From: Nanobdellota archaeon
Lineage (GTDB): Archaea > Nanobdellota > Nanobdellia > Pacearchaeales > GW2011-AR1
NCBI GenBank assembly: GCA_020430505.1
Contig: JAGQJT010000004.1
Span: forward strand, 576-64,575
Reading direction: 5' to 3'
Length of the DNA: 64,000 bases
The notes beneath the pieces were generated by a model. The model did no database searches, had not been told where the DNA came from, and worked only from the letters and a program-made list of their open reading frames with translations. Shown here piece after piece: positions 1 to 64,000 of this stretch (the stretch's first letter is position 1; each line of letters begins with the position of its first letter). The position numbers and the translations under genes were made by a program.

Positions 1-892
1 CGTTCTGCTTGTTTGTTTTTGCGCCTTCACCATAAGGAATATCTATTAGAAGGTTCTTACTACCCGCCGCCAATTTTTTAGACATTATTGAAGCCAACAT
101 CAAAGAAGGAGTATCAATCCGGATTTCTTTCTCTACGTTAATTATCTTTGAATCTGCAGGGACCATTCCCAATCCTCCCCCCCAAACCAAACAAGCTTTT
201 GTTTTCTTTATTATTTTTTTTACTTCTTCTATTGAAAAATCAACCTTGGCTACGGTCTCCATAACATCCGCAGTTCCAGCTGCACTAGTTATTGCACGAG
301 AAGAAGATTTTGGCATGACCACTCCTCCAGCTGCACAAATTGAAACGACTAAGGGGGTTGTCCTATTTCCTGCAACACCTCCAATACAATGTTTGTCTGC
401 AATACATTTTTCTTTAAGTGATAAAGATTTTCCAGTATTGAGAATTGATTTTATGAAATCAACTGTTTCTTTGAAATTCATTCCTTTTTCATAAGTTGCG
501 GAGATGAATAAAGCAATTTCCGCTTCAGAAAGCTTATTCTCCACGATGTCTACAACAATCTCTTCAATTTTTTTGGGAGACAATCTTTTTCCTTTTAATT
601 TTTCCTTAATGAATTTCAAACTTTCAGGAGGAGTAGCAAGATTAACTTCTACTTTGTCTCCAGATCTTAAACCTAACCTTTTTTTTAATTCAGTTGAAAC
701 AGCCATCTCACTTTTTCCAAGATCTCTATCAACAATATCTAAAATTGCAGAAACTTCCAGAGGTTTTTTGCTAAGAGTCCTTATAGAAAGCCTTTCTTTT
801 GCATGCACTCCCATTTCTTCAGCAGTGTCTTCACGAAGCATAACTACCGGCAAACCTGCAGACCACTTGCTTGTTTTAACTCTTAGTTCCAT
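1..892 (-). CDS. deoA: AMP phosphorylase / thymidine-phosphorylase family, C-terminus cut by window edge
   Basis: Not in the ORF track because it runs off the edge. My translation of the minus strand from ATG at 892 gives MELRVKTSKWSAGLPVVMLREDTAEEMGVHAKERLSI... then ...DKHCIGGVAGNRTTPLVVSICAAGGVVMPKSSSRAITSAAGTADVMETV... This is the nucleoside-phosphorylase core plus the N-terminal extra domain typical of archaeal AMP phosphorylase. Confidence 0.75.
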   Translation of the reverse strand, partial: MELRVKTSKWSAGLPVVMLREDTAEEMGVHAKERLSIRTLSKKPLEVSAILDIVDRDLGKSEMAVSTELKKRLGLRSGDKVEVNLATPPESLKFIKEKLKGKRLSPKKIEEIVVDIVENKLSEAEIALFISATYEKGMNFKETVDFIKSILNTGKSLSLKEKCIADKHCIGGVAGNRTTPLVVSICAAGGVVMPKSSSRAITSAAGTADVMETVAKVDFSIEEVKKIIKKTKACLVWGGGLGMVPADSKIINVEKEIRIDTPSLMLASIMSKKLAAGSKNLLIDIPYGEGAKTNKQN

Positions 893-933
893 CTCTTTTA
901 ATAAAAATAGTAAAAATTGTTTTTATATTTATC

Positions 934-1974
934 TTATTTCTTCGAAGAATCTTCAATTATGAAACCAGGAAGTCTTTTATCCCTAAATAAATCAAGTAAT
1001 ATAAGAAGATATGCCAGAATCAGTGGACCTAAGATTACCCCTAAAAATCCGAATAAGAATAAACCTCCAACCATTCCCACCAAGATGATTGCTGAATGAA
1101 CTTTTGTTCTCTTAGACACAAATATAGGTTTTACAAAATTCTCAAGAAGTGAAGATAACACTCCAAAGAAAATAACTCCTATCATTGCAAAAGTGTCTCC
1201 AGATATTAACAAGAATAAAGCAACTGGAACCCAAATTATCGCAGTTCCTATGATAGGGAAAATTCCTGCAATGGCCGCTAGTATCGTCAAGAATAATGCA
1301 TTCTTTATTCCAAAAGCAAAGAAAGCAATACCTGCAATTAAACCTTGAACAATTCCTAAAAGAACCTGACCGTATAAAATTGAGAAAGTTATGTCATTTG
1401 AAGATTTGAATAGTTTCTTTTCTACTTCTTTAGGGAAAGGCAAAATGCTTTGGAGATATAAAATTAATCTGTCCCCATCTCTTAAAACAAAGAAGAAAAC
1501 AAAGATAGCAACGATAAACTGCAATGCGAGCGTTGGGAAATTTAGGATTAAATCGGAAATTATATTTGTAGCATTATTTGCAACTCTTGAGATGAAAGAA
1601 GAAATCGTTGAAGCAATTTCTGCAGAGAATTGTTCAGAGGAGAATACTGAAGGAAGAATCTCTTTTAATGGAGTCACAAAATCCATTTGCTGTGCTGAAA
1701 GAAAAATGTTAATTGACTGAGTAATTAAAAGTGGCGTTAGAAACCATAATGGGACTAAGATCAAAATCGCCAGAATTACACAAACTATTGAAGTTGCAAG
1801 ATTTTTGGATTTTATTCTTTTATGAATTCTTTTGTATAATGGAGTAAATATAAAAGCTAGAAAAATACCGAATAGAACTGCCATTAGGAATGGCTTTAAG
1901 ACAAAATAAGAAAGAACTAAAAGCAATATTAAAAGTGCTATGATTGCGAAACTCTTGTAAGATTTGTCTTCCAT
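934..1974 (-). CDS. AI-2E / PerM (UPF0118) family membrane transporter
   Basis: 346 aa with about 7-8 hydrophobic helices. Overall layout resembles the PerM/AI-2E family. Family call is by recollection only. Confidence 0.55.
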   Translation of the reverse strand: MEDKSYKSFAIIALLILLLVLSYFVLKPFLMAVLFGIFLAFIFTPLYKRIHKRIKSKNLATSIVCVILAILILVPLWFLTPLLITQSINIFLSAQQMDFVTPLKEILPSVFSSEQFSAEIASTISSFISRVANNATNIISDLILNFPTLALQFIVAIFVFFFVLRDGDRLILYLQSILPFPKEVEKKLFKSSNDITFSILYGQVLLGIVQGLIAGIAFFAFGIKNALFLTILAAIAGIFPIIGTAIIWVPVALFLLISGDTFAMIGVIFFGVLSSLLENFVKPIFVSKRTKVHSAIILVGMVGGLFLFGFLGVILGPLILAYLLILLDLFRDKRLPGFIIEDSSKK

Positions 1975-2052
1975 GGTATTCCTCTTTTATATTAGAGTGT
2001 TGAGAAACTTATAAAGTTTTGTAAAGGTTCTTTTATAATTGAAGTGATAAGA

Positions 2053-2060
2053 TTTATAAG
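2053..2060 (+). promoter_or_regulatory. archaeal TATA-like box (tttataag), 21 nt before ATG 2082
   Basis: One of about 10 cases in the archaeal part with identical 21-nt spacing between a T/A 8-mer and the ATG. Confidence 0.4.
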
Positions 2061-2081
2061 TCAAGTTGAATATTTTTGTTT

Positions 2082-2786
2082 ATGAATTTCATAAAAAAAG
2101 CAATTGATGGGAAAAGAGATGAGTCAACTCACATTCAATTTCAGAAATTTTCTAAGGGCGAGTTTAAGGATAGGGCGTTGATAAGAATTAAGAATGTTAA
2201 GGACAAATCAACAATTAATACTTCTGCTGAATTTGCTAATGATTTAGTTAGAATTTTGGCTTTGAAGTTGGGTGATGGGAAAACAAAGGTTACTGGCGCT
2301 ATTGTTTCTACTAATGATTTGAAGGACGATTTAGAGTACAAAGAAATAAAGCAATTTCAAGGAGTTAAGAGATACTTAATTGATAAAGAAATGTCTGGGA
2401 AAGAGATTTTGAGTTTGTTGGATAGATTCCCTAAGACTTTTTTTGCTTTGACTTTTACTTCTGGAGAGGAAAGTTTGAAGATAAAACCGAAAGCACCTAA
2501 GTCTGGGAAGCCGGGGAAGGGCGATGAAGAACCTAAAGCCGACTTCTGTAAGTTGATTACTTTTGATTCTAAAATTGCTGAGAGTTTTGTTTTTGAGAAA
2601 ACTGGTTTTAAGGACGCAGAGATAAAGCATAATTTCTTGATTGAAAAGATTGAAGTTCCTGCTGAATTGAGGAAAAGTGAGGATTTCGCGTTGATAAGAG
2701 AGAAATCTTTGAGAGTCGGGAAGATTGTTAGGATTGCGAAGGTTGATGGTTCTGAGATTAAGAAAGAGTATGAGTTTAAGGCATAA
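2082..2786 (+). CDS. hypothetical protein (track start 2076 is TTG; ATG at 2082 fits the promoter spacing)
   Basis: Long ORF on the + strand. MNFIKKAIDGKRDE...; Lys/Glu-rich, no TM segment, no motif I recognise. Confidence 0.6.
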   Translation: MNFIKKAIDGKRDESTHIQFQKFSKGEFKDRALIRIKNVKDKSTINTSAEFANDLVRILALKLGDGKTKVTGAIVSTNDLKDDLEYKEIKQFQGVKRYLIDKEMSGKEILSLLDRFPKTFFALTFTSGEESLKIKPKAPKSGKPGKGDEEPKADFCKLITFDSKIAESFVFEKTGFKDAEIKHNFLIEKIEVPAELRKSEDFALIREKSLRVGKIVRIAKVDGSEIKKEYEFKA

Positions 2787-2914
2787 TTTACCGGGCTTTT
2801 TCTGAGATATTGGATTTAGGGGGAGTTTACGGGCTTAGATTTTGTACAATTTTAAGCTAGGAACAAAGAGTTTATTAACTGGTTTTTCTTTTATTTTTTG
2901 AAAGAGGTACAAAA

Positions 2915-3334
2915 GTGGCAAAATTATTTTCGATTAAGGAGAAATATTCGAAGAAAATTTTTTCTAAAGAGAAGTTAGTCGAATTTAGAAGACAAAATGT
3001 ACATATTTCAAGGAAAGAAATTTGTTTAATTTATACCAGTTTTCCTGTCAAAAAAATTGAAGGGCATTTTATTGTTGAAGAAAAGATTAGGCTCCCCATT
3101 CAAGAACTTTGGAATAAAACAAAAGAGATTGCTGGAATTTCTTTTAAAGAATTTATGAACTATTTTGAAGGGTGTGAAGTTGGGACAGCAATACTATTTA
3201 AATCAGTAAAAAAAATAAAAAAGACTTGGAGTTTAGAGGATTTAAAAAAAATTTTTGGTGATTCGTTTAGACCTCCTCAATCTTATTATAATCTTGAAGG
3301 CAAATTATCAAAATTGGTTGAAATCACTGCCTAG
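2915..3334 (+). CDS. ASCH (PUA-like) domain protein
   Basis: 139 aa. The N-terminus LFSIKEKYSKKIFSKEKLVEFRR resembles the ASCH signature (SIKQPWA..I..G.K..E.R). GTG start. Confidence 0.5.
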   Translation: MAKLFSIKEKYSKKIFSKEKLVEFRRQNVHISRKEICLIYTSFPVKKIEGHFIVEEKIRLPIQELWNKTKEIAGISFKEFMNYFEGCEVGTAILFKSVKKIKKTWSLEDLKKIFGDSFRPPQSYYNLEGKLSKLVEITA

Positions 3335-4844
3335 TATATTTTGGATTAATTCCTGAAAATCGTTTTATTTCAGAATACTCTTTATTTCCTATCTTTCTCA
3401 TTGTTAAAAAATTACCTTTAATTATATTTTCTTCGTGCAATTTTGAAAGATGCACTTCTTTTGGAAAATGAAAACAATGCCTAAAGAGAATTGTTAATGC
3501 TGGCTTATTTTTTAAAATCTCTTTTTCCTTGTAAACAGTACGATTACTAGTTAAATGCAATATTTTTTCCGGAGGTAAATCATTAAATGCTTCTTCAACA
3601 ATCCCCACAGAGGTGATTCCCATTGTATCTTGAGATCTATAGAAAAGCAATAAATCTCCTTTATTTATATTTTTGAAAGGAGCTCCGCACAAATAAGCTT
3701 TTTCTATAGTGTTTCCTTCCACAATAAACTCCCCCATATGTTCATTCAAAGTAGTTTGTCTTTTTTTAAAATCTGTAAAAAGTTTTCCATGATAATCTGG
3801 TTTTATTGGAACTATATATTTTGTGCACTTCTTTCCATCATAAAAAGAAGGAAAATAGAAGTGATTTATCATTTTTTGTGAAAACTCTCCAAATTTTGGG
3901 GGGACAATCTTCTTTATGAAAATAGATTCTGCCTTTCCATTTTCATGGATTATTTTGTTTGGGATTTTAAAGAATCCAAATTTAAGTAATAAATTTACGA
4001 GAGGGTCGTTTTTTTCTTCAAAATGTGTAACATAAATCTCATCTATGTTTTCCCCCATTGCCTTACTTATTGATAATTTTAAAAAAAGTTCCCCTATCTT
4101 CTTTCCATTATTTGAAACTTTTAAAGTTCTAATTTTTATTCTTGATCTTTTTGGTAATGGAGGTTTGCATAATTCAGATTCTTCTCCAGGATTTTCTTTT
4201 TTTAACATCAAAAATGCCTGAATTTCTCCCTTTCCATCTTCATGGATATAAGCCTTTTCTCCGTTTAAGCATCTTTTTTTGAACCATTTGTCGAATCCCG
4301 CATATTCTTCTTTTAAACTTTTAAAAAACTTCTGTGATAAATAACTAGAATTAAGACTTTTGAATTTTATTGCAGGAGGAGTTAAAATTTTTTTTTCTTC
4401 AGGATACAACTCCAATATTTTCTGGATAAATTCAGAAACTTTTAATACCTTCTCGGAAATTTTAAAGATTTCTGCTTTTTTATGAATCCCTCTATCTTCT
4501 GTTACAAGAAATTCTACACAGTCTGTATAAACTGCATATAAAAGTTCATTATCTACCCTATCATTGTCTTTTCCTCCTTCTTTCCATTTCACCTTTTTTG
4601 AAAAATCTATGGAGAGCTGAAATTTTGGAGAATTCTCTAATAAAGAATAACACTTAATCTTGGATAAAGTACTTTTTTTTCTTTTTTCATCACGATCTCT
4701 ATTTATGTCTGTTATAGATTCTGGATGTAAAAAAGGAAGAATTTTCTTTGAGGAAAGAATTTTTGAAAAGGTTTGAATATCTTCCTTAATTATTTTATCT
4801 CCTTCTCTGTAAATGAAAATATTGGTATCTATCAAAATACGCAT
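3324..4844 (-). CDS. three-domain fusion protein: N-terminal PIN nuclease, central GNAT-like acetyltransferase fold, C-terminal PUA-like (ASCH/EVE-like) module
   Basis: PIN: MRILIDTNIFIYRE plus LVTEDRGI. GNAT-like: IQAFLMLK...IKIRTLKVSNNGKKIGELFLKLSISKA...IYVTHFE...LLLKFGFFKI. The C-terminal ~170 aa are beta-rich (GDLLLFYRSQDTMGITSVGIVEE). Confidence 0.5.
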   Translation of the reverse strand: MRILIDTNIFIYREGDKIIKEDIQTFSKILSSKKILPFLHPESITDINRDRDEKRKKSTLSKIKCYSLLENSPKFQLSIDFSKKVKWKEGGKDNDRVDNELLYAVYTDCVEFLVTEDRGIHKKAEIFKISEKVLKVSEFIQKILELYPEEKKILTPPAIKFKSLNSSYLSQKFFKSLKEEYAGFDKWFKKRCLNGEKAYIHEDGKGEIQAFLMLKKENPGEESELCKPPLPKRSRIKIRTLKVSNNGKKIGELFLKLSISKAMGENIDEIYVTHFEEKNDPLVNLLLKFGFFKIPNKIIHENGKAESIFIKKIVPPKFGEFSQKMINHFYFPSFYDGKKCTKYIVPIKPDYHGKLFTDFKKRQTTLNEHMGEFIVEGNTIEKAYLCGAPFKNINKGDLLLFYRSQDTMGITSVGIVEEAFNDLPPEKILHLTSNRTVYKEKEILKNKPALTILFRHCFHFPKEVHLSKLHEENIIKGNFLTMRKIGNKEYSEIKRFSGINPKYTRQ

Positions 4845-4906
4845 AAAAATACTCTAAATCCTTCATTTTTAACTATTACCATACTCCAGTTTTGCATATA
4901 ATAACC

Positions 4907-4914
4907 TTTAAATA
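4907..4914 (+). promoter_or_regulatory. candidate TATA box (tttaaata) for the ribosomal-protein operon; would give a ~55 nt leader
   Basis: aacctttaaataccc lies in the 150-nt gap upstream of rpl3. There is no TATA at the -21 spacing used by other genes. Confidence 0.3.
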
Positions 4915-4993
4915 CCCCTATTTTCTGTATAAATCATTCCAGGGTAAGTAAAATGATAATTTCCGCGTTATTGAAAAATATATCAAATAACAA

Positions 4994-5941
4994 ATGCCAA
5001 CAAGAAAAGCACCAAGAAAAGGAAGCCTGCAATATTGGCCTCGTAAAAGGGCCTCGAAATTCTTACCTAGAGTAAACTGGGATATAATTTCTGGTTCAAA
5101 TAATTCCTTGAAAGGATTCATCGGTTACAAGGCCGGGATGGTTTCTGGTTTCGTTAAAGATGAGACAGCAGATTCTATGACTAAAGGCAAAAAAATAATC
5201 ATTCCTATGACTGTTATTGAATGCCCTCCAATGAAGATTTTTTCTATTAGATTATACAAAAACGGCAAAGTTGCAAAAGACATTCTTGCTGAAAGTTTAG
5301 ACAAAGAACTAAAGAAAAAAGTCAAACTTCCAAAAGAAAAGAAAAAGTTACCTGAAATCAAGCTTGAAGATTACGACAAAATTTCTGTTATCGCTTACAG
5401 TGTTGTTAAAAAATCTGGTTTAAAGAAAAAACCAGACCTTGCAGAAATTGGATTGAATGGTTCAATTGAAGATCAATGGAATTTCGTTAAGGAAAATATA
5501 AACAAAGAAATTCTTGTTTCTGAAGTATTAAAAAAGGACGAATTGGTCGATGCAAGAGGTTTAACAAAAGGAAAAGGTTTCCAAGGTCCTGTAAAAAGAT
5601 TCGGAATTAAGCTTAGATTCCACAAGACAGAAAAAGGTCGAAGAAAAGTTGGTTCAATCGGTCCGTGGCATCCAGCAAGAGTTACTTTTAGAGTTCCTAT
5701 GGCTGGTCAACTTGGAATGTTCACAAGAGTTGTTTACAACAATAAAATAATCGACGTGAAAAAATCAACTGAAGAGCCAATCAAAAACTTAAAACAATAC
5801 GGAGATGTTAAAGCAGACTATGTTTTGGTGAGAGGTTCAGTGCAAGGGCCTGCAAAAAGACAATTACTTTTAACTCATGCTCTTAGAGAAACTAAAAAGC
5901 AAAAGAAAAAGAATTTCGAATTGTTGGAGGTTAGAAGATGA
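4994..5941 (+). CDS. rpl3: 50S ribosomal protein uL3
   Basis: MPTRKAPRKGSLQYWPRKRA..., GKGFQGPVKRFG, PWHPARV. First position in the canonical archaeal cluster. Confidence 0.95.
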   Translation: MPTRKAPRKGSLQYWPRKRASKFLPRVNWDIISGSNNSLKGFIGYKAGMVSGFVKDETADSMTKGKKIIIPMTVIECPPMKIFSIRLYKNGKVAKDILAESLDKELKKKVKLPKEKKKLPEIKLEDYDKISVIAYSVVKKSGLKKKPDLAEIGLNGSIEDQWNFVKENINKEILVSEVLKKDELVDARGLTKGKGFQGPVKRFGIKLRFHKTEKGRRKVGSIGPWHPARVTFRVPMAGQLGMFTRVVYNNKIIDVKKSTEEPIKNLKQYGDVKADYVLVRGSVQGPAKRQLLLTHALRETKKQKKKNFELLEVRR

Positions 5942-6252
5942 AAACAATAAAAGATTTAATAAGAATTGGTATTGGAGATGGATTGGAAACAGTGTCTTAT
6001 TCTCATTTTACAGTTGTGGGAAAAGATAATGGTCAAATTCAGATGGGGTTTGATGAGGGAACAAACTACTGGATTGGTAGTTTCAATCCAGAAGAAATTC
6101 TTTTTAATGAAGATGACAGAGTAATTGAAGCAAAACCGATTAAAGTATTATTTGGCGTGGAAATCACAGATAATAGATATAAAGAAATTAGGGAAAATCC
6201 GGTTCCATTCTATGATAAATATGTTAAGGAAAATATAAAAAATGAAAACTAA
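5938..6252 (+). CDS. orphan small ORF A (104 aa) inserted between rpl3 and rpl4
   Basis: ATGA overlap with the rpl3 stop (5938-5941). Acidic, no TM segment. Its stop lies inside a copy of the rpl4 start. Confidence 0.6.
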   Translation: MKTIKDLIRIGIGDGLETVSYSHFTVVGKDNGQIQMGFDEGTNYWIGSFNPEEILFNEDDRVIEAKPIKVLFGVEITDNRYKEIRENPVPFYDKYVKENIKNEN

Positions 6253-6316
6253 ACTTTACACTGCCGACGGAAAACAAAAGAAAAAGAATTTCGAATTGTT
6301 GGAGGTTAGAAGATGA
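6237..6316 (+). repeat. duplication scar: copy of the rpl4 5' end (6242..6276 = 6568..6602, 34/35 nt) fused to a copy of the rpl3 3' end (6275..6316 = 5900..5941, 42/42 nt)
   Basis: Direct comparison of the sequence. The fusion reads in frame as the 24-codon mini-ORF MKTKLYTADGKQKKKNFELLEVRR* (6242..6316). Its TGA overlaps the ATG of ORF B. Confidence 0.9.
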
Positions 6317-6564
6317 GAGAAAGAATTCTTTCTTTAAACACAATTGGGAATGCAGAACTCGCTGTAATGAGAGATAAACTATATAACACCTTCGAGAAAT
6401 TTTTTAAGAATTTTTCAGAATTTGTGAATGAAGAAGGATTAGAGAACACTCTTAAAAGAATAAAAAATACATATGAAAGAGTCTCTTCAGTAAATGAAGA
6501 AGCTGGAAAAAGAAACTTATTCTCAAGAAGTCAAAATTTAAATTACATAATTCAACAAAACTAA
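6313..6564 (+). CDS. orphan small ORF B (83 aa) inserted between rpl3 and rpl4
   Basis: ATGA overlap with the chimeric mini-ORF. Ends 3 nt before the rpl4 ATG. Predicted helical and charged. Confidence 0.55.
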   Translation: MRERILSLNTIGNAELAVMRDKLYNTFEKFFKNFSEFVNEEGLENTLKRIKNTYERVSSVNEEAGKRNLFSRSQNLNYIIQQN

Positions 6565-6567
6565 AAA

Positions 6568-7365
6568 ATGAAAACTAAACTATACACTGCCGACGGAAAA
6601 CAAGGAAAAGAAATGACCTTGCCTAGTTTTTTCTCAACGAGAGTTAGAGAAGATTTAATTCAAAAAATAATTGAAGCAAAGAAACAAATTCAACCTTATG
6701 CTCCTTCAGCTGTTGCAGGAAATCAATATTCAGCGTCAGGAAAATTAAACCACAAAAGACACGTTTGGAAATCTCAATATGGTCGAGGAATGTCAAGAAT
6801 TCCAAGAAAGAAAATGTCAAGAAGAGGAACTCAATTCAATTGGGTTGGTGCAACTGTTCCAAACACTAGAGGTGGAAGAAGAGCTCACCCTCCAAAGGCA
6901 ATTTCTATGATTAATACTAATAAAATAAACAAAAAAGAAATGAAACTTGCATTGCAATCTGCTCTTGCAGCAACAGTTCAAGAGAAATACTTAACAAAAA
7001 GATACGAAACTCTTGCTAACGAGAAAATAACAAACTTGCCTTTCATCGTTGAAGCGAAATTCTTAGGATTAAAAACTAAAGAAATGGTTAAAACTTTGAA
7101 AACAATGTTTGGCGAAGCTCTTTCAAAGGTTGCTTTCAAGAAAAAATCAATAAGAGCTGGAATCGGAAAATTGAGAGGAAGAAAATACAAGAAATCTTTA
7201 GGGGTTTTGATTGTTGTTGGAAATGAAGAAAAACTTAAAGTAAAGGAATTCGACGTCGTTAACGCAAACAAACTAAGCATAAACGATTTAGCAAACGGTG
7301 GAGCTGGAAGATTAACAATATATACTGAAAATGCAATTAAAGATTTGGAGGCAAAGTTCAAATGA
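6568..7365 (+). CDS. rpl4: 50S ribosomal protein uL4
   Basis: YGRGMSRIPRKKMSRRG...GGRRAHPPKA; position in the cluster. Confidence 0.95.
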   Translation: MKTKLYTADGKQGKEMTLPSFFSTRVREDLIQKIIEAKKQIQPYAPSAVAGNQYSASGKLNHKRHVWKSQYGRGMSRIPRKKMSRRGTQFNWVGATVPNTRGGRRAHPPKAISMINTNKINKKEMKLALQSALAATVQEKYLTKRYETLANEKITNLPFIVEAKFLGLKTKEMVKTLKTMFGEALSKVAFKKKSIRAGIGKLRGRKYKKSLGVLIVVGNEEKLKVKEFDVVNANKLSINDLANGGAGRLTIYTENAIKDLEAKFK

Positions 7366-7661
7366 AGGGATTAGAAGGAATTAAAGAAATAAAGACTGGA
7401 GAAGACCTACAAAATTTGGAAGTGGGACAAAAAGTTATGATAAATGGAATTTATGAAGAAGTTTACGTTGGGAAAACTAAATCAAATGATTCGAGATTTG
7501 AATTCCATACAACAATTTACATGAAAGAGGGTAAAATGACTGAAAGACAAATTAGATTAATGGGAAACGATGGAAATGTACATGATCAAAAAAAGAAAAA
7601 CATACAAGAAAACAACAGAAAATATAACACGTACCTAAAAATATTGGAGGAAAGCAAATGA
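7362..7661 (+). CDS. orphan small ORF C (99 aa) inserted between rpl4 and rpl23
   Basis: ATGA overlaps at both ends (7362-7365 and 7658-7661). The GGAGG-N-ATGA junction is duplicated (ttggaggcaaagttcaaatga vs ttggaggaaagcaaatga). Confidence 0.6.
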   Translation: MKGLEGIKEIKTGEDLQNLEVGQKVMINGIYEEVYVGKTKSNDSRFEFHTTIYMKEGKMTERQIRLMGNDGNVHDQKKKNIQENNRKYNTYLKILEESK

Positions 7662-7894
7662 AACCAATCGCAACTGAAAAAGCTGTAATGATGATTGAAA
7701 GAGACAACGTTTTGACTTTCCAAGCTCCAATGATTTACACAAAAGAACAAATAAAAAAAGAACTTGAAGATTTATTAAAAATAAAAATCACAAAAATAAG
7801 AACTTTGATAAGAAACAATAAAAAAATGGTTTATGTTAAATTAAAAGGAGACACTTTGGCAATCGACGTTGCAACAAAGTTAGGATTAATGTAA
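7658..7894 (+). CDS. rpl23: 50S ribosomal protein uL23
   Basis: 78 aa; KPIATEKAVMMIERDNVLTF...; position in the cluster. Confidence 0.9.
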   Translation: MKPIATEKAVMMIERDNVLTFQAPMIYTKEQIKKELEDLLKIKITKIRTLIRNNKKMVYVKLKGDTLAIDVATKLGLM

Positions 7895-7895
7895 T

Positions 7896-8135
7896 ATGGG
7901 AAAAACAAAAATAATTGGATTAATTGATGAATACAGAAAAAGTGCAAGAGACATAGATAATAATTTTATGGATCCGGAGAGAAGAGAAGTTCATGAAAGA
8001 GAAGAGAAATTTTACAAACCAAGATTTGCTAAATTGGGCGTTAGCGCATCAATAATTTCAACAATATACGCTTCCAGAAACAACGAAGAAGGAATTGAGG
8101 AAATAAAAGAAAACATAGAGAAATACTTAAACTAA
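7896..8135 (+). CDS. orphan small ORF D (79 aa) inserted between rpl23 and rpl2
   Basis: Starts 1 nt after the rpl23 stop. Its first codons (atgggaaaaacaaaaataatt) are a near copy of the rpl2 start (atgggaaaaagaataatt). Confidence 0.55.
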   Translation: MGKTKIIGLIDEYRKSARDIDNNFMDPERREVHEREEKFYKPRFAKLGVSASIISTIYASRNNEEGIEEIKENIEKYLN

Positions 8136-8136
8136 A

Positions 8137-8835
8137 ATGGGAAAAAGAATAATTCAACAAGCTAGAGGAAAAGGAAGTTCAACTTACAGAGTTAGCAAGA
8201 AAGCTTTCAAATATAGATTGCAATATCCTCCAAGAATGATTGGAACTGCAAAAGTTTTGAAACTTGTTAATTCATCTGCGCATAGCGCACCATTGGCAAA
8301 AGTTCAATTTGAAAAACAAATCTTTTTCATTCCAGCATTTAACGGGATGGTTGAAGGACAGCAAATTCAACTTGGCGGAAAAGAAGTTCAAAAAGGAAAC
8401 ATTATGGCATTGAAAGATCTTCCAGTAAAAACAAGAATTTATTGCATTGAATCAAGACCTGGAGACGGTGGAAGATTCATAAAAACTGGAGGAAGTTTCG
8501 CGACAGTGAACAGAAAGATGGGACAGGAAGTTTTCATTTTAATGCCTTCAAAGAAAGAAAAGAAAATGAATGGAAATTGTAGAGCAATTGTTGGAGAAAT
8601 CGCTGGAAGTGGAAGGGTAGACAAACCTGTATTGAAAGCAGGAAAGAAACATCATATTAAAAAAGCTAAAAGTAAATTATGGCCTAGAACAAGTGCGTTG
8701 AAAGTTAATGCAATCGACCATCCTTTCGGTTCGGGTAGAGGAAAGAACCCTAAGAGTAAGATTGCAAAGAGAAACTCTCCTCCTGGTGCGAAGGTAGGAT
8801 TGTTAAGGCCAAGAAGAACAGGTAAAAGGAAATAA
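8137..8835 (+). CDS. rpl2: 50S ribosomal protein uL2
   Basis: MGKRIIQQARGKGS..., NAIDHPFGSGRGK; position in the cluster. Confidence 0.95.
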   Translation: MGKRIIQQARGKGSSTYRVSKKAFKYRLQYPPRMIGTAKVLKLVNSSAHSAPLAKVQFEKQIFFIPAFNGMVEGQQIQLGGKEVQKGNIMALKDLPVKTRIYCIESRPGDGGRFIKTGGSFATVNRKMGQEVFILMPSKKEKKMNGNCRAIVGEIAGSGRVDKPVLKAGKKHHIKKAKSKLWPRTSALKVNAIDHPFGSGRGKNPKSKIAKRNSPPGAKVGLLRPRRTGKRK

Positions 8836-8836
8836 C

Positions 8837-9142
8837 ATGGAAAAAAATAAATTTTATGATGATGGAAAAAGAAATTTGCTTTATTTGGGAATCACAAAGG
8901 ACATCCTTGAAGAAAAAAACATTCATAAATTCATTTATTATTCTCAATCTTCAGGAGAAGAAACAATGAATAAAATAGAAGTACCCTTAGGAAATATTTT
9001 TGAGAAAGACACAAAAGTGATTATAAATTGGAATAATGTTTTCACATCAATTTCAAGACCAAATGATATTGGCGATAAATTTAAAGAATTAAAAGAAATT
9101 TATGAAAATGCCTTAGAAAGAGAATTGGAGTTAACAAAATGA
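8837..9142 (+). CDS. orphan small ORF E (101 aa) inserted between rpl2 and rps19
   Basis: Starts 1 nt after the rpl2 stop. ATGA overlap with rps19 (9139-9142). Confidence 0.55.
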   Translation: MEKNKFYDDGKRNLLYLGITKDILEEKNIHKFIYYSQSSGEETMNKIEVPLGNIFEKDTKVIINWNNVFTSISRPNDIGDKFKELKEIYENALERELELTK

Positions 9143-9543
9143 CAGAAGTAGAAGTAAGAAAAAAAGAATTCAAATTCCGAGGAAAGACTCTTGAAGAGTT
9201 GAAAAAGTTAGATGTAAGAGAATTTGCAACTCTTTTGAGGTCAAGAGAAAGAAGAACTGTCTTAAGACAATTCCAAGACTTGGAAAATTTTGTTCAAAGA
9301 GCAAAATCAAAAGAGGGAAAGAACAAGAAAATAAGAACTCACAAGAGACATTTGGTAATAGTCCCAGAATTAGTTGGAATGAAAATGCAAGTTTACAATG
9401 GACGAGAATTTGTTAACTTCGAAGTAACTGGAGAAATGCTTGGACACAGATTCGGAGAATTCGCTCCAACTAGGGCAAGAATTAAACATACTAAAGCAGG
9501 TGTTGGAGCAACTAAAGGTTCCAAACACAAGAGTAAGAAATAA
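9139..9543 (+). CDS. rps19: 30S ribosomal protein uS19
   Basis: VYNGREFVNFEVTGEMLGHRFGEFAPTR. Confidence 0.95.
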   Translation: MTEVEVRKKEFKFRGKTLEELKKLDVREFATLLRSRERRTVLRQFQDLENFVQRAKSKEGKNKKIRTHKRHLVIVPELVGMKMQVYNGREFVNFEVTGEMLGHRFGEFAPTRARIKHTKAGVGATKGSKHKSKK

Positions 9544-9545
9544 AA

Positions 9546-10169
9546 ATGACAGAAAAACAATATGCTCCTTCAGCAACAGAAAAGAAAGTAGCTAAGAAAA
9601 CAAAAGCGGCAGCTAAACCAAAAGAAATTCCTAAAGTTGAAAACAAGAAGAAGGAAGAAAAACCTGAGGAGAAAAAGCCTGTTGAAGAAGCAAAGCCCAC
9701 TGAAGAAAAAAAACCAGAAGAGACTCCTAATAAAAAAGAAGAAAAGAAAAAGACAACTCCGAAAATAAAAAAGGACTATGCAGTTGTTAATGGAAAAAAT
9801 ATAAAAGCTTCAACAAAAGATTGCATAGCACTTTGTAGGTTCATAAAATACAAAAAAATCACAGATGCTATTGCTCAACTTGAAGAAGTTGCTCAAATAA
9901 GAAGAGCGGTACCAATGAAGGGAGAAATTCCTCATAGAAAGGGGAGAATAATGTCTGGAAGATTCCCAAAGAATGCCTCAAAAGAGTTCATAGTTTTATT
10001 GAAAAGCCTTCAAGGAAACGCAAACATGAATGATATCGAGGAACCAATCATAACAGAAGCAATGTCAAATCAAGCTTCAAGACCCTTCGGGAGATTTGGT
10101 TTGAAAAAGAAAAGAAGCCATGTTAAAATTGTGGCTAGAAATAAAGAAAAGATAAAAAAGAAAAAATAA
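9546..10169 (+). CDS. rpl22: 50S ribosomal protein uL22 with a ~75 aa Lys/Glu/Pro-rich N-terminal extension
   Basis: The core starts around YAVVNGKNIKASTKDCIALCRFI. The N-terminus is AKKTKAAAKPKEIPKVENKKKEEKPEEKKPVEEAKPTEEKKPEE. Confidence 0.9.
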   Translation: MTEKQYAPSATEKKVAKKTKAAAKPKEIPKVENKKKEEKPEEKKPVEEAKPTEEKKPEETPNKKEEKKKTTPKIKKDYAVVNGKNIKASTKDCIALCRFIKYKKITDAIAQLEEVAQIRRAVPMKGEIPHRKGRIMSGRFPKNASKEFIVLLKSLQGNANMNDIEEPIITEAMSNQASRPFGRFGLKKKRSHVKIVARNKEKIKKKK

Positions 10170-10170
10170 A

Positions 10171-10842
10171 ATGGAAGAAAGAAAAACAATCAAGTTCAAG
10201 AAAGACGAATTCTCCATGAGAGAAAGAGTAAAAAATGAAATTGGAAAAGGAAAAGTTTCCAAGGTTAAAATTGAATACACTCCTGTTGGAGAAAAAATAA
10301 CCATTTCAACTCACAAACCAGGATTAGTTATTGGTAGAGGAGGAGAAAAAATAAATGAATTAACAACTATTTTGAAAAAAGAATTTTCATTAGAAAATCC
10401 TCACATTGAAATTGATGAAATTTTATACCCCGAATTAGATGCCCAATTAGTTGCAGATGACATTGCATTAGGCCTGGAGAGATTCGGTCCTTTGAAATTC
10501 AAAGTGCTTGCATACAGAGCTCTTCAAAGAATTATGAAAGCTGGTGCGCTAGGAACAGAAATAAGATTAAGTGGAAAACTTCCCAGTTCAAGAGCAAGAA
10601 CATGGAGGTTCGCTCAAGGATATTTGAAAAAAACTGGAGACAGTGCAAAAGTTGTTGATAGAGCACAATCAACTGCACAAACAAAACCTGGAGTTGTGGG
10701 AATAAAAGTAAGTATCCTTAAACCAGATGCAGTTTTGAAAGATAGAATTAAAATTGACGAAAAATTATTGGAAAAGATTAAATCCAATATTGAAGAAATG
10801 GAAAATCCTATTAAAAAAACAAAGAAAAGGAGTAGCAAATGA
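10171..10842 (+). CDS. rps3: 30S ribosomal protein uS3
   Basis: KH-domain region ISTHKPGLVIGRGGEKI; position in the cluster. Confidence 0.95.
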   Translation: MEERKTIKFKKDEFSMRERVKNEIGKGKVSKVKIEYTPVGEKITISTHKPGLVIGRGGEKINELTTILKKEFSLENPHIEIDEILYPELDAQLVADDIALGLERFGPLKFKVLAYRALQRIMKAGALGTEIRLSGKLPSSRARTWRFAQGYLKKTGDSAKVVDRAQSTAQTKPGVVGIKVSILKPDAVLKDRIKIDEKLLEKIKSNIEEMENPIKKTKKRSSK

Positions 10843-11033
10843 AAATAAAAGAAATAAAGAACATGGGGCAACCAGAGAAAGAAAAAAAATTGAAAGAGCT
10901 AAAAGTGGAACTTTTAAAATCAAAAGCGGGAGCATCGAAAACAGGGAGCTCAAAAATAAAAGAAATAAAAAAAACAATAGCCAGAATAAAGACAATTCAA
11001 GTTTCAGAGAAAAAAATGGAGGAAAAAAAGTAA
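10839..11033 (+). CDS. rpl29: 50S ribosomal protein uL29
   Basis: 64 aa; KELKVELLKSKA...IKEIKKTIARI; ATGA coupling. Confidence 0.9.
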   Translation: MKIKEIKNMGQPEKEKKLKELKVELLKSKAGASKTGSSKIKEIKKTIARIKTIQVSEKKMEEKK

Positions 11034-11333
11034 ATGGAAATTTGCCCAAAGTGTGGATTGCCTGAGCAAGCGTGTGTATGTGAACAAATAACAAAAAGCA
11101 CTCAAAAAATAAATATAAAACAAGAAAAGAAAAGATATGGAAAAATAATGACAGTGATAACAGGATTCGACAAAGGAATAAATGTTAAAAAAATCGCTAA
11201 GGAACTAAAAAATGAACTTGCTTGCGGAGGAACATCCAAAGACGATTCAATAGAATTACAAGGAGATCATAGTAAAAAGATAAAGGAAATTTTAATTAAA
11301 TTAGGATTCGATGAAGAATCAATAAGTGAATAA
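11034..11333 (+). CDS. translation initiation factor SUI1 / aIF1
   Basis: N-terminal Zn knuckle [14 protein letters not shown] followed by the SUI1 fold ([13 protein letters not shown]...ELACGGT). Confidence 0.85.
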
Positions 11334-11667
11334 AATGGCAAAAAAAACAACAACAGAAAAGATAGAATGCAACGATAGAGACTGCCCTATGCATGGAAGA
11401 CTCAAGACTAGAGGAAAAACTTTCAAAGGGTTTGTTATCTCAAAAGGTCAAAGAAGAGTTGCGATTGAATTCGAAAGAATGATTTATGTTAAAAAATATG
11501 AGAGATACACTCAATCAAAAGTAAAAATACATGCAAGATTACCTGATTGTTTGAGAAAGGATATCAATATTGGAGATTTCATAACTGTAAAGGAATGTAG
11601 GCCTCTAAGTAAGATTATCCATTTCGTGGTAGTAGGAAAATTAAAGGATGCGGAGGAAATCAAATGA
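11326..11667 (+). CDS. rps17: 30S ribosomal protein uS17 (likely true start ATG 11335)
   Basis: [20 protein letters not shown]...VKECRPLSK. Confidence 0.9.
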
Positions 11668-12065
11668 AAGCAGTAAGTGCTAGAGCGACAGCAGGAATAA
11701 ACCTTGGTGCAAAGATGATTGCAGCAGATAACAGTGGTGCAAAAATAGTGAGAGTTGTTTCAGTTAAAAGAGCTAAAGGAAAAAAAGCAAGACAAGTTTA
11801 TGGAAAAATTGGAGACCACGTTAAAGTGAGTGTTAAGAAAGGAATTCCGGATATGAAAGGAAAAGTTTTCGACGCTGTTTTAGTTAGACAGAAAAAACCT
11901 TGGAGAAGACTAACTGGAGAAAGGATTGCATTTGAAGACAATGCAGTAGCAATTTTAAAAGATGAAAAAGGAAATCCAAAAGGAACACAAATCAAAGGAC
12001 CAATTGCAAAGGAGATAATGGAGCGATGGCCATCAGTTGCCAAAATAGCTTCAAATGTATATTAA
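11664..12065 (+). CDS. rpl14: 50S ribosomal protein uL14
   Basis: ADNSGAKIVRVVSV...; position in the cluster. Confidence 0.95.
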   Translation: MKAVSARATAGINLGAKMIAADNSGAKIVRVVSVKRAKGKKARQVYGKIGDHVKVSVKKGIPDMKGKVFDAVLVRQKKPWRRLTGERIAFEDNAVAILKDEKGNPKGTQIKGPIAKEIMERWPSVAKIASNVY

Positions 12066-12474
12066 AATGAAAACGTTCAGCAAAAAATGGAAAGCGAGCA
12101 AGAATCCTTCGAAGAAAAGGAAATACGAAGCTAAAGCTCCATTGCATTTGAAAAGAAAATTGTTATCAGCAAACCTTTCAAAAGAATTAAGAAAAAAACA
12201 AGGAAGAAGAAACATTGAGCTTAAAAAAGACGATAAAGTGAAAATTATGAGGGGGAAGTACAAAGGAAAGACTGGAAAAGTTATAGAAATAAAGACGAAA
12301 CTCTTAAAAGTGTATATTGAAAATATTCAAGTAAAGAAGCTTGATGGTTCAAAGGCAAATGTTCCTATAAAACCTTCAAACTTGCAAATTATTGAATTAA
12401 ACACAGACGACAAAAGAAGATTCAAAAGATCTGAGACCAAAACCGAAGAAAAAACAAAGGAGAATAAAAAATGA
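12055..12474 (+). CDS. rpl24: 50S ribosomal protein uL24
   Basis: KOW motif KVKIMRGKYKGKTGKVIEI. Confidence 0.9.
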   Translation: MYIKMKTFSKKWKASKNPSKKRKYEAKAPLHLKRKLLSANLSKELRKKQGRRNIELKKDDKVKIMRGKYKGKTGKVIEIKTKLLKVYIENIQVKKLDGSKANVPIKPSNLQIIELNTDDKRRFKRSETKTEEKTKENKK

Positions 12475-13112
12475 GCCACTCAAAAATAAATGCAACACCA
12501 AAAACTTGGCCAATTCCAAGAAAAGGGAAAACTTTCATAGTAAATCCTAAATCAACAGGAATCCCGTTGATAGTTATCATGAGGGATATTTTGAATTTAG
12601 TTGGAACAAGAAAAGAACTTAAAAGGATAATTCATGAAAAAAACATAACAGTTTCAGGAAAAGAAGTTTATGATGAAAAGAAAAATATAGAACTTTTTGA
12701 CACGATTTCTCTTAAGCCTTTAAAGAAAAGTTACAGGTTGACTTTTGATGAAAAAGGAAAATACTCTTTAGAAGAAATAAAAGATTCTGACGCACTTTCA
12801 AAAATTTCAAAGATTGTTAATAAAAAAACTCTTAAGAAAAAGAAATCTCAGATTAACTTATTTGATGGAAGAAATTATTTGACTGACCAAAAGGTTTCTG
12901 TTAACGATTCTGTTTTAATCGATTTGAAAGGACATTCAATAAAGAAAGTTCTACCATTCAAAGAAAAAGCAAATGTCTTAGTTATTGGAGGAAAACACAC
13001 AGGTAAAATCGGAACTGTTGAAAAAATAAATAATGAACTAAAAATGGCAGAAATAAAGACTAAACAAGGAAAATTTAATGTTTTAATTAAACAACTTATG
13101 GTGACAGAATGA
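12471..13112 (+). CDS. rps4e: 30S ribosomal protein eS4
   Basis: WPIPRKGKTFIVNP...; position between L24 and L5. Confidence 0.9.
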   Translation: MSHSKINATPKTWPIPRKGKTFIVNPKSTGIPLIVIMRDILNLVGTRKELKRIIHEKNITVSGKEVYDEKKNIELFDTISLKPLKKSYRLTFDEKGKYSLEEIKDSDALSKISKIVNKKTLKKKKSQINLFDGRNYLTDQKVSVNDSVLIDLKGHSIKKVLPFKEKANVLVIGGKHTGKIGTVEKINNELKMAEIKTKQGKFNVLIKQLMVTE

Positions 13113-13609
13113 AAGATAATTTAATGAGAAAAGTAAAAATTGAGAAAGTCGTTCTTAGTGTTAGCGGAGTTAATGAATATCTTGAAAGAGGATTCAAACT
13201 TTTGAAATTTTTAACTAAAGAAAAACCTGCAAAGACTTTCGCGAGAAAAAGAATTCCTTCCTTGGGCGTTAGACCAGGATTAGAAATCGGAGCAGTAGTT
13301 ACTATAAGAAAAAACCCAGAAGAATTATTAAGAAAGCTTCTTGGAGCTATTGAAAATACTCTTAAGAAAAAGCAAATTAGTAACAATAACTTTTCATTTG
13401 GAATAAAAGAGTATATTGAAATTCCTGGACTTGAATACCAAAGAGATATCGGAATCATGGGATTGGATGTAACTGTAGTCTTCAAGAGAAGCGGTAGAAG
13501 AGTTGGATTGAGAAAGATCAAAAAAGGAAAAGTCCCTGAAAGACAAAGAATTCCAAAAGAAGAAATAATTAAATTTATGGAGGAGAACTTTAAAACAGTT
13601 TTCAAATAA
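13109..13609 (+). CDS. rpl5: 50S ribosomal protein uL5
   Basis: [28 protein letters not shown]. Confidence 0.95.
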
Positions 13610-13610
13610 G

Positions 13611-13841
13611 ATGACAGCAAGCGATTGGAAAAAAGTGTTTAAGCAACTTGATTCAAAGCCGGAGGTTAAGGAAAAATTCATAAAACATTGCAAACCAAAA
13701 GACAGAAAGATTGGAATTTCAGCAAAAAAATGTGAAAGATGCGGAAGGTTTGGAGCACACATAAAGACATACGGAATCAATCTTTGTAGACATTGTTTCA
13801 GAGAAGTAGCGGAGGAAATTGGATTTAAAAAATATAGTTAA
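13611..13841 (+). CDS. rps14: 30S ribosomal protein uS14 (zinc type)
   Basis: [25 protein letters not shown]. Confidence 0.9.
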
Positions 13842-13876
13842 AATGAAAGTCAAAATAAATTTCAGGAGGATAAAAA

Positions 13877-14257
13877 ATGTCGCATGATGTAGTAGCAGAT
13901 GCTCTAAACATGATTAGAAATGCCAAGAAAGCTGGCAAAGAGAACATAAAGATAAGCAGAATATCTAATTTGTTAATAGAAGTTCTTAAGATTATGAAGC
14001 AGAAAGGAGCCATAAAGAGATACAAAATTGATCCAAAAGAAAAATCTATCGATATAACTATTGGAGACTTAACAGAATGCAAATCAGTTAAACCTAGATT
14101 TAGTGCAAAACAAGATCAAGTTGAATCTTATAGAAGAAGGTATTTGCCTTCTAGAAATCTTGGAACTCTTATTATCTCAACAAACAAAGGCTTGATGACT
14201 CATGAAGAAGCTCAAGAAGAAAAAATAGGAGGAAGCATTATAGCTTATTTTTATTAA
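13877..14257 (+). CDS. rps8: 30S ribosomal protein uS8
   Basis: DVVADALNMIRNA...; aggagg SD 8 nt upstream. Confidence 0.95.
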   Translation: MSHDVVADALNMIRNAKKAGKENIKISRISNLLIEVLKIMKQKGAIKRYKIDPKEKSIDITIGDLTECKSVKPRFSAKQDQVESYRRRYLPSRNLGTLIISTNKGLMTHEEAQEEKIGGSIIAYFY

Positions 14258-14258
14258 A

Positions 14259-14801
14259 ATGAAAAAAGAATTTTTTAAAGAAGTTGAAATTCCAGAAGGA
14301 GTAGAAGTAAAAAAGGAAGACAACTTGGTCATTGTGAAAGGTCCTGAAGGAGAAAATAAGAAAAAAATGAATTTTGGAAAGCTAGAAGTTAACGTAGGTA
14401 AGGATAAAATAAAACTTGGAAGCAAGAAAGCCACTAAAAAAGAAAAGAAAATGACAAATACTTTAACAGCACATCTTAATAATTTAATTAAAGGAGTTCA
14501 AGAAAAATTCGAATACGAACTGAAGATTTGTTTTGGACACTTTCCTTTCACAGTAAAGATAGAAGGAAACCAAGCCATAGTCAAAAATTTCTTGGGAGAG
14601 AAAGTAGAAAGAAAAGTTAAATTGCCTCAAGGTGCAGAGGTTACAATTGACAAGGACATAATCAAGGTTACTTCATCTAACAAAGAATTAGCTGGGCAAA
14701 CCGCAGCAACATTAGAAAAATCTACTATTGTTAGGGGAAGAGATAAAAGAATTTTTCAAGATGGGATTTATATAACTAAAAAATGTGGAAAGGAAATTTA
14801 A
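14259..14801 (+). CDS. rpl6: 50S ribosomal protein uL6
   Basis: Position and size (180 aa); ...FPFTVKIEGNQAIVKNFLGEK. Confidence 0.9.
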   Translation: MKKEFFKEVEIPEGVEVKKEDNLVIVKGPEGENKKKMNFGKLEVNVGKDKIKLGSKKATKKEKKMTNTLTAHLNNLIKGVQEKFEYELKICFGHFPFTVKIEGNQAIVKNFLGEKVERKVKLPQGAEVTIDKDIIKVTSSNKELAGQTAATLEKSTIVRGRDKRIFQDGIYITKKCGKEI

Positions 14802-15171
14802 AATGAAGAAAAAATTTTTGAAGAGAGATACTGCAAGATTTTCTAAGTTTGGAAAGAGAAGAAAGAAATTGTTATCTTGGAGAAAACCAAAAGGAAGGGA
14901 TAACAAAATGAGAGAAATGAGAAGAGGATATCCTGCAATAGTGAAGATAGGCTACAAAAAAGAAGAACATGTTAAATCAAGAATGATAAACAATGTAAAT
15001 GACTTGAGCAAATTGCAAAAAGGGGAAGTTGCAATTCTTGGTGCCGTTGGTAAAAAGAAGAAATTGGAGATAATTAAAGAAGCAGAAAAAATGAAAATCA
15101 AAATGGAAAACGCAAATAACAAATCTTTTTTGAAGAAAAACGAAAAGAAGGAAGTGGAGGTTAAAAAATGA
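14785..15171 (+). CDS. rpl32e: 50S ribosomal protein eL32
   Basis: WRKPKGRDNKMR motif. Confidence 0.9.
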   Translation: MERKFKMKKKFLKRDTARFSKFGKRRKKLLSWRKPKGRDNKMREMRRGYPAIVKIGYKKEEHVKSRMINNVNDLSKLQKGEVAILGAVGKKKKLEIIKEAEKMKIKMENANNKSFLKKNEKKEVEVKK

Positions 15172-15575
15172 ATTTATCAAGAAAAAAAGCTTTAGCTGCA
15201 AGAACCCTTAGAGTTGGAAAAGAAAAGATTTCATTTGTTCAAGCAAGATTGAATGACATAAAAGAAGCAATAACTAAACAAGATATTCAACAATTAAAAG
15301 CAGAAGGAGCGATAGTTGTAAAAAATCCTTCCGGAAGAAGAAAGAATGCAAAAAAACATAACAAACGATCTACCGGAAACATAAAGAAAAAAGTAAAAAC
15401 AAGAAAGAAAGATTATGTAATAATGACTAGGAAGTTGAGAGCATTTTCATTGGAGCTCTTCAAACAAAACAGAATAAATAAAGAAGAATTGAAAGAAATA
15501 AGAAAAAAGATTAGAAACAGATACTTTAAAAGTAAATCCCATTTGAAATCTTATGTGGAGGTTTTGAAAAAATAA
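15168..15575 (+). CDS. rpl19e: 50S ribosomal protein eL19
   Basis: RKKALAARTLRVGKEKI; very basic. Confidence 0.9.
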   Translation: MNLSRKKALAARTLRVGKEKISFVQARLNDIKEAITKQDIQQLKAEGAIVVKNPSGRRKNAKKHNKRSTGNIKKKVKTRKKDYVIMTRKLRAFSLELFKQNRINKEELKEIRKKIRNRYFKSKSHLKSYVEVLKK

Positions 15576-15576
15576 T

Positions 15577-16098
15577 ATGAAAACTCAAAAGAAAAGAAGA
15601 ATTGAAAGAAAAACAGATTACAAAAGAAGAATGAATTTGCTTAAAGGAAACGTTCCTAGATTAGTTTTTAGAAGAACTAACACAAGATTGCTAGCACAAT
15701 ATGTCTCTAGCGAAGAAGCAAAAGACAAGATCATTTTCGGCGTGGATACAAAAGCATTAATGAACTATGGATGGCCAAAAGAATTTTCCGGAAGTTTAAA
15801 ATCAATTCCTGCCGCATATCTTCTAGGTTATTTGTCTGCTAAGAAAATAAATGATTCAAAACTAGAAATGCCTATAGTAGACTTGGGAATGATAAGAGTT
15901 TTACCAAAAACAAAAGTTTTTGGATTCCTAAAAGGACTTGTAGATGGCGGAGTAAAAACTACTGAAAAATCTGAAAAATTCCCTGAAGAAGAAAGAATTC
16001 AAGGAAAGAATTTAAAAGAAGATTTCTCAAAACACTTTAATGCAATTAAATCAAAAATTGAAAGCGCAGATCTTTCAAAAGTAAAATCAAAGAAATAA
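15577..16098 (+). CDS. rpl18: 50S ribosomal protein uL18
   Basis: RRIERKTDYKRRMNLLKGNVPRLVFRRTN. Confidence 0.9.
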   Translation: MKTQKKRRIERKTDYKRRMNLLKGNVPRLVFRRTNTRLLAQYVSSEEAKDKIIFGVDTKALMNYGWPKEFSGSLKSIPAAYLLGYLSAKKINDSKLEMPIVDLGMIRVLPKTKVFGFLKGLVDGGVKTTEKSEKFPEEERIQGKNLKEDFSKHFNAIKSKIESADLSKVKSKK

Positions 16099-16099
16099 A

Positions 16100-16972
16100 A
16101 TGACAGAAGACATAAAAAAAACAGCTGAAGCATATGAAACAGTTTCCGAGGAGAAAGTTTTAGACGAGGCTAAAGATGTTGAGAAGGTTACAAATAAAAT
16201 GATTGAAAAGAAAACTGAAGAAGAAACAAGGAAAAAAGAAAAGGAGAAGAAAGAAATAATCAAGAAAAAAGAAGAATCTGAAAAAGTTCCTGAAAGAAGA
16301 TTGACAAGAAAAGAAATGCAAGAAGCTGAAGAGAAGAGATTATTAGAATCTTGGGAACCTAAGACAAAGTTAGGAAAGGATGTTAAAAATGGAAAGATAA
16401 AAACTTTGGATGAAGTTATTGATAGTGGTCAGAAAATTCTTGAAGAACAAGTAGTAGATTACCTTGTTCCAATTCAATCAGATTTAATTTCTATAGGACA
16501 AGCTAAAGGAAAATTCGGAGGAGGAAAAAGAAGAGCTTGGAGACAAACTCAAAGAAAAACTGAAGAAGGAAATGTTTTAACTTTCTCTAGCATGGCTGTT
16601 GTAGGAGATGAAAAAGGACATGTTGGAATTGGAGTTGGAAAAGCAACAGAAACTCTTCCTGCGAGAGATAAAGCAGTAAGAAAAGCGAAATTAAGCTTAA
16701 TTAAAGTTCAAAGAACTTGTGCAGGATTTGATTGCTCTTGTTCCGAAAAGCACACAATCCCTTTTGAAGTTACTGGAAAATCTGGAAGCGTTAGAGTAAC
16801 TTTGATTCCTGCTCCTCAAGGAACAGGATTAGTAGTTGCAAATGAACTAAAGAAAATTCTTAAATTAGCAGGAATAAAAGATGTTTATAGCAAGACTTTT
16901 GGTAAACAAAGAACAACATTCAATTTGGCTAAGGCATGCATTGAAGCGTTGAACAAAACAAATAGAAAATGA
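16100..16972 (+). CDS. rps5: 30S ribosomal protein uS5 with a ~90 aa Lys/Glu-rich N-terminal extension
   Basis: Core: FSSMAVVGDEKGHVGIGVGKATE...IPAPQGTGLV. The N-terminus is EKKTEEETRKKEKEKKEIIKKKEESEK. Confidence 0.9.
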   Translation: MTEDIKKTAEAYETVSEEKVLDEAKDVEKVTNKMIEKKTEEETRKKEKEKKEIIKKKEESEKVPERRLTRKEMQEAEEKRLLESWEPKTKLGKDVKNGKIKTLDEVIDSGQKILEEQVVDYLVPIQSDLISIGQAKGKFGGGKRRAWRQTQRKTEEGNVLTFSSMAVVGDEKGHVGIGVGKATETLPARDKAVRKAKLSLIKVQRTCAGFDCSCSEKHTIPFEVTGKSGSVRVTLIPAPQGTGLVVANELKKILKLAGIKDVYSKTFGKQRTTFNLAKACIEALNKTNRK

Positions 16973-17334
16973 GTAAAATTGCAGTAATAAGAATAAAAGG
17001 AATGATTGGATTAAGAAAACCAATAGTTGAAACTTTAGATAGATTGAGATTAAAAAGAAAATATGCTTGTGTTGTTATCGAGGGAACTACAGAAAATCTT
17101 GGAATGGTGAAGAAAGTGAGGGATTTTGTGGCATTTGGAGAAATAAACGATGAAACTTACAAAGCCCTTGTTGATAAAAGAGGGAAAAAAGATGCTGATG
17201 GAAAACTAAAACCTTTTTTCAGATTACATCCTCCTAGAGGCGGAATTGAAACAAAGAAACACTTTGGTGTTGGAAAAGGAGTTTTAGGAAACCATAAAGA
17301 AAAAATAAACGAATTAATTATGAGGATGTTATAA
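16969..17334 (+). CDS. rpl30: 50S ribosomal protein uL30
   Basis: IAVIRIKGMIGLRKPIVETLDRLRL. Confidence 0.9.
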   Translation: MSKIAVIRIKGMIGLRKPIVETLDRLRLKRKYACVVIEGTTENLGMVKKVRDFVAFGEINDETYKALVDKRGKKDADGKLKPFFRLHPPRGGIETKKHFGVGKGVLGNHKEKINELIMRML

Positions 17335-17828
17335 TGAAACTCAAAAAGACAAAAAAAGTTAAGGGACAACGAGGGAAAGGATTCGGAACCCATGGTAGTG
17401 GAGCTAGAAAGAACAAAAGAAAGTCTGGTAACAAAGGTGGAATTGGAATGTCTGGTTCTGGAAAGAGAGCAGATCATAAAAAAACACTTGTAACAAAACT
17501 TTATGGAAATAAATATTTTGGTAAGCAAGGAATTACGTCAAGAGGAACAAAGAGAGATACAAGAAAGAGAATTAACTTAAGAGATATTCAAAACAACTTG
17601 GAGAAATTCGGTAAAGAGAATAAAGGAACTTGGATTATTGAATTAAAAGATTTTAAGATTCTTGGGACTGGAGAAGTTAAAAATAAGTTAATGATTACTT
17701 GTTTGGAAGCTTCTGAATCTGCAATTGAAAAAGTTAAAAAAGCTGGCGGAGAAATAACGGTTAAAGAGATCAAGAAGATTGAAACACCTGTTGTTGAAAA
17801 TCCAAAACACGCGAAGAAGAAGAAATAA
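17334..17828 (+). CDS. rpl15: 50S ribosomal protein uL15
   Basis: RGKGFGTHGSGARKNKRKSGNKGGIGMSGSG. Confidence 0.9.
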   Translation: MKLKKTKKVKGQRGKGFGTHGSGARKNKRKSGNKGGIGMSGSGKRADHKKTLVTKLYGNKYFGKQGITSRGTKRDTRKRINLRDIQNNLEKFGKENKGTWIIELKDFKILGTGEVKNKLMITCLEASESAIEKVKKAGGEITVKEIKKIETPVVENPKHAKKKK

Positions 17829-17891
17829 GATTATCAATATCGGATTCTAAAAATTTATAAAATTAAATTTCTTATTTTTGTAAGAGAAAAG

Positions 17892-18128
17892 ATGAGTGAA
17901 CTAACTACAAATCAACTGATCAAAATAATCGTAGGTTTCTTTGTGGTTGCTGTAGTAATCCTAGGAGTATACTTAATTTTTCAAAACAAAATCTTAACAT
18001 TTTTTCAAGTAGAAGAGCATATTGAAAATAATGATTCTTCTCAAGATAATTCTATTCAAATAAATCAAACCCCAAATTCCTCACAAAAACCTCAAATAAA
18101 TTTAGTTCCAATTGACGTAAAGACATGA
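17892..18128 (+). CDS. small single-pass membrane protein
   Basis: 78 aa; TM helix IKIIVGFFVVAVVILGVYLIF; ATGA-coupled to the next gene. Confidence 0.5.
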   Translation: MSELTTNQLIKIIVGFFVVAVVILGVYLIFQNKILTFFQVEEHIENNDSSQDNSIQINQTPNSSQKPQINLVPIDVKT

Positions 18129-19417
18129 AAAAAATAATTTTTGTTTTCATTTTCCTTATAATTTTTTCCAATATTGTAAGTGCAGGAGATATTTTTAGGA
18201 GTTTCCAAATTGACCCAGGTTCTCCTTTTCAGAATGTGGAAAATTTAAGTGGAATTAGAGAGATTCAATATGAATTATTTGAAAAGGAAAACGTTAATAT
18301 AAATGTTTATTTCCCTTCTGAAAAAAAGGCAAAAGAAAATGGTTATGATGGGGAAAGGCTTGCTAGAGACGCTTTTTCTAGAGCAGATTTAAACCATATT
18401 GCAACACCCTCTTTGAATTTAATAATTGTGGTTTGGGAAGATGAGTCTGGAAATGCCCACATAGATGTAGGATATGCAAAAGATTGTGGTTGGACTGAAA
18501 AAGGTTTATTTTTATTGACATCTCATCTCCTAGATAGAGAAGACCTAACCTCCTTTGAATTTTGGGAGACTATTCTTAAAAAAGTTTCAACTTCCTTAGA
18601 AACTTATAATCTGGATTATCTTAAAAGTTATTGCGAATTTGCAGAGGAACTAAAAGATAAATATGGGTGCAAGTCTTTTTTTCCAGAGTTAGAAGAAAAA
18701 AGAGATTTCTCTTCTAAACCTTACAAAATTGTTTTCATATTTGATGATTACAAACAGGAAGATTTTGAACTTGTTAGAAATAATTTTAAGGAAGTTCTTC
18801 TAGGCTTGAAAAAAAATGATTATTGGAATAAGAATTTTGATAAATTTCAATTTGAATATTTAGATGAACTTTTGTTTAACAATTATTCGGGAGTCGGGAG
18901 TCCTTCTTCAAATGTAGGCATTTCCTATTTAGAATCATATTGCTTGGCAGATAATGTTGCTTTCATAGCAAATTCCAGATTTAGATCATTTGCATTGCCC
19001 CCTACTCAAGGGGCAACAGGAAGCGCATATTTTTCTTTTCCTTTTGTAGAAAAAGACTATTGGATAGGGGATTACTCCTATTTTCTAGAGGATGAAACCT
19101 TACTAGTTCATGAATTTGGGCATTCAGTTTTTTGCCTGAGAGATGAATATACCGAAGAAGGGAGAGGAAATTTCTCTAGGCCCCCAAATTGCGCTAGCAA
19201 TCTCGAAGAAGCATTTGATTTTTGGGGAACTTTAATAGGAAGAGGAGAAGATAATTTATTTATCAAGATTTGGCCAGGATGTTCATATATAGAGGAAAAT
19301 ATTCGTCCAACATATAATTCTGTTATGAGAGAACATTTTAATGAAATAAATTATGGGATTGTGAATGAAAGATGGGCAGATTCCATTTTGAAAGGAGAAG
19401 TAGAATGCATATCCTAG
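18125..19417 (+). CDS. secreted zinc metallopeptidase, M64-like (HEFGHS...DEY)
   Basis: Signal peptide MKKIIFVFIFLIIFSNIVSA. The motif LLVHEFGHSVFCLRDEY matches the HExxHxxxGxxDEY pattern of peptidase family M64. Confidence 0.6.
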   Translation: MKKIIFVFIFLIIFSNIVSAGDIFRSFQIDPGSPFQNVENLSGIREIQYELFEKENVNINVYFPSEKKAKENGYDGERLARDAFSRADLNHIATPSLNLIIVVWEDESGNAHIDVGYAKDCGWTEKGLFLLTSHLLDREDLTSFEFWETILKKVSTSLETYNLDYLKSYCEFAEELKDKYGCKSFFPELEEKRDFSSKPYKIVFIFDDYKQEDFELVRNNFKEVLLGLKKNDYWNKNFDKFQFEYLDELLFNNYSGVGSPSSNVGISYLESYCLADNVAFIANSRFRSFALPPTQGATGSAYFSFPFVEKDYWIGDYSYFLEDETLLVHEFGHSVFCLRDEYTEEGRGNFSRPPNCASNLEEAFDFWGTLIGRGEDNLFIKIWPGCSYIEENIRPTYNSVMREHFNEINYGIVNERWADSILKGEVECIS

Positions 19418-20028
19418 GGATAAATTTTTATAAAAAAGCACTTTGCTTAATCTTTTTCATAATTTTAATTAACTTAGTTTCTGCAAATTACTTGCAACAA
19501 TCGTACCATATTCAAATAGATTATTATGAAGGAAACGTAAGTATTCAAAAAATAGAACTAGTAGAAGGATTTTCAGATAAAGTATCTTCAAATGAGGGAG
19601 AGAGTTATTCTTTAAAAATAATTTCATTTGATGGGGAAGTTTACCGAGATTATCCTTTTAATTTTCCAAGAGAAGTTTTCGTTACTCCTGGACCAGAATG
19701 TTTTGTTGAAGAAGGCATTGTAGATACAGATCTATGTGGAGGGCCCACACATTACCTTTCAAACTTTTCATCAGTTCTACTAAAGATTCCTTTTTCTCCT
19801 GGCGCAAAATCTTTAGAGCTGGTGGATCCATCTGGGAGATTGATCTTAAAAGAAGACCTTTCAAAATTCTCATGTGGAGATTTGATATGCGAAGAACATG
19901 AAACCTATTCTAGTTGTAGGAAAGATTGTTCCTTAAAGGACAACGAATATTTTGAAATTGGAATTGCTCTGGGAATAATAATTTTATTGGGGACCGGGAT
20001 TGGGATTTATCTAAAGAAAAAGAAGTGA
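19405..20028 (+). CDS. secreted protein with a C-terminal membrane anchor (start moved to MHILG...)
   Basis: Signal-like LCLIFFIILINLVSA. Cys-rich C-terminal part, then IGIALGIIILLGTGIGIYLKKKK. Confidence 0.5.
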   Translation: MHILGINFYKKALCLIFFIILINLVSANYLQQSYHIQIDYYEGNVSIQKIELVEGFSDKVSSNEGESYSLKIISFDGEVYRDYPFNFPREVFVTPGPECFVEEGIVDTDLCGGPTHYLSNFSSVLLKIPFSPGAKSLELVDPSGRLILKEDLSKFSCGDLICEEHETYSSCRKDCSLKDNEYFEIGIALGIIILLGTGIGIYLKKKK

Positions 20029-20038
20029 ACCAACAAAC

Positions 20039-20046
20039 TTTAAAAA
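20039..20046 (+). promoter_or_regulatory. TATA-like box (tttaaaaa), 21 nt before the secY ATG
   Basis: Same spacing rule as the other operon-first genes. Confidence 0.45.
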
Positions 20047-20067
20047 CTGATTTCTCCCTTATAGAAT

Positions 20068-21459
20068 ATGGACTTCAAGAATATATTTGGATTGATTCCA
20101 GAGGTGAAAAGCCCCTCAGAGAAAAAACTTAGTTTTAATGTTAAACTTAAATGGACTTTGATAGTTCTAGGCGCATTTTTTATTCTTGCAAATATTACTC
20201 TATTTGGTTTGAGTGCTGCAGCGATTGAAAGATTTGAATATCTTGCAATTATACTTGGGACAGATTTTGGTTCAATAATTTCCTTAGGTATTGGGCCCAT
20301 TGTTATGGGTTCTATTATCCTTCAACTTTTAACAGGAGCTGGAATAATTAGGCTAGATTTGAATACTCACGAAGGAAAGAAATTCTTCCAAGGTTTACAA
20401 AAAATATTAGTTATGTTCTTCATTGTTTTCGAAGCTTTAGTTTATGTTTTAATGAATGGTTTACAACCAATGCCTGGATTTGGTGCGATTGTAATTGCGC
20501 AGTTGATTCTTGGGGGTCTGGCAATTTATTATATGAATGAAGTTTCTGAAAAATGGGGTTTTGGTTCAGGAGTAAGTTTATTCATTGCAGCAGGAGTTTC
20601 ATGGAGATTAATAACACAAGCATTTCAGTTCATAGATGTTCAAGGAAAAAATTGTCTTATGAATTTTTCCACCACAGCCTGTTCTGGAAAGGTTTTAGTT
20701 TTAATCCAATCTATAATCCAAAAATATCCTACAGAGTTTTTATCAGCAGCAGCGGCACTTGTGGTAACCACCTTAATATTCCTAGCCATAGTTTGGGCAC
20801 AATCTTTGAAAGTAGAAATTCCCTTGTCCTATGGAAGGATAAGAGGTTATGGAGTTAAGTGGCCACTTTCATTCTTTTATTCAAGTGTTATTCCAGTTAT
20901 CTTCGCTGCAGCATTGGTAGCTAATGTACAATTGTTTGGAGGGATTTTAGAGAATTGGCTAGGCCACCCAACATTCCTAGGTCATTTTATTGATGGGCAA
21001 GCTGTATCAGGATTAGCATTCTGGTTGCATTCTACAAACATTCTTGAATTAATAATCAGAGGAGGATTCTTGCCAGTTTATTTGTTGCAAGGAGTAATTC
21101 ACATAGTTGTTTTCATGGCACTTTGTACAATATTTTCAATATTTTGGGTAAAAACATCTGGGATGGATTCAAAAGCGCAAGCCGAAAAGATATCTTCATC
21201 AGGATTACAAGTCGCAGGATTTAGACAAGATAACAGAATACTAGAAAGCATATTGGATAGATATATAATGCCATTAACCGTTATGGGAGGAGCCGCAATT
21301 GGTTTGCTTGCTGCACTTACAGATTTAATGGGAGCATTGGTTGGTGGAACTGCCATATTGTTAGTTATTATGATTATGTATCAGTTTTATCAAAGCATTG
21401 CACAACAACATATGACCGATATGAATCCTGCAATGAGAAAATTCATGGCTGCAAATTAA
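20068..21459 (+). CDS. secY: preprotein translocase subunit SecY
   Basis: 463 aa, 10 TM; LGIGPIVMGSIILQLL; position after the r-protein cluster. Confidence 0.95.
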   Translation: MDFKNIFGLIPEVKSPSEKKLSFNVKLKWTLIVLGAFFILANITLFGLSAAAIERFEYLAIILGTDFGSIISLGIGPIVMGSIILQLLTGAGIIRLDLNTHEGKKFFQGLQKILVMFFIVFEALVYVLMNGLQPMPGFGAIVIAQLILGGLAIYYMNEVSEKWGFGSGVSLFIAAGVSWRLITQAFQFIDVQGKNCLMNFSTTACSGKVLVLIQSIIQKYPTEFLSAAAALVVTTLIFLAIVWAQSLKVEIPLSYGRIRGYGVKWPLSFFYSSVIPVIFAAALVANVQLFGGILENWLGHPTFLGHFIDGQAVSGLAFWLHSTNILELIIRGGFLPVYLLQGVIHIVVFMALCTIFSIFWVKTSGMDSKAQAEKISSSGLQVAGFRQDNRILESILDRYIMPLTVMGGAAIGLLAALTDLMGALVGGTAILLVIMIMYQFYQSIAQQHMTDMNPAMRKFMAAN

Positions 21460-21460
21460 A

Positions 21461-22012
21461 ATGAAAAAACAAGGAAGTTTTAAAGTAATGTTTTTAGTAA
21501 TGTTGGTTTCTTTAGTTATTGCTTCGCTTTGGGACAAACTTCCTGCAATAAAAAATTCAATCCATTACGTTTTAAATCCTACTGCAGGAGCATTAATGAA
21601 TTGGAATTTAACTATTGGAATGTTGATAGTTGTTCTGATAATTTCCGCCTTAACAACAGTAATTCAAAAGTACACTACTGATCAAACAGAACTAAAAAGG
21701 TTGAAAAAAGAACAGAAGGCTCTTCAAAAAGAAATGAAAGAGCATAAAAGCAATCCTCAAAAAATGGCGGAATTACAAAAAAAACAGATGGCTTTCATTC
21801 CACAACAGTTTAAATTACAAATGGGCTCAATTGCATACACTGCAGTTCCATTAATCTTGCTTTTCAGATGGTTTGGAGATTATTTTGGAGAGATTATGAC
21901 TACAACGGGAGAACCAGTTAGATTCTTTGGGTTTTTAGGATGGTTTTTATTCTATTTAATCGTAACAATGGTGTTTAGTTCGCTACTTAAAAAATGGTGG
22001 GATATTGCTTAG
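21461..22012 (+). CDS. DUF106 / EMC3-TMCO1-like membrane protein (archaeal YidC/Oxa1-type insertase candidate)
   Basis: 3 TM segments with a coiled-coil loop (KRLKKEQKALQKEMKEHKSNPQKMAELQKKQM). Canonical position downstream of secY in archaea. Confidence 0.6.
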   Translation: MKKQGSFKVMFLVMLVSLVIASLWDKLPAIKNSIHYVLNPTAGALMNWNLTIGMLIVVLIISALTTVIQKYTTDQTELKRLKKEQKALQKEMKEHKSNPQKMAELQKKQMAFIPQQFKLQMGSIAYTAVPLILLFRWFGDYFGEIMTTTGEPVRFFGFLGWFLFYLIVTMVFSSLLKKWWDIA

Positions 22013-22046
22013 AAACTCTTAAAAACCCCTTTCTTTTAGAATTAAA

Positions 22047-22532
22047 ATGAACGAGCAAGAATTACAGGTAAAATTTCAAATATTTGAGCAACAAATAATG
22101 CAAATACAGCAACAGCTTCAAAGAGTTGATGAGGCCATTATGGAGTTAAATAATCTTGAAGAAGGCCTTGAAGAATTGAAAGGAAAAAAAGATTCAGAAA
22201 TTCTTGCGCAAATTGGGAGAGGGGTTTTTATCAAAGCAAAAGTGATTGAAGAAGATTTGACGGTAGATGTAGGAGGAGGAAATTTTGTTAAGAAACCTAT
22301 CGAAGAAACAAAAGAAATAACTTCTGATCAAATCTCTAAACTTGGCGAAATGAAAGAACTTTTAGAAGGAGAACTTGACAAATTGAATCAAGAGATTACA
22401 AAAACAATGTTAGAACATCAAAAATCTCAAAGTGGGCATACCCACGAGCATTCTCACCACGGAGAAAAATGCAATTGTGGAGACGATTGTGACTGTGATA
22501 AAGAAGATTGCCATTGTGGGCATGAGCATTAA
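22047..22532 (+). CDS. pfdA: prefoldin alpha-like subunit with a Cys/His-rich C-terminal tail
   Basis: Coiled coil, then beta-hairpin region (GRGVFIKAKV...LTVDVGGGNFV), then coiled coil. Tail: SGHTHEHSHHGEKCNCGDDCDCDKEDCHCGHEH. Confidence 0.6.
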   Translation: MNEQELQVKFQIFEQQIMQIQQQLQRVDEAIMELNNLEEGLEELKGKKDSEILAQIGRGVFIKAKVIEEDLTVDVGGGNFVKKPIEETKEITSDQISKLGEMKELLEGELDKLNQEITKTMLEHQKSQSGHTHEHSHHGEKCNCGDDCDCDKEDCHCGHEH

Positions 22533-22561
22533 TTCTTAATATAGTTTCAATCACTATAAAA

Positions 22562-22569
22562 TTTAAATA
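22562..22569 (+). promoter_or_regulatory. TATA-like box (tttaaata), 21 nt before ATG 22591
   Basis: Spacing rule. Confidence 0.4.
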
Positions 22570-22590
22570 CTAAAACAAAATAAATCTAAT

Positions 22591-22974
22591 ATGGAAGAAA
22601 GAAAATCCAATACAGCCCATTTTATAAATTCATATATGAATACAACAATTGAGTATAACAAAGCAACAATAAAAGCTTATACAAATCAAATTCAAAAAAA
22701 GTTAGGTGAATTAGGGATAAGTCCAAAAGAAGAGATTTCAAATCTTGAAGAGATTTCAAAAACAGATAATATAGGGCCTTGGTTGGCTTTGGGGGAGTAC
22801 TTTGTGGGGGAATTAGAATATGGAAGAGCAGAGGTTGGGATTGAGGCAGTTGAAATTGCTGAAACTTACCAAAAATTGACAAAAAAAGTTGGGCACAAGG
22901 GATTCGAAGATATCTCAAAAGACATCTTGAAAGTTATTGATAAACACATAAAAAGTAAAGAAGAATCACAATAA
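22591..22974 (+). CDS. hypothetical protein
   Basis: 127 aa ORF with its own TATA at -21. No motif recognised. Confidence 0.5.
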   Translation: MEERKSNTAHFINSYMNTTIEYNKATIKAYTNQIQKKLGELGISPKEEISNLEEISKTDNIGPWLALGEYFVGELEYGRAEVGIEAVEIAETYQKLTKKVGHKGFEDISKDILKVIDKHIKSKEESQ

Positions 22975-23005
22975 TTCTTAAAAATTCCTAAAAGATTTAT
23001 TTTAT

Positions 23006-23383
23006 ATGAAAGAACAATATTTTCCGTTATGGGCCAAAGGTGAGATAATGGTTTATTTTGAAGAAGGGGTTTCAGAAGGATTTGCAAAAGATTTTGGAAG
23101 TGCTTTGGGCTATGAATTTATTCCTTCAGATGGGCCATGGTATCTTTTTAAAACCGAGGTTGGAAAAGAAAAAGAAACAATGAATGAATTTTTGAGCTAC
23201 AAAAAATTTGTAAACGGCGTGGAAAGAAGGGATTTGAGACTGGAAAAAAGATTTAATTTTATAGATGGATTGATTTGGAAAACGAAAAATTTGGATAAAT
23301 TTTATACTTCATCTGAAAAAGAATTTTTAGAGGGGCTAAATGAAATAAGAAAAGAAATTGAAGACTACAAAGATTTGCCTTAA
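23006..23383 (+). CDS. hypothetical protein
   Basis: 125 aa ORF. TATA-like ttaaaaat lies 21 nt upstream. Confidence 0.5.
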   Translation: MKEQYFPLWAKGEIMVYFEEGVSEGFAKDFGSALGYEFIPSDGPWYLFKTEVGKEKETMNEFLSYKKFVNGVERRDLRLEKRFNFIDGLIWKTKNLDKFYTSSEKEFLEGLNEIRKEIEDYKDLP

Positions 23384-24201
23384 CTCTTCTTAACAACTTT
23401 CAAAAATTTATTATAACTCAAATTTCCTAACTCTGAAATAATCCCTTTAATGTATTCTTTTGGAACAAACTCAAAGGAAGGATTTTTTATCTTTATATTT
23501 TTTGGGGCTTTATCCCAAACTTCGTTTAATTTTCTATTTTCTATTGGAACTTTTTTATTTGAAAATTTCCACGAATCAGCGACGACGTAAAAAGGAATTT
23601 TGTATTTTTTAGCAAGAATTGCCAACATTTCACTTCCTATTTTATTTATAATTCCTTCTTTAACCAAAGCATCAGAACCTATGAAAACTTTTGAGACTTT
23701 TTTTGTTCCAGAATCTCTAGAAAGTGCAACGTTCATAGCAGAATCAACAAACATTGTAACAGGAATTCCTGCTTTTCTTAATTCGCTTGCAGTCTTTCTG
23801 CCCTGAAATAAAGGTCGTGTTTCAGTGTTGTAAACTTCAAACTTTTTACCTTTCTTTTTAGCATTTATCAAGGCTTTGACAACATTCGTTGAATGACAGT
23901 GAGTGAAAATAACATCCCCCTTCTTTATTTCTTTGAGAACAAATTTATTTATTTCATTTTGAGCATCTGTAAAATGATCCAAAATTTTATTAGAATCCTC
24001 TCCTTTTTCCAAACGATTCAGAACATTTGTTAACATCGGTTCTGTAGGCCTCAAACCCTTCAAAATTTTTATTGATTTTTTTTTAGGTTTCAAAAGATAT
24101 GCATAAAGCGCCCATCCTGCAATATTCCTCGCCCCCTGAATTTTAATATCCTTTATATCTTTCGTGACTTGTGAAAAAGTAGGTTTCTTTTTTATCACCA
24201 T
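23380..24201 (-). CDS. eIF-2B alpha/beta/delta family protein, likely ribose-1,5-bisphosphate isomerase
   Basis: IQGARNIA..., FTHCHSTNV, YNTETRPLFQGRKTASEL, GSDALVKEGIINKIGS. Confidence 0.7.
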   Translation of the reverse strand: MVIKKKPTFSQVTKDIKDIKIQGARNIAGWALYAYLLKPKKKSIKILKGLRPTEPMLTNVLNRLEKGEDSNKILDHFTDAQNEINKFVLKEIKKGDVIFTHCHSTNVVKALINAKKKGKKFEVYNTETRPLFQGRKTASELRKAGIPVTMFVDSAMNVALSRDSGTKKVSKVFIGSDALVKEGIINKIGSEMLAILAKKYKIPFYVVADSWKFSNKKVPIENRKLNEVWDKAPKNIKIKNPSFEFVPKEYIKGIISELGNLSYNKFLKVVKKS

Positions 24202-24222
24202 AAACAGATAACTCTAAGAAAC

Positions 24223-24230
24223 TTTAAAAA
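24223..24230 (+). promoter_or_regulatory. TATA-like box (tttaaaaa), 21 nt before ATG 24252
   Basis: Spacing rule. Confidence 0.4.
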
Positions 24231-24251
24231 ATCTCTTTTTCTATTAGAAAT

Positions 24252-25121
24252 ATGCTAGAATCTCTAGTTAACCCAAAAAGACTGGTGAAAGGTTCCTGGA
24301 AAATGTTTTTCATAGGATTACTTTACGGTTCACTTTCTCTTTTGCTTGTAAAAGTATTCTTTTCTGGAGATGCTGTTTTGAGCAAATTTTCAGGATTAAT
24401 CGTAGTCACATTTTGTGTTATGTTTTCTTTGCCCTTCATTTATTATATTATAAAAAAAGAAGAAAAAGAAGATGAAGACGTGGAAGGTTTATTGCACGTT
24501 TGGCATGTTCATAGAGAAGCAATATTTGCTTTTATTTGGTTATTCATAGGATTTGTAATAGCATTCGCATTTTGGAATGCAGTTTTACAAGATTCAAATT
24601 TGCTAAATGCTCAAATTGAAACTTATTGCATGATCAACAGCCCTACAAGCATAGAAAATTGTGTGCAACAATATTCATTTGAGGAGAATGGAGCGAGTGC
24701 AGCAACTGCAGCAGCATTAAGTAATTCTACAAGGCTTTTATCGATAATCGAAAATAACATTTACGTTATGATTTTTACCCTCATATTTTCGTTGATATTT
24801 GGTGCGGGAGCTATTTTTATACTTGCATGGAATGCATCTGTGATTGCAGGGGCCATAGGAATATTTACAAAATATTCTCTTGCAAGAATTCCTTTGGGAT
24901 TTTTTAGATATATGATTCATGGAATTCCCGAAATTGCAGCGTATTTTATAACTGCCCTTGCAGGAGGAATTCTTGGAGTGGGATTTGCAAGAAATGACTT
25001 CAGAACAAAAAAATTTGTTAGGGTTTTAGAGAACGTTATGATCTTATTATTCGTATCTCTTGTAATTTTAATCTTAGCCGGACTTTTGGAAGTTTATTTA
25101 ACTCCAATCATATTTAGATAG
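24252..25121 (+). CDS. SpoIIM-like / DUF95 family membrane protein
   Basis: Multi-TM; IHGIPEIAAYFITALAGGILG is typical of DUF95. Confidence 0.5.
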   Translation: MLESLVNPKRLVKGSWKMFFIGLLYGSLSLLLVKVFFSGDAVLSKFSGLIVVTFCVMFSLPFIYYIIKKEEKEDEDVEGLLHVWHVHREAIFAFIWLFIGFVIAFAFWNAVLQDSNLLNAQIETYCMINSPTSIENCVQQYSFEENGASAATAAALSNSTRLLSIIENNIYVMIFTLIFSLIFGAGAIFILAWNASVIAGAIGIFTKYSLARIPLGFFRYMIHGIPEIAAYFITALAGGILGVGFARNDFRTKKFVRVLENVMILLFVSLVILILAGLLEVYLTPIIFR

Positions 25122-25136
25122 TTCTTTGTAATTAAC

Positions 25137-25144
25137 TTTAAAAA
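25137..25144 (+). promoter_or_regulatory. TATA-like box (tttaaaaa), 21 nt before ATG 25166
   Basis: Spacing rule. Confidence 0.4.
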
Positions 25145-25165
25145 TAGAAACATACTTGGAAAAAT

Positions 25166-26149
25166 ATGAATCCTTTACTTTTTACCACAATGCTAATTAG
25201 TTTCTTAGCAACTTTTAGCATAATCCCTTTTTGGATAAAAAAGGCAAAACAGATAGGGTTGGTTTGGACAGATATGAATAAATATAAGAAAAAGGATAAA
25301 GTTCCAGGCTCTGGAGGAATTGCCGTAGTTGTTGGGACAGTAATAGGAATTTTCATATATATTGCACTCGGAACATTCTATTTCAAATTTATAGATAACA
25401 CTGTTGAAATTCTAGCCATAATAAGTTCGCTTTTTTTAATAACTGGAGTAGGATTGATTGATGACTTGTTTGGTTGGAGAAAAGGAGGATTATCCCGGAG
25501 ATCGAGGATTGTTCTAGTGTTATTTTCTTCAGTCCCATTAATAGTTATCAATGCCGGAGAATCAACAATGTTGGGGATAAATCTAGGAATTTTCTACCCT
25601 TTGGTGTTTGTTCCACTTGGGTTTCTAGGAGCAAGTACTACGTTCAATTTTTTGGCAGGATTTAATGGGCTGGAAGCTAGCCAAGGAATATTGCTTCTTG
25701 GGGGACTAACGGTAGTAACATATTTGACTGGAAATGCCTGGTTGAGTTTGATAGCTTTATGCATGGTGGCCTCACTAATTGCATTTTATATTTTTAACAA
25801 ATATCCTGCAAAAGTTTTTCCGGGAGATGTAATGACATACGCAGTAGGAGCTATGATTGCAATAATTGCTATAATGGGAAACATAGAAAAGATTGCAATA
25901 TTCTTTTTTATCCCATATTTTTTAGAGATAATCTTAAAGATTAGAGGAAAATTGAACATCCATAACTTTGGAGTTCCAAACAAAGAAGGAGGATTAGATT
26001 TGAGATATGAAAAAATATACAGTCTAACACATTTATCCTTGAAAATACTTAAAAAATTCAAAAAAAATGTTAAAGAGAGGGAAGTAGTGCTTTTAATAAA
26101 TGCATTTCAGATATGGGTGATGCTAATTGGATTATTAATCTTTTTATAA
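25166..26149 (+). CDS. glycosyltransferase family 4 (MraY/WecA/AglH-type) dolichyl-phosphate HexNAc-1-phosphate transferase
   Basis: About 10 TM; GLIDDLFGWR, NFLAGFNGLE, VFPGDVMTY. Confidence 0.8.
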   Translation: MNPLLFTTMLISFLATFSIIPFWIKKAKQIGLVWTDMNKYKKKDKVPGSGGIAVVVGTVIGIFIYIALGTFYFKFIDNTVEILAIISSLFLITGVGLIDDLFGWRKGGLSRRSRIVLVLFSSVPLIVINAGESTMLGINLGIFYPLVFVPLGFLGASTTFNFLAGFNGLEASQGILLLGGLTVVTYLTGNAWLSLIALCMVASLIAFYIFNKYPAKVFPGDVMTYAVGAMIAIIAIMGNIEKIAIFFFIPYFLEIILKIRGKLNIHNFGVPNKEGGLDLRYEKIYSLTHLSLKILKKFKKNVKEREVVLLINAFQIWVMLIGLLIFL

Positions 26150-26154
26150 CTAAG

Positions 26155-26162
26155 TTTTTAAA
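26155..26162 (+). promoter_or_regulatory. TATA-like box (tttttaaa), 21 nt before the aglB ATG
   Basis: Spacing rule. Confidence 0.4.
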
Positions 26163-26183
26163 TGGATTTCACTGAATAGAATA

Positions 26184-28826
26184 ATGGAAAAAAGAGAATT
26201 AAATAAATATTCTAAAGAGATAGTAAAATTTTTATCCAACAAAAAAGTTCAGAATATAATTCTTATAATCTTACTGTTGGGGGTTTTGGTTTTTGGGACT
26301 TGGATGAGAGTGCAAAATTTACCTCTCTTAAAAGATTCCACAACAGAAGAGTATATCCCGCTAGCATTAGACCCTTTTTATTTTCTAAGAGTTGCTGAAA
26401 CAATTGTGGATAATGGAGGCACGCTTCCAGAGTTTGATAATATGCGTTCTCCAGGATTTGAGGTTCCTTGGCACCATGAGATTTTGCCAAAAACAGTTGT
26501 TTTGACCCAAAAAATTGTAAAAATATTTAATCCCGGATTTGATCTTCGATTAGCAGATGTTTTGAATCCTGTAATCTTTTTTGTTTTAGGAATTGTAGCC
26601 TTTTTCTTGCTTGTATTTTTGTTAACAAAAAATAAATGGCTTGCCTTGCTCAGCGCGTTATTATTGACAGTAAGTCCAGCCTATCTCTATAGGACACTTG
26701 CCGGATTTTCAGATCACGAATCAATAGGAATGTTTGCATTTTTTCTTGCATTCTTAGTTTTCTCTATTGGAGTTTTAAAATTTAAGAAAGATTTATTTAA
26801 AGGAGCTTTAATGGGGGCTGCTTCTGGTTTTGCAACAGCCCTTTCAATATTAAGCTGGACAGGAATTGCAAAATTTTTGTTTATGATTTTCCCATTAACA
26901 TTCTTAATAATATGGTTATTAAACAAAAATAAAAAGAGAGAAATAAACGAGATTCTCTTTTATGGTTTTTGGATCATCTTCACATTTATAGGATGTGCAT
27001 TGTTAAACTATTCTTTCAAAAACACTCTTGGATTAATGCTTAGCTCTACGGGAATTTTAACATTATTCACCCTCCTATTTATAATAATTGATTTCATATT
27101 ACCAAAATATGTTAGAAAAGTTTCAAAGTACTCTAGAAGAAAAAGAATTCTTGCAAGTTTAATAGGAACGATTGTTATAGGAACAATTTTTTACCAAATT
27201 CTTTTTGGAAGCATTTTTGATTTAATCTCAAAAGTTTTTAGTACTCTTTTACACCCTTTTGGAGAAAGTAGATTGGGACTGACTGTTGCCGAAAATAGGC
27301 AACCCTACTTAACAGAGTGGATCTCTCAAACAGGGAAATTTGTATTTTGGACATTTTTCATAGGGTGCTTACTTGTTGGAGAGAGAATTTCTAGAGGGAT
27401 AAAAATAAAAAAAATAAGAAGAATTTTTTTATTTTCTTGGGCAATTTTCATTTCAGGAATACTCTTCTCAAGAATATCTGAAGGAGCATTATTAAATGGG
27501 AGCAATTTCATAAGCAAATTTATTTTCTTTGTCCCTGCAATAATTTTCATGGTAGTTTGCTTATGGACTTATTTAAAATCCGATTTAAGCATAAGTTCAA
27601 AATGGATAATTATTGCTAGCTGGATGATTCCGATGTTAATTGCAGTTAGAGGAGCAACAAGACTATTCTTTTCAATCGTGCCTTTTGTTTCATTCATCTC
27701 AATTTGGTTCATTTTTGAAACATATAAAATGGCCAAAAAACCATCTAAAGATGAACTAAGAAAGGTAATTACATATATTGTAACAATCGCATTGATAATC
27801 CTATTATTTTTCACTTTACTGCAATTTACAAAAACAACAATCTCTCAAGCAAAATCACAATCTCCTTCCGCAAGTGACCAATGGCAGAAATCAATGAAAT
27901 GGGTTAGAGAAAATACTCCTCAAGGATCTTTATTTGCTCACTGGTGGGATTATGGTTATTGGGTACAAACACTTGGAGAAAGACCCACAATTGCAGATGG
28001 GGGGCAAGTGCAAGCAATCCATAATGGGAATTATAATCTTGCGAGGTACGTTCTAACCACACCACGCCCAGAAACTGCAAAAAGCTACTTCAAAACAATG
28101 AATATCTCCTATTTCTTAATTGATCCTACAGATGTGGGCAAATATTCTGCATATAGTTCAATTGGCAGTGATGATACTGGAATAGATAGGTATTCTTGGT
28201 TAATAACAATGATATCAGATCCAAACCAGATACAAGAAACAAAAGATTCAATCATTAGAGTTTATCAAGGAGGAATTCCTTTAGATGAAGATGTTTATTA
28301 CAATGAAAATGGAACGGAAATATTTTTGCCAAGACAAAAAGCTGCAATTGGAGGAGTTGTCTTAGAAATCACCGGAGAAGGCTTTAACCAGCCAACAGGG
28401 GTTTACATCTACAACGGGCAACAACATTCAATTCCTTTAAGATACTTGTATGCAAACGGAAAACTTATTGATTTTGGAAATGGGGTAAACTCTACTTTCT
28501 ATGTCTACTCTAGATTGTATCAATCTTCTCAAGGTTTATCTGTAGATCAAAATGGAGCAGGGATATACCTATCAGAAAAAACAAAAGATAGTTTCCTGGC
28601 AAAGATTTATTTAATGAACGATCCAGAAAATGAATACCCTGAATTGGAATTAGCACATTCACAAGGATACTATGACTTTAATTTTTATTATAATGGATTC
28701 CAAGGACCTATAAGAATATATGAAATACACACAGATGAGATGACAAACATAAACAATGTAGAAGACTTTAAACTTCCTCTTGGAGAAACACCTTACTTAG
28801 ACAACGCGACATTTATTAATTTTTAA
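26184..28826 (+). CDS. aglB: archaeal oligosaccharyltransferase AglB (STT3 family)
   Basis: 880 aa. Multi-TM N-terminal half. WWDYGYW motif at HWWDYGYWVQTLGERPTIADGG. Confidence 0.9.
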   Translation: MEKRELNKYSKEIVKFLSNKKVQNIILIILLLGVLVFGTWMRVQNLPLLKDSTTEEYIPLALDPFYFLRVAETIVDNGGTLPEFDNMRSPGFEVPWHHEILPKTVVLTQKIVKIFNPGFDLRLADVLNPVIFFVLGIVAFFLLVFLLTKNKWLALLSALLLTVSPAYLYRTLAGFSDHESIGMFAFFLAFLVFSIGVLKFKKDLFKGALMGAASGFATALSILSWTGIAKFLFMIFPLTFLIIWLLNKNKKREINEILFYGFWIIFTFIGCALLNYSFKNTLGLMLSSTGILTLFTLLFIIIDFILPKYVRKVSKYSRRKRILASLIGTIVIGTIFYQILFGSIFDLISKVFSTLLHPFGESRLGLTVAENRQPYLTEWISQTGKFVFWTFFIGCLLVGERISRGIKIKKIRRIFLFSWAIFISGILFSRISEGALLNGSNFISKFIFFVPAIIFMVVCLWTYLKSDLSISSKWIIIASWMIPMLIAVRGATRLFFSIVPFVSFISIWFIFETYKMAKKPSKDELRKVITYIVTIALIILLFFTLLQFTKTTISQAKSQSPSASDQWQKSMKWVRENTPQGSLFAHWWDYGYWVQTLGERPTIADGGQVQAIHNGNYNLARYVLTTPRPETAKSYFKTMNISYFLIDPTDVGKYSAYSSIGSDDTGIDRYSWLITMISDPNQIQETKDSIIRVYQGGIPLDEDVYYNENGTEIFLPRQKAAIGGVVLEITGEGFNQPTGVYIYNGQQHSIPLRYLYANGKLIDFGNGVNSTFYVYSRLYQSSQGLSVDQNGAGIYLSEKTKDSFLAKIYLMNDPENEYPELELAHSQGYYDFNFYYNGFQGPIRIYEIHTDEMTNINNVEDFKLPLGETPYLDNATFINF

Positions 28827-30024
28827 TTGCTTCCATGTAGATTTTTTTCAATTGAGCATTTCTTTTTTCTAGGCTAAACATTTTTTTCCAATGATTTAAA
28901 GAAGATTTACCCATTTTTTTTCTAAGAGATTTATTATTTATTAACAAATCTAGTTTTTCCTCAAAATCTTTCAACATCCTTTTATCCATACAAACATAGT
29001 TTTCATATTTCCAAAAATTATTTGGGAGATTTATTAGAAAACCATTTTCACCTTCAATGACTTGTTCATTTTTTGCAAAAGTATTTGAAGTAATAACAGG
29101 AATACCATAACTTAGAATCTCTGGAGTTGCAAATCCATAAGAATCTCCAAATCCAGGATAGAAAAAGATATCTGTCTTGGGATAAATCTCATTAAGAAGT
29201 ATCTCTTGAGACATTAACTCTTTCAAAACAAGATTTTTATTTTTAGAATATTTTTCTTTTATTTCTTTTGGAATTGGGCATATAAACATGAATTCAACAG
29301 AAGGATATTTTTTAGAAAACTTATCAAAGATATGAAGAGTTTGCAAACCTCCTTTTGCATTAAACCATCTTGCAACAAAAAGCACCCTCAATTTTTTATG
29401 TTTTATTTTTTTTATTTTGGGTTCCGGAAGTGCAAAATGTAAAAGCTCAATTTTGTCCAAGATTTTTTTATTTTTTGGGAAGGCTTTTTCAAAAGAGCTT
29501 CTGCAATCCTCAGACCAACAGATTATTTTTTTGCAGTAACTACTTTCCAACCTATTTTTTATAATTCTTTTTCCAAATTTAGAAAAAGCAATGCTTCCTG
29601 TGGCGGCAATTCGATCATAAGTTTCTGTATCAACAATCCAAGGTTTTCTATTAAGGCTCAAACAGTGGGCACAATGTATTAAATCACACGAAAGATTTTT
29701 TGAATAAGTCAGATTTGGCAATTGCAAAAATCCAAGTATTTTTCTTAAAACATTTTTGAATTTCCTCATTCTTTCAAATTTTTTTGAAGACCCAATTATT
29801 TCAAATTTGTCTTTATCCTTTTTTTTTGAATAATTAACAAATTCTATTCCTTCTGGAGGAAAATCGAGGATATTTTTATAGTAAGAGCTATCGGGAAATT
29901 TCCAAGGATATTGCAAAAAAACTCTCATATTCCAGGGAGTATCTTTTAATTTATAAAATAATGTGTTTAGGATAACAATATTAATAAATGAGTTAATTTT
30001 TAAGATTAAATGCTTAAAGATCAA
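28816..30024 (-). CDS. glycosyltransferase (GT-B fold, GT1/GT4-like)
   Basis: C-terminal half: YPGFGDSYGFATPEILSYGIPVITS...EGENGFL (EX7E-like). Confidence 0.7.
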   Translation of the reverse strand: MIFKHLILKINSFINIVILNTLFYKLKDTPWNMRVFLQYPWKFPDSSYYKNILDFPPEGIEFVNYSKKKDKDKFEIIGSSKKFERMRKFKNVLRKILGFLQLPNLTYSKNLSCDLIHCAHCLSLNRKPWIVDTETYDRIAATGSIAFSKFGKRIIKNRLESSYCKKIICWSEDCRSSFEKAFPKNKKILDKIELLHFALPEPKIKKIKHKKLRVLFVARWFNAKGGLQTLHIFDKFSKKYPSVEFMFICPIPKEIKEKYSKNKNLVLKELMSQEILLNEIYPKTDIFFYPGFGDSYGFATPEILSYGIPVITSNTFAKNEQVIEGENGFLINLPNNFWKYENYVCMDKRMLKDFEEKLDLLINNKSLRKKMGKSSLNHWKKMFSLEKRNAQLKKIYMEAIKN

Positions 30025-31173
30025 GTAGACTGTGTGTATGTTGTAGCATCAAAAATTGGGAGTATTGGTATGGGAACTACATCATTACATGCTCTAAAAG
30101 GGATAGAAAATTCAAAAGCGTCATACCAAGTTTTTTGTAGAGGCTTTAAAAGCCCCATAAAAATTCATCCAAAAAAACTTCATTCCTATCTTTATCTGGA
30201 ATATCTTTCATACCCTTTGAGATTCTTAGAGAAAAAATTAGGGTTAAAGATAAACCCATTTAAACAAATCAACAAAATTTTTGGAAAGTTGGTTAAGAGT
30301 AATCTCCCAAAAACAAAAACATATCATACTTGGATGGGAATAGCTCCAGAAGCAATTTTAAAAGCAAAAAAAGAGGGGGCTAAGCTAATTTTAGAAGGTC
30401 ACAACAGTCATCCTCTGAACTCAATAGAAATTATGAATAAAGAGTATTCTAAACTTGGAATGACAGAGTACAAGATATCTCCAAAAACTTTGGAAGAGGA
30501 ATCAAGAATAATAAATTTATTTGACTATGTTCTATGCCCTTCAGATTTTGTCTATGATTCGTTTCTTAAAAGAGGATTTAAAAAATCGCAGCTTATCAAG
30601 ATTCCCTATGGAGTAGACACTTCTGAGTTTACCCCCCTTAAAAACAAAAATAAAGATTCAAAAATAAAATTTATTTTTGTTGGATCTGTGCAAATACGAA
30701 AAGGAATCCATCACCTACTTCAAGCATGGGAAGAATTAAATTTAAAAAATGCCGAATTAATTATTTGCGGAAGAGTTTGGCAAGATTCTCTAGAAATTGT
30801 ATCAAAGTACAAACAAAATAAAAGCATAAAATTTCTAAGCTTTGTTAACCCAAAGGAGTATCTTCAAAAATCAGATGTTTTTGTTTCTCCTTCTTTAGAA
30901 GAAGGCTCTGCGCTCACTTGTTATGAAGCTATGGCATGTGGAATACCTCTAATAACCACTTTTAACACAGGCTCAATTGCAAGAGATAAAAAAGATTGCT
31001 TGATCGTAGAGGCTGGAAATGTGGAAGATTTAAAAAAGAAGATAAACTATTTTTATAAGAATCCGGAAAAAATAGAATCTATGGGAAAATCTGCAAGAAA
31101 ATTTGTGGAAGATTTCACTTGGAAAGATTATCATAGAAGATTGGGGGAATTTTATAAAAAAATATTAAAATGA
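30010..31173 (+). CDS. glycosyltransferase family 4 (GT-B)
   Basis: FIFVGSVQIRKGIHHL..., SPSLEEGSALTCYEAMACGIPLITT. Confidence 0.8.
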   Translation: MLKDQVDCVYVVASKIGSIGMGTTSLHALKGIENSKASYQVFCRGFKSPIKIHPKKLHSYLYLEYLSYPLRFLEKKLGLKINPFKQINKIFGKLVKSNLPKTKTYHTWMGIAPEAILKAKKEGAKLILEGHNSHPLNSIEIMNKEYSKLGMTEYKISPKTLEEESRIINLFDYVLCPSDFVYDSFLKRGFKKSQLIKIPYGVDTSEFTPLKNKNKDSKIKFIFVGSVQIRKGIHHLLQAWEELNLKNAELIICGRVWQDSLEIVSKYKQNKSIKFLSFVNPKEYLQKSDVFVSPSLEEGSALTCYEAMACGIPLITTFNTGSIARDKKDCLIVEAGNVEDLKKKINYFYKNPEKIESMGKSARKFVEDFTWKDYHRRLGEFYKKILK

Positions 31174-31286
31174 AAATTGATTTAAAAAAAATTGAAAACT
31201 TGAAAGGTGAAGCAAAAAAGAAGCTTTTGGAATTGAGGGATTTTGAAGGATATAATGTCCTACTAAGAAATAAAAAATCTTTTTAA
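31170..31286 (+). CDS. possible 38-aa coupling ORF between two glycosyltransferase genes
   Basis: My translation gives MKIDLKKIENLKGEAKKKLLELRDFEGYNVLLRNKKSF*. ATGA overlap with the upstream stop. Ends 2 nt before the next ATG. Confidence 0.25.
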   Translation: MKIDLKKIENLKGEAKKKLLELRDFEGYNVLLRNKKSF

Positions 31287-31288
31287 AG

Positions 31289-32317
31289 ATGGGTGAAAAA
31301 AAAATTTTTCTAAATAAGGTATCTGAAAATGATGCAAAAAAATTCTTTCCTATAAATTTCCTATTAAAAAACTTCAAAGTAAAGATTGCTAGAAAAAAAG
31401 AAGATGCAGAGATAATTGTTGGCCCTGCAGAAAGATTTTTACATAGAGATTATTTGAATTTAGATAAAAAAAATTTAATTATCTCTGGAGAAAATTTATT
31501 TTTTAAGAGAAATCTCTTAAGTCTTTTTGAATCTCTTTTTTCCAGATTTTTCAAAGAGAAAAAATATAAACTTATCGATTTAATAAATAACTTGTTTCCA
31601 AAGAAAATCTCTTCCATTGAATTCTCATACTTTTTAGGAGGATATGTAAAATTATTAAAAAAAGTCTCAAAAGGAGAGATTAAAAATGTTTTCTTTGTTT
31701 TATCTAATAAAAACCTCCATAAAAGATCAATTTCATTTCCCCTTTTTCTTCAATTTTTTTTTCCAAAGATAAAGCTCTTAATTAAAAAAAAGATTCCTTC
31801 CGAAAAAGAGTTATCAAAAAAGAAATTTTGTGCTTTTGTCGTCTCTAGCAATTCCTCTAGAGAGAGAATTGACTTTTTCAAAAAACTTTCAAAGTACAAA
31901 AAAGTAGATTCTTATGGAAAAGTAGAAAATAATATGGGAGATTTAATCCAAAAAACAGATTGGAAAGGAAATATAGATTTATTTAAAAAATATAAATTTG
32001 TGATATGTTTTGAAAATAGCTTTGAAGAAGATTATATTACAGAAAAGCTTCCCAATGTAATGTTTTCTTGTGCGATTCCAATATATCGAGGCGCTCAAAA
32101 CATAGGAGAATATTTTAACGAAGAATCTTTTATAGGCTATGAAAAATATAAAAATTACGAAAAAATGATTAAAAAAATCATTGAGCTAGACAAAAATCCT
32201 AAAAAATACATCTCATTTTTAAAAACCCCTTGGTTTAAAAATAACAAAATTCCAGAGAAGATAATAAATAAAAAGAAGGAACTCTTTAAATTTTACGAAG
32301 AGATATTTTCAAAATGA
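31289..32317 (+). CDS. glycosyltransferase family 10 (alpha-1,3/4-fucosyltransferase-like)
   Basis: KKFCAFVVSSNSSRERIDFFKKLSKYKKVDSYGK...YKFVICFENSFEEDYITEKL matches the GT10 FucT motifs. Confidence 0.7.
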   Translation: MGEKKIFLNKVSENDAKKFFPINFLLKNFKVKIARKKEDAEIIVGPAERFLHRDYLNLDKKNLIISGENLFFKRNLLSLFESLFSRFFKEKKYKLIDLINNLFPKKISSIEFSYFLGGYVKLLKKVSKGEIKNVFFVLSNKNLHKRSISFPLFLQFFFPKIKLLIKKKIPSEKELSKKKFCAFVVSSNSSRERIDFFKKLSKYKKVDSYGKVENNMGDLIQKTDWKGNIDLFKKYKFVICFENSFEEDYITEKLPNVMFSCAIPIYRGAQNIGEYFNEESFIGYEKYKNYEKMIKKIIELDKNPKKYISFLKTPWFKNNKIPEKIINKKKELFKFYEEIFSK

Positions 32318-33222
32318 AAAGTGAGATAAATTTATCTATAAAAACCCCTGTTTTATTTTTAGTTTTTAACAGATTAGATACAACAAAAAAAGTTTTTGAA
32401 GAGATAAAAAAAGCGAGGCCAAGAGTATTATTCATAGCAGCAGATGGCCCCAGAAACGAAAGTGAGCGAAAGAAAACAGATCAAGTTAGAGACTATATTC
32501 TAAAAAATGTCGATTGGAATTGTAGATTAAAAACACTTTTTAGAGAGAGGAATCTTGGATGCAAAATTGCTGTCTCTAGTGCAATTGACTGGTTTTTTAA
32601 TAATGTTGAAAGGGGGATAATTTTAGAAGATGATTGTCTTCCACAACAGAGTTTCTTCAAATATTGTGAAGAAATTCTGGAGAAATTTAAAGATAATGAA
32701 AAAATTATGCATATTGCTGGTACAAATGTTGAAGGAATATCTGAAATTCCGGAAAGCTACTTTTTTAGTAGGCACTTTAATGTTTGGGGCTGGGCTAGCT
32801 GGAAGAGAGCTTGGGAAAAATATGATGTAAATATAAAAATTTGGCCCAAAGTTAGAAAGGAGAGATTAATTAGAAAATATTCTAGAAACTATCTTGATTA
32901 TCTTGAAAATGTAAGAGGTTTGAATAATTTATACAAAGGAAAACTAGACACTTGGGATTATCAATGGGCTTTCACATGCATAATAAATAATGGATTTGCA
33001 GTCCATCCAAGAAAAAACCAAATAACAAATATTGGTTTCACGGAACAAGGAACGCATACAAACAAATCAGATAAGAGAAAAATACTAAAAAGTTATCCTT
33101 TAGAATTTCCTTTGGAAGACAACTCTTTGATTAATAATTCAAAAAGATATGAAGAATATGCCGCAAAATTCTTTCACCAAGGAAGAATTTTAAAAAAAAT
33201 AAAAAAAATCTTAAGAATCTAG
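32314..33222 (+). CDS. GT-A fold nucleotide-diphospho-sugar transferase
   Basis: PVLFLVFNRLDTTKKVFE...AADGPRN...ILEDDCLP (DxD-like EDD). Confidence 0.55.
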   Translation: MKSEINLSIKTPVLFLVFNRLDTTKKVFEEIKKARPRVLFIAADGPRNESERKKTDQVRDYILKNVDWNCRLKTLFRERNLGCKIAVSSAIDWFFNNVERGIILEDDCLPQQSFFKYCEEILEKFKDNEKIMHIAGTNVEGISEIPESYFFSRHFNVWGWASWKRAWEKYDVNIKIWPKVRKERLIRKYSRNYLDYLENVRGLNNLYKGKLDTWDYQWAFTCIINNGFAVHPRKNQITNIGFTEQGTHTNKSDKRKILKSYPLEFPLEDNSLINNSKRYEEYAAKFFHQGRILKKIKKILRI

Positions 33223-33256
33223 AAACCTATTTAAATGAGTTTAATTCTCTTTCTTT

Positions 33257-34063
33257 ATGAAAGTTTCGGGTTTAATTGCCAATTACAATGGAGGAAAAAA
33301 AGTAGTAAAATCTGTAAAATTATGTTTAGAGTATTGTGATGAGGTAATTTTTGTTGATGATAAAAGTAATGATGGTAGTTATGAAAAAGTAAAAAAAATA
33401 AAAAATGAAAAGTTAAAAATCTTTAGAAATAAAATAAATTCGGGAGCATCTTACTCGAGAAATATTTGTGCAAAAAAGGCCTCCTTTCAAAACCTTCTTT
33501 TTGTAGATAATGATTGCTATTTTGACAAAAAAAACTTCAAAAAGATTTTAGGGTTTAAAGAAGACATAATCTATCCAAGAATAATTGACACTACTCAAAA
33601 TATATATAATCACATTCCCGGAAGATACCTACAAAATTCAGTTTGCTTTTTTATTTCTAAAAAAAACTTCAAAAAAGTAAAGGGTTTTGACGAAAAGATA
33701 AGAATTTACATGGACGATGTAGATTTCTTTTTTAGATGTTGGAAAATGGGTCTTAAGATAAAATACATAGAAGACTCTAAAGGATTTCATGACTCTAAAA
33801 AGAGTAAAGAGACCATCTCCAATAATTTTTTTAAAAATTTGGAAAACACAGTTTATTTTTGTTTAAAACACAAAAGATTTGGGATTTCAAAAGAAGAATT
33901 CCCAAATACCTTAACCATATTAGCAAACTTAAGGAGATCTATTTTAAATAAGGACCGACTATATGGTATGGAGTTATCTGAGAAGAAAATAAATTCTTTT
34001 TTAAAGGCAATAAAATCTATTGTTAATGGTGCGAGATACTATCTTAAAACAAGGAACCAATAA
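33257..34063 (+). CDS. glycosyltransferase family 2
   Basis: VIFVDDKSNDGS...GASYSRNICA...FVDNDC. Confidence 0.8.
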   Translation: MKVSGLIANYNGGKKVVKSVKLCLEYCDEVIFVDDKSNDGSYEKVKKIKNEKLKIFRNKINSGASYSRNICAKKASFQNLLFVDNDCYFDKKNFKKILGFKEDIIYPRIIDTTQNIYNHIPGRYLQNSVCFFISKKNFKKVKGFDEKIRIYMDDVDFFFRCWKMGLKIKYIEDSKGFHDSKKSKETISNNFFKNLENTVYFCLKHKRFGISKEEFPNTLTILANLRRSILNKDRLYGMELSEKKINSFLKAIKSIVNGARYYLKTRNQ

Positions 34064-35141
34064 TTTTTAGCAAATTTTTTTGATAATTTCCCAATTCATA
34101 TTTTTCTAAAAACCTTTTTCTTGATTTCTCAGAAAAATTCTCTCTTGTTTCTCTTTTACTCAATTGTAAAATCTTCTCAGAAATTTCCTCTGGAGAATTT
34201 TTTTTAAGAACAAATCCTGTTTCATTGTCTGATATTATAGAAGGGATTGTGGCTATCCCGTTTGCAATTACGGGGATTCCAAACATCATGGACTCTATAA
34301 TAACAACCCCAAAAGTTTCAAAAGGGTATTCTGTTGGGAAAATGAATATATCTGATTGCTCAAAAATTTTACGTTTATCTTTTCCAGTTTTTTTCCCCAA
34401 ATAATTTACCCTTCTTCCCAAATTCTTTTCTTTTGCAGATTCATAGAATCTTTCTTTTTCCCATTTACTTGGAAATTCTCCTACAAAATTGCAAGTGAAA
34501 TCCAACTTTTTATTCAAAATTTCGCAAGCTTCAAGAAGTTTTGGCCATCCCTTGGATTCATTCATATTAGATAAAAAAAGCAAATTCAAATTAGGCCTCT
34601 TCTTTTTTTCTTCAATTAATTTTTTAAATTCTCTTTCGCTTATCTGATTTTTTATTGCATTTGGAAGAAAATTTATATCCTCCTTCTTAAAAAATTCTTC
34701 TACATCATCCAAGAGCTCCTTTCCAAGGATTATTGCTTTTTCTCCCTTGAACATTTTTTGATACATCAATTTGTTTTTACGCCCTTTGAAAAGTCTACTA
34801 TGGATGTGAAAAACAAAGGGGACGCCATATTTTTTAATTTTCTGTACAAAAAGGAAATCCCTTATTAGTCCAAACCCTTTTGTTGCAGGTGCAAAATAAA
34901 TGAAATCCGGACTAAACTCTTTAAACGAGTTAGAAATCTGTTTCATTACTTTAAAAAAACCCTTAAATTTAGAAAGGTTTATTTTTCCAACGTCATTCAT
35001 ACTCTTAGAATAATTTAATTTAATATTTCTTACTTGAAAATTTTTTGATTTTTGAAGAATCTCCAAACAGATTTCAGACATTATGGAAGCTCCATAATGT
35101 GGAGGAGGCAAAGTACTCAAAAAAAGTATTTTTTTAACCAT
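34044..35141 (-). CDS. glycosyltransferase family 4 (GT-B)
   Basis: FPTEYPFETFGVVIIESMMFGIPVIA...ETGFV. Confidence 0.75.
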   Translation of the reverse strand: MVKKILFLSTLPPPHYGASIMSEICLEILQKSKNFQVRNIKLNYSKSMNDVGKINLSKFKGFFKVMKQISNSFKEFSPDFIYFAPATKGFGLIRDFLFVQKIKKYGVPFVFHIHSRLFKGRKNKLMYQKMFKGEKAIILGKELLDDVEEFFKKEDINFLPNAIKNQISEREFKKLIEEKKKRPNLNLLFLSNMNESKGWPKLLEACEILNKKLDFTCNFVGEFPSKWEKERFYESAKEKNLGRRVNYLGKKTGKDKRKIFEQSDIFIFPTEYPFETFGVVIIESMMFGIPVIANGIATIPSIISDNETGFVLKKNSPEEISEKILQLSKRETRENFSEKSRKRFLEKYELGNYQKNLLKIIGSLF

Positions 35142-35179
35142 TTAAAAAAAAGCTTCAAAAACTATTTAAATAATTCGGC

Positions 35180-36079
35180 TTACTTAAACTCCACAGGATT
35201 ATAATACTTTTTTTTAAAATATTTATTTAAAAGAGGAGTTTTAAATAAAACTTTTTTTGCAAATCTTTTCAATTCTAAATACTTCTTTCCAAACAAATTT
35301 TGAAAATAATACTTTTTCAAGGTAAATTTTCTTAATAATAGGGGATTTCGATCATATTGGTGAATCACATTTATCACTGTTCCATCTTCATTCACAATTT
35401 TTCCCTTTGAACTTAATTTTATCCTCTTGTTCTCCAAATCCCCCAAAGTTAAAATTGGTCCCTGGAAGTTTAGAAATTTTTTTGAATTTGGAAATTTCCC
35501 AGAATAAAAAAATAAATTGTGTTGGCCCTGGTCCAATGCAATGCCCTTATTCATATTTTTTGACTGCAAATCAAGATATTTTAAAACTTCTTTAGAATCT
35601 CCCAAAGTTGTTCCAGCACAAGAGATAAGATTTTCTCCATATTTTTTGACTGCTTCTTTACCCCCCACTTTCAAAAAGACATATTTATTTATCTTGCAAT
35701 CATTTATTTTCTTACTTTCACAAAAATAATTTATTTTTGCGTATCCTTTATACTCAAAAGGATCGTTTTGAAAAACAATATCCCTTATATCACAAAGAAG
35801 AACTTTTTCATAAAGTCTGAGGTTCTTTTTTAAAAAAGTGTGAAAAAATTTGAAACGGTAGTGCATTAAACTTATTCCTTTTTCTTTAAAAGGTTTAGAA
35901 TTAAATCTCAGGAGAGTTACCCTCCATCTTTTTATTAGCCGGATTGTTTTAGGACTTAAGCTTTCGTAAAAAACAACAATATCTCCAGAATACCCGGAAT
36001 TTCTCAAAGTTCTGAAGAAAGGATCGACCTTCCTATAGGAGTAACTTTTTACGACCGTCAAAACTAAATTCTTTTTCAT
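35180..36079 (-). CDS. hypothetical protein of the glycan island
   Basis: 299 aa, no TM segment, coupled (ATGA-type overlap) to the upstream methyltransferase. No secure motif. Confidence 0.5.
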   Translation of the reverse strand: MKKNLVLTVVKSYSYRKVDPFFRTLRNSGYSGDIVVFYESLSPKTIRLIKRWRVTLLRFNSKPFKEKGISLMHYRFKFFHTFLKKNLRLYEKVLLCDIRDIVFQNDPFEYKGYAKINYFCESKKINDCKINKYVFLKVGGKEAVKKYGENLISCAGTTLGDSKEVLKYLDLQSKNMNKGIALDQGQHNLFFYSGKFPNSKKFLNFQGPILTLGDLENKRIKLSSKGKIVNEDGTVINVIHQYDRNPLLLRKFTLKKYYFQNLFGKKYLELKRFAKKVLFKTPLLNKYFKKKYYNPVEFK

Positions 36080-36903
36080 TTTTTATTTCTAAACCTCTTG
36101 AACTCTTTAGTCGAAATTGCTGCAATATCCCCAAAAAATCTTTTTAACAAAAATTTATCCAATAGCCCATTAAAAATTCCTCCAAAGAACTGCGAATTGA
36201 GCCTGTAAAAAAACCTATATTTCTTTGAAAATTGTTTTGAATAAGATTTTCTATGCATGAATTGTACTCCTTCTTCATAAAAAGGTATTAAATTCCTTGC
36301 CTCTTTTATTAAAATTGATTTTTTTATAAAAAGAAAAATGTTTTGACGATAGTCGTAACTTACTTCTGGATTTAAAAGAATTTTGGGCCTAATTAGATCT
36401 ATCGCAACGTATCCCTTTTTTAAGAATTTTTTTATCCAAAAATCATGCCATTGCTCATTTATGTGATTTTCTCCTTCTTGAAAAGGAATTGCAGCACTAA
36501 AAAAAATCTTATCCGACAAGCTTGTAAGATTTTCTACAAACAAATCCGAATATTTTGTTTCTATATGCTCTGCCACTTCCAAACTTATCGCAACATCAAA
36601 CTTTCTTTTTAAAATAAGTTTCTTCCTTAAATCATGACGCAAAATATTTCTTTCAGATATAATTGGTTTTGAAGGATTGAAATCAACTCCCAAAATATCT
36701 TTTACCCCTTCTTCACTAAAAACTTTAAGCCAAGTTCCGCTACCACAACCAATATCTACAACACTTTTTGGTTTGAAAATTTTTAAGATACATGGGACAA
36801 TGATTTTGGCAGAATTGTAAGAAGGCCCAAAATTCTTCTTGTAAAATTTTTCGTTATAAAAACTGTTATCCGATTCTTTCATTAAAAAACATACATAAAC
36901 CAA
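36076..36903 (-). CDS. class I SAM-dependent methyltransferase
   Basis: SVVDIGCGSGTWLKVF...ISLEVAEHI. Confidence 0.75.
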   Translation of the reverse strand: MVYVCFLMKESDNSFYNEKFYKKNFGPSYNSAKIIVPCILKIFKPKSVVDIGCGSGTWLKVFSEEGVKDILGVDFNPSKPIISERNILRHDLRKKLILKRKFDVAISLEVAEHIETKYSDLFVENLTSLSDKIFFSAAIPFQEGENHINEQWHDFWIKKFLKKGYVAIDLIRPKILLNPEVSYDYRQNIFLFIKKSILIKEARNLIPFYEEGVQFMHRKSYSKQFSKKYRFFYRLNSQFFGGIFNGLLDKFLLKRFFGDIAAISTKEFKRFRNKK

Positions 36904-36929
36904 TTTAAAAACTTTTATGAGATTGAAAA

Positions 36930-37793
36930 CTATTCTCTATATTTCTTTGCAGATTCTTCAAACTCTTCTAAAGTGTACTGAGTCATAGGATGAAATAAAT
37001 CCTTCGAATAATTTGCTTGAACTGGTTCTACCGTTTTCCTAGTATTTTTTAAATCGTGAATATTTTCCAATCCTTTCACAATCTTTGTGGGGATTGTTAT
37101 AATTTGGGGTTTTGCTTTAACAAGTTTATGAATATCCTCTGGAGTTCTTATGCTTCCGACTATCAAATCAGAAGAAGCACTTTCTAGTTCTTCAGAAACA
37201 TAAGAAATGTCTGATAAAACAGATTGCCAAGCGATATCAAAAAACTTTTCTTTATTCTCACTTACTACTTCTTTCCAATCAGGATTTGTTAAAATTTCTT
37301 CTAGATTATGTCCTGATAACTCTAAAATTTTCGCATCAAGCATTCTATTTGCAAAGAGACTAACATAGGTTGCACCAAATTTTGCGGCAGTTAAAGCTTG
37401 ATAAGGAGTCATACAAGCAGTAACATTTGTTTTAACCCCTTTTTGAGATAATTCTTTTGTTGCCAGTAACCCTCCTTCCGAAAAAGGGATCTTGATGACT
37501 GTGTTTTTCCCCCAGCTCGAAATAGTGTAAGCCTGCTTTAGCAATGCTTCTTTAACTTCTCCTGGAGCGATATTCTTCAAGTTTTTTACATCCAATCCAT
37601 ATAAATCTGTTTCTAAGCTAACTGGAACGTTCCCAAAATATTTCAAAATATTCTTTGAAGCACCTTCAAAACCCAAAGATAAATCTCCTGTGGATTCCAT
37701 TATTTTGGGGTTAGTAGTGATTCCATCATTAACCCCTTTAGAAAAACAATAATCTATCTCCCATATGTCTGCTGTATCTGCAAAAAATTTCAT
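36930..37793 (-). CDS. transaldolase / fructose-6-phosphate aldolase family protein
   Basis: MKFFADTADIWEI...GITTNPKIM...VIKIPFSEGGL...TNVTACMT. Confidence 0.7.
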   Translation of the reverse strand: MKFFADTADIWEIDYCFSKGVNDGITTNPKIMESTGDLSLGFEGASKNILKYFGNVPVSLETDLYGLDVKNLKNIAPGEVKEALLKQAYTISSWGKNTVIKIPFSEGGLLATKELSQKGVKTNVTACMTPYQALTAAKFGATYVSLFANRMLDAKILELSGHNLEEILTNPDWKEVVSENKEKFFDIAWQSVLSDISYVSEELESASSDLIVGSIRTPEDIHKLVKAKPQIITIPTKIVKGLENIHDLKNTRKTVEPVQANYSKDLFHPMTQYTLEEFEESAKKYRE

Positions 37794-38497
37794 TCTTCTG
37801 TTAACCTCTCTATAATTGAATTTAATTCCTTTTTAATCATTTCGTCACTCAACCCCACACTTAATTTTTTTAGGTTTTCTTTTATCAAGGAATTCGAATA
37901 ATCTTTTATTAATTCTCTTAATCTATCTACTACTAAATGTTGAACAACAACATGAAACCCTTCTGTATGAGGAGTGGAATTCTTTGGGACTACAACGCAA
38001 CAATCAGACAATTGTTTCATTTGGCCTCCATCAAATCCTGCCAGGCCTAAAACTTTTGCACCTCTTTTCTTAGCCAAATTTATTGCCTCGACTAGATTTC
38101 CCGACCAACCAGAACCCCCATGAACTGAAACTAACAAAATTGCATCGCCTTCCTCAAGGTAAGTATTTAAAATCCCCGAGTATGCCTTATCCCATCCAGA
38201 ATCATTGATCCAAGCAGTCAAAAGAGCAGGGTTGTCATTCAAACAAAAAGTTTTGAAACCTTTTGTTGAGCTTATTTCTTGCATTGAACTATCATTTGCA
38301 ACGGTTTTTGCTAAGTCTGCTGCAATGTGGGAAGCTGTTGAAGAAGATCCCCCATTCCCCATTGTTAAAAGTTTTTTTCCACTTCTCCATAAACCGAATA
38401 AAATTTCTATAAATTGGTCTATGTCTTGAATATCTATTCCATCACAGATTTGCTTCGTCTCATTCAAATATTTTTCAATGTATTCTTTGTTTCTCAT
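37790..38497 (-). CDS. gmhA: SIS-domain sedoheptulose-7-phosphate isomerase
   Basis: LLTMGNGGSSSTASHIAADLAK...LLVSVHGGSG. Confidence 0.75.
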   Translation of the reverse strand: MRNKEYIEKYLNETKQICDGIDIQDIDQFIEILFGLWRSGKKLLTMGNGGSSSTASHIAADLAKTVANDSSMQEISSTKGFKTFCLNDNPALLTAWINDSGWDKAYSGILNTYLEEGDAILLVSVHGGSGWSGNLVEAINLAKKRGAKVLGLAGFDGGQMKQLSDCCVVVPKNSTPHTEGFHVVVQHLVVDRLRELIKDYSNSLIKENLKKLSVGLSDEMIKKELNSIIERLTEE

Positions 38498-39480
38498 CTT
38501 ATATTTAATAAAACCTTGCTTCCATCCAAATCAAATTTAAAAGGAACATATTTTAATCCAGATTTTTCCATTTCAAATATAAAATTTTCAGGGTCTCTAT
38601 CACAATAAAACAGGAAAAATCCTCCTCCACCTGCGCCCATAATCTTTCCTCCTAAGGCCCCTTTTTTAAGAGCAAGATCATACCAATCATCTATTTTAGG
38701 ATCTGAAATTTTTCCGGAGGTTTTCTTCTTCGTCTCCCAATGAAGATTCATTAATCTTCCAAACTGCTTTGTATCTCCAATTTCCAGTGCATTTTTTATT
38801 TCTATCCCAATTTCCTTAATTTGTTTCATTGAATTTAATTTGGACTCATCACTCTTCGCTTCTTTTCCTTGATCCCTTAAAACTTCTGAGGCACTTCTTA
38901 AAATTCCTGTGAAAAAGATATGTAAATTTCTTTCAAGCATGTTTATTGTGTTCAAAGAGATGTCTATTGGTGCTACTGCAACGTTGCCCTTTTTATCTAT
39001 CTTCAGACTATTTATGCTTCCAAATGCAGCAGCATATTGATCTTGCTTTCCAATTGGTTCTTTAAGAATTTCTATCTCTATTTTTGCTGCTTCTTCTGCA
39101 AGCCTCTTTGAAGAAACCTCTTCCCTTTTGTAAATATGTAACGCTTTTAATAGCCCCACTAAAAAAACAGAAGATCCTCCCAATCCAGATTTTCCAGGAA
39201 CTTCTGAAATGATATTTATCTCAAGGGGCTCTTTTATCTCAAGTAGATTCAAGGCTTCCCTTACTCTTGAATTTTCTATTTCCCTAATTGAATGGACAAT
39301 TTCTGTTTTAGAGTAAGAAATTCTAAAAGTATCGTAAAATTTTCTTTCAGAGACTGCAACATAGATATATTTGTCTATAGAAGCCGTAACCATCTCCCCT
39401 CCAAATAAGGGATAGAAAAAAGGTAAATCTGTGCCTCCTCCTCCTAAAGGCAATCTAACAGGAGTCTTAGTAATAATCAT
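38494..39480 (-). CDS. hddA: GHMP kinase, D-glycero-D-manno-heptose-7-phosphate kinase-like
   Basis: TPVRLPLGGGGTDLPFFY...ASIDKYIYV...PGKSGLGGSS...GAGGGGFFLF. Confidence 0.7.
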   Translation of the reverse strand: MIITKTPVRLPLGGGGTDLPFFYPLFGGEMVTASIDKYIYVAVSERKFYDTFRISYSKTEIVHSIREIENSRVREALNLLEIKEPLEINIISEVPGKSGLGGSSVFLVGLLKALHIYKREEVSSKRLAEEAAKIEIEILKEPIGKQDQYAAAFGSINSLKIDKKGNVAVAPIDISLNTINMLERNLHIFFTGILRSASEVLRDQGKEAKSDESKLNSMKQIKEIGIEIKNALEIGDTKQFGRLMNLHWETKKKTSGKISDPKIDDWYDLALKKGALGGKIMGAGGGGFFLFYCDRDPENFIFEMEKSGLKYVPFKFDLDGSKVLLNIR

Positions 39481-39532
39481 CCTAAACTAAGTGGGTCGAA
39501 CTTTATAAACATTTTGTAGAAACCTTTATAAA

Positions 39533-40099
39533 TTAAATTTTTTCTTCTAGTTCACCTATTTTTTTTGAAACCTCTAAGAGATCTGGAAGAGTGTAATCTG
39601 GAAAAATTTCTTTTACATGTTGAAGCTCTAAAATATCTGCTCTTAGGGTTCCAATTCTAAAAGTTTTCTTTACATTCGCATTAATCCCCGTCTTTATATC
39701 ACTTAAATTATCCCCCACCATGTAAGAACCAGATAAATCTATATCCAAGTCCTTTTTTGCTTGTTCTAATAGACCTATTTTTGGTTTTCTGCATTCACAG
39801 ACCCCATCATATTTTGGATGATGTAAACAACAATAAATCTCATCAATTCCCAACTCTTTTTTTAAATAATCATTTATTTCTTCCAATCTTTCTTGAGAAA
39901 GATATCCAAACTTGACTCCTGGTTGATTGGAAATAACAATAATCTTAAACCCCATCTCCTTCAGCCTTAAAATTCCTTTTTTTACATTTTTCAAAATTTT
40001 TAATTGATTTAAATTTGCAGGAGAGAGGATGTTTCCGTCAACCTCGTATAAAAACTCATTGATTACCCCATCCCTGTCTAAAAAAACAGCACGATTCAT
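39533..40099 (-). CDS. gmhB: HAD-IIIA phosphatase, D,D-heptose-1,7-bisphosphate phosphatase-like
   Basis: AVFLDRDGVINE...VISNQPG...CECRKPKIGLL...MVGDNLSDI. Confidence 0.75.
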   Translation of the reverse strand: MNRAVFLDRDGVINEFLYEVDGNILSPANLNQLKILKNVKKGILRLKEMGFKIIVISNQPGVKFGYLSQERLEEINDYLKKELGIDEIYCCLHHPKYDGVCECRKPKIGLLEQAKKDLDIDLSGSYMVGDNLSDIKTGINANVKKTFRIGTLRADILELQHVKEIFPDYTLPDLLEVSKKIGELEEKI

Positions 40100-40100
40100 T

Positions 40101-40652
40101 TTATTTTATGGCTTTTATGTATATGTGTGCATCTCCCTCTCGGGTAAACCTGCCCCTTTCTATTCCCTTCTCTGTAAAAACGTTCACACCTTCTTCAATT
40201 TTTGAGAAACCAACTTCTTTTAATTTTTTTGTTAAACCTTGTTTTGTCCAACCACATTTGTGCTCATCTCCCTCCCATCTCTGCCACCCATAGATTGTGG
40301 CCCAAACATGTTCTTCACTAAAAGGATTTTTATTGCTTTTTCCATGGGTTAGATTGTAAAGATATTCACTCCAAACCTTCATATCTGGAACATCAAAAAG
40401 AAAGCTTCCTCCTTTTTTCAAAAGCCCTTCCATATGGTATAAAGTCTTATCAAAATCATTGAATCTTAAATGTTCCATAACTCCTAAAGCGAGAACTTCC
40501 GAAAGAGAATTTTTTGGAAGAACGATTTCCCAAGGGTTGCAATTAAAATCCAAATTAACTAAATTTTGAGGAGTGACATCTTGATGCAAGTATCCTGGAG
40601 TTGGTTTTTGCCCGCATCCTAATTCTAGCTTATCATATTTTGATTTTTTCAT
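40101..40652 (-). CDS. SAM-dependent methyltransferase (type 11-like)
   Basis: LELGCGQKPTPGYLHQD...GVMEHL...LKKGGSF. Confidence 0.6.
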   Translation of the reverse strand: MKKSKYDKLELGCGQKPTPGYLHQDVTPQNLVNLDFNCNPWEIVLPKNSLSEVLALGVMEHLRFNDFDKTLYHMEGLLKKGGSFLFDVPDMKVWSEYLYNLTHGKSNKNPFSEEHVWATIYGWQRWEGDEHKCGWTKQGLTKKLKEVGFSKIEEGVNVFTEKGIERGRFTREGDAHIYIKAIK

Positions 40653-40653
40653 T

Positions 40654-41418
40654 TTATATTTTCAAGATAACTTCTTTAGATTCTATTTCTTTTTTTGCAG
40701 AATAAAACCTTTCGAGTTTTCCTACTTCTTTAAAGTATTCTCCTTTTTTAATAGGATATGCGAATACTTTGAAGCTTTTTGATAAAAGTAATGAAATTAC
40801 TTCACTTATATTGTTTTTGGTATTTTTTGGAATTTCTTTAAGAGATTTTAAGCTAAAGATATAGATCCCTGCATTTGAATATCTTTCTTGGAGGGGAATC
40901 TTAATTAATTCTTCTTCAGAGAGTTTTTCTGAAAATTTTTTCAAAATCTGATCTTTCCCAAACTTTAAATGGCTCGAGGGAGGAGAATCAGGATTTCTTA
41001 AATAAGAGACTACTGTTAAATCTGCCCCATTTTCATTATGAAACCTAATTAAATCGCCCAAATTTATGTCTGTGAGATTATCACCATTGCAAATCAATAG
41101 ATCATCTTTAAGAATTTCTGAAATCTCTCTTACTGCTTCAGAAGAGGAAACCAAAGATTCTTCCTCCAAATACTTTAAATCCACTCCAAAATTCTTTCCA
41201 TCTCCAAAATAATCTAAAATTTTTTCTTTAAGGTAGTAGGTAGTTATCCCAATTTCTTTAATGTCATGCTTTTTAAATAACCTTATTAAATATTCTAATA
41301 TTGGAATCCCGTTTATTTTTAAAAGTGGTTTGGGAACTTCTCTTGTTAGGGGAAACATTCTTTCTCCCAATCCTGCAGCCAAAATAAGCCCCTTCATTTT
41401 AGTTCTTCCTTCATCCAT
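40654..41418 (-). CDS. hddC: sugar-1-phosphate nucleotidyltransferase (heptose-1-P guanylyltransferase-like)
   Basis: GLILAAGLGERMFPLTREVPKPLLKINGIPILEY. Confidence 0.7.
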   Translation of the reverse strand: MDEGRTKMKGLILAAGLGERMFPLTREVPKPLLKINGIPILEYLIRLFKKHDIKEIGITTYYLKEKILDYFGDGKNFGVDLKYLEEESLVSSSEAVREISEILKDDLLICNGDNLTDINLGDLIRFHNENGADLTVVSYLRNPDSPPSSHLKFGKDQILKKFSEKLSEEELIKIPLQERYSNAGIYIFSLKSLKEIPKNTKNNISEVISLLLSKSFKVFAYPIKKGEYFKEVGKLERFYSAKKEIESKEVILKI

Positions 41419-42338
41419 TCTGCAGTTAATTTTATCCCTTCTCTTAAAGATGTTTTAGGTTTCCATCCAAGGTCTTGTTTTATGGAGGTTATATCAAAAA
41501 CTGCTCTTTGAGGATCACCAACCCTTGGGGAACCAAGAGTATAACCTATTTCTTTTCCCAAAACCTCTTTCATTATTTTATAAATTTCCACAACACTAGT
41601 CTCTATTCCTGTTGCTACATGGTATCCTCTGGGCTTCCCTTTTTTCATAGCCAATATATTTGCTTCAACAACATCCCCCACATAAGCATAGTCTCTAGTT
41701 GGAGTTCCATCACTCCTCATTATTGGTTTTTCGTTTTCCAAAAATGCTTTTAAAAAAACAGAAATTACTCCTCCTTCTAATTTAGGATTTTGTCTTGGCC
41801 CATAAATATTTGAGTATCTTAAAGAAACATAATCTAACCCCTGATTTTTATTGTACATATACAAATACATCTCTCCAGCATATTTTGACGCCCCATAGGG
41901 GGTTAAAGGATTTATTGGATGATCCTCTTTTAGGGGGATTTCAAGAGGTTCTCCATAACTTGCCCCCCCTGAATTAGAATAGACTATTCTCTTGACTTTG
42001 TGCTTTAAACATAATTCGATTACATTAATTGTTCCAATGATATTTATCTCTGCATCTCTTTGAGGGTTCTCTAAAGATTGAACAAGATATCCTGCTGCAA
42101 GGTGAAAAACATATCTTGGTTTCTCCTTTTCAAATATTTTATCTAATCCTTCCAAATTTCTTACATCTTCCTTATAAAAAATGGCTTTTGAATTCACATT
42201 TTTCTTATTTCCAGTAAGTAAATTGTCTACAACGACTACCTCGTAACCGATTCCAATTAATCTGTCCACAAGATTGCTTCCAATAAATCCTGCGCCTCCT
42301 GTAACAAGCAATTTATCCATAAAAAAACAAATCTCCAA
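41394..42338 (-). CDS. NAD-dependent nucleotide-sugar epimerase/dehydratase (SDR)
   Basis: LVTGGAGFIGSNLVDRL...YGASKYAGE. Confidence 0.85.
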   Translation of the reverse strand: MEICFFMDKLLVTGGAGFIGSNLVDRLIGIGYEVVVVDNLLTGNKKNVNSKAIFYKEDVRNLEGLDKIFEKEKPRYVFHLAAGYLVQSLENPQRDAEINIIGTINVIELCLKHKVKRIVYSNSGGASYGEPLEIPLKEDHPINPLTPYGASKYAGEMYLYMYNKNQGLDYVSLRYSNIYGPRQNPKLEGGVISVFLKAFLENEKPIMRSDGTPTRDYAYVGDVVEANILAMKKGKPRGYHVATGIETSVVEIYKIMKEVLGKEIGYTLGSPRVGDPQRAVFDITSIKQDLGWKPKTSLREGIKLTAEWMKEELK

Positions 42339-42354
42339 TTACTTTTAAATTCTA

Positions 42355-43047
42355 TTATTTTGATTTATTAACCAAATTTAAGTATGTTAAGGCAAGTAAA
42401 CTATTCCTTATTTTCTTAAGAGTTCTTTTAGGATTTGTAAATCCAAGATACAACCATTCAAGACCAATTTTCCTAAAAAAAAGAGGACTTTCTTTTTTTC
42501 TTTTCAATAAAAAATCCAATGCGGCTCCAACGTTAAAAATCTTTTTTACATTTATTTGATCAAAAATCTGAAATCCCAAAATTTCTTGTTTTGGATGCCC
42601 TACACAAATCCACAGATAGTCAGTATTAAATTTATTTACTTCTTTGATGATCTTTATTCTCTCTTCAATAGAAAATTCTTTTCCCTTAATGAAGGATGGA
42701 TTAAAAGAACGAATTTGATTTAAAGGAATGCTTGTAAACTTGGCCAATTTTGGCAAGTCCTTTTTAGATAGGCCAATAAAAAAATGAAGAAATTCCTTTG
42801 AATTCTCTCCATTTAAAAAACGGGCCATAAAGCTAGGCCCTCTCTGCTGTTTGATAGAAAGAAACTTGGAGATTGTAAATCCATCTGGAAAATTCAGAGC
42901 ATTTTTATAAGAAACAGCTTTTTTGAATAGGAAGTCATTATTATAAGAATATAAACTATTCAGATTAAGGAAATTAAAGATTTCTTTATAAGAATTTTTT
43001 ACTCTAATAAATGGATCTTCTTTGGCGAATCTTAATTTTTCTTTCAT
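42355..43047 (-). CDS. WecB/TagA/CpsF family glycosyltransferase (GT26)
   Basis: FPDG...; ICVGHPKQEIL...FNVGAALDFL. Confidence 0.65.
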   Translation of the reverse strand: MKEKLRFAKEDPFIRVKNSYKEIFNFLNLNSLYSYNNDFLFKKAVSYKNALNFPDGFTISKFLSIKQQRGPSFMARFLNGENSKEFLHFFIGLSKKDLPKLAKFTSIPLNQIRSFNPSFIKGKEFSIEERIKIIKEVNKFNTDYLWICVGHPKQEILGFQIFDQINVKKIFNVGAALDFLLKRKKESPLFFRKIGLEWLYLGFTNPKRTLKKIRNSLLALTYLNLVNKSK

Positions 43048-43056
43048 AATATTCTC

Positions 43057-44436
43057 TCAATTAGGAGCTTTATATTTTTTACTAATTTTTCTTCTATAAA
43101 TTCCTACTAAAGAAAAATACAATACCTTGCTAATTATAGTTGCGATACATGCTCCTGTTACAGCTTGCATCATCCCAAATCTCAAACCATAAGTTATGAA
43201 ACTATAATTAAGGACTATATTTACTATGGTACTAATTATGATAAACCAAGCCATTTTAGAAGTTTTCCTTCTTGAAATCAAATATGTGTCAAAAGTTGCA
43301 GAAAGGGGAATGATTATTAGTAAAATTGAAAATAGTTTCAATAAACCTACTGCTGGAAGGTATTCTGCACCATAAATATAGAGAATGTATTTTGCCAGAA
43401 AAAAAGTGAAAACTGCTGCAAAAAGAGAGACAGAAATTGTGAAGATTAAAATTTTTTTGAACAAAGATTCTAAAGATTTATTTTTCAATCTCGAAAAAAC
43501 TGGCAATACAGACCCGCTAACAAACCCAATTAACGTTGACGCAGCACCAATTAAACCAAAGGCAGCCCCATAATATCCAATATAAGTGCTTTCAACATAA
43601 TGCCCAAGCATTAATGTATCTATATAACCAAAAAACAAACCAGAAAGAACAGTCAAAGATAGAGGTAGAACAAACTTTTTTAAGGATTTTTTTTCTGAAA
43701 CGTTTAGAGACTTTTTATTAGCCTTCAAAAAATAAATTTTTTTTCTTGAAAAATATAAATAGATTAGGGAAAAGAAATAACAAAGGGTTAAAAGAAAGAT
43801 AACTATTGCAATGGAAAACTCCTGTGAGATGTTTCCTCTAAAAATCAAATAAATTCCTAATGGAACTACGGAAATTCTCAAAATTTGAAAGATTAATTCT
43901 TTTACAAAAGGAATTTTAAAGTTATTTATTGCTGTAAATGGAGAAGAAATTAAAGAGATCATTCCATTAACAAGGAGATAAACTCCTCCAAACAATAAAG
44001 CAATAAATATTGGTTTCTCATAATAAAAATTTGCTATAAAATATGAACACAAAATTAAAAGTATTGATGAAAAAATTATAAGAACTATTTTATATTTTGA
44101 AAGGTAAAAATAGTAAGATTTAGCTTTTTTATTATCTTTATTAGAAAGAGCTTTGGATATAAAGGTTACCATTGCGGAACCAATTCCCAAATCTGAAAAA
44201 GTACTAAATAGAACTATGGTGCTTAATGATAAACTATAAAGCCCGAACAATTCTGGAAGCAACATCCTTGCAATTACTATTGTGAACAGCACAGAACCAA
44301 CTTTTGCTGAGAGATTAGTTGCCAATTGGTAAGTAGAGTTTTTTATTACTTGACCCCCAGTTCCTTTAAAATCCCTATTCCTAAACCGCTTTATTACTCC
44401 CCTTAAATCTCTTTCTTCACTATGCAAAAAATCCAT
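43057..44436 (-). CDS. oligosaccharide flippase (Wzx / MOP superfamily)
   Basis: 459 aa, about 12-14 TM; N-terminus KNSTYQLATNLSAKVGSVLFTIVIARML. Confidence 0.75.
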   Translation of the reverse strand: MDFLHSEERDLRGVIKRFRNRDFKGTGGQVIKNSTYQLATNLSAKVGSVLFTIVIARMLLPELFGLYSLSLSTIVLFSTFSDLGIGSAMVTFISKALSNKDNKKAKSYYFYLSKYKIVLIIFSSILLILCSYFIANFYYEKPIFIALLFGGVYLLVNGMISLISSPFTAINNFKIPFVKELIFQILRISVVPLGIYLIFRGNISQEFSIAIVIFLLTLCYFFSLIYLYFSRKKIYFLKANKKSLNVSEKKSLKKFVLPLSLTVLSGLFFGYIDTLMLGHYVESTYIGYYGAAFGLIGAASTLIGFVSGSVLPVFSRLKNKSLESLFKKILIFTISVSLFAAVFTFFLAKYILYIYGAEYLPAVGLLKLFSILLIIIPLSATFDTYLISRRKTSKMAWFIIISTIVNIVLNYSFITYGLRFGMMQAVTGACIATIISKVLYFSLVGIYRRKISKKYKAPN

Positions 44437-44466
44437 ATTAAGAGTAAAAAAATAGAGTTTATATTT

Positions 44467-46020
44467 TTATTCTTGAAATCTTTTTATTAAATCTGAGAAT
44501 GCAGGCCTTGTAATTAAGACCCCAACACTTATTCCAATGATAGTAGTTATTGCAAATCCCTTCAATAACCCGGCCCCCGCCCATAAAAGAGGCAATAAAG
44601 AAACTAAGGAAGTGAAATAAGCTCCCATTATTATTGCAAAAGCCCTTTTCAATCTCTGCTTCAAATTCGTTTGTAAACTATGAACTGATTCATCAAGAAT
44701 AACTATTAGATCATCTATACCTGTACCAATAGTCGCTAAAATTCCGGCAATCCCTGGAAGATCAATATTCCAATCGATTAAAGAAGCTATACCCAAGATG
44801 ATTATTACTTCCGAGAAGGTTGTTAAAAGAAGTGCTAAAGAGATTTTTATTTTTCTGTATCTTATAAAAACAATCAAAGCAACAGCCAATAAAGCTGCAA
44901 TTCCAGCTAAAAGGATTATTTTAACAAATTCTTTTCCTAATGTAGGAGAGATGGTATCTAACTTGACAATCTCTAATTTATAAGGAAGGCTTCCCGTAAT
45001 TAAAATTGTTTGAAGCTTTTTCATTTCTTCAACGGCACTTTCATAAGCTTCATCTTGAGATGCTCCAGAACCAGAACCTGAAATTGAAATTTGTGTTGTT
45101 ACACGCCCCTTCAAACTTTCCCCTATTAAAAGGCTATCCACTAATTTATCATCAAGGTATAAATCTAATTTTTTTGAAAGATAGTTACCTTGAGGAGTTG
45201 TATTTACAGAAAGGTTTTCAGTTATCTCAGCATGTCTTTTTGCAGCATCTCCACTTAAAGTTATTGTAAAACTGAATCTACAAAAATAACTTCCTTCTCC
45301 ATCCGGGTTACAGCCTTCTATTCTTGCATTTTGGGCATCCCTTCCAACAGAAGCAATATCCTTACTGCCCCCTTCAAATGCCACTTCATCACCAATCTTT
45401 GCTTCAAATTTTCCTTGTTCAGAAATTAAAGACTTCAAATCCCGAGGGGTCGCACCCGCGATTTCTATAAGCATGAAATGATTTCCAGAAAGATCTGAAA
45501 CAGGGAGAACTTTCAAATCAGTTAATCCAAATTCATTCAATCGATTGCTTGTAATGTCCACTAAATCATTTATTTCAGAAGTATCAAGAGATTTGTTTTC
45601 TGCCTTAACTAATGCCCTGGCACCACCTTCCAAATCCAAACCAAGTTTTATTTTAGTATCAGGAATTTTTTCTACAGTTAAATCAGGAACTTCTGAACTA
45701 AAAATTATAAATTCCCCTTGTTTTGTTTCAAAGATTGTTTTTACATTTTCGCTTGAGGGAAATTTAGATTGGATAATCAAAGAATAATCCTCTATAGAGC
45801 TTATCATTTGACCATCTATAGAAGTTAAAATTTGACCTTGCCTCATTCCTTGTTCAAAAAGAGAAGAGTTTGAATCAACAGAGGTTATCATTACACCTTT
45901 TTCCAAAAAATTTGGGGGCATTCCAAAAATTGCCAGTAATGAAAAAATCAAGAAAATTATCAAAAGCCAAATTTTCCAAGTCAATTTCTTTTTCATTTTT
46001 CTTTTCTCCTTACGTACCAT
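44467..46020 (-). CDS. secD: protein-export membrane protein SecD (true start probably ATG at 45996)
   Basis: Large periplasmic-type loop followed by 5 C-terminal TM segments. Directly downstream of secF. Confidence 0.85.
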   Translation of the reverse strand: MVRKEKRKMKKKLTWKIWLLIIFLIFSLLAIFGMPPNFLEKGVMITSVDSNSSLFEQGMRQGQILTSIDGQMISSIEDYSLIIQSKFPSSENVKTIFETKQGEFIIFSSEVPDLTVEKIPDTKIKLGLDLEGGARALVKAENKSLDTSEINDLVDITSNRLNEFGLTDLKVLPVSDLSGNHFMLIEIAGATPRDLKSLISEQGKFEAKIGDEVAFEGGSKDIASVGRDAQNARIEGCNPDGEGSYFCRFSFTITLSGDAAKRHAEITENLSVNTTPQGNYLSKKLDLYLDDKLVDSLLIGESLKGRVTTQISISGSGSGASQDEAYESAVEEMKKLQTILITGSLPYKLEIVKLDTISPTLGKEFVKIILLAGIAALLAVALIVFIRYRKIKISLALLLTTFSEVIIILGIASLIDWNIDLPGIAGILATIGTGIDDLIVILDESVHSLQTNLKQRLKRAFAIIMGAYFTSLVSLLPLLWAGAGLLKGFAITTIIGISVGVLITRPAFSDLIKRFQE

Positions 46021-46874
46021 TTAAGTATGGAAGCGTTTGTAATCCAAGTGTTTAACATATCAAAAGCTAAACCAATTACCAGAACAGTAAAAATTTGTGT
46101 AAGAACAGCTGAGAATGATCTCACTACAAAAAGCGCAATCAACATTGCCGCAAAAGAAGTCAAAGTCATTGTAATTCCTGTTTTAAATGCACCAAATAAT
46201 CTTTGATTTAAGGAGCCTTCCTTTCTCTTTAAAAGCCGAGTCGTTAAAAGAATATCAGTATCAACTGAATAACCAATAAGCATTAGAAAAGCCACAATTC
46301 CTGCTGTAGAAACTTTTGTGCCCATCATATTTATCACAACCAAAGTCATTAAAATATCTGCAAAAGCAGAGATAATTACTGCCATTGAAGGGATGAATGT
46401 CCTGAATAAAATGAAGACAACCAATGCCATTAATACGAATGCAAAGATTATTGCAATTATCAGTTGCTTATAAAAACTTTCACTAAGAGAAGATCCAGTA
46501 AATTCAAAATCACTATTTTCTCCTTCGATCAAATCAAATCCAAGATAATCTTCAACAAATTTTTTTGCGGCCTCTCCTTCAAGAGTAGTCTCTATTACCA
46601 GCGCTTTTTGTTCACGAGTAGTTATATCTGATATTTGACGAACATTCAAATCAGGTAAATCAGGTGAAAGGGCCAACTCTAGATCGCCAGCACTAAAATT
46701 ACCATAAACAGTTATGGAAGTCCCTCCAGTAAGGGAAATATCTTTTTTTATGAAATCCTTATTTTGAGAATAAAATGCCCCCATATAAACAATTGATAAA
46801 ACTATCAAAACAAGAGTTATCAAAAGTAATGATTTGTAATATTTATCGTGAAATTTTGAGAGTCTACTCATCAT
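45993..46874 (-). CDS. secF: protein-export membrane protein SecF
   Basis: 293 aa; GIVAFLMLIGYSVDTDILL. Confidence 0.85.
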   Translation of the reverse strand: MMSRLSKFHDKYYKSLLLITLVLIVLSIVYMGAFYSQNKDFIKKDISLTGGTSITVYGNFSAGDLELALSPDLPDLNVRQISDITTREQKALVIETTLEGEAAKKFVEDYLGFDLIEGENSDFEFTGSSLSESFYKQLIIAIIFAFVLMALVVFILFRTFIPSMAVIISAFADILMTLVVINMMGTKVSTAGIVAFLMLIGYSVDTDILLTTRLLKRKEGSLNQRLFGAFKTGITMTLTSFAAMLIALFVVRSFSAVLTQIFTVLVIGLAFDMLNTWITNASILKWYVRRKEK

Positions 46875-46920
46875 TCAAAGAAAATTTTATGGTATATAAA
46901 GGTTATTAGAACAAAAATAA

Positions 46921-47035
46921 GAAAGACAGCTTGAAGGGTTCGCAGCTGGTCGGCCACTAAAGCCAACAACGTGAGAAGCTTAACTTCTGTGTTCGGTAAG
47001 GGAACAGGTGTTTCCAACTCACTATGGCTGTCTTC
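46921..47035 (-). rRNA. rrf: 5S rRNA
   Basis: Reverse complement: GAAGACAGCCATAGTGAGTTGGAAACACCTGTTCCCTTACCGAACACAGAAGTTAAGCTTCTCACG...GCTGTCTTTC. Helix I closes (AAGACAGC/GCTGTCTT) and the CCGAACAC..GAAGTTAAGC core is conserved. Confidence 0.85.
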
Positions 47036-47097
47036 AAAAAATGAAGAAAATAGGAATTTATAAAGCTTTTTATATGGGAAAAATTTAGAAATTTCAT

Positions 47098-47180
47098 GCA
47101 GGGGTGCCGGAGTGGTCAAACGGGCGAGATTAAGGCTCTCGTGGTTTATCCTTACGCAGGTTCGAATCCTGTCCCTTGCA
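47098..47180 (+). tRNA. tRNA-Leu (class II, long variable arm); anticodon register ambiguous (AAG with a perfect stem, or UAA with one C-U mismatch)
   Basis: GCAGGGG...CGAGA-TTAAGGC-TCTCG...GGTTCGAATCC...CCCTTGC-A folds by hand into a cloverleaf. Confidence 0.8.
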
Positions 47181-47184
47181 CTTT

Positions 47185-47259
47185 GCTCGAGTAGCTCAGC
47201 CTGGATAGAGCGCTTCCCTCCTAAGGAAGAAGTCGAAGGTTCAAATCCTTCCTCGGGCG
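47185..47259 (+). tRNA. tRNA-Arg (CCU)
   Basis: GCTCGAG TA GCTC AGCCTGGATA GAGC G CTTCC CTCCTAA GGAAG ... GAAGG TTCAAAT CCTTC CTCGGGC G. Confidence 0.85.
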
Positions 47260-47301
47260 CTTTCACAAACCTTAAAAACTGGAAAATAAATTAAGTTATA
47301 T

Positions 47302-47372
47302 GCGTGGGTAGTTCAGTGGCAGAATCTCTGGCTTCCAACCAGATGACCCGGGTTCGAATCCCGGCCCGCGCA
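47302..47372 (+). tRNA. tRNA-Gly (UCC)
   Basis: GCGTGGG TA GTTC AGTGGC AGAAT C TCTGG CTTCCAA CCAGA TGAC CCGGG TTCGAAT CCCGG CCCGCGC A. Confidence 0.9.
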
Positions 47373-47376
47373 TTTT

Positions 47377-48411
47377 TTATTCAACAACATAATGGCCTTT
47401 CTTTTCCAAAATCCTTTTCACTTTTTCGTCTATTAAACTCTCTGGAAGATATCCTTTGTCCACAGCTTTGATTATTTCATCTCTTCTTTTTTTCAAAGCC
47501 TTGTACCCAGAATTTTTATGAGTATCAAGAATTATATCATTACCTGAAGAAATCAATACAGGATAAACTTTTTTAAAATTGAAAGGATAAGACAATCTCA
47601 ATCCTAACATAGTTACTGCATCAGTGATAATCAAACCCTCAAATTTATTTCTCAAATCACTCAAAACTTCTCTAGAAATTGTTGCTTGTTTCCCATTTGA
47701 ATCCACTGCACCATAAACAATTGGGTGACCTACCATAATTGCATCAACATGTTCTGAAATTGCAACATCAAAATATTCTAAATCTTCTGGAAAAATTTCT
47801 GCTTTAAACTTTAAAAGATGAGGATTTTTCACCAAACTTCCTCCAGGGTAATGCTTTGCGGTTGCAAGAATTTTTTCTCTATGCAATCCTTGAATATATG
47901 CTTTTACTTTTTCTTGAATTTCTTCAGGAGTTCCCTCAAAACTTCTTCCTGGCCAAACCTCATTTCTGGATTCCACAACGGGAGAAAAATCTAAATTAAA
48001 TCCAAGTTCATTCAAAGTCTTTCCATGCTCAATTCCTAAATCATAAGATTCTTGTTCGTCAGAAACTTCTCCTAAATTTTTGGAAGAATAAAAATTTGAA
48101 AAAGGATTCCAGTAACCTTCCATGTCTGTTGCAATGAATAAGTTTGTTTGAGAAATATTTTTGTAATAGGAAATTGTTCTTTTGTATTCCGGTTCACTTT
48201 TTAAATCATTTAGAAAAATCCCTCCAACATGAAGTTCATTAATATACCTAGAATCCAAACCTTCTGGTTTAACAATCATCAATTGCCCGACCTTCTCTTT
48301 TAAACTCATTTCAGATAAATTTATTGTTTCCATGGTTAGATTTTCCGCTGAGACAATTAGGCAATTAGAGATTAATAAGATTATTGTAATAAATAGCAAC
48401 AATTTATTCAT
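47377..48411 (-). CDS. glycoside hydrolase family 3 (NagZ-like beta-hexosaminidase), secreted
   Basis: Signal peptide; KVGQLMIV; KHYPGGS; ITDAVTM. Confidence 0.65.
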   Translation of the reverse strand: MNKLLLFITIILLISNCLIVSAENLTMETINLSEMSLKEKVGQLMIVKPEGLDSRYINELHVGGIFLNDLKSEPEYKRTISYYKNISQTNLFIATDMEGYWNPFSNFYSSKNLGEVSDEQESYDLGIEHGKTLNELGFNLDFSPVVESRNEVWPGRSFEGTPEEIQEKVKAYIQGLHREKILATAKHYPGGSLVKNPHLLKFKAEIFPEDLEYFDVAISEHVDAIMVGHPIVYGAVDSNGKQATISREVLSDLRNKFEGLIITDAVTMLGLRLSYPFNFKKVYPVLISSGNDIILDTHKNSGYKALKKRRDEIIKAVDKGYLPESLIDEKVKRILEKKGHYVVE

Positions 48412-48426
48412 AAAAATACCAAAGAA

Positions 48427-48624
48427 TTAGGCTTTCTTAAACTTGCCCACCAACTCAACATAATCTCCTTGTGCAAGAAACATACTTCTACAACAGAATC
48501 TTTCCATACCTAAATCTTCGAATACTTTTTTAGGAGATTCACCATCAGCTACTCTCGCCTTAAATTCTTCCCAAAGGTGACCAATTGGTTTTCCGCATGA
48601 AAAACATCTTACTGGAATAATCAT
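48427..48624 (-). CDS. rpoN: DNA-directed RNA polymerase subunit N (Rpo10)
   Basis: [21 protein letters not shown]...ERFCCRSM. Confidence 0.9.
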
Positions 48625-48721
48625 AATATTACTCGAGAAAATTAGTTTTTAAAACTTTCTAATGTGTCACACAAATCTTTAAAAAGTTAACAAAATTTAG
48701 TAGGTCTTAAAAGAGGACAAA

Positions 48722-48907
48722 ATGCCAAAAAAATGTATTTATTGCAAAGGGGAAGTTTCTGATGAGAGTGTAATAGATTTTTGCGAAAGATGTGGAAAAG
48801 GGGTTTGGGGAGAAAAAATGTTTAGAGCAATTGTAGAAAATATGGAAAATGCAAGAGAAAATGACGACCTCTGCTCTACAAATCTGGATCCAAAAAAAAT
48901 ATACTAA
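48722..48907 (+). CDS. small zinc-ribbon protein
   Basis: CIYCKG...CERCG. Confidence 0.45.
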
Positions 48908-48959
48908 TTTTAAGTCTTAACTCTAGATAAAATCCTCAAAAATTTTGCAAAAGACAAGT

Positions 48960-48967
48960 TTTTTAAA
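48960..48967 (+). promoter_or_regulatory. TATA-like box (tttttaaa), 21 nt before the rpl21e ATG
   Basis: Spacing rule. Confidence 0.4.
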
Positions 48968-48988
48968 GGGGAATTTTCTTCGTAAGTC

Positions 48989-49243
48989 ATGGCTGAGAAA
49001 AAAAGTATTAGAACTAAAGGCAAGATATCTTTTAGTAGATATTTTCAAAAATTGAATGAAGGAGACTCTGTTGCAGTGATTAGAGAGATTTCACTAAGGC
49101 CCAGATTCCCAAAGAGACTACAAGGAAAAACTGGCAAAGTTATTGGACAAAGAGGCTCTTCTTATGAGGTTCTAATAAAAGATCAAAATAAAGAAAAAAA
49201 ATTCATATTAAACCCAATACATTTGAAAAAAATACTAAATTAA
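48989..49243 (+). CDS. rpl21e: 50S ribosomal protein eL21
   Basis: GDSVAVIREISLRPRFPKRLQGKTGKVIGQRGSSYEVLIKDQNKEKKFILNPIHLKKI aligns by eye with archaeal L21e. Confidence 0.8.
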   Translation: MAEKKSIRTKGKISFSRYFQKLNEGDSVAVIREISLRPRFPKRLQGKTGKVIGQRGSSYEVLIKDQNKEKKFILNPIHLKKILN

Positions 49244-49244
49244 A

Positions 49245-49535
49245 ATGATAGAACACAAACAAGCTTTAAGCATCGCAGAATCAAAAGAATTCATTGAGGA
49301 TAAAGAGATCAGTAAATTTGCAAAAGGATTTGTTAGTATGAAACCAGAAAAGGCAAAAGAATTAAGAAAAGAACTTGAGGATCTAAACTTAATAAAACTC
49401 AATCCAAAGCACATTTCAAAGATAATTGATTTCCTTCCAGAGGATAGAGAAGATTTAAATAAGATTCTCCCAGATACTAATCTTGATGAGAATGAAGCGA
49501 ACGATGTTTTATCAAAAATTAAACAATTCAAATAA
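49245..49535 (+). CDS. rpoF: RNA polymerase subunit F (Rpo4)-like
   Basis: Size, and the conserved archaeal order L21e-RpoF-DUF655. Confidence 0.55.
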   Translation: MIEHKQALSIAESKEFIEDKEISKFAKGFVSMKPEKAKELRKELEDLNLIKLNPKHISKIIDFLPEDREDLNKILPDTNLDENEANDVLSKIKQFK

Positions 49536-50074
49536 TGAAAATGAAAGAAGAAACAGCAATAATAATAGAATATTTACCGAATGGATATCCTCTAGAAAGG
49601 AAAATGCTCCCTGTAGCACAAGCCATCGGAGACACTAATTTAACTCTTCTAGAATTGGTTCCTAGGAGAGGAGAAACACTTGAGATTGGAGAAAAGGTTT
49701 ACATCGGAGAAGGTAAGAGAGATAAAATTTCTTACATCCTTGGAAGACTCAAAAGAGAAAAATTAACTGAAACTGCAAAAAATCAATTGCAAGAAGTGAT
49801 CCAAGAACTTATAAAGAAATCTGAAGAAAGATTCGTAAACTTTTTTAATAAGGCAAACGCCATAAACAAGAGAGTTCACCAAATTGAGCTTTTACCAGGA
49901 ATTGGTAAGAAGCACATGCAAGAAATACTCAAGCAAAGGGAAGAAAAAGAATTCGAATCTTTTGAAGAGATGAAGAAGAGAATTCAGAATTTGCCCGACC
50001 CTGAAAAAGCAGTAGAGAAAAGAATTTTTCAGGAGTTAACAAACCTAGAAAGGTATAATTTATTCATAGGATAA
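49535..50074 (+). CDS. DUF655 family protein (helix-hairpin-helix)
   Basis: IIEYLPNGYP...; LLPGIGKKHMQEILKQRE. Confidence 0.7.
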   Translation: MKMKEETAIIIEYLPNGYPLERKMLPVAQAIGDTNLTLLELVPRRGETLEIGEKVYIGEGKRDKISYILGRLKREKLTETAKNQLQEVIQELIKKSEERFVNFFNKANAINKRVHQIELLPGIGKKHMQEILKQREEKEFESFEEMKKRIQNLPDPEKAVEKRIFQELTNLERYNLFIG

Positions 50075-50556
50075 TGGAAAAAACAGAACAAGAAAAAACA
50101 GATAACAAGAAGTATGATGATAGAGTAGTTAGAATTCTATCTAAAGACATAGAAGGTAAAATGAAGATTTACCCTGGATTGACAAAGGTAAAAGGAATAT
50201 CCTGGTCTTTCTCCAACTCAATTTGTATTGCATTAAAATTAGACAAGAATAGAAAAATTGGTTCTTTAACTGAAAGTGAAGTTAAAAAAATAGAAGATTT
50301 TGCAAAAAACCCTTCTACTTCAAAACATCTATTGAATAGAAGAAAAGACTTTACTTCTGGAGAAGACAAACATTTAATTGGAAGTGACCTTGAATTAACT
50401 CATGAATTTGATATTAAAAGATTAAAAAAAATAAAAACTTATAGAGGACTTAGACATACTGCAAACTTGCCTTCCAGAGGACAAAGAACTAAATCCAATT
50501 TCAGAAAGAACAGAAGAAAAGGTTCTGGGATAAAGAAAAAAACTGTAAAGAAATAA
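50074..50556 (+). CDS. rps13: 30S ribosomal protein uS13
   Basis: IKTYRGLRHTANLPSRGQRTKSN. Confidence 0.9.
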   Translation: MEKTEQEKTDNKKYDDRVVRILSKDIEGKMKIYPGLTKVKGISWSFSNSICIALKLDKNRKIGSLTESEVKKIEDFAKNPSTSKHLLNRRKDFTSGEDKHLIGSDLELTHEFDIKRLKKIKTYRGLRHTANLPSRGQRTKSNFRKNRRKGSGIKKKTVKK

Positions 50557-50557
50557 A

Positions 50558-51058
50558 ATGAAAAGAAAACATAAACAATACTCTCGACCAAAAAGACCTT
50601 TTGATAAAGTTAGAATTGATGAAGAAGCCCAGATAAAAAAAGAATTTGGTCTGAAAAATAAAAAAGAAATTTGGAAGGCTGAAGCAAGAATAAAATCAAT
50701 GAGAGAAAAGGCAAAAAAATTAATCTCTTCTTCTGCAGAGGAACAAAAAGCACTTTTTGACAGATTACAAAAAATTGGATTAAATGTGAACAGCATTGGA
50801 GAAGTTTTGTCGTTGGATAAAAAAGATTATCTAAACAGAAGATTGCAGACAATTCTTGTAAAAAAAGAATTGGCCACAACACCAAAATCTGCAAGACAAT
50901 TAATTGTACATCAAAAGGTATTGGTTGATGGAAAAATCCTTGATAGCCCTTCTTATATTGTTCCTGTAGAGATGGAGAACAAGATAACTCTAAAACCGAG
51001 CAAACTTAAAAAAACTAAAGAAAACCCAATAAAAGAAGGAGAAAGCGAAAATGCCTAA
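50558..51058 (+). CDS. rps4: 30S ribosomal protein uS4
   Basis: KQYSRPKRPFDKVRIDEE...; S4 domain near the C-terminus. Confidence 0.9.
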   Translation: MKRKHKQYSRPKRPFDKVRIDEEAQIKKEFGLKNKKEIWKAEARIKSMREKAKKLISSSAEEQKALFDRLQKIGLNVNSIGEVLSLDKKDYLNRRLQTILVKKELATTPKSARQLIVHQKVLVDGKILDSPSYIVPVEMENKITLKPSKLKKTKENPIKEGESENA

Positions 51059-51524
51059 GAAGAAAATTGAAGAACCCAAAGAAGAACAAGAAGTAGAAGA
51101 GGAAACTCAAGAAAAAGGAAATAATGAAGAAGGAAAGATTTCTCATGTTAAGGAAGCTGAAGCAATTTTGAATATTTATACATCGTTTAATAATACAATA
51201 GCACATGTCACAGATATGTCTGGAAGAACTCTTACTAAAGTTACAGGAGGAATGGTTACCAAACACAATCGTTTGAAAGCAAACCCCACTGTCGCAATGT
51301 TCATTGCTAAAAGAATTTCTGAATCTGTTAAAGACATGGGAGTTAAATCATTTTACATAAGAATAAGAACAAAAACAAGAAATCCTGCGCCAGGCCCTGG
51401 AGCAAGTGCAATTGTTAAGAGTTTGACAAGAGAAGGATTTAAAATTTTGAACATTCTTGATTCATCAAGAATTCCTAGAGGAGGTCCAAAGAAAAAGGGA
51501 GGACGTAGAGGAAGAAGGCCTTAG
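51051..51524 (+). CDS. rps11: 30S ribosomal protein uS11 with a ~35 aa acidic N-terminal extension
   Basis: NIYTSFNNTIAHVTDMSG...PGPGASAIVKSL. Confidence 0.9.
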   Translation: MPKKKIEEPKEEQEVEEETQEKGNNEEGKISHVKEAEAILNIYTSFNNTIAHVTDMSGRTLTKVTGGMVTKHNRLKANPTVAMFIAKRISESVKDMGVKSFYIRIRTKTRNPAPGPGASAIVKSLTREGFKILNILDSSRIPRGGPKKKGGRRGRRP

Positions 51525-51531
51525 GGCAAGG

Positions 51532-51539
51532 TTTATATA
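51532..51539 (+). promoter_or_regulatory. TATA-like box (tttatata), 21 nt before the rpoD ATG
   Basis: Spacing rule. Confidence 0.4.
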
Positions 51540-51560
51540 ACCTATTAAAAAGATAATAAA

Positions 51561-52274
51561 ATGCAATCAATAAATAAAACAGATAACAAATTAACCTTTT
51601 CAGCAAAAATTAGTGAAAGTTTAGCTAACGCTTTGAGAAGAAGCGTTAATTCAATTCCAACTTTGGCAATAGATGAAGTTGAAATCTCAAAGAATGATTC
51701 TCCTCTTTATGATGAGACTGTTGCACACAGAATGGGACTAATTCCTTTGAAGATGCAAAAGTCGTTTAAAGAAAAAGATGAAGCTGTTCTAAAATTGAAA
51801 ACAAATAAACCTGGAACAGTTTATTCCAAAGATTTTAAAGGCGATATCGAGGTAGTCTATGGAGAGATCCCAATTACCGTTTTAGGAGATGACACTGAGA
51901 TTAATGTCAAAGCAATCGTAAGACTCGGAAAAGGAAGTGAACATGCTAAGTTTTCTCCAGGGTTGATTTATTACAGAAATGCTTCTGAAATCACAATGGA
52001 TAAAGAATTTTTTAATAAAGTGAGGGAAACTTTTCCTGAGAATGAAGTCAAGGAAAAAGGAGATAAGATAATCATTGAGGATAATCTAGAAAAACCAATG
52101 GTTGATTTTTGCGAGGGATTAGCATTAAGAAATAAGAAAAAAGTTGAAGTCAAAGACACAGATGAGTTGATCATTAGTGTAGAAGGCTTTGGGCAAATGA
52201 AAGCTAAAGATATGTTTAAAGAATCATTAAAAATATTAAAGAAAGACCTAAATGATTTTGCAAAAAAAATATAA
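51561..52274 (+). CDS. rpoD: DNA-directed RNA polymerase subunit D (Rpo3)
   Basis: LANALRRSVNSIPTLAIDEVEISKNDSPLYDETVAHRMGLIPL. Confidence 0.85.
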   Translation: MQSINKTDNKLTFSAKISESLANALRRSVNSIPTLAIDEVEISKNDSPLYDETVAHRMGLIPLKMQKSFKEKDEAVLKLKTNKPGTVYSKDFKGDIEVVYGEIPITVLGDDTEINVKAIVRLGKGSEHAKFSPGLIYYRNASEITMDKEFFNKVRETFPENEVKEKGDKIIIEDNLEKPMVDFCEGLALRNKKKVEVKDTDELIISVEGFGQMKAKDMFKESLKILKKDLNDFAKKI

Positions 52275-52277
52275 AAC

Positions 52278-52288
52278 TTTTTTTTTTT
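52278..52288 (+). terminator. oligo-T tract (11 T), archaeal-type terminator after rpoD
   Basis: taaaacttttttttttt begins 4 nt after the stop codon. Confidence 0.5.
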
Positions 52289-52326
52289 AGTTTAGAGTAC
52301 TGTATATATTTAACAGTTGGTGAAAC

Positions 52327-52368
52327 AAAAAAAATATCCTCAACAAAAAGTTGAAGAGGATATTTTTT
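52327..52368 (-). terminator. intrinsic (hairpin plus U-run) terminator for the minus-strand gene ending at 52375; flanked by an A-run and a T-run, so potentially bidirectional
   Basis: aaaaaaa-ATATCCTCAAC-aaaaa-GTTGAAGAGGATAT-ttttt; 7 nt downstream of the stop. Confidence 0.7.
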
Positions 52369-52374
52369 GATTGT

Positions 52375-53268
52375 TTAATCTTTTTTCAAAATATAACATT
52401 TAATAGAATGGATTACTCCCTTATCAGTTTTGAAATAATTAGGGGGGCCCAAACGGAATCCCACAACTTCCTCTGTGAGAAGATTTTCAGGAATCTGGCT
52501 TATAATATGGGCATATGTTGGTTGAAAAATATCTGCCCCCCCTTCCCCAAATTCTTGGTAGATTTCGATAGATTCCTTTTCAACAAATTCCCCTTCTGCG
52601 GGAAAATCTGAATTAATCTTATGTAGATTTGAGCCGTTAATACGCAACCAAATTCCTATAGTGAGGTATGGCTTAGTTAAATCTCCAGGATCTATAAAGG
52701 CCAATCCTTTTTCATGCCAGTATATCGCAGGCCGGATTTTGTCTTTAAATTTTTCTGCCTTTTCCAAAGAAACTGGTTTAATCAAACCTTCAAAAACGGG
52801 AAGAATTTCTTTCTCAAGCTCCTCCGATTTCTCATAAAGGATTATTGGTAAAGATTGATACTCTCCCCTCATGATTACCTCAGCATCATTTTCTGGATCA
52901 AGTGAAAATGCCACAACTTTTTCAGCAATATCTTGGGGAATTTGGGCCATCACTTCTGCCATTGTCACTTTACAAAAACCGTAGTAGCCTCCAACCTTTA
53001 CATAAATATCCAGTTTTGAGAGAATTTTCAATCCTTCAGCCTTCTCTTGCCAAACAGCATCTTTATCAAAATTGAATGCTTCTTTACGAGGATTTGCATT
53101 AGAAAATTGGTAGAATAATTCAAAAAACCGGGGATCCTTTTCCATGGTATGATGAATTTTTCCATCTGTTCCTTTCATAGCATGATTCACAAATCTTATT
53201 CGATCCATCATCTCTTTGAGATGATTATCTGAAATTTTGGGAATTGGATTTTTTGTTTTTGTTTCCAT
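52375..53268 (-). CDS. hypothetical protein with an apparent internal duplication
   Basis: aaggag SD. The segments VTMAEVMAQIPQDIAEKVVAFSLDP and PTYAHIISQIPENLLTEEVVGFRLGP look like two copies of one module. Confidence 0.65.
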   Translation of the reverse strand: METKTKNPIPKISDNHLKEMMDRIRFVNHAMKGTDGKIHHTMEKDPRFFELFYQFSNANPRKEAFNFDKDAVWQEKAEGLKILSKLDIYVKVGGYYGFCKVTMAEVMAQIPQDIAEKVVAFSLDPENDAEVIMRGEYQSLPIILYEKSEELEKEILPVFEGLIKPVSLEKAEKFKDKIRPAIYWHEKGLAFIDPGDLTKPYLTIGIWLRINGSNLHKINSDFPAEGEFVEKESIEIYQEFGEGGADIFQPTYAHIISQIPENLLTEEVVGFRLGPPNYFKTDKGVIHSIKCYILKKD

Positions 53269-53307
53269 AATAAACTCCTTTCCATTTTTTAATTTTAGAA
53301 TTAAGTT

Positions 53308-53604
53308 TTAAGCAAGCTTTAGCTCTTCGCTAAGATTGGCCTTTAAAAAATTCTCAACCAATTCTTCATCAAGCTTATCGAATTTTATCTCTTTAAAGAG
53401 GTTTTCAAAAGAAGATTCTTCTTTTACCTCAAGAGGCTCATTTTCCATATGCTTCATTGCTTTATCCACCTCCACCCCAAAATAAAAACCTCCTCCCGGG
53501 CAGAATGCAAGAGCTTTCCTTTCATTTTCTTTTTCAAGAACTACAACCAATTGAGAGGCACATCCTCCTGTAGGAAGTTGTGCAAAATAAATTAGATTTT
53601 TCAT
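53308..53604 (-). CDS. hypothetical protein (98 aa) downstream of small membrane peptide P1
   Basis: Begins MKNL, like the gene after P2. No motif recognised. Confidence 0.55.
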   Translation of the reverse strand: MKNLIYFAQLPTGGCASQLVVVLEKENERKALAFCPGGGFYFGVEVDKAMKHMENEPLEVKEESSFENLFKEIKFDKLDEELVENFLKANLSEELKLA

Positions 53605-53682
53605 AACATTTTATTTTTAATTGTCAATAATTTAAAAAATTAATAAAAAAGCCAAAATAGCTAAAATTAAAGCTATTAGCTG
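53594..53682. repeat. ~90-nt repeat, copy 1 (about 88% identical to 57975..58064)
   Basis: Hand alignment. The repeat covers the 3' TM-coding part of the small peptide, the 27-28 nt spacer and the first four codons (MKNL) of the next gene. Confidence 0.85.
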
Positions 53683-53739
53683 TAAGTAAAATAGGGACTT
53701 TGAAAAAGTCTCTTTGGAATCCTTTTTGGATTCTTTCAT
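53632..53739 (-). CDS. small membrane peptide P1 (35 aa)
   Basis: Below the track threshold. My translation gives MKESKKDSKETFSKSLFYLQLIALILAILAFLLIF*. AGGAGG lies 5 nt upstream. Paralogue of P2. Confidence 0.6.
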   Translation of the reverse strand: MKESKKDSKETFSKSLFYLQLIALILAILAFLLIF

Positions 53740-53782
53740 AACAACCTCCTTTTTATTTTTTAAGTTTATAATTTATTTAATT

Positions 53783-55726
53783 TTAATAATATTCAACGAT
53801 TAATTTTGGTCTGTTAATAACTTCAGGATTATCGCTACTGAAGATTAAACAATAAGTGTCATTAGAGACCGTACTTAGAGCCAGACCATTATTTTGAGAA
53901 GGATCTAAAATCCAAGATTGAACTACTGAAGAAATATCAATCGAATACCAAGATTTAATCCCTTCAAAAGTAAATTCAAAAGAAGTGAAGTAATTTTCTG
54001 AAGAGGGAAAATTCTCTCCATTCACAGAATTCTCCTCCCATGGGGAAGTTACCTTTGAAATTCTTGCAATAGCAAGGTTAGGATAAGGCCCTAATCCAAA
54101 TCCATATAACTCCATTTTTGCAGAAACAATTGTTGAATTTTCTGGAATTTCATCAAGAGGAAATTGAATCAACATGCTTCTCCAACCCTCAGAACCTCCA
54201 GTAACATATTTTGAAATCTCCATTTCTTCTGTAGTTCCATCTCCATAATAAGTGGTATTCCCACTTACCCAATTTACCAATCCTGCAGAAGCGTCCTTTC
54301 CCTCTGGACCTGGTTGGAGGATAATGGAATTATTATTTGGAGTGACAATGTTCATTCCTCTTGTTTTCTCCCCAATTTTGCCGCTAGGATCTTTTGCTTG
54401 AACCTTAACGACATAATATGCCTTATTAGGAAAAGAATGTATCATGGTTTTTTCATAAACCCAATCAGTGTCCCAAACCCCATTATCCTCAAAGTCCCAT
54501 CTCACTTGACATTGGTCTTCTGGAACTTCATCCACAACAGCAGCTTTAAATGAGATTTCATTGCCCACATACCAAGGTTCAGGAGTATCTACTTGGATAA
54601 ACACTGTAGGAGGATTATTTGTTCCTCCTATCTGACCACTTAAAATTTGCTCATCGTAATTTATTAGATTATAATTTTTATCTGCAAGAGTTTTACTCAG
54701 GATTTTAATTTTTGCTCCTACTCCAATTTTTAATTTTCCATCGAGGTTCCAATTAATTGAACCCCCTGAACTTGAAGCATAAACCCCTAACCCTCCATCT
54801 GCATAAGCATATGGGCCTGCAACATCATAAAGAAATATATTGAATGCTGCACTTGCATAAGCTTCAAGAGAGAGGTTTGATTGCAAACTAGGATTAAATC
54901 CAGAAAAATCAAAATCCAACGATTTTATCATGTCCCACTTATTGTTTTCGTATTTTAATCCCCCTTGAAGTTCGAAGGATTGATTAACTTTTGAAGAACA
55001 GACTGAGATGCTTCCGTCTGCTTTTAGAACTACTTCTATAGAAGGAGTGATGTATAACGGAACTATTCCGATCGTTCCGGCAAGAAATCCTGGAAGATTT
55101 TGGCTCCAAATTATTTTTTCTTTATCTTGAAGATAAAATGAATCGTTTGCGCTTATTTGAAGCGAGGATTCTTCAGAAAGAATATTGATTATCAAAAACT
55201 TTTTTAGCTTCCATTTCTCTATATCAATTTCTCCATCAACAGAGTAATTGAAAAAAAATTGGCCATTTATAAAAACCCCATTTGAAATCTGGATATTATT
55301 GAAATTAAAACCAAAATCGAATCCTTTTTTCTCAATAAAGGTGACTCCTTCCGGGAGAGAAGATTTATACTTTTCTGAGGGTTTTATCTCTTTTGAAAAA
55401 GAAAGAGAACCATCTTTAACAACTTCTTCGATTGAAGCTTGTTGAGTGTGAATTTTTCCCCCAGAAACAGATTTTACTTTCTTAAGAAAGCCCATAGGAG
55501 TTGAAGAAGAAAATCCTGTAACAATAAAATCTCCAACAGATATTCCAGAAGTTCCGGATAATGAGATCGTTCCTTCGTCAGAATAAGACAAAACTTCTCC
55601 TGAAGAAATCTCAAATAATTCCTCACCAGAAGGTCCCACAGGAATTCCTTCCTTTTCAAAGGAATTTTCTTTTTTGCAACCAAAAAGGGCCACAAATGTT
55701 AATACGATTAAAACTAATTTTTTCAT
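53783..55726 (-). CDS. lipoprotein with a PKD domain and a C-terminal DNRLRE-type domain
   Basis: Lipobox LFGC. PKD-like VRWDFEDNGVWD. C-terminus: LIQFPLDEIPENSTIVSAKMELYG...VTSPWEENSVNGENFP...RPKLIVEYY. Confidence 0.75.
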   Translation of the reverse strand: MKKLVLIVLTFVALFGCKKENSFEKEGIPVGPSGEELFEISSGEVLSYSDEGTISLSGTSGISVGDFIVTGFSSSTPMGFLKKVKSVSGGKIHTQQASIEEVVKDGSLSFSKEIKPSEKYKSSLPEGVTFIEKKGFDFGFNFNNIQISNGVFINGQFFFNYSVDGEIDIEKWKLKKFLIINILSEESSLQISANDSFYLQDKEKIIWSQNLPGFLAGTIGIVPLYITPSIEVVLKADGSISVCSSKVNQSFELQGGLKYENNKWDMIKSLDFDFSGFNPSLQSNLSLEAYASAAFNIFLYDVAGPYAYADGGLGVYASSSGGSINWNLDGKLKIGVGAKIKILSKTLADKNYNLINYDEQILSGQIGGTNNPPTVFIQVDTPEPWYVGNEISFKAAVVDEVPEDQCQVRWDFEDNGVWDTDWVYEKTMIHSFPNKAYYVVKVQAKDPSGKIGEKTRGMNIVTPNNNSIILQPGPEGKDASAGLVNWVSGNTTYYGDGTTEEMEISKYVTGGSEGWRSMLIQFPLDEIPENSTIVSAKMELYGFGLGPYPNLAIARISKVTSPWEENSVNGENFPSSENYFTSFEFTFEGIKSWYSIDISSVVQSWILDPSQNNGLALSTVSNDTYCLIFSSDNPEVINRPKLIVEYY

Positions 55727-55752
55727 AGTAAATTTTATTTTTAATTAATAAT

Positions 55753-56445
55753 TTATTTTAGAACAAAACTAATTGGAATGTTATATTGCACCCTTACAGG
55801 TTTTCCTCTCTGCTTTCCGGGGCTCCACTTGGGCATTGCTTCTACAACTCTTATTGCTTCCTCGTCACACCCTCCTCCAATTCCTCTTAGTAATCTCACA
55901 TCTGTAACCGAACCATCTGTTTCAACTACAAAAGTTAAAAACACCCTTCCGGAAATATTTGCTTCTCTTGCGACCTTAGGATATTTTAGATTTTGAGCAA
56001 GGTATTCGTGAAGACCTTTTTCTCCTCCGGGAAACTCTGGCATTGATTCCACTACAATAAAAATTTGTGATTCTTCTTCAGTTTCTTCCTCTTCTTCAAA
56101 AATTTCTTCTTGAGGGATGTACTCCTGAATCACTGTATTTTGATCTGCTTCTACATTAATTTCCAAATCATCTTCAACTTCAAGATCATTACTTACGACA
56201 TCAATTCTAGTTGGTTGAGTGACTAGAGGAGGAGGGGGAGGTTTTGCCTCTTGCTCCGTGATAGGGATGAACTCTTCAGGAATATCTTCAGTTTGCACTA
56301 TGAAGATTTCTTTCTCTCCTGAATCATGGGATTTAATTTCAAGTCCTCTCCAGATTAAAAAAAGGACAATGATTAATCCAATCTCAAAGAAAACTGGTTT
56401 CCACCGTTCGAGATCTGCTTTTTTAGATTTTCTTTTGTCTTTCAT
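55753..56445 (-). CDS. tonB: energy transducer TonB-family protein
   Basis: N-terminal TM segment, PPPPP linker, acidic region. C-terminal domain: MPEFPGGEKGLHEYLAQNLKYPKVAREANISGRVFLTFVVETDGSVTDVRLLRGIGGGCDEEAIRVVEAMPKWSPGKQRGKPVRV. Confidence 0.85.
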   Translation of the reverse strand: MKDKRKSKKADLERWKPVFFEIGLIIVLFLIWRGLEIKSHDSGEKEIFIVQTEDIPEEFIPITEQEAKPPPPPLVTQPTRIDVVSNDLEVEDDLEINVEADQNTVIQEYIPQEEIFEEEEETEEESQIFIVVESMPEFPGGEKGLHEYLAQNLKYPKVAREANISGRVFLTFVVETDGSVTDVRLLRGIGGGCDEEAIRVVEAMPKWSPGKQRGKPVRVQYNIPISFVLK

Positions 56446-56493
56446 TGTTTTAATTTTTAAAGTTATTAAAATTTAATTTATTTCATAATAATA

Positions 56494-57120
56494 TCAAATC
56501 CATTTTTTCAAAGGAATTTTTTTATTCAACCTATATATGACCAAGGGAAGCCAAACAGGTATACAACCTAAAAACATATACGAAGGAAGAAGAGAATATT
56601 CTAGATTCCAATTTGGAATCACCAAAAGCATAAGGCCATAACCCAATCCAAAAACAAACCATAAATAAGGCCTATCTGTATGGGGTTTGATCCAAGCATT
56701 TCTTATGGCGGGAATCAAACCAAAAAAATTGGCAACTAGAGATAAAACCAAAACCCATTTTGATCTTTCTGGATCTTCAAGGAATACCAACCAGGAAATT
56801 AAAGCTCCGATTGAAAGAGTGCCGCATAGATAATCCCAAAAAGAGACTTTTCTATTTTTTGATTTTAATAAAACCAATAGCATTATAGTTGTTGAACCAA
56901 TTAGTCCTGCAAAAGGCGCCAAAAGATTCAAACCCAACCCTCCAGAGGAATAAGAAGAAAAAAGAATTACAAAAGAACTTAGGGAAAAAATTACCCAAGT
57001 CACAATTGGAAGTTCGATCTCTTTCAAATTGGAGAGAGTTCTAATTGAAGGGACATATGCAATGAAGATTGTCAAAAAGGAAATCATTGCAAGCTCTAAA
57101 CCGCTATCAAATTTTTCCAT
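56494..57120 (-). CDS. integral membrane protein (about 6 TM), unknown family
   Basis: Hydrophobicity pattern only. Confidence 0.55.
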   Translation of the reverse strand: MEKFDSGLELAMISFLTIFIAYVPSIRTLSNLKEIELPIVTWVIFSLSSFVILFSSYSSGGLGLNLLAPFAGLIGSTTIMLLVLLKSKNRKVSFWDYLCGTLSIGALISWLVFLEDPERSKWVLVLSLVANFFGLIPAIRNAWIKPHTDRPYLWFVFGLGYGLMLLVIPNWNLEYSLLPSYMFLGCIPVWLPLVIYRLNKKIPLKKWI

Positions 57121-57161
57121 AACATTTTATTTTAGTTTATAATTATGTGAATTTCAAATTG

Positions 57162-57238
57162 CTCCCTTGACAGGATTCGAACCTGCGACCTCCAGCTAAT
57201 CAATGATACTGGGCTCTAACCAACTGTGCTACAAGGGA
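57162..57238 (-). tRNA. tRNA-like gene B1 with a non-canonical anticodon arm (4-5 bp stem, 11-13 nt loop)
   Basis: Reverse complement: TCCCTTG TA GCAC AGTTGGTTA GAGC C CAGT-ATCATTGATTA-GCTG G AGGTC GCAGG TTCGAAT CCTGT CAAGGGA G. The acceptor helix is extendable to 9 bp. Confidence 0.5.
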
Positions 57239-57267
57239 GCCTCCTACCTGCAGGATAATGAAAGATT

Positions 57268-57456
57268 TTATGCTGATGTTATTTCATCGGCCACACTAAA
57301 GTTTTTTTTGAAATACTCTTCCTTTAGCATTCCCACTCCTAAGTCTGCAACATTTTTGGCAATATGGGAATTACCTCCACTTTTTACAGATGCGACATAA
57401 ACCTTTTTCCAGAATTTCCGAATTTCTTTATCGGACAAAGTTTTTTTGATTGACAT
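57268..57456 (-). CDS. hypothetical small protein (62 aa)
   Basis: aaaggag SD; MSIKKTLSDKEIRKFWKK... Confidence 0.5.
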   Translation of the reverse strand: MSIKKTLSDKEIRKFWKKVYVASVKSGGNSHIAKNVADLGVGMLKEEYFKKNFSVADEITSA

Positions 57457-57487
57457 ATTAAACTCCTTTCTATTTTTTAGTTTATAA

Positions 57488-57985
57488 TTAATTTATTTCA
57501 GGCAGATCGTCCTGGTTTTTATGAGGTCTCAAATGACGCACTTCTTTTGTTTCAGGAGAAATTCTGAAAACCAGAAAGTTATTGTTATTTGATTTAATTA
57601 CCATAAAAGATTTAGGATGCGATTTCGATGGACCAGTGAGACCTTTTACCTTACCAAAAAATTCGATTGGATCAGCTCCAATTAAACGATAAACTTTTTC
57701 TTGCTCAAAGAACCTAATGTCTGTTCCGTAAGCACATTTTTCTTCAGAGAATTTTTCAAAGACATTTTCAAAAAAATCTTCAAAATTTTCCGTTGCGACA
57801 AAAGTTACATTTCTCCATAGAACGTCTTTTAATTTTTCTAAAGAAGAACAAACTCCATATAAACCCATTAAATTTCTCAAGGATTCTTTGGTTTTTTCTT
57901 CGATTAAAGAATCAAAACCCAAGAGGGTCTTTCCCTTAAGTAATTCAAAAAGGTCTTCTAAACTGATTAACTCAAGATTTTTCAT
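57488..57985 (-). CDS. DLPEI-tail family protein, paralogue C
   Basis: Shares three elements with 62739..63218: the N-terminus (LEDLFELLKGKTL), the core EKVYRLIGADPIEFFGKVKG, and the C-terminal KNQDDLPEIN. Confidence 0.65.
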   Translation of the reverse strand: MKNLELISLEDLFELLKGKTLLGFDSLIEEKTKESLRNLMGLYGVCSSLEKLKDVLWRNVTFVATENFEDFFENVFEKFSEEKCAYGTDIRFFEQEKVYRLIGADPIEFFGKVKGLTGPSKSHPKSFMVIKSNNNNFLVFRISPETKEVRHLRPHKNQDDLPEIN

Positions 57986-58064
57986 AACATTTTTTATTTT
58001 AATTGTTAATAATTTAGGAAATTAAGAAAAAAGCTAAGATAGCTAAAATTAAAGTTATTAGCTG
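57975..58064. repeat. ~90-nt repeat, copy 2 (see 53594..53682)
   Basis: Hand alignment. Confidence 0.85.
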
Positions 58065-58133
58065 AATTAAGAAAAGCGCTTTAGAAAATCCTGAAGAATC
58101 TTCAGCTTCATTTTTTGAATTTTTTGTTTTCAT
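58014..58133 (-). CDS. small membrane peptide P2 (39 aa)
   Basis: MKTKNSKNEAEDSSGFSKALFLIQLITLILAILAFFLIS*. The track ORF 58014..58244 extends spuriously into the tRNA-like gene. Confidence 0.55.
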   Translation of the reverse strand: MKTKNSKNEAEDSSGFSKALFLIQLITLILAILAFFLIS

Positions 58134-58174
58134 TTTTTTAAATTTTGAATTAATTATTAAATAAGAATCAATTG

Positions 58175-58258
58175 CTCCCTTGGCAGGATTCGAACCTGCG
58201 ACCTCTTTCTTGGAAATCAGTGAAAAAAGAAAGCACTCTACCACTGAGCTATAAGGGA
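58175..58258 (-). tRNA. tRNA-like gene B2 with an expanded anticodon arm (5-7 bp stem, 15-19 nt loop; contains a canonical Gly-UCC loop TTTCCAA preceded by 12 extra nt)
   Basis: Reverse complement: TCCCTTA TA GCTC AGTGGTA GAGT G CTTTC-TTTTTTCACTGA-TTTCCAA-GAAAG AGGTC GCAGG TTCGAAT CCTGC CAAGGGA G. Confidence 0.5.
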
Positions 58259-58308
58259 ACCTCTTTTAATTTAAAAGAAATTTAAATAATCCTAATTAAA
58301 GGTTGGAT

Positions 58309-59988
58309 TTACTTGATTAAAATTTTCTGGCTTTTTCCAGAATTTTTATCAATAACCAAGTAAATTTCTGAATTTAGAGTTTGGTCTTCACGGATTTCTT
58401 TTATATTTTGATATATTTTTCCGTTCACGACCTGTCCCATTAAATTCAATAATTGAAATTTTCCAGAAGACAATTCCTGCATGTCCATTTCATCGGTTAT
58501 AATCTCTGAAGATTTAGAGTTATCTTCAAAAATTATTCTGAAACGAACAGGATTGTCTAAAGGAGTATGAGAAAAAGAGTAATCAGAAGCGGTTAAATAA
58601 TGATATGAATGTGTTTTCGTATCAAACAGTTTCACATCGAAATCTCCATCAATTTCATTTTCCCAAATACTTATTTCAGAAGTTCCGGAGAAATCACAAG
58701 CCAACCCTAATGTTGCCATTGTACCATCAGAATAATCATCAAGAGTATTTATTAGCATATTCTGACTAGCATCGCAGATATAAACCTCGCTTAAAGTTTC
58801 TGAGGGTAACCATGGAACATCTGCTTGCAGATCATACCCGAACGTAACTAATGCGTGATTATAAAATCGAAACATTACTTCATTTGAGTAGGGGTTTGTT
58901 TCATCTCCCCAATTCACTTTAAAAGAGATATAATCTCCATCGGTAGGAGATTCTAGAACTCCTTTCAAAATCCCTGATGAGATAATATCTTGTCCGACTT
59001 TCCAATAAAAATCGCTTCCAAAATACTTAGCGGAATTATTAACTCCCAGAGAAGAAGAAGTTGAGCCGGCTTGGCCAATAAAAGCTTGCCTTACTGCAAT
59101 GTACCTATCCGCCGTCCCTTCTGCAGGAAAAATAAAGAAAGGAGATTTATGATAGACATACGCCCCAAGATTAGAGTTATTTGGATCTCCATTCCAAACA
59201 AAATAAGTTGTTGATGTGGAATTCTTGGTCCATCCTCCTGATGCATCCCAATCAAGAGTAGTGGGGTAAGGATTTCCCATTAGGTTCCAGCCTTCATCTT
59301 GATAGGAGAGAGTTCCTGAAGAATAACTTCCGGTTTTGAACAATCCAGAAACAGTTATCTCTGAAGGACTTTTTGTTGCATCACCAGAATAACTAGAACC
59401 TTTAACTTTCTCTTTTCCTTCCAAAAATTCAGGTAAATCTGAAGAAGAATTTGAAAAAACAGCAAAACCTTCAAAACTTCCCAGGGGGTAATTTGGATTT
59501 GTCAAATATTCCCAAGAATTGGTAGGTTCATCAAAAGTTTTTACATACATTCCTGAAAAAATCCCCAATAGTTGATTTTCTACAGGAACAATTATGAACT
59601 CCCACTGGTCCTGATCAAAAGCAATTTTATAAGTGCCATACGCTCCAGTTCCATTGTAAAAGAAAAAGGCTCCTGATTCTAAAACAAGTCTTTCAGGATC
59701 ATCTCCTTCGGAAAAAGTGCCATCAACCTTTAAACCAATTCCTGATTGAACTGTTAAAACAGCTCCAGAATTTATCGTGAGGTTATTAAGCGTAACATCG
59801 CTGCTGTTTATCACAGGATCATTTGTTACATTTGGTATTACCACATTGGCTCCTGAAGATGGAACAGAATTTGTGTTCCAATTTGAGGCAGTATGCCAAT
59901 CAGTACTTGTTGATCCGTCCCAAGTTTGTGCGACGGAAATTGCTGTTATTAAAAACAGCGCCGAAATTAAACTAATAAGTTGTTTCAT
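58309..59988 (-). CDS. secreted protein with a T9SS-type C-terminal sorting tail
   Basis: Signal peptide ...ITAISVAQ. N-terminus TWDGSTSTDWHTASNW. C-terminus ...LLNLMGQVVNGKIY...EIYLVIDKNSGKSQKILIK. Confidence 0.65.
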   Translation of the reverse strand: MKQLISLISALFLITAISVAQTWDGSTSTDWHTASNWNTNSVPSSGANVVIPNVTNDPVINSSDVTLNNLTINSGAVLTVQSGIGLKVDGTFSEGDDPERLVLESGAFFFYNGTGAYGTYKIAFDQDQWEFIIVPVENQLLGIFSGMYVKTFDEPTNSWEYLTNPNYPLGSFEGFAVFSNSSSDLPEFLEGKEKVKGSSYSGDATKSPSEITVSGLFKTGSYSSGTLSYQDEGWNLMGNPYPTTLDWDASGGWTKNSTSTTYFVWNGDPNNSNLGAYVYHKSPFFIFPAEGTADRYIAVRQAFIGQAGSTSSSLGVNNSAKYFGSDFYWKVGQDIISSGILKGVLESPTDGDYISFKVNWGDETNPYSNEVMFRFYNHALVTFGYDLQADVPWLPSETLSEVYICDASQNMLINTLDDYSDGTMATLGLACDFSGTSEISIWENEIDGDFDVKLFDTKTHSYHYLTASDYSFSHTPLDNPVRFRIIFEDNSKSSEIITDEMDMQELSSGKFQLLNLMGQVVNGKIYQNIKEIREDQTLNSEIYLVIDKNSGKSQKILIK

Positions 59989-60052
59989 GAATTTAAAATT
60001 TTTTAATTTAACAAAAGTTTTTTACAGAACAGCTACTTTTTGAAAGATGCTA

Positions 60053-60214
60053 CTAATCAAGTCCCCTAAACTTGTGTACACATCTCCAACCTAGCGAAGG
60101 TTGGATTTTTTCTGCTTTAATATTGAATAAAACCTTCTCTGAAGAAAAATTCACAAGAAGATTTACTTTAATAAAAAAGCAGAAAAATAAAATGATAACT
60201 AAAATAAAAAACAT
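60053..60214 (-). CDS. possible 53-aa membrane peptide (doubtful)
   Basis: My translation gives MFFILVIILFFCFFIKVNLLVNFSSEK... Weak SD, and it contains a strong hairpin. Confidence 0.2.
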   Translation of the reverse strand: MFFILVIILFFCFFIKVNLLVNFSSEKVLFNIKAEKIQPSLGWRCVHKFRGLD

Positions 60215-60245
60215 TGTTTTACCTTTTTAGTTTGTAATTAATTTA

Positions 60246-60794
60246 TTAGTTAATTGGCTTGAATTTTAGGTCTTTTGGGGAGTTGAGAATTAGCAATAAC
60301 TTGTCCACAAGAGCATAAACATTTTTTTCAAATAAAGGAAGTTTTTCTTTTTCATATTTCAAAAGAAAATACCCATTGTAAATGTTCATCCCATTTTGTA
60401 TGAAAGAACTTCTTGTCAGATCAGCGGAAAAATTAATGCAGCTATCAGTCTTGTCACCTAAAACAAGATGTTTCATAGAGACCTCCCAAACAGTTGCCTC
60501 CAAATAAACAGAATCTTTTATGGTGTATTGAATCTCAAAAGACCTTCCATGAGCATCTTCAAAATCCAACTTTTTCTGAAAGTCTGTACCAGCATAGATT
60601 TTTGCATACCCTATTCTTTCTGCTAATTTAACTAGTTCAATTATCTTCCAATTGGGAGAATCAGCCTTAATCTCATCAAAAGAAAAATCCCTTAATTTAG
60701 AAACTTCTTTTGGAGTTTCTTTTTTTAGAAAATCTTGAAAAAGAAAAGCTGAACAAAGTAGTATAGAAAAAATCAAAAAAATTCTTTTTTCCAC
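60246..60794 (-). CDS. secreted or lipoprotein, unknown function
   Basis: GTG start with aaaggag SD; signal LIFSILLCSAF. Confidence 0.6.
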   Translation of the reverse strand: MEKRIFLIFSILLCSAFLFQDFLKKETPKEVSKLRDFSFDEIKADSPNWKIIELVKLAERIGYAKIYAGTDFQKKLDFEDAHGRSFEIQYTIKDSVYLEATVWEVSMKHLVLGDKTDSCINFSADLTRSSFIQNGMNIYNGYFLLKYEKEKLPLFEKNVYALVDKLLLILNSPKDLKFKPIN

Positions 60795-60816
60795 AATAAA
60801 CTCCTTTCTATTTTAA

Positions 60817-60863
60817 GTTAGAAAATAAATTAATTTATTGAATTTCCGGAAGATCTTCTTGGT
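60817..60863. repeat. 47-nt exact repeat, copy 1 (identical to 62721..62767)
   Basis: gttagaaaataaattaatttattgaatttccggaagatcttcttggt. Spans the C-terminal EDLPEIQ codons, the stop and the palindrome AATAAATTAATTTATT. Confidence 0.95.
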
Positions 60864-61329
60864 CTTTCGAAAGTTCTAAGCATGAAAAATAATCCTCGTC
60901 TCCAGAATTAAAAATAAGAGAACCTCCTCTTGTTAATAAAACAAGATGGTGTTCCCAAAAACTAAACCCACAGCCACATTCCGAAATTACTTCTCTTGTG
61001 TTAATGTATCCTAAAACCTTTCCGGAAAAAATAATGGGATCTCCTTCGGAAAAACGATAAACTTTTCCTTGTTCAATTTCAAAAGAATAGAGTTCTTGAG
61101 CACATCCAACTCCTTCTCCTTCAAGAACATTTTTTCTAATCTCCTCTTCTGAAGAAGTAGCAAAAAAGATCCCTTCTTCTTTCAATGCGCGAATGAGCGC
61201 AACTTTTAGACCAGAATCTTCTGAAAGAGTGGTTGGAGAAAAAGGGTATCCCGAACTTCCACCAAGTAGAATTTTTCATTCGCAAAGTTTTAGAACTTCA
61301 TCAAAGGATAATTTTTTTAAATGATTCAT
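60835..61329 (-). pseudogene. DLPEI-tail family paralogue B, interrupted by an in-frame TGA (61276..61278)
   Basis: From ATG 61329 (aaaggag SD): MNHLKKLSFDEVLKLCE*KILLGGSSG...ALIRALKEEGIFF... continues in frame into track ORF 60835..61185. Ends KDQEDLPEIQ. Confidence 0.6.
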
Positions 61330-61432
61330 AACAAACTCCTTTATTTATTAAGTGAGAAAATTTTTTGAATTAAAAAAGAACAGCTTCGCCGAAATTCATT
61401 GAAGCTGTTCATAAAAAAGGAATGGTTAATTA

Positions 61433-62701
61433 TTAGAAAGGACGTCTTTTACTGAGAAGAAAATCAAAGAGCATTCTGCCAAGACCTCCAGACCCTGCAA
61501 ATGCTTGTATAGAAGACCCTTCATCTTCTCCCACAGAAAGATTACAGACTTTTCCAATTTCCTTATTGCAGCTTCCCCAGAGAGTCATTTTTCCTGAACG
61601 GCCTTCATACTTTGGAGCAGCACCAATGATTTCCAATACAGCACCAGGACAATAAGGATGCTCCACTTTTTCGCCAGGTTTTCCTCCGAGAGATTCGCAA
61701 AGCACAGTGTTGGGATCGACATAAAAATGGTTGTCCTGAGCAAAAACTTTCACTCCTCCATTCTCCTTCAGCTTTTCCTGCAGAGCATCAGATTCAGATT
61801 TTAAAGTGAAGAAATCTCCAAGATTTTGATTTTTATTATAATCGTCGGAAAGATCTTGAACTTCGAGATTGCCTGGCTTTTGGAACCACAAACAATCAAA
61901 ACCGGAAGTCACTTCTGAAGGTCCGACTCCTTTGACCACATAAACTCCTCCTGGTCCATAAACTTCTTCTCCGGCTTTGAAACCAAATGATTCACAAGCT
62001 TCATCAGAGGGGTCTAAGAAAAAGGGATGTCCACTAACAGAGATAGCAGGAACTCCTCCATTGTTTTCCAATTCTTCCTGCTTTGCTTTAATCTCTCCCA
62101 CAATCCGGAATCCTTGTTCGACAAGGTTCAACTTATCTACATCAGAGGAGTATAAACCTATCTTCCCAGACTCGGTCTCAAGAAACAAAATTTCTGGTCC
62201 AACAAGCAAGTCCTCTCCGGTAGTTTTATGCCTTGCAGGAATAGGTCCGACACCCAAAACAAGGGATTCAATTCCTCCTTTTTCGATTTTTGTGCCCGCT
62301 TTGAAACCAAACTTCAGGCAAGTTTCATCGAAAACATCCACATAAACAACTTGTCCGTCGGGCATTTCAATTTTACGCCCTCCATTTTCCGCAAGTTCTT
62401 TTTGCTTAGCTTCGAGTTCCCCCACTCTCCGAAATCCGACTTCTCTCAAATTAACATCTTTAGGCTTACTGGAATACCTTACGACATCTCCTGATTCATT
62501 TTTGAACCAAACCACATCATGGTCTCCAATATGTTCTCCAGTAGAATTACAAGGTGCGACTCCGATAACGGTACACTTCGTGCCGTATGGATCAATAAGT
62601 TCCTCATCAGGTTTTACTCCCAATTTTGCACATGCTTCCTCAGAAACATTTACAGTGATTTCATGACCACTTTTTACGATTACTTTTTTTGTTTTTTCCA
62701 T
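61433..62701 (-). CDS. protein made of four tandem ~100-108 aa repeats, unknown function
   Basis: Each repeat ends in ENGG/NNGG and contains V(D/N)x(S/F)DExCxxFGFKAG...V.GVGP.... Confidence 0.7.
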   Translation of the reverse strand: MEKTKKVIVKSGHEITVNVSEEACAKLGVKPDEELIDPYGTKCTVIGVAPCNSTGEHIGDHDVVWFKNESGDVVRYSSKPKDVNLREVGFRRVGELEAKQKELAENGGRKIEMPDGQVVYVDVFDETCLKFGFKAGTKIEKGGIESLVLGVGPIPARHKTTGEDLLVGPEILFLETESGKIGLYSSDVDKLNLVEQGFRIVGEIKAKQEELENNGGVPAISVSGHPFFLDPSDEACESFGFKAGEEVYGPGGVYVVKGVGPSEVTSGFDCLWFQKPGNLEVQDLSDDYNKNQNLGDFFTLKSESDALQEKLKENGGVKVFAQDNHFYVDPNTVLCESLGGKPGEKVEHPYCPGAVLEIIGAAPKYEGRSGKMTLWGSCNKEIGKVCNLSVGEDEGSSIQAFAGSGGLGRMLFDFLLSKRRPF

Positions 62702-62720
62702 AATAAATTTAAAATTTTAG

Positions 62721-62767
62721 GTTAGAAAATAAATTAATTTATTGAATTTCCGGAAGATCTTCTTGGT
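62721..62767. repeat. 47-nt exact repeat, copy 2
   Basis: See 60817..60863. Confidence 0.95.
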
Positions 62768-63218
62768 TTTCGGAAAGCCCAATACGCGATAAACTTTCTT
62801 GATAAATCTGGGTAAAGAAAAGATCTCCATTTAAGCATTTTAATACAACAAATGAATTGCCCTTCTCTATTTGATAAATTCCTTCAACCTTTGCTGAGAA
62901 AACCAAAGGGTCTCCTTGGATGAAACGATAAATTTCTCCTTGTTCAAGAATTGCCAGAGGAGAAATGCCTACACAACTTCCTTCATAAACCTCTTCAATT
63001 ACCTGCGCAAGAAAACTATCTTCATTTGATATAAAAACAGAATTTGAATTTATAGAAATTTCTTCCTCAAAAAAGGAATAAGTGTGAGGAATAGTGCACA
63101 TCTGATTAGATAAATCTTCTTTTGAGACTAGATAAGAAAAAATATCAAAATCGTATAGTTCCTTTCCTTTGATCATTTCCAAAATTTCTCTTTTGGAAAT
63201 CTTTCTAAAACCTTGCAT
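62739..63218 (-). CDS. DLPEI-tail family protein, paralogue A
   Basis: aaaggag SD; ...REILEMIKGKELY..., GEIYRFIQGDPLVFSAKVEG, C-terminal ENQEDLPEIQ. Confidence 0.65.
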   Translation of the reverse strand: MQGFRKISKREILEMIKGKELYDFDIFSYLVSKEDLSNQMCTIPHTYSFFEEEISINSNSVFISNEDSFLAQVIEEVYEGSCVGISPLAILEQGEIYRFIQGDPLVFSAKVEGIYQIEKGNSFVVLKCLNGDLFFTQIYQESLSRIGLSENQEDLPEIQ

Positions 63219-63253
63219 ATTGAACTCCTTTCTATTTTAATTAATAATTAATT

Positions 63254-63451
63254 TTATTTTTTCTTTTTGAAAAGTCTAATTTTCGCTTTATCGGCCATCA
63301 AAGATTTATCTCCTTTTTGGACCACACCTTTGCGAATACATTTGTCTGCTTTGTGATCTCCTGGAAGAGTCGGAGCTTTTCTTGTAAAAGAACAGGAAGA
63401 AAGGAAAACGCTCAAAAGAGCAATGAACAAAAATTTTACGATTGTTTTCAT
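63254..63451 (-). CDS. small lipoprotein (65 aa)
   Basis: MKTIVKFLFIALLSVFLSSC lipobox; basic tail. Confidence 0.55.
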   Translation of the reverse strand: MKTIVKFLFIALLSVFLSSCSFTRKAPTLPGDHKADKCIRKGVVQKGDKSLMADKAKIRLFKKKK

Positions 63452-63529
63452 TTTTAAAAAATTTAGTTAAACAATTTATTTAATTAAAGGATATATTTTG
63501 ATTTCAATTTAATTGAACTATTATTTTCT

Positions 63530-63601
63530 AAGCAAAAATAGCAGGCCTCCAAATAAATGACTTTAATCAAAGTGTTTGATTACTTGTCTTGGAGACCTGC
63601 T
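63530..63601 (-). terminator. long compound hairpin followed by a U-run on the minus strand (terminator or attenuator-like)
   Basis: AGCAGGCCTCCAA (63540-52) pairs with TTGGAGACCTGCT (63589-601), 12/13 bp. Inner hairpin AATCAAA-gtg-TTTGATT. The minus strand continues CTATTTTTG. Confidence 0.45.
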
Positions 63602-63902
63602 TAATTAAAAGGATTATTTTACAGGATCTGAAATCCTGTGCATAAAAACTAAGAAATTTTTCATTGTGTTTTAATTAAACTTCAACTTTGATTAGACTAG
63701 TTTTTTAGGTCACTTGGACCAAACTCAGCCTAAACATCTTAAACGAATTCCTCGATGTATCATATGCTTCGGTATTTTGGAGATCAATGAGTTTTTTATT
63801 TATCTCAAAGAACTCCAATTAAAAGATTTTTCAAATTTTTCATTTTTGTTTCTCCTGTAATTTATTTGTTAATAATTTTATTTAATTTCAAAATTCAATT
63901 TG

Positions 63903-64000
63903 TCAAACACTCAACAAAGGATTTGCATAATTTGAAGAGAAATTGAAGAATACCTCTTCCATGAGTTCTTCAAGTTTCTCAGCCGGATAACGGGAAGTTG
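63903..64000 (-). CDS. 3' end of an unidentified CDS entering from beyond the window
   Basis: My translation gives ...TSRYPAEKLEELMEEVFFNFSSNYANPLLSV*. Too short to classify. Confidence 0.3.
   Translation of the reverse strand, partial: TSRYPAEKLEELMEEVFFNFSSNYANPLLSV

Follow-up and report, generated by a model that had tools for sequence, protein, structure and literature searches.

B1 and B2, two tRNA-shaped genes on the minus strand of a 64,000-nucleotide stretch of archaeal DNA (hereafter, the window), are probably non-decoding, intron-less members of a tRNA-derived family, judging from their sequences. Our favored explanation goes further, and we give the whole of it slightly less than an even chance: B1 and B2 are non-decoding members of a genus-restricted tRNA-derived family in a genomic island, and RNase P and tRNase Z excise them. 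The observation reported in an earlier note, a pair of paralogous tRNA-like genes with oversized anticodon loops, was confirmed.

The coordinates and strand given previously for both genes were right. Rfam model RF00005 matches positions 57162–57238 (B1, 77 nt) and 58175–58258 (B2, 84 nt), both on the minus strand, with scores of 42.8 and 53.3 bits that exceed the gathering score of 29 bits, and ARAGORN also calls both genes. The Rfam alignments leave 11 loop bases of B1 and 15 of B2 unaligned. Both genes carry U1-A72 and G73, as had been noticed, and both are complete cloverleaves, neither copy being a truncated tRNA. A 7-nt anticodon loop with U33 and purine 37 is absent from both. The anticodon stem of B1, CCAGT/GCTGG, encloses the 11-nt loop ATCATTGATTA (57197–57207, minus strand), and the 5-bp stem of B2, CTTTC/GAAAG, encloses the 19-nt loop TTTTTTCACTGATTTCCAA (58210–58228, minus strand), which equals a 7-nt loop plus 12 extra bases. 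Both loops were placed using the sequence, ARAGORN, and a scan for bulge-helix-bulge (BHB) motifs, and the abnormal anticodon arms agree with their first description. The D arm of B1, previously called normal, is not: A13 and A22 form a mismatch, and nucleotide 26 is missing. B2 has one stem mismatch, A7xC66. The proposed extension of the acceptor to 9 bp is possible in B1 and also in B2 (through a T.G pair), but the one added pair seen again across the family is −1:73, in 8 of 9 copies. tRNA-Sec and tRNA-Pyl were considered and rejected as identities, since the long variable arm is absent, the T stem is normal, and RF00005 is the sole match.

The 3′ halves of B1 and B2, which had been called identical, are the same at all but one of 36 positions (97%; 57157–57192 compared with 58170–58205). 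In a repeat search, this part was found as a direct repeat with 97% identity, at 57157–57193 in B1 and 58170–58206 in B2 (both on the minus strand); it begins at the last anticodon-stem base, takes in the variable loop, and stops 5 nt (CAATT) beyond G73. B2 has exactly the same 24-nt 5′ half as B3, a third paralogue located just beyond the window (G000:C26:67664–67735, minus strand; 71.9 bits in Rfam), and these matches show B2, at the sequence level, to be a mosaic with its 5′ half from B3 and its 3′ half from B1. B3 has a 7-nt loop, CTTTTTA, and carries U37 although it is intact. The loop of B1 reads as a CAT-type loop, ATCATTA, into which 4 nt have been inserted (TGAT, or the equivalent in another register); the 4-nt deletions that restore a 7-nt loop give only ATCATTA, ATGATTA, or TTGATTA. 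B1 is 79% identical over 131 nt to a CAT-loop family member of the relative G004, and the alignment shows B1 as the sequence counterpart of that copy, plus the 4-nt insertion. The motif TCAYTGATT, reported for both loops, is indeed common to them, and shuffling gives a chance of ~0.007–0.013 for the 8/9 match; in the window, the motif was found 5 times compared with 3.6 expected, that is, without enrichment.

Both genes are followed closely by an open reading frame. The 41-nt trailer of B1 (57121–57161, minus strand; CAATTTGAAATTCACATAATTATAAACTAAAATAAAATGTT) is also the leader of the next ORF, which encodes a 208-aa membrane protein (56494–57120, minus strand), and the alignment shows it kept up to the ATG in G004. 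The distance of 41 nt claimed between the end of B2 and the start codon of the peptide P2 was reproduced: the trailer of B2 (58134–58174, minus strand) serves as the leader of P2 (58014–58133, minus strand), a 39-aa membrane peptide that is a paralogue of a 35-aa peptide at 53632–53739. Across the family, an ORF starts 40–53 nt downstream of 8 of the 9 copies, and the trailer of ~41 nt is kept to the ATG between species with core proteins that are only 56–84% identical. Because of this conserved trailer and spacing, the reading we favor most is one the earlier note had listed, namely tRNA-like RNAs belonging to repeated gene modules. The conserved trailer itself could also contain the promoter of the next gene.

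The family consists of nine tRNA-shaped genes in four of the five genomes of the genus (G000, G002, G003, and G004). No copy was found in the island of the fifth genome, G001, and the element is therefore dispensable. Searches of 200 other genomes of the order found no family member, the exact 3′-half pattern had no match in 60 relatives, and a stricter family pattern matched nothing in metagenome contigs. U1-A72 is present in all nine copies and G73 in eight, and the family bodies resemble the host tRNA-Arg(UCU) about as closely as they do the tRNA-Asn of bacteria or phages. Pair counts were taken from a hand-parsed alignment of the nine copies: the stems are 98.2% paired, and double compensatory changes occur across species at 14 of 21 stem positions, values that none of 2000 shuffles reached. 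The anticodon loops measure 6, 6, 7, 7, 7, 7, 9, 11, and 19 nt. As read from this alignment of nine copies from four genomes, compensatory changes preserve the four stems, and variation in length (6 to 19 nt) is confined to the anticodon loop. The copies G004_C31a and G004_C31c differ solely in the loop, which is TTCATAC in one and TTTGTGTAA in the other. Three copies of G004 have canonical 7-nt loops (CAT, CAT, and GCC) and could be working tRNAs.

The host is a DPANN-type archaeon with a genome of ~0.75 Mb and not a bacterium; the idea that the genes lie in a bacterial-looking context was wrong. The genome encodes EndA (PF01974, 97.7 bits, C11:23215–23475), RtcB (542 bits, on C22), and ribosomal protein S3Ae, and its initiator tRNA has A1-U72. 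RNase P RNA and tRNase Z are also encoded. Canonical tRNAs elsewhere in the genome cover all 20 amino acids, including Gly(UCC), Met, and Ile, and five other tRNA genes carry anticodon-loop introns.

B1 and B2 are located in a genus-specific hypervariable island, of which the window holds the part from 52300 to 64000 (minus strand); relatives match the window only to ~52336. Every gene in this part lies on the minus strand, and the majority encode orphan secreted or membrane proteins. Beyond the window, the island occupies the rest of contig C26 and picks up again on contig C6. The layout rpoD, island, HerA-like gene, tRNA-Leu, L18e was also found in G002 and G003, and a short contig of G004 shows the near end of this layout, with rpoD and then an island that carries a family member; in other genera, the tRNA-Leu gene comes directly after rpoD. 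The junction at ~52.3 kb, at which archaeal sequence gives way to a "bacterial-like" one, recurs in G002, G003, and G004, and an assembly chimera at this point was therefore rejected; the tetranucleotide make-up also falls within the range of the genome. The switch from archaeal to "bacterial-looking" sequence within the contig is real biology. Searches with PHROGs, Pfam, and NCBIfam gave no hallmark of phages or integrases within the island, a neighboring 165-aa protein had no homologue among 5.8 billion proteins, and a 422-aa protein had no phage match.

Family copies are on the same strand as all their neighbors, and the preceding gene ends 29–124 nt upstream. A TATA-like motif at −40 to −31 was found for 20 of 34 canonical tRNAs compared with 1 of 9 family copies (p = 0.02, a weak contrast, with the copies not being independent), and a TTT just downstream for 23 of 34 compared with 3 of 9 (p = 0.12, not significant). 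As the array is one-directional, the gap is 29–124 nt, and the tRNA promoter is mostly missing, we infer that the copies are co-transcribed with their island neighbors. RNase P and tRNase Z, reading only the acceptor/T-arm and the elbow, would then cut the copies out of the island transcripts. Such excision would split these transcripts and define the 5′ end of the mRNA that follows, each copy acting as a natural t-element. For cleavage, the anticodon loop would not matter, and it could drift freely. The fold traits of a t-element were found here: an intact acceptor/T-arm, a D/T elbow, and the absence of a usable anticodon.

tRNA-like t-elements cut by RNase P and RNase Z are known from engineered crRNA constructs in Haloferax volcanii (PMC6546412), and t-elements act as RNase P/RNase Z processing signals of plant mitochondrial mRNAs (PMC1920247). 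The present genes resemble them in being tRNA-shaped, apparently non-decoding, and located beside genes that run in the same direction; the acceptor/T-arm and elbow are the only parts required, and the enzymes are encoded in this genome. Unlike those elements, the B1/B2 family keeps all four arms with a well-paired anticodon arm and is multi-copy with a conserved trailer in one island, and cleavage is here only proposed. Another related case is tRNA-Other of Bacillus cereus, a pseudo-tRNA that flanks a genomic island and is expressed inside a larger RNA (PMC3399842). It is likewise an island-associated, non-translational tRNA-like gene, proposed to be a structural element of a longer transcript. 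However, tRNA-Other is a single-copy bacterial gene with phenotypes seen in experiments, whereas the B1/B2 family is archaeal and multi-copy and has anticodon loops of variable length.

Alternatively, B1 and B2 may be decaying duplicates without RNA function, that is, pseudogenes of island-borne accessory tRNAs (CAT, GCC, and TTT types), in which gene conversion keeps the arms alike and the loops are the first visible damage. We regard this as rather unlikely, though it accounts for several results. The D-stem mismatch, the missing nucleotide 26, and the 4-nt loop insertion of B1, together with A7xC66 of B2, resemble the defects of decaying copies and count against the t-element reading. Rfam scores drop from ~70 bits (the G004 CAT copy and B3) to 43–53 bits (B1 and B2), the mosaic structure of B2 is consistent with gene conversion, the G001 island does without a copy, and the canonical tRNAs elsewhere already serve all 20 amino acids. 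With their 42 bases, however, the stems should take more random hits than the loop with its 7; in fact, loop length is changed in all five abnormal copies, and only 3 of 189 cells are unpaired. The compensatory double changes across species, the two copies that are alike everywhere but in the loop, and the conservation, across species, of the trailer and of the interval before the following ORF also argue against simple decay.

The genes or their 3′ halves might instead be recombination sites, as att-type or cassette boundaries at which island segments are gained, lost, and shuffled, and crossovers in the anticodon arm would account for the loop indels and mosaics; this we consider unlikely. 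The 36/37-nt direct repeat of the 3′ half brackets a 0.9-kb three-gene segment, B2 joins the two different halves described above, and the hypervariable island that holds the copies occupies a constant position on the chromosome. In addition, assembly L073 fuses the P2 gene to unrelated sequence exactly at the end of the B2 trailer, although L073 here amounts to a single short scaffold end, which might be artefactual. A conserved tyrosine recombinase was found ~3 kb past the far flank of the island, but it is single-copy and conserved in every member of the genus, as a housekeeping XerA would be. No integrase or remnant is present in any of the five islands: PF00589 had no match in those of G000 and the four relatives, and the matches that were found sit outside the islands (C6 and C8). 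tRNA gene fragments and att repeats are left by tRNA-targeting elements (e.g., of the SSV type), and such fragments are subject to mis-annotation (PMC9897764). B1 and B2 share with them a tRNA 3′-half direct repeat within a variable island, but they are full-length cloverleaves rather than 3′ fragments and have their own anticodon arms with perfectly paired stems, which a DNA crossover scar need not have. The earlier suggestion of degenerate tRNA duplicates marking integration sites holds in part: the genes are duplicated and mosaic, in an island without an integrase, but the complete cloverleaves and compensatory stem changes do not fit degenerate fragments.

Very short introns, a further explanation offered earlier, are very improbable. 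On this reading, the splicing endonuclease would take 4 nt out of B1 and 12 nt out of B2, yielding tRNA(CAU or GAU) and tRNA-Gly(UCC). Archaeal introns, which had been thought odd here, are not odd in this host because its genome is archaeal. EndA and RtcB are encoded, and, as in archaeal pre-tRNAs with BHB introns, extra bases lie in the anticodon loop; the genome has five true intron-containing tRNAs for comparison. ARAGORN with the -i option yields Ile(gat) for B1 and Gly(tcc) for B2, and the B2 insert matches part of the tRNA-Ile(UAU) intron at 11 of 12 bases (P ~0.002, post hoc). We scanned for BHB motifs constrained to junctions that restore a 7-nt loop, using tRNA-Ile(UAU) and tRNA-Trp of the same genome as positive controls. 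Both controls were clean: their motifs had 3/3 bulges and outer helices of 4–5 bp and were free of mismatches. In contrast, B1 showed no BHB motif, with an outer helix of at most 1 bp at any junction, and the best fits in B2 were weak, the central helix being mismatched and the outer helix just 1 bp long; neither gene has a BHB or HBh′ motif at a junction of this kind. A BHB intron needs ~11 nt or more for the central helix strand and bulge bases; the 4-nt insert of B1 is too short for a 4-bp central helix, and the 12-nt insert of B2 is borderline. Spliced B1 would have U37, the 6- and 9-nt loops of the sibling copies are not repairable by splicing, and Gly(UCC), Met, and Ile tRNAs are already present in the genome.

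It is most improbable that B1 and B2 are working tRNAs with expanded loops that read four-base codons or, through TCA, an in-frame UGA at a conserved Gly of a neighboring paralogue (61276–61278): TCA is present in both loops, the ORF at 60835–61329 is open under table 25, and one possible drawing of the G002 copy has an 8-nt loop containing CUUCAAU, but TCA or YTG has no consistent register with U33 and R37, and loops of 11 and 19 nt far exceed the 8–9 nt of known frameshift-suppressor tRNAs. Genetic codes 25 and 4 were rejected, since genome-wide ORF lengths give no support to stop-codon reassignment, the 22 island genes contain only one in-frame TGA, and two genes terminate in TGA.

If RNase P and tRNase Z cut the elements, they would represent natural archaeal tRNA punctuation outside organelles, and they would show the re-use of spare tRNA genes as expression and processing modules in the rapidly changing surface-protein islands of ultrasmall, host-dependent archaea. 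More tentatively, and with considerable doubt, we propose that this DPANN genus has a natural t-element array, in which complete cloverleaves act as portable 5′ modules (tRNA-like gene, 41-nt leader, start codon) that punctuate a hypervariable surface-protein island. The loop, freed from decoding, would turn over faster than the remainder of the molecule and may even be replaced on purpose, as suggested by the two otherwise identical copies that differ in the loop only.

When a looser pattern was used against viral, genome, and metagenome collections, no family member was found; the matches were mostly phage or bacterial tRNA-Asn and tRNA-Gln that share the U1-A72/G73 acceptor, along with some other tRNA-like oddities. 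The tRNA-shaped genes described here are called Met, Glu, Ile, or Gly by tRNA finders according to the mode, a discrepancy that would corrupt the tRNA inventories of such genomes and inferences on their genetic code.

Two tRNA-shaped genes on the minus strand, B1 (57162-57238) and B2 (58175-58258), matched the Rfam tRNA model at 42.8 bits with 11 anticodon-loop bases unaligned and at 53.3 bits with 15 unaligned, respectively, and no Rfam family other than tRNA matched this stretch at E values up to 1. ARAGORN also called both, labeling them Met(cat) and Glu(ttc) in its intron-free mode and Ile(gat) and Gly(tcc) once introns were allowed; these scores and calls uphold the view of the earlier note that B1 and B2 are real tRNA-like genes. 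The matching 3' halves it described were likewise recovered (97% identical across 36 nt reaching from the variable loop beyond the 3' end), as were the U1-A72 start and G73 of both genes; the initiator and Gln tRNAs of this genome have A1-U72 as their first pair. The D arm of B1, which had been taken as normal, has an A13xA22 mismatch in its stem and lacks nucleotide 26, and the acceptor stem of B2 contains an A7xC66 mismatch. The presence of TCAYTGATT in both loops stands, but its significance is qualified by a chance probability of ~0.01 for two such loops, and the motif is not enriched within the window.

The host, previously read as bacterial-looking, is archaeal: its assembly (745,721 bp, 31 contigs, completeness ~90%), in which the window is 576-64575 of contig C26, encodes the tRNA-splicing endonuclease EndA, RtcB ligase, ribosomal protein S3Ae and an archaeal RNase P RNA, as well as tRNase Z. 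Because all 20 amino acids are already served by canonical tRNAs, B1 and B2 are extras. Anticodon-loop inserts of 46-100 nt are found in five other tRNA genes (Trp, Tyr, Ile(UAU), Glu(CUC) and one further long Rfam match). The tRNA-Ile(UAU) gene, at 27948-28070 of contig C28, has a 48-nt intron with a perfect hBHBh' motif at 37/38; with this UAU anticodon present, AUA is therefore apparently read by a UAU tRNA.

A third paralogue, B3, lies just past the window on the minus strand (C26:67664-67735), scores 71.9 bits and has the 7-nt loop CTTTTTA with U37. The first 24 bases of B2 are those of B3 and its 3' half is that of B1; judged from this pattern, B2 is a mosaic of the two, which accounts for its A7xC66 mismatch. 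When window 50000-64000 was compared with 40 relatives by blastn, matches were limited to 50000-52336 (ribosomal proteins and rpoD) and to short B1-region matches in genomes of the same genus, and six further members were recovered from the sites of the latter. Four are in G004 (loops TTCATAC, TTCATAC, TTGCCAG and the 9-nt TTTGTGTAA), one in G002 (the 6-nt loop CTTCAA, or 8 nt with a T.T pair opened) and one in G003 (the 6-nt loop TTTTAT). U1-A72 and a trailer starting with CAA occur in all nine copies, and G73 in eight. B1, whose loop reads as ATCATTA plus four bases, aligns with the CAT-loop member G004_C3 across gene and trailer (79% over 131 nt). With a degenerate pattern of T arm, acceptor strand and CAA, run on 201 genomes from the order, the family was found in no other genus; the fifth genus member, G001, has the island, and no family copy was found in it.

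A hand-parsed alignment covering the eight distinct sets of stems has standard pairs in 98.2% of stem cells and both-sided changes at 14 of 21 stem positions. Neither value was reached in any of 2000 column shuffles, a significance somewhat overstated by the kinship of the sequences. The anticodon loops measure 6, 6, 7, 7, 7, 7, 9, 11 and 19 nt, and in two G004 copies (G004_C31a and G004_C31c) the loop is the sole difference, the remaining molecule and the trailer start being identical. Set against this pairing record, plain decay of spare tRNA genes is rather unlikely, and we regard B1 and B2 as very probably non-decoding, intron-less members of a tRNA-derived family.

Eight of the nine members have, 40-53 nt after them, the start codon of the following ORF on their own strand. 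The gap between a copy and the end of the gene before it is 29-124 nt. The trailer is kept up to the ATG between the genome under study and G004, whose core proteins are only 56-84% identical, and the ORFs past the ATG differ between the two. A CTTTTAAAT-like box at -40 to -31 precedes 20 of 34 canonical tRNA genes versus one of nine family members (p=0.02); an immediate T-run is also rarer in the family, a difference that is not significant (p=0.12). B1 and B2 are shown to keep the cloverleaf and to belong to an island family that is restricted to the genus and linked to a conserved leader. They may be co-transcribed with their neighbours and excised by RNase P and tRNase Z, which need only the acceptor/T-arm and elbow, and the excision would set the ends of the neighbouring mRNAs. 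We offer this whole reading, mechanism included, tentatively, as a serious possibility. The t-elements of plant mitochondria are cut by RNase P/tRNase Z type processing and define mRNA ends (PMC1920247), and those in engineered Haloferax constructs have the same processing role (PMC6546412). A bacterial precedent is tRNA-Other of B. cereus, an island-associated pseudo-tRNA that has become part of a longer RNA (PMC3399842); like B1 and B2, it is tRNA-like and associated with an island. Such tRNA-like and pseudo-tRNA elements are already known; the searched literature yielded no description of a multi-copy family in archaea that lies inside a surface-protein island and whose anticodon loops vary in length under fold-preserving selection.

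The island (window 52275-64000, continuing to C26 position 69116 and C6:1-2300; 18 kb-plus) interrupts the archaeal S13-S4-S11-rpoD / L18e-L13-S9 cluster, and its far flank was located on contig C6. The relatives G002, G003 and G004 also carry, after rpoD, a run of oppositely oriented genes that encode small secreted, lipoprotein-like or membrane proteins, and few of these are common between genomes. The far end of this run in G002 and G003 is marked by a conserved gene for a HerA-like ATPase, then a 152-165-aa gene, tRNA-Leu(CAA) and L18e-L13-S9. In three other genera a tRNA-Leu gene directly follows rpoD, and the switch at ~52.3 kb is therefore a true insertion common to the genus. An assembly chimera at that point was ruled out by the same junction in the three relatives and a tetranucleotide make-up inside the genome's range. 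The island is specific to the genus and its gene content, different in every member, is mostly orphan secreted or membrane proteins, with bacterial-type TonB_C and DNRLRE/CBM96 domains and, in a relative, an outer-membrane beta-barrel. Strong SD-like AAGGAGT motifs precede some island genes at a higher density than in the rest of the genome. Membrane peptides of 35 and 39 aa are duplicated with their following spacer (53594-53739 and 57975-58133, 81% over 98 nt), and a tRNA-like gene lies upstream of the latter copy only. An in-frame TGA at 61276-61278(-), the only one among 22 island genes, falls in the middle paralogue of a 160-aa family, and both other paralogues have Gly there.

That B1 and B2 are recombination sites or cassette boundaries is improbable. 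A weak lead toward it is scaffold L073 (ENA scaffold WANG18-1_SAMN08389185_METAG-scaffold_45252), which lacks B2 upstream of the 39-aa peptide gene P2 (58014-58133, minus strand). Its P2-165aa-62aa-B1-208aa stretch is identical to the window, and its positions 1-80 hold unrelated AT-rich sequence upstream of the P2 start codon, replacing B2 and its trailer (window 58134-58217); it is either a population variant without B2 or a scaffold-end artefact. Domain searches of the island found no integrase, in agreement with the earlier note, and no phage hallmarks. A single-copy conserved tyrosine recombinase ~3 kb beyond the far flank looks like a housekeeping XerA. A second such gene (C8:9918-10745), on a 13-kb contig without a tRNA gene, may mark another mobile element.

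Very short non-canonical introns, proposed earlier for B1 and B2, are scarcely credible. We derived the bulge-helix-bulge (BHB) geometry from tRNA-Ile(UAU) (anticodon stem; 4-bp helix from positions 32-35; bulge of 36/37 and intron base 1; helix strand; bulge comprising the two final intron bases and 38; stem) and scanned every junction giving a 5-bp stem and 7-nt loop. The controls Ile(UAU) and Trp gave clean motifs with no mismatch, 3/3 bulges and an outer helix of 4-5 bp. B1 gave no motif with a flanking helix at any junction restoring a 7-nt loop, and B2 gave no clean motif, its only fits having a mismatch and an outer helix of 1 bp. In addition, 4 nt is too short for the central helix, and the 6- and 9-nt sibling loops are beyond splicing repair. 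Of the 12 inserted bases in B2, 11 match a segment of the Ile(UAU) intron (P ~0.002), a post hoc likeness given little weight. Expanded-loop decoding of the single nearby in-frame TGA can practically be dismissed; a usable UCA anticodon was found in none of the tRNA-like genes.

Other tRNA-like oddities occur outside the family. One class (L012:960-1063, an Algoriella MAG, and L009, L016 and L030), on which ARAGORN made no call, begins with TCCCTTGTGGCGRAATGGTAGACGC, followed by a 60-110-nt insert, a T arm, CAAGGGAGC and a conserved CAAAAACAACATTATTATGA. On phage contigs from IMG/VR and metagenomes (L006:300-394, L008:7369-7460, L023 and L040), a tRNA-like gene directly follows tRNA-Glu and tRNA-Ile(tat); it has the same TCCCTTR...YAAGGGAG acceptor, an aberrant D region, and a long hairpin or 10-nt loop in place of the anticodon arm.
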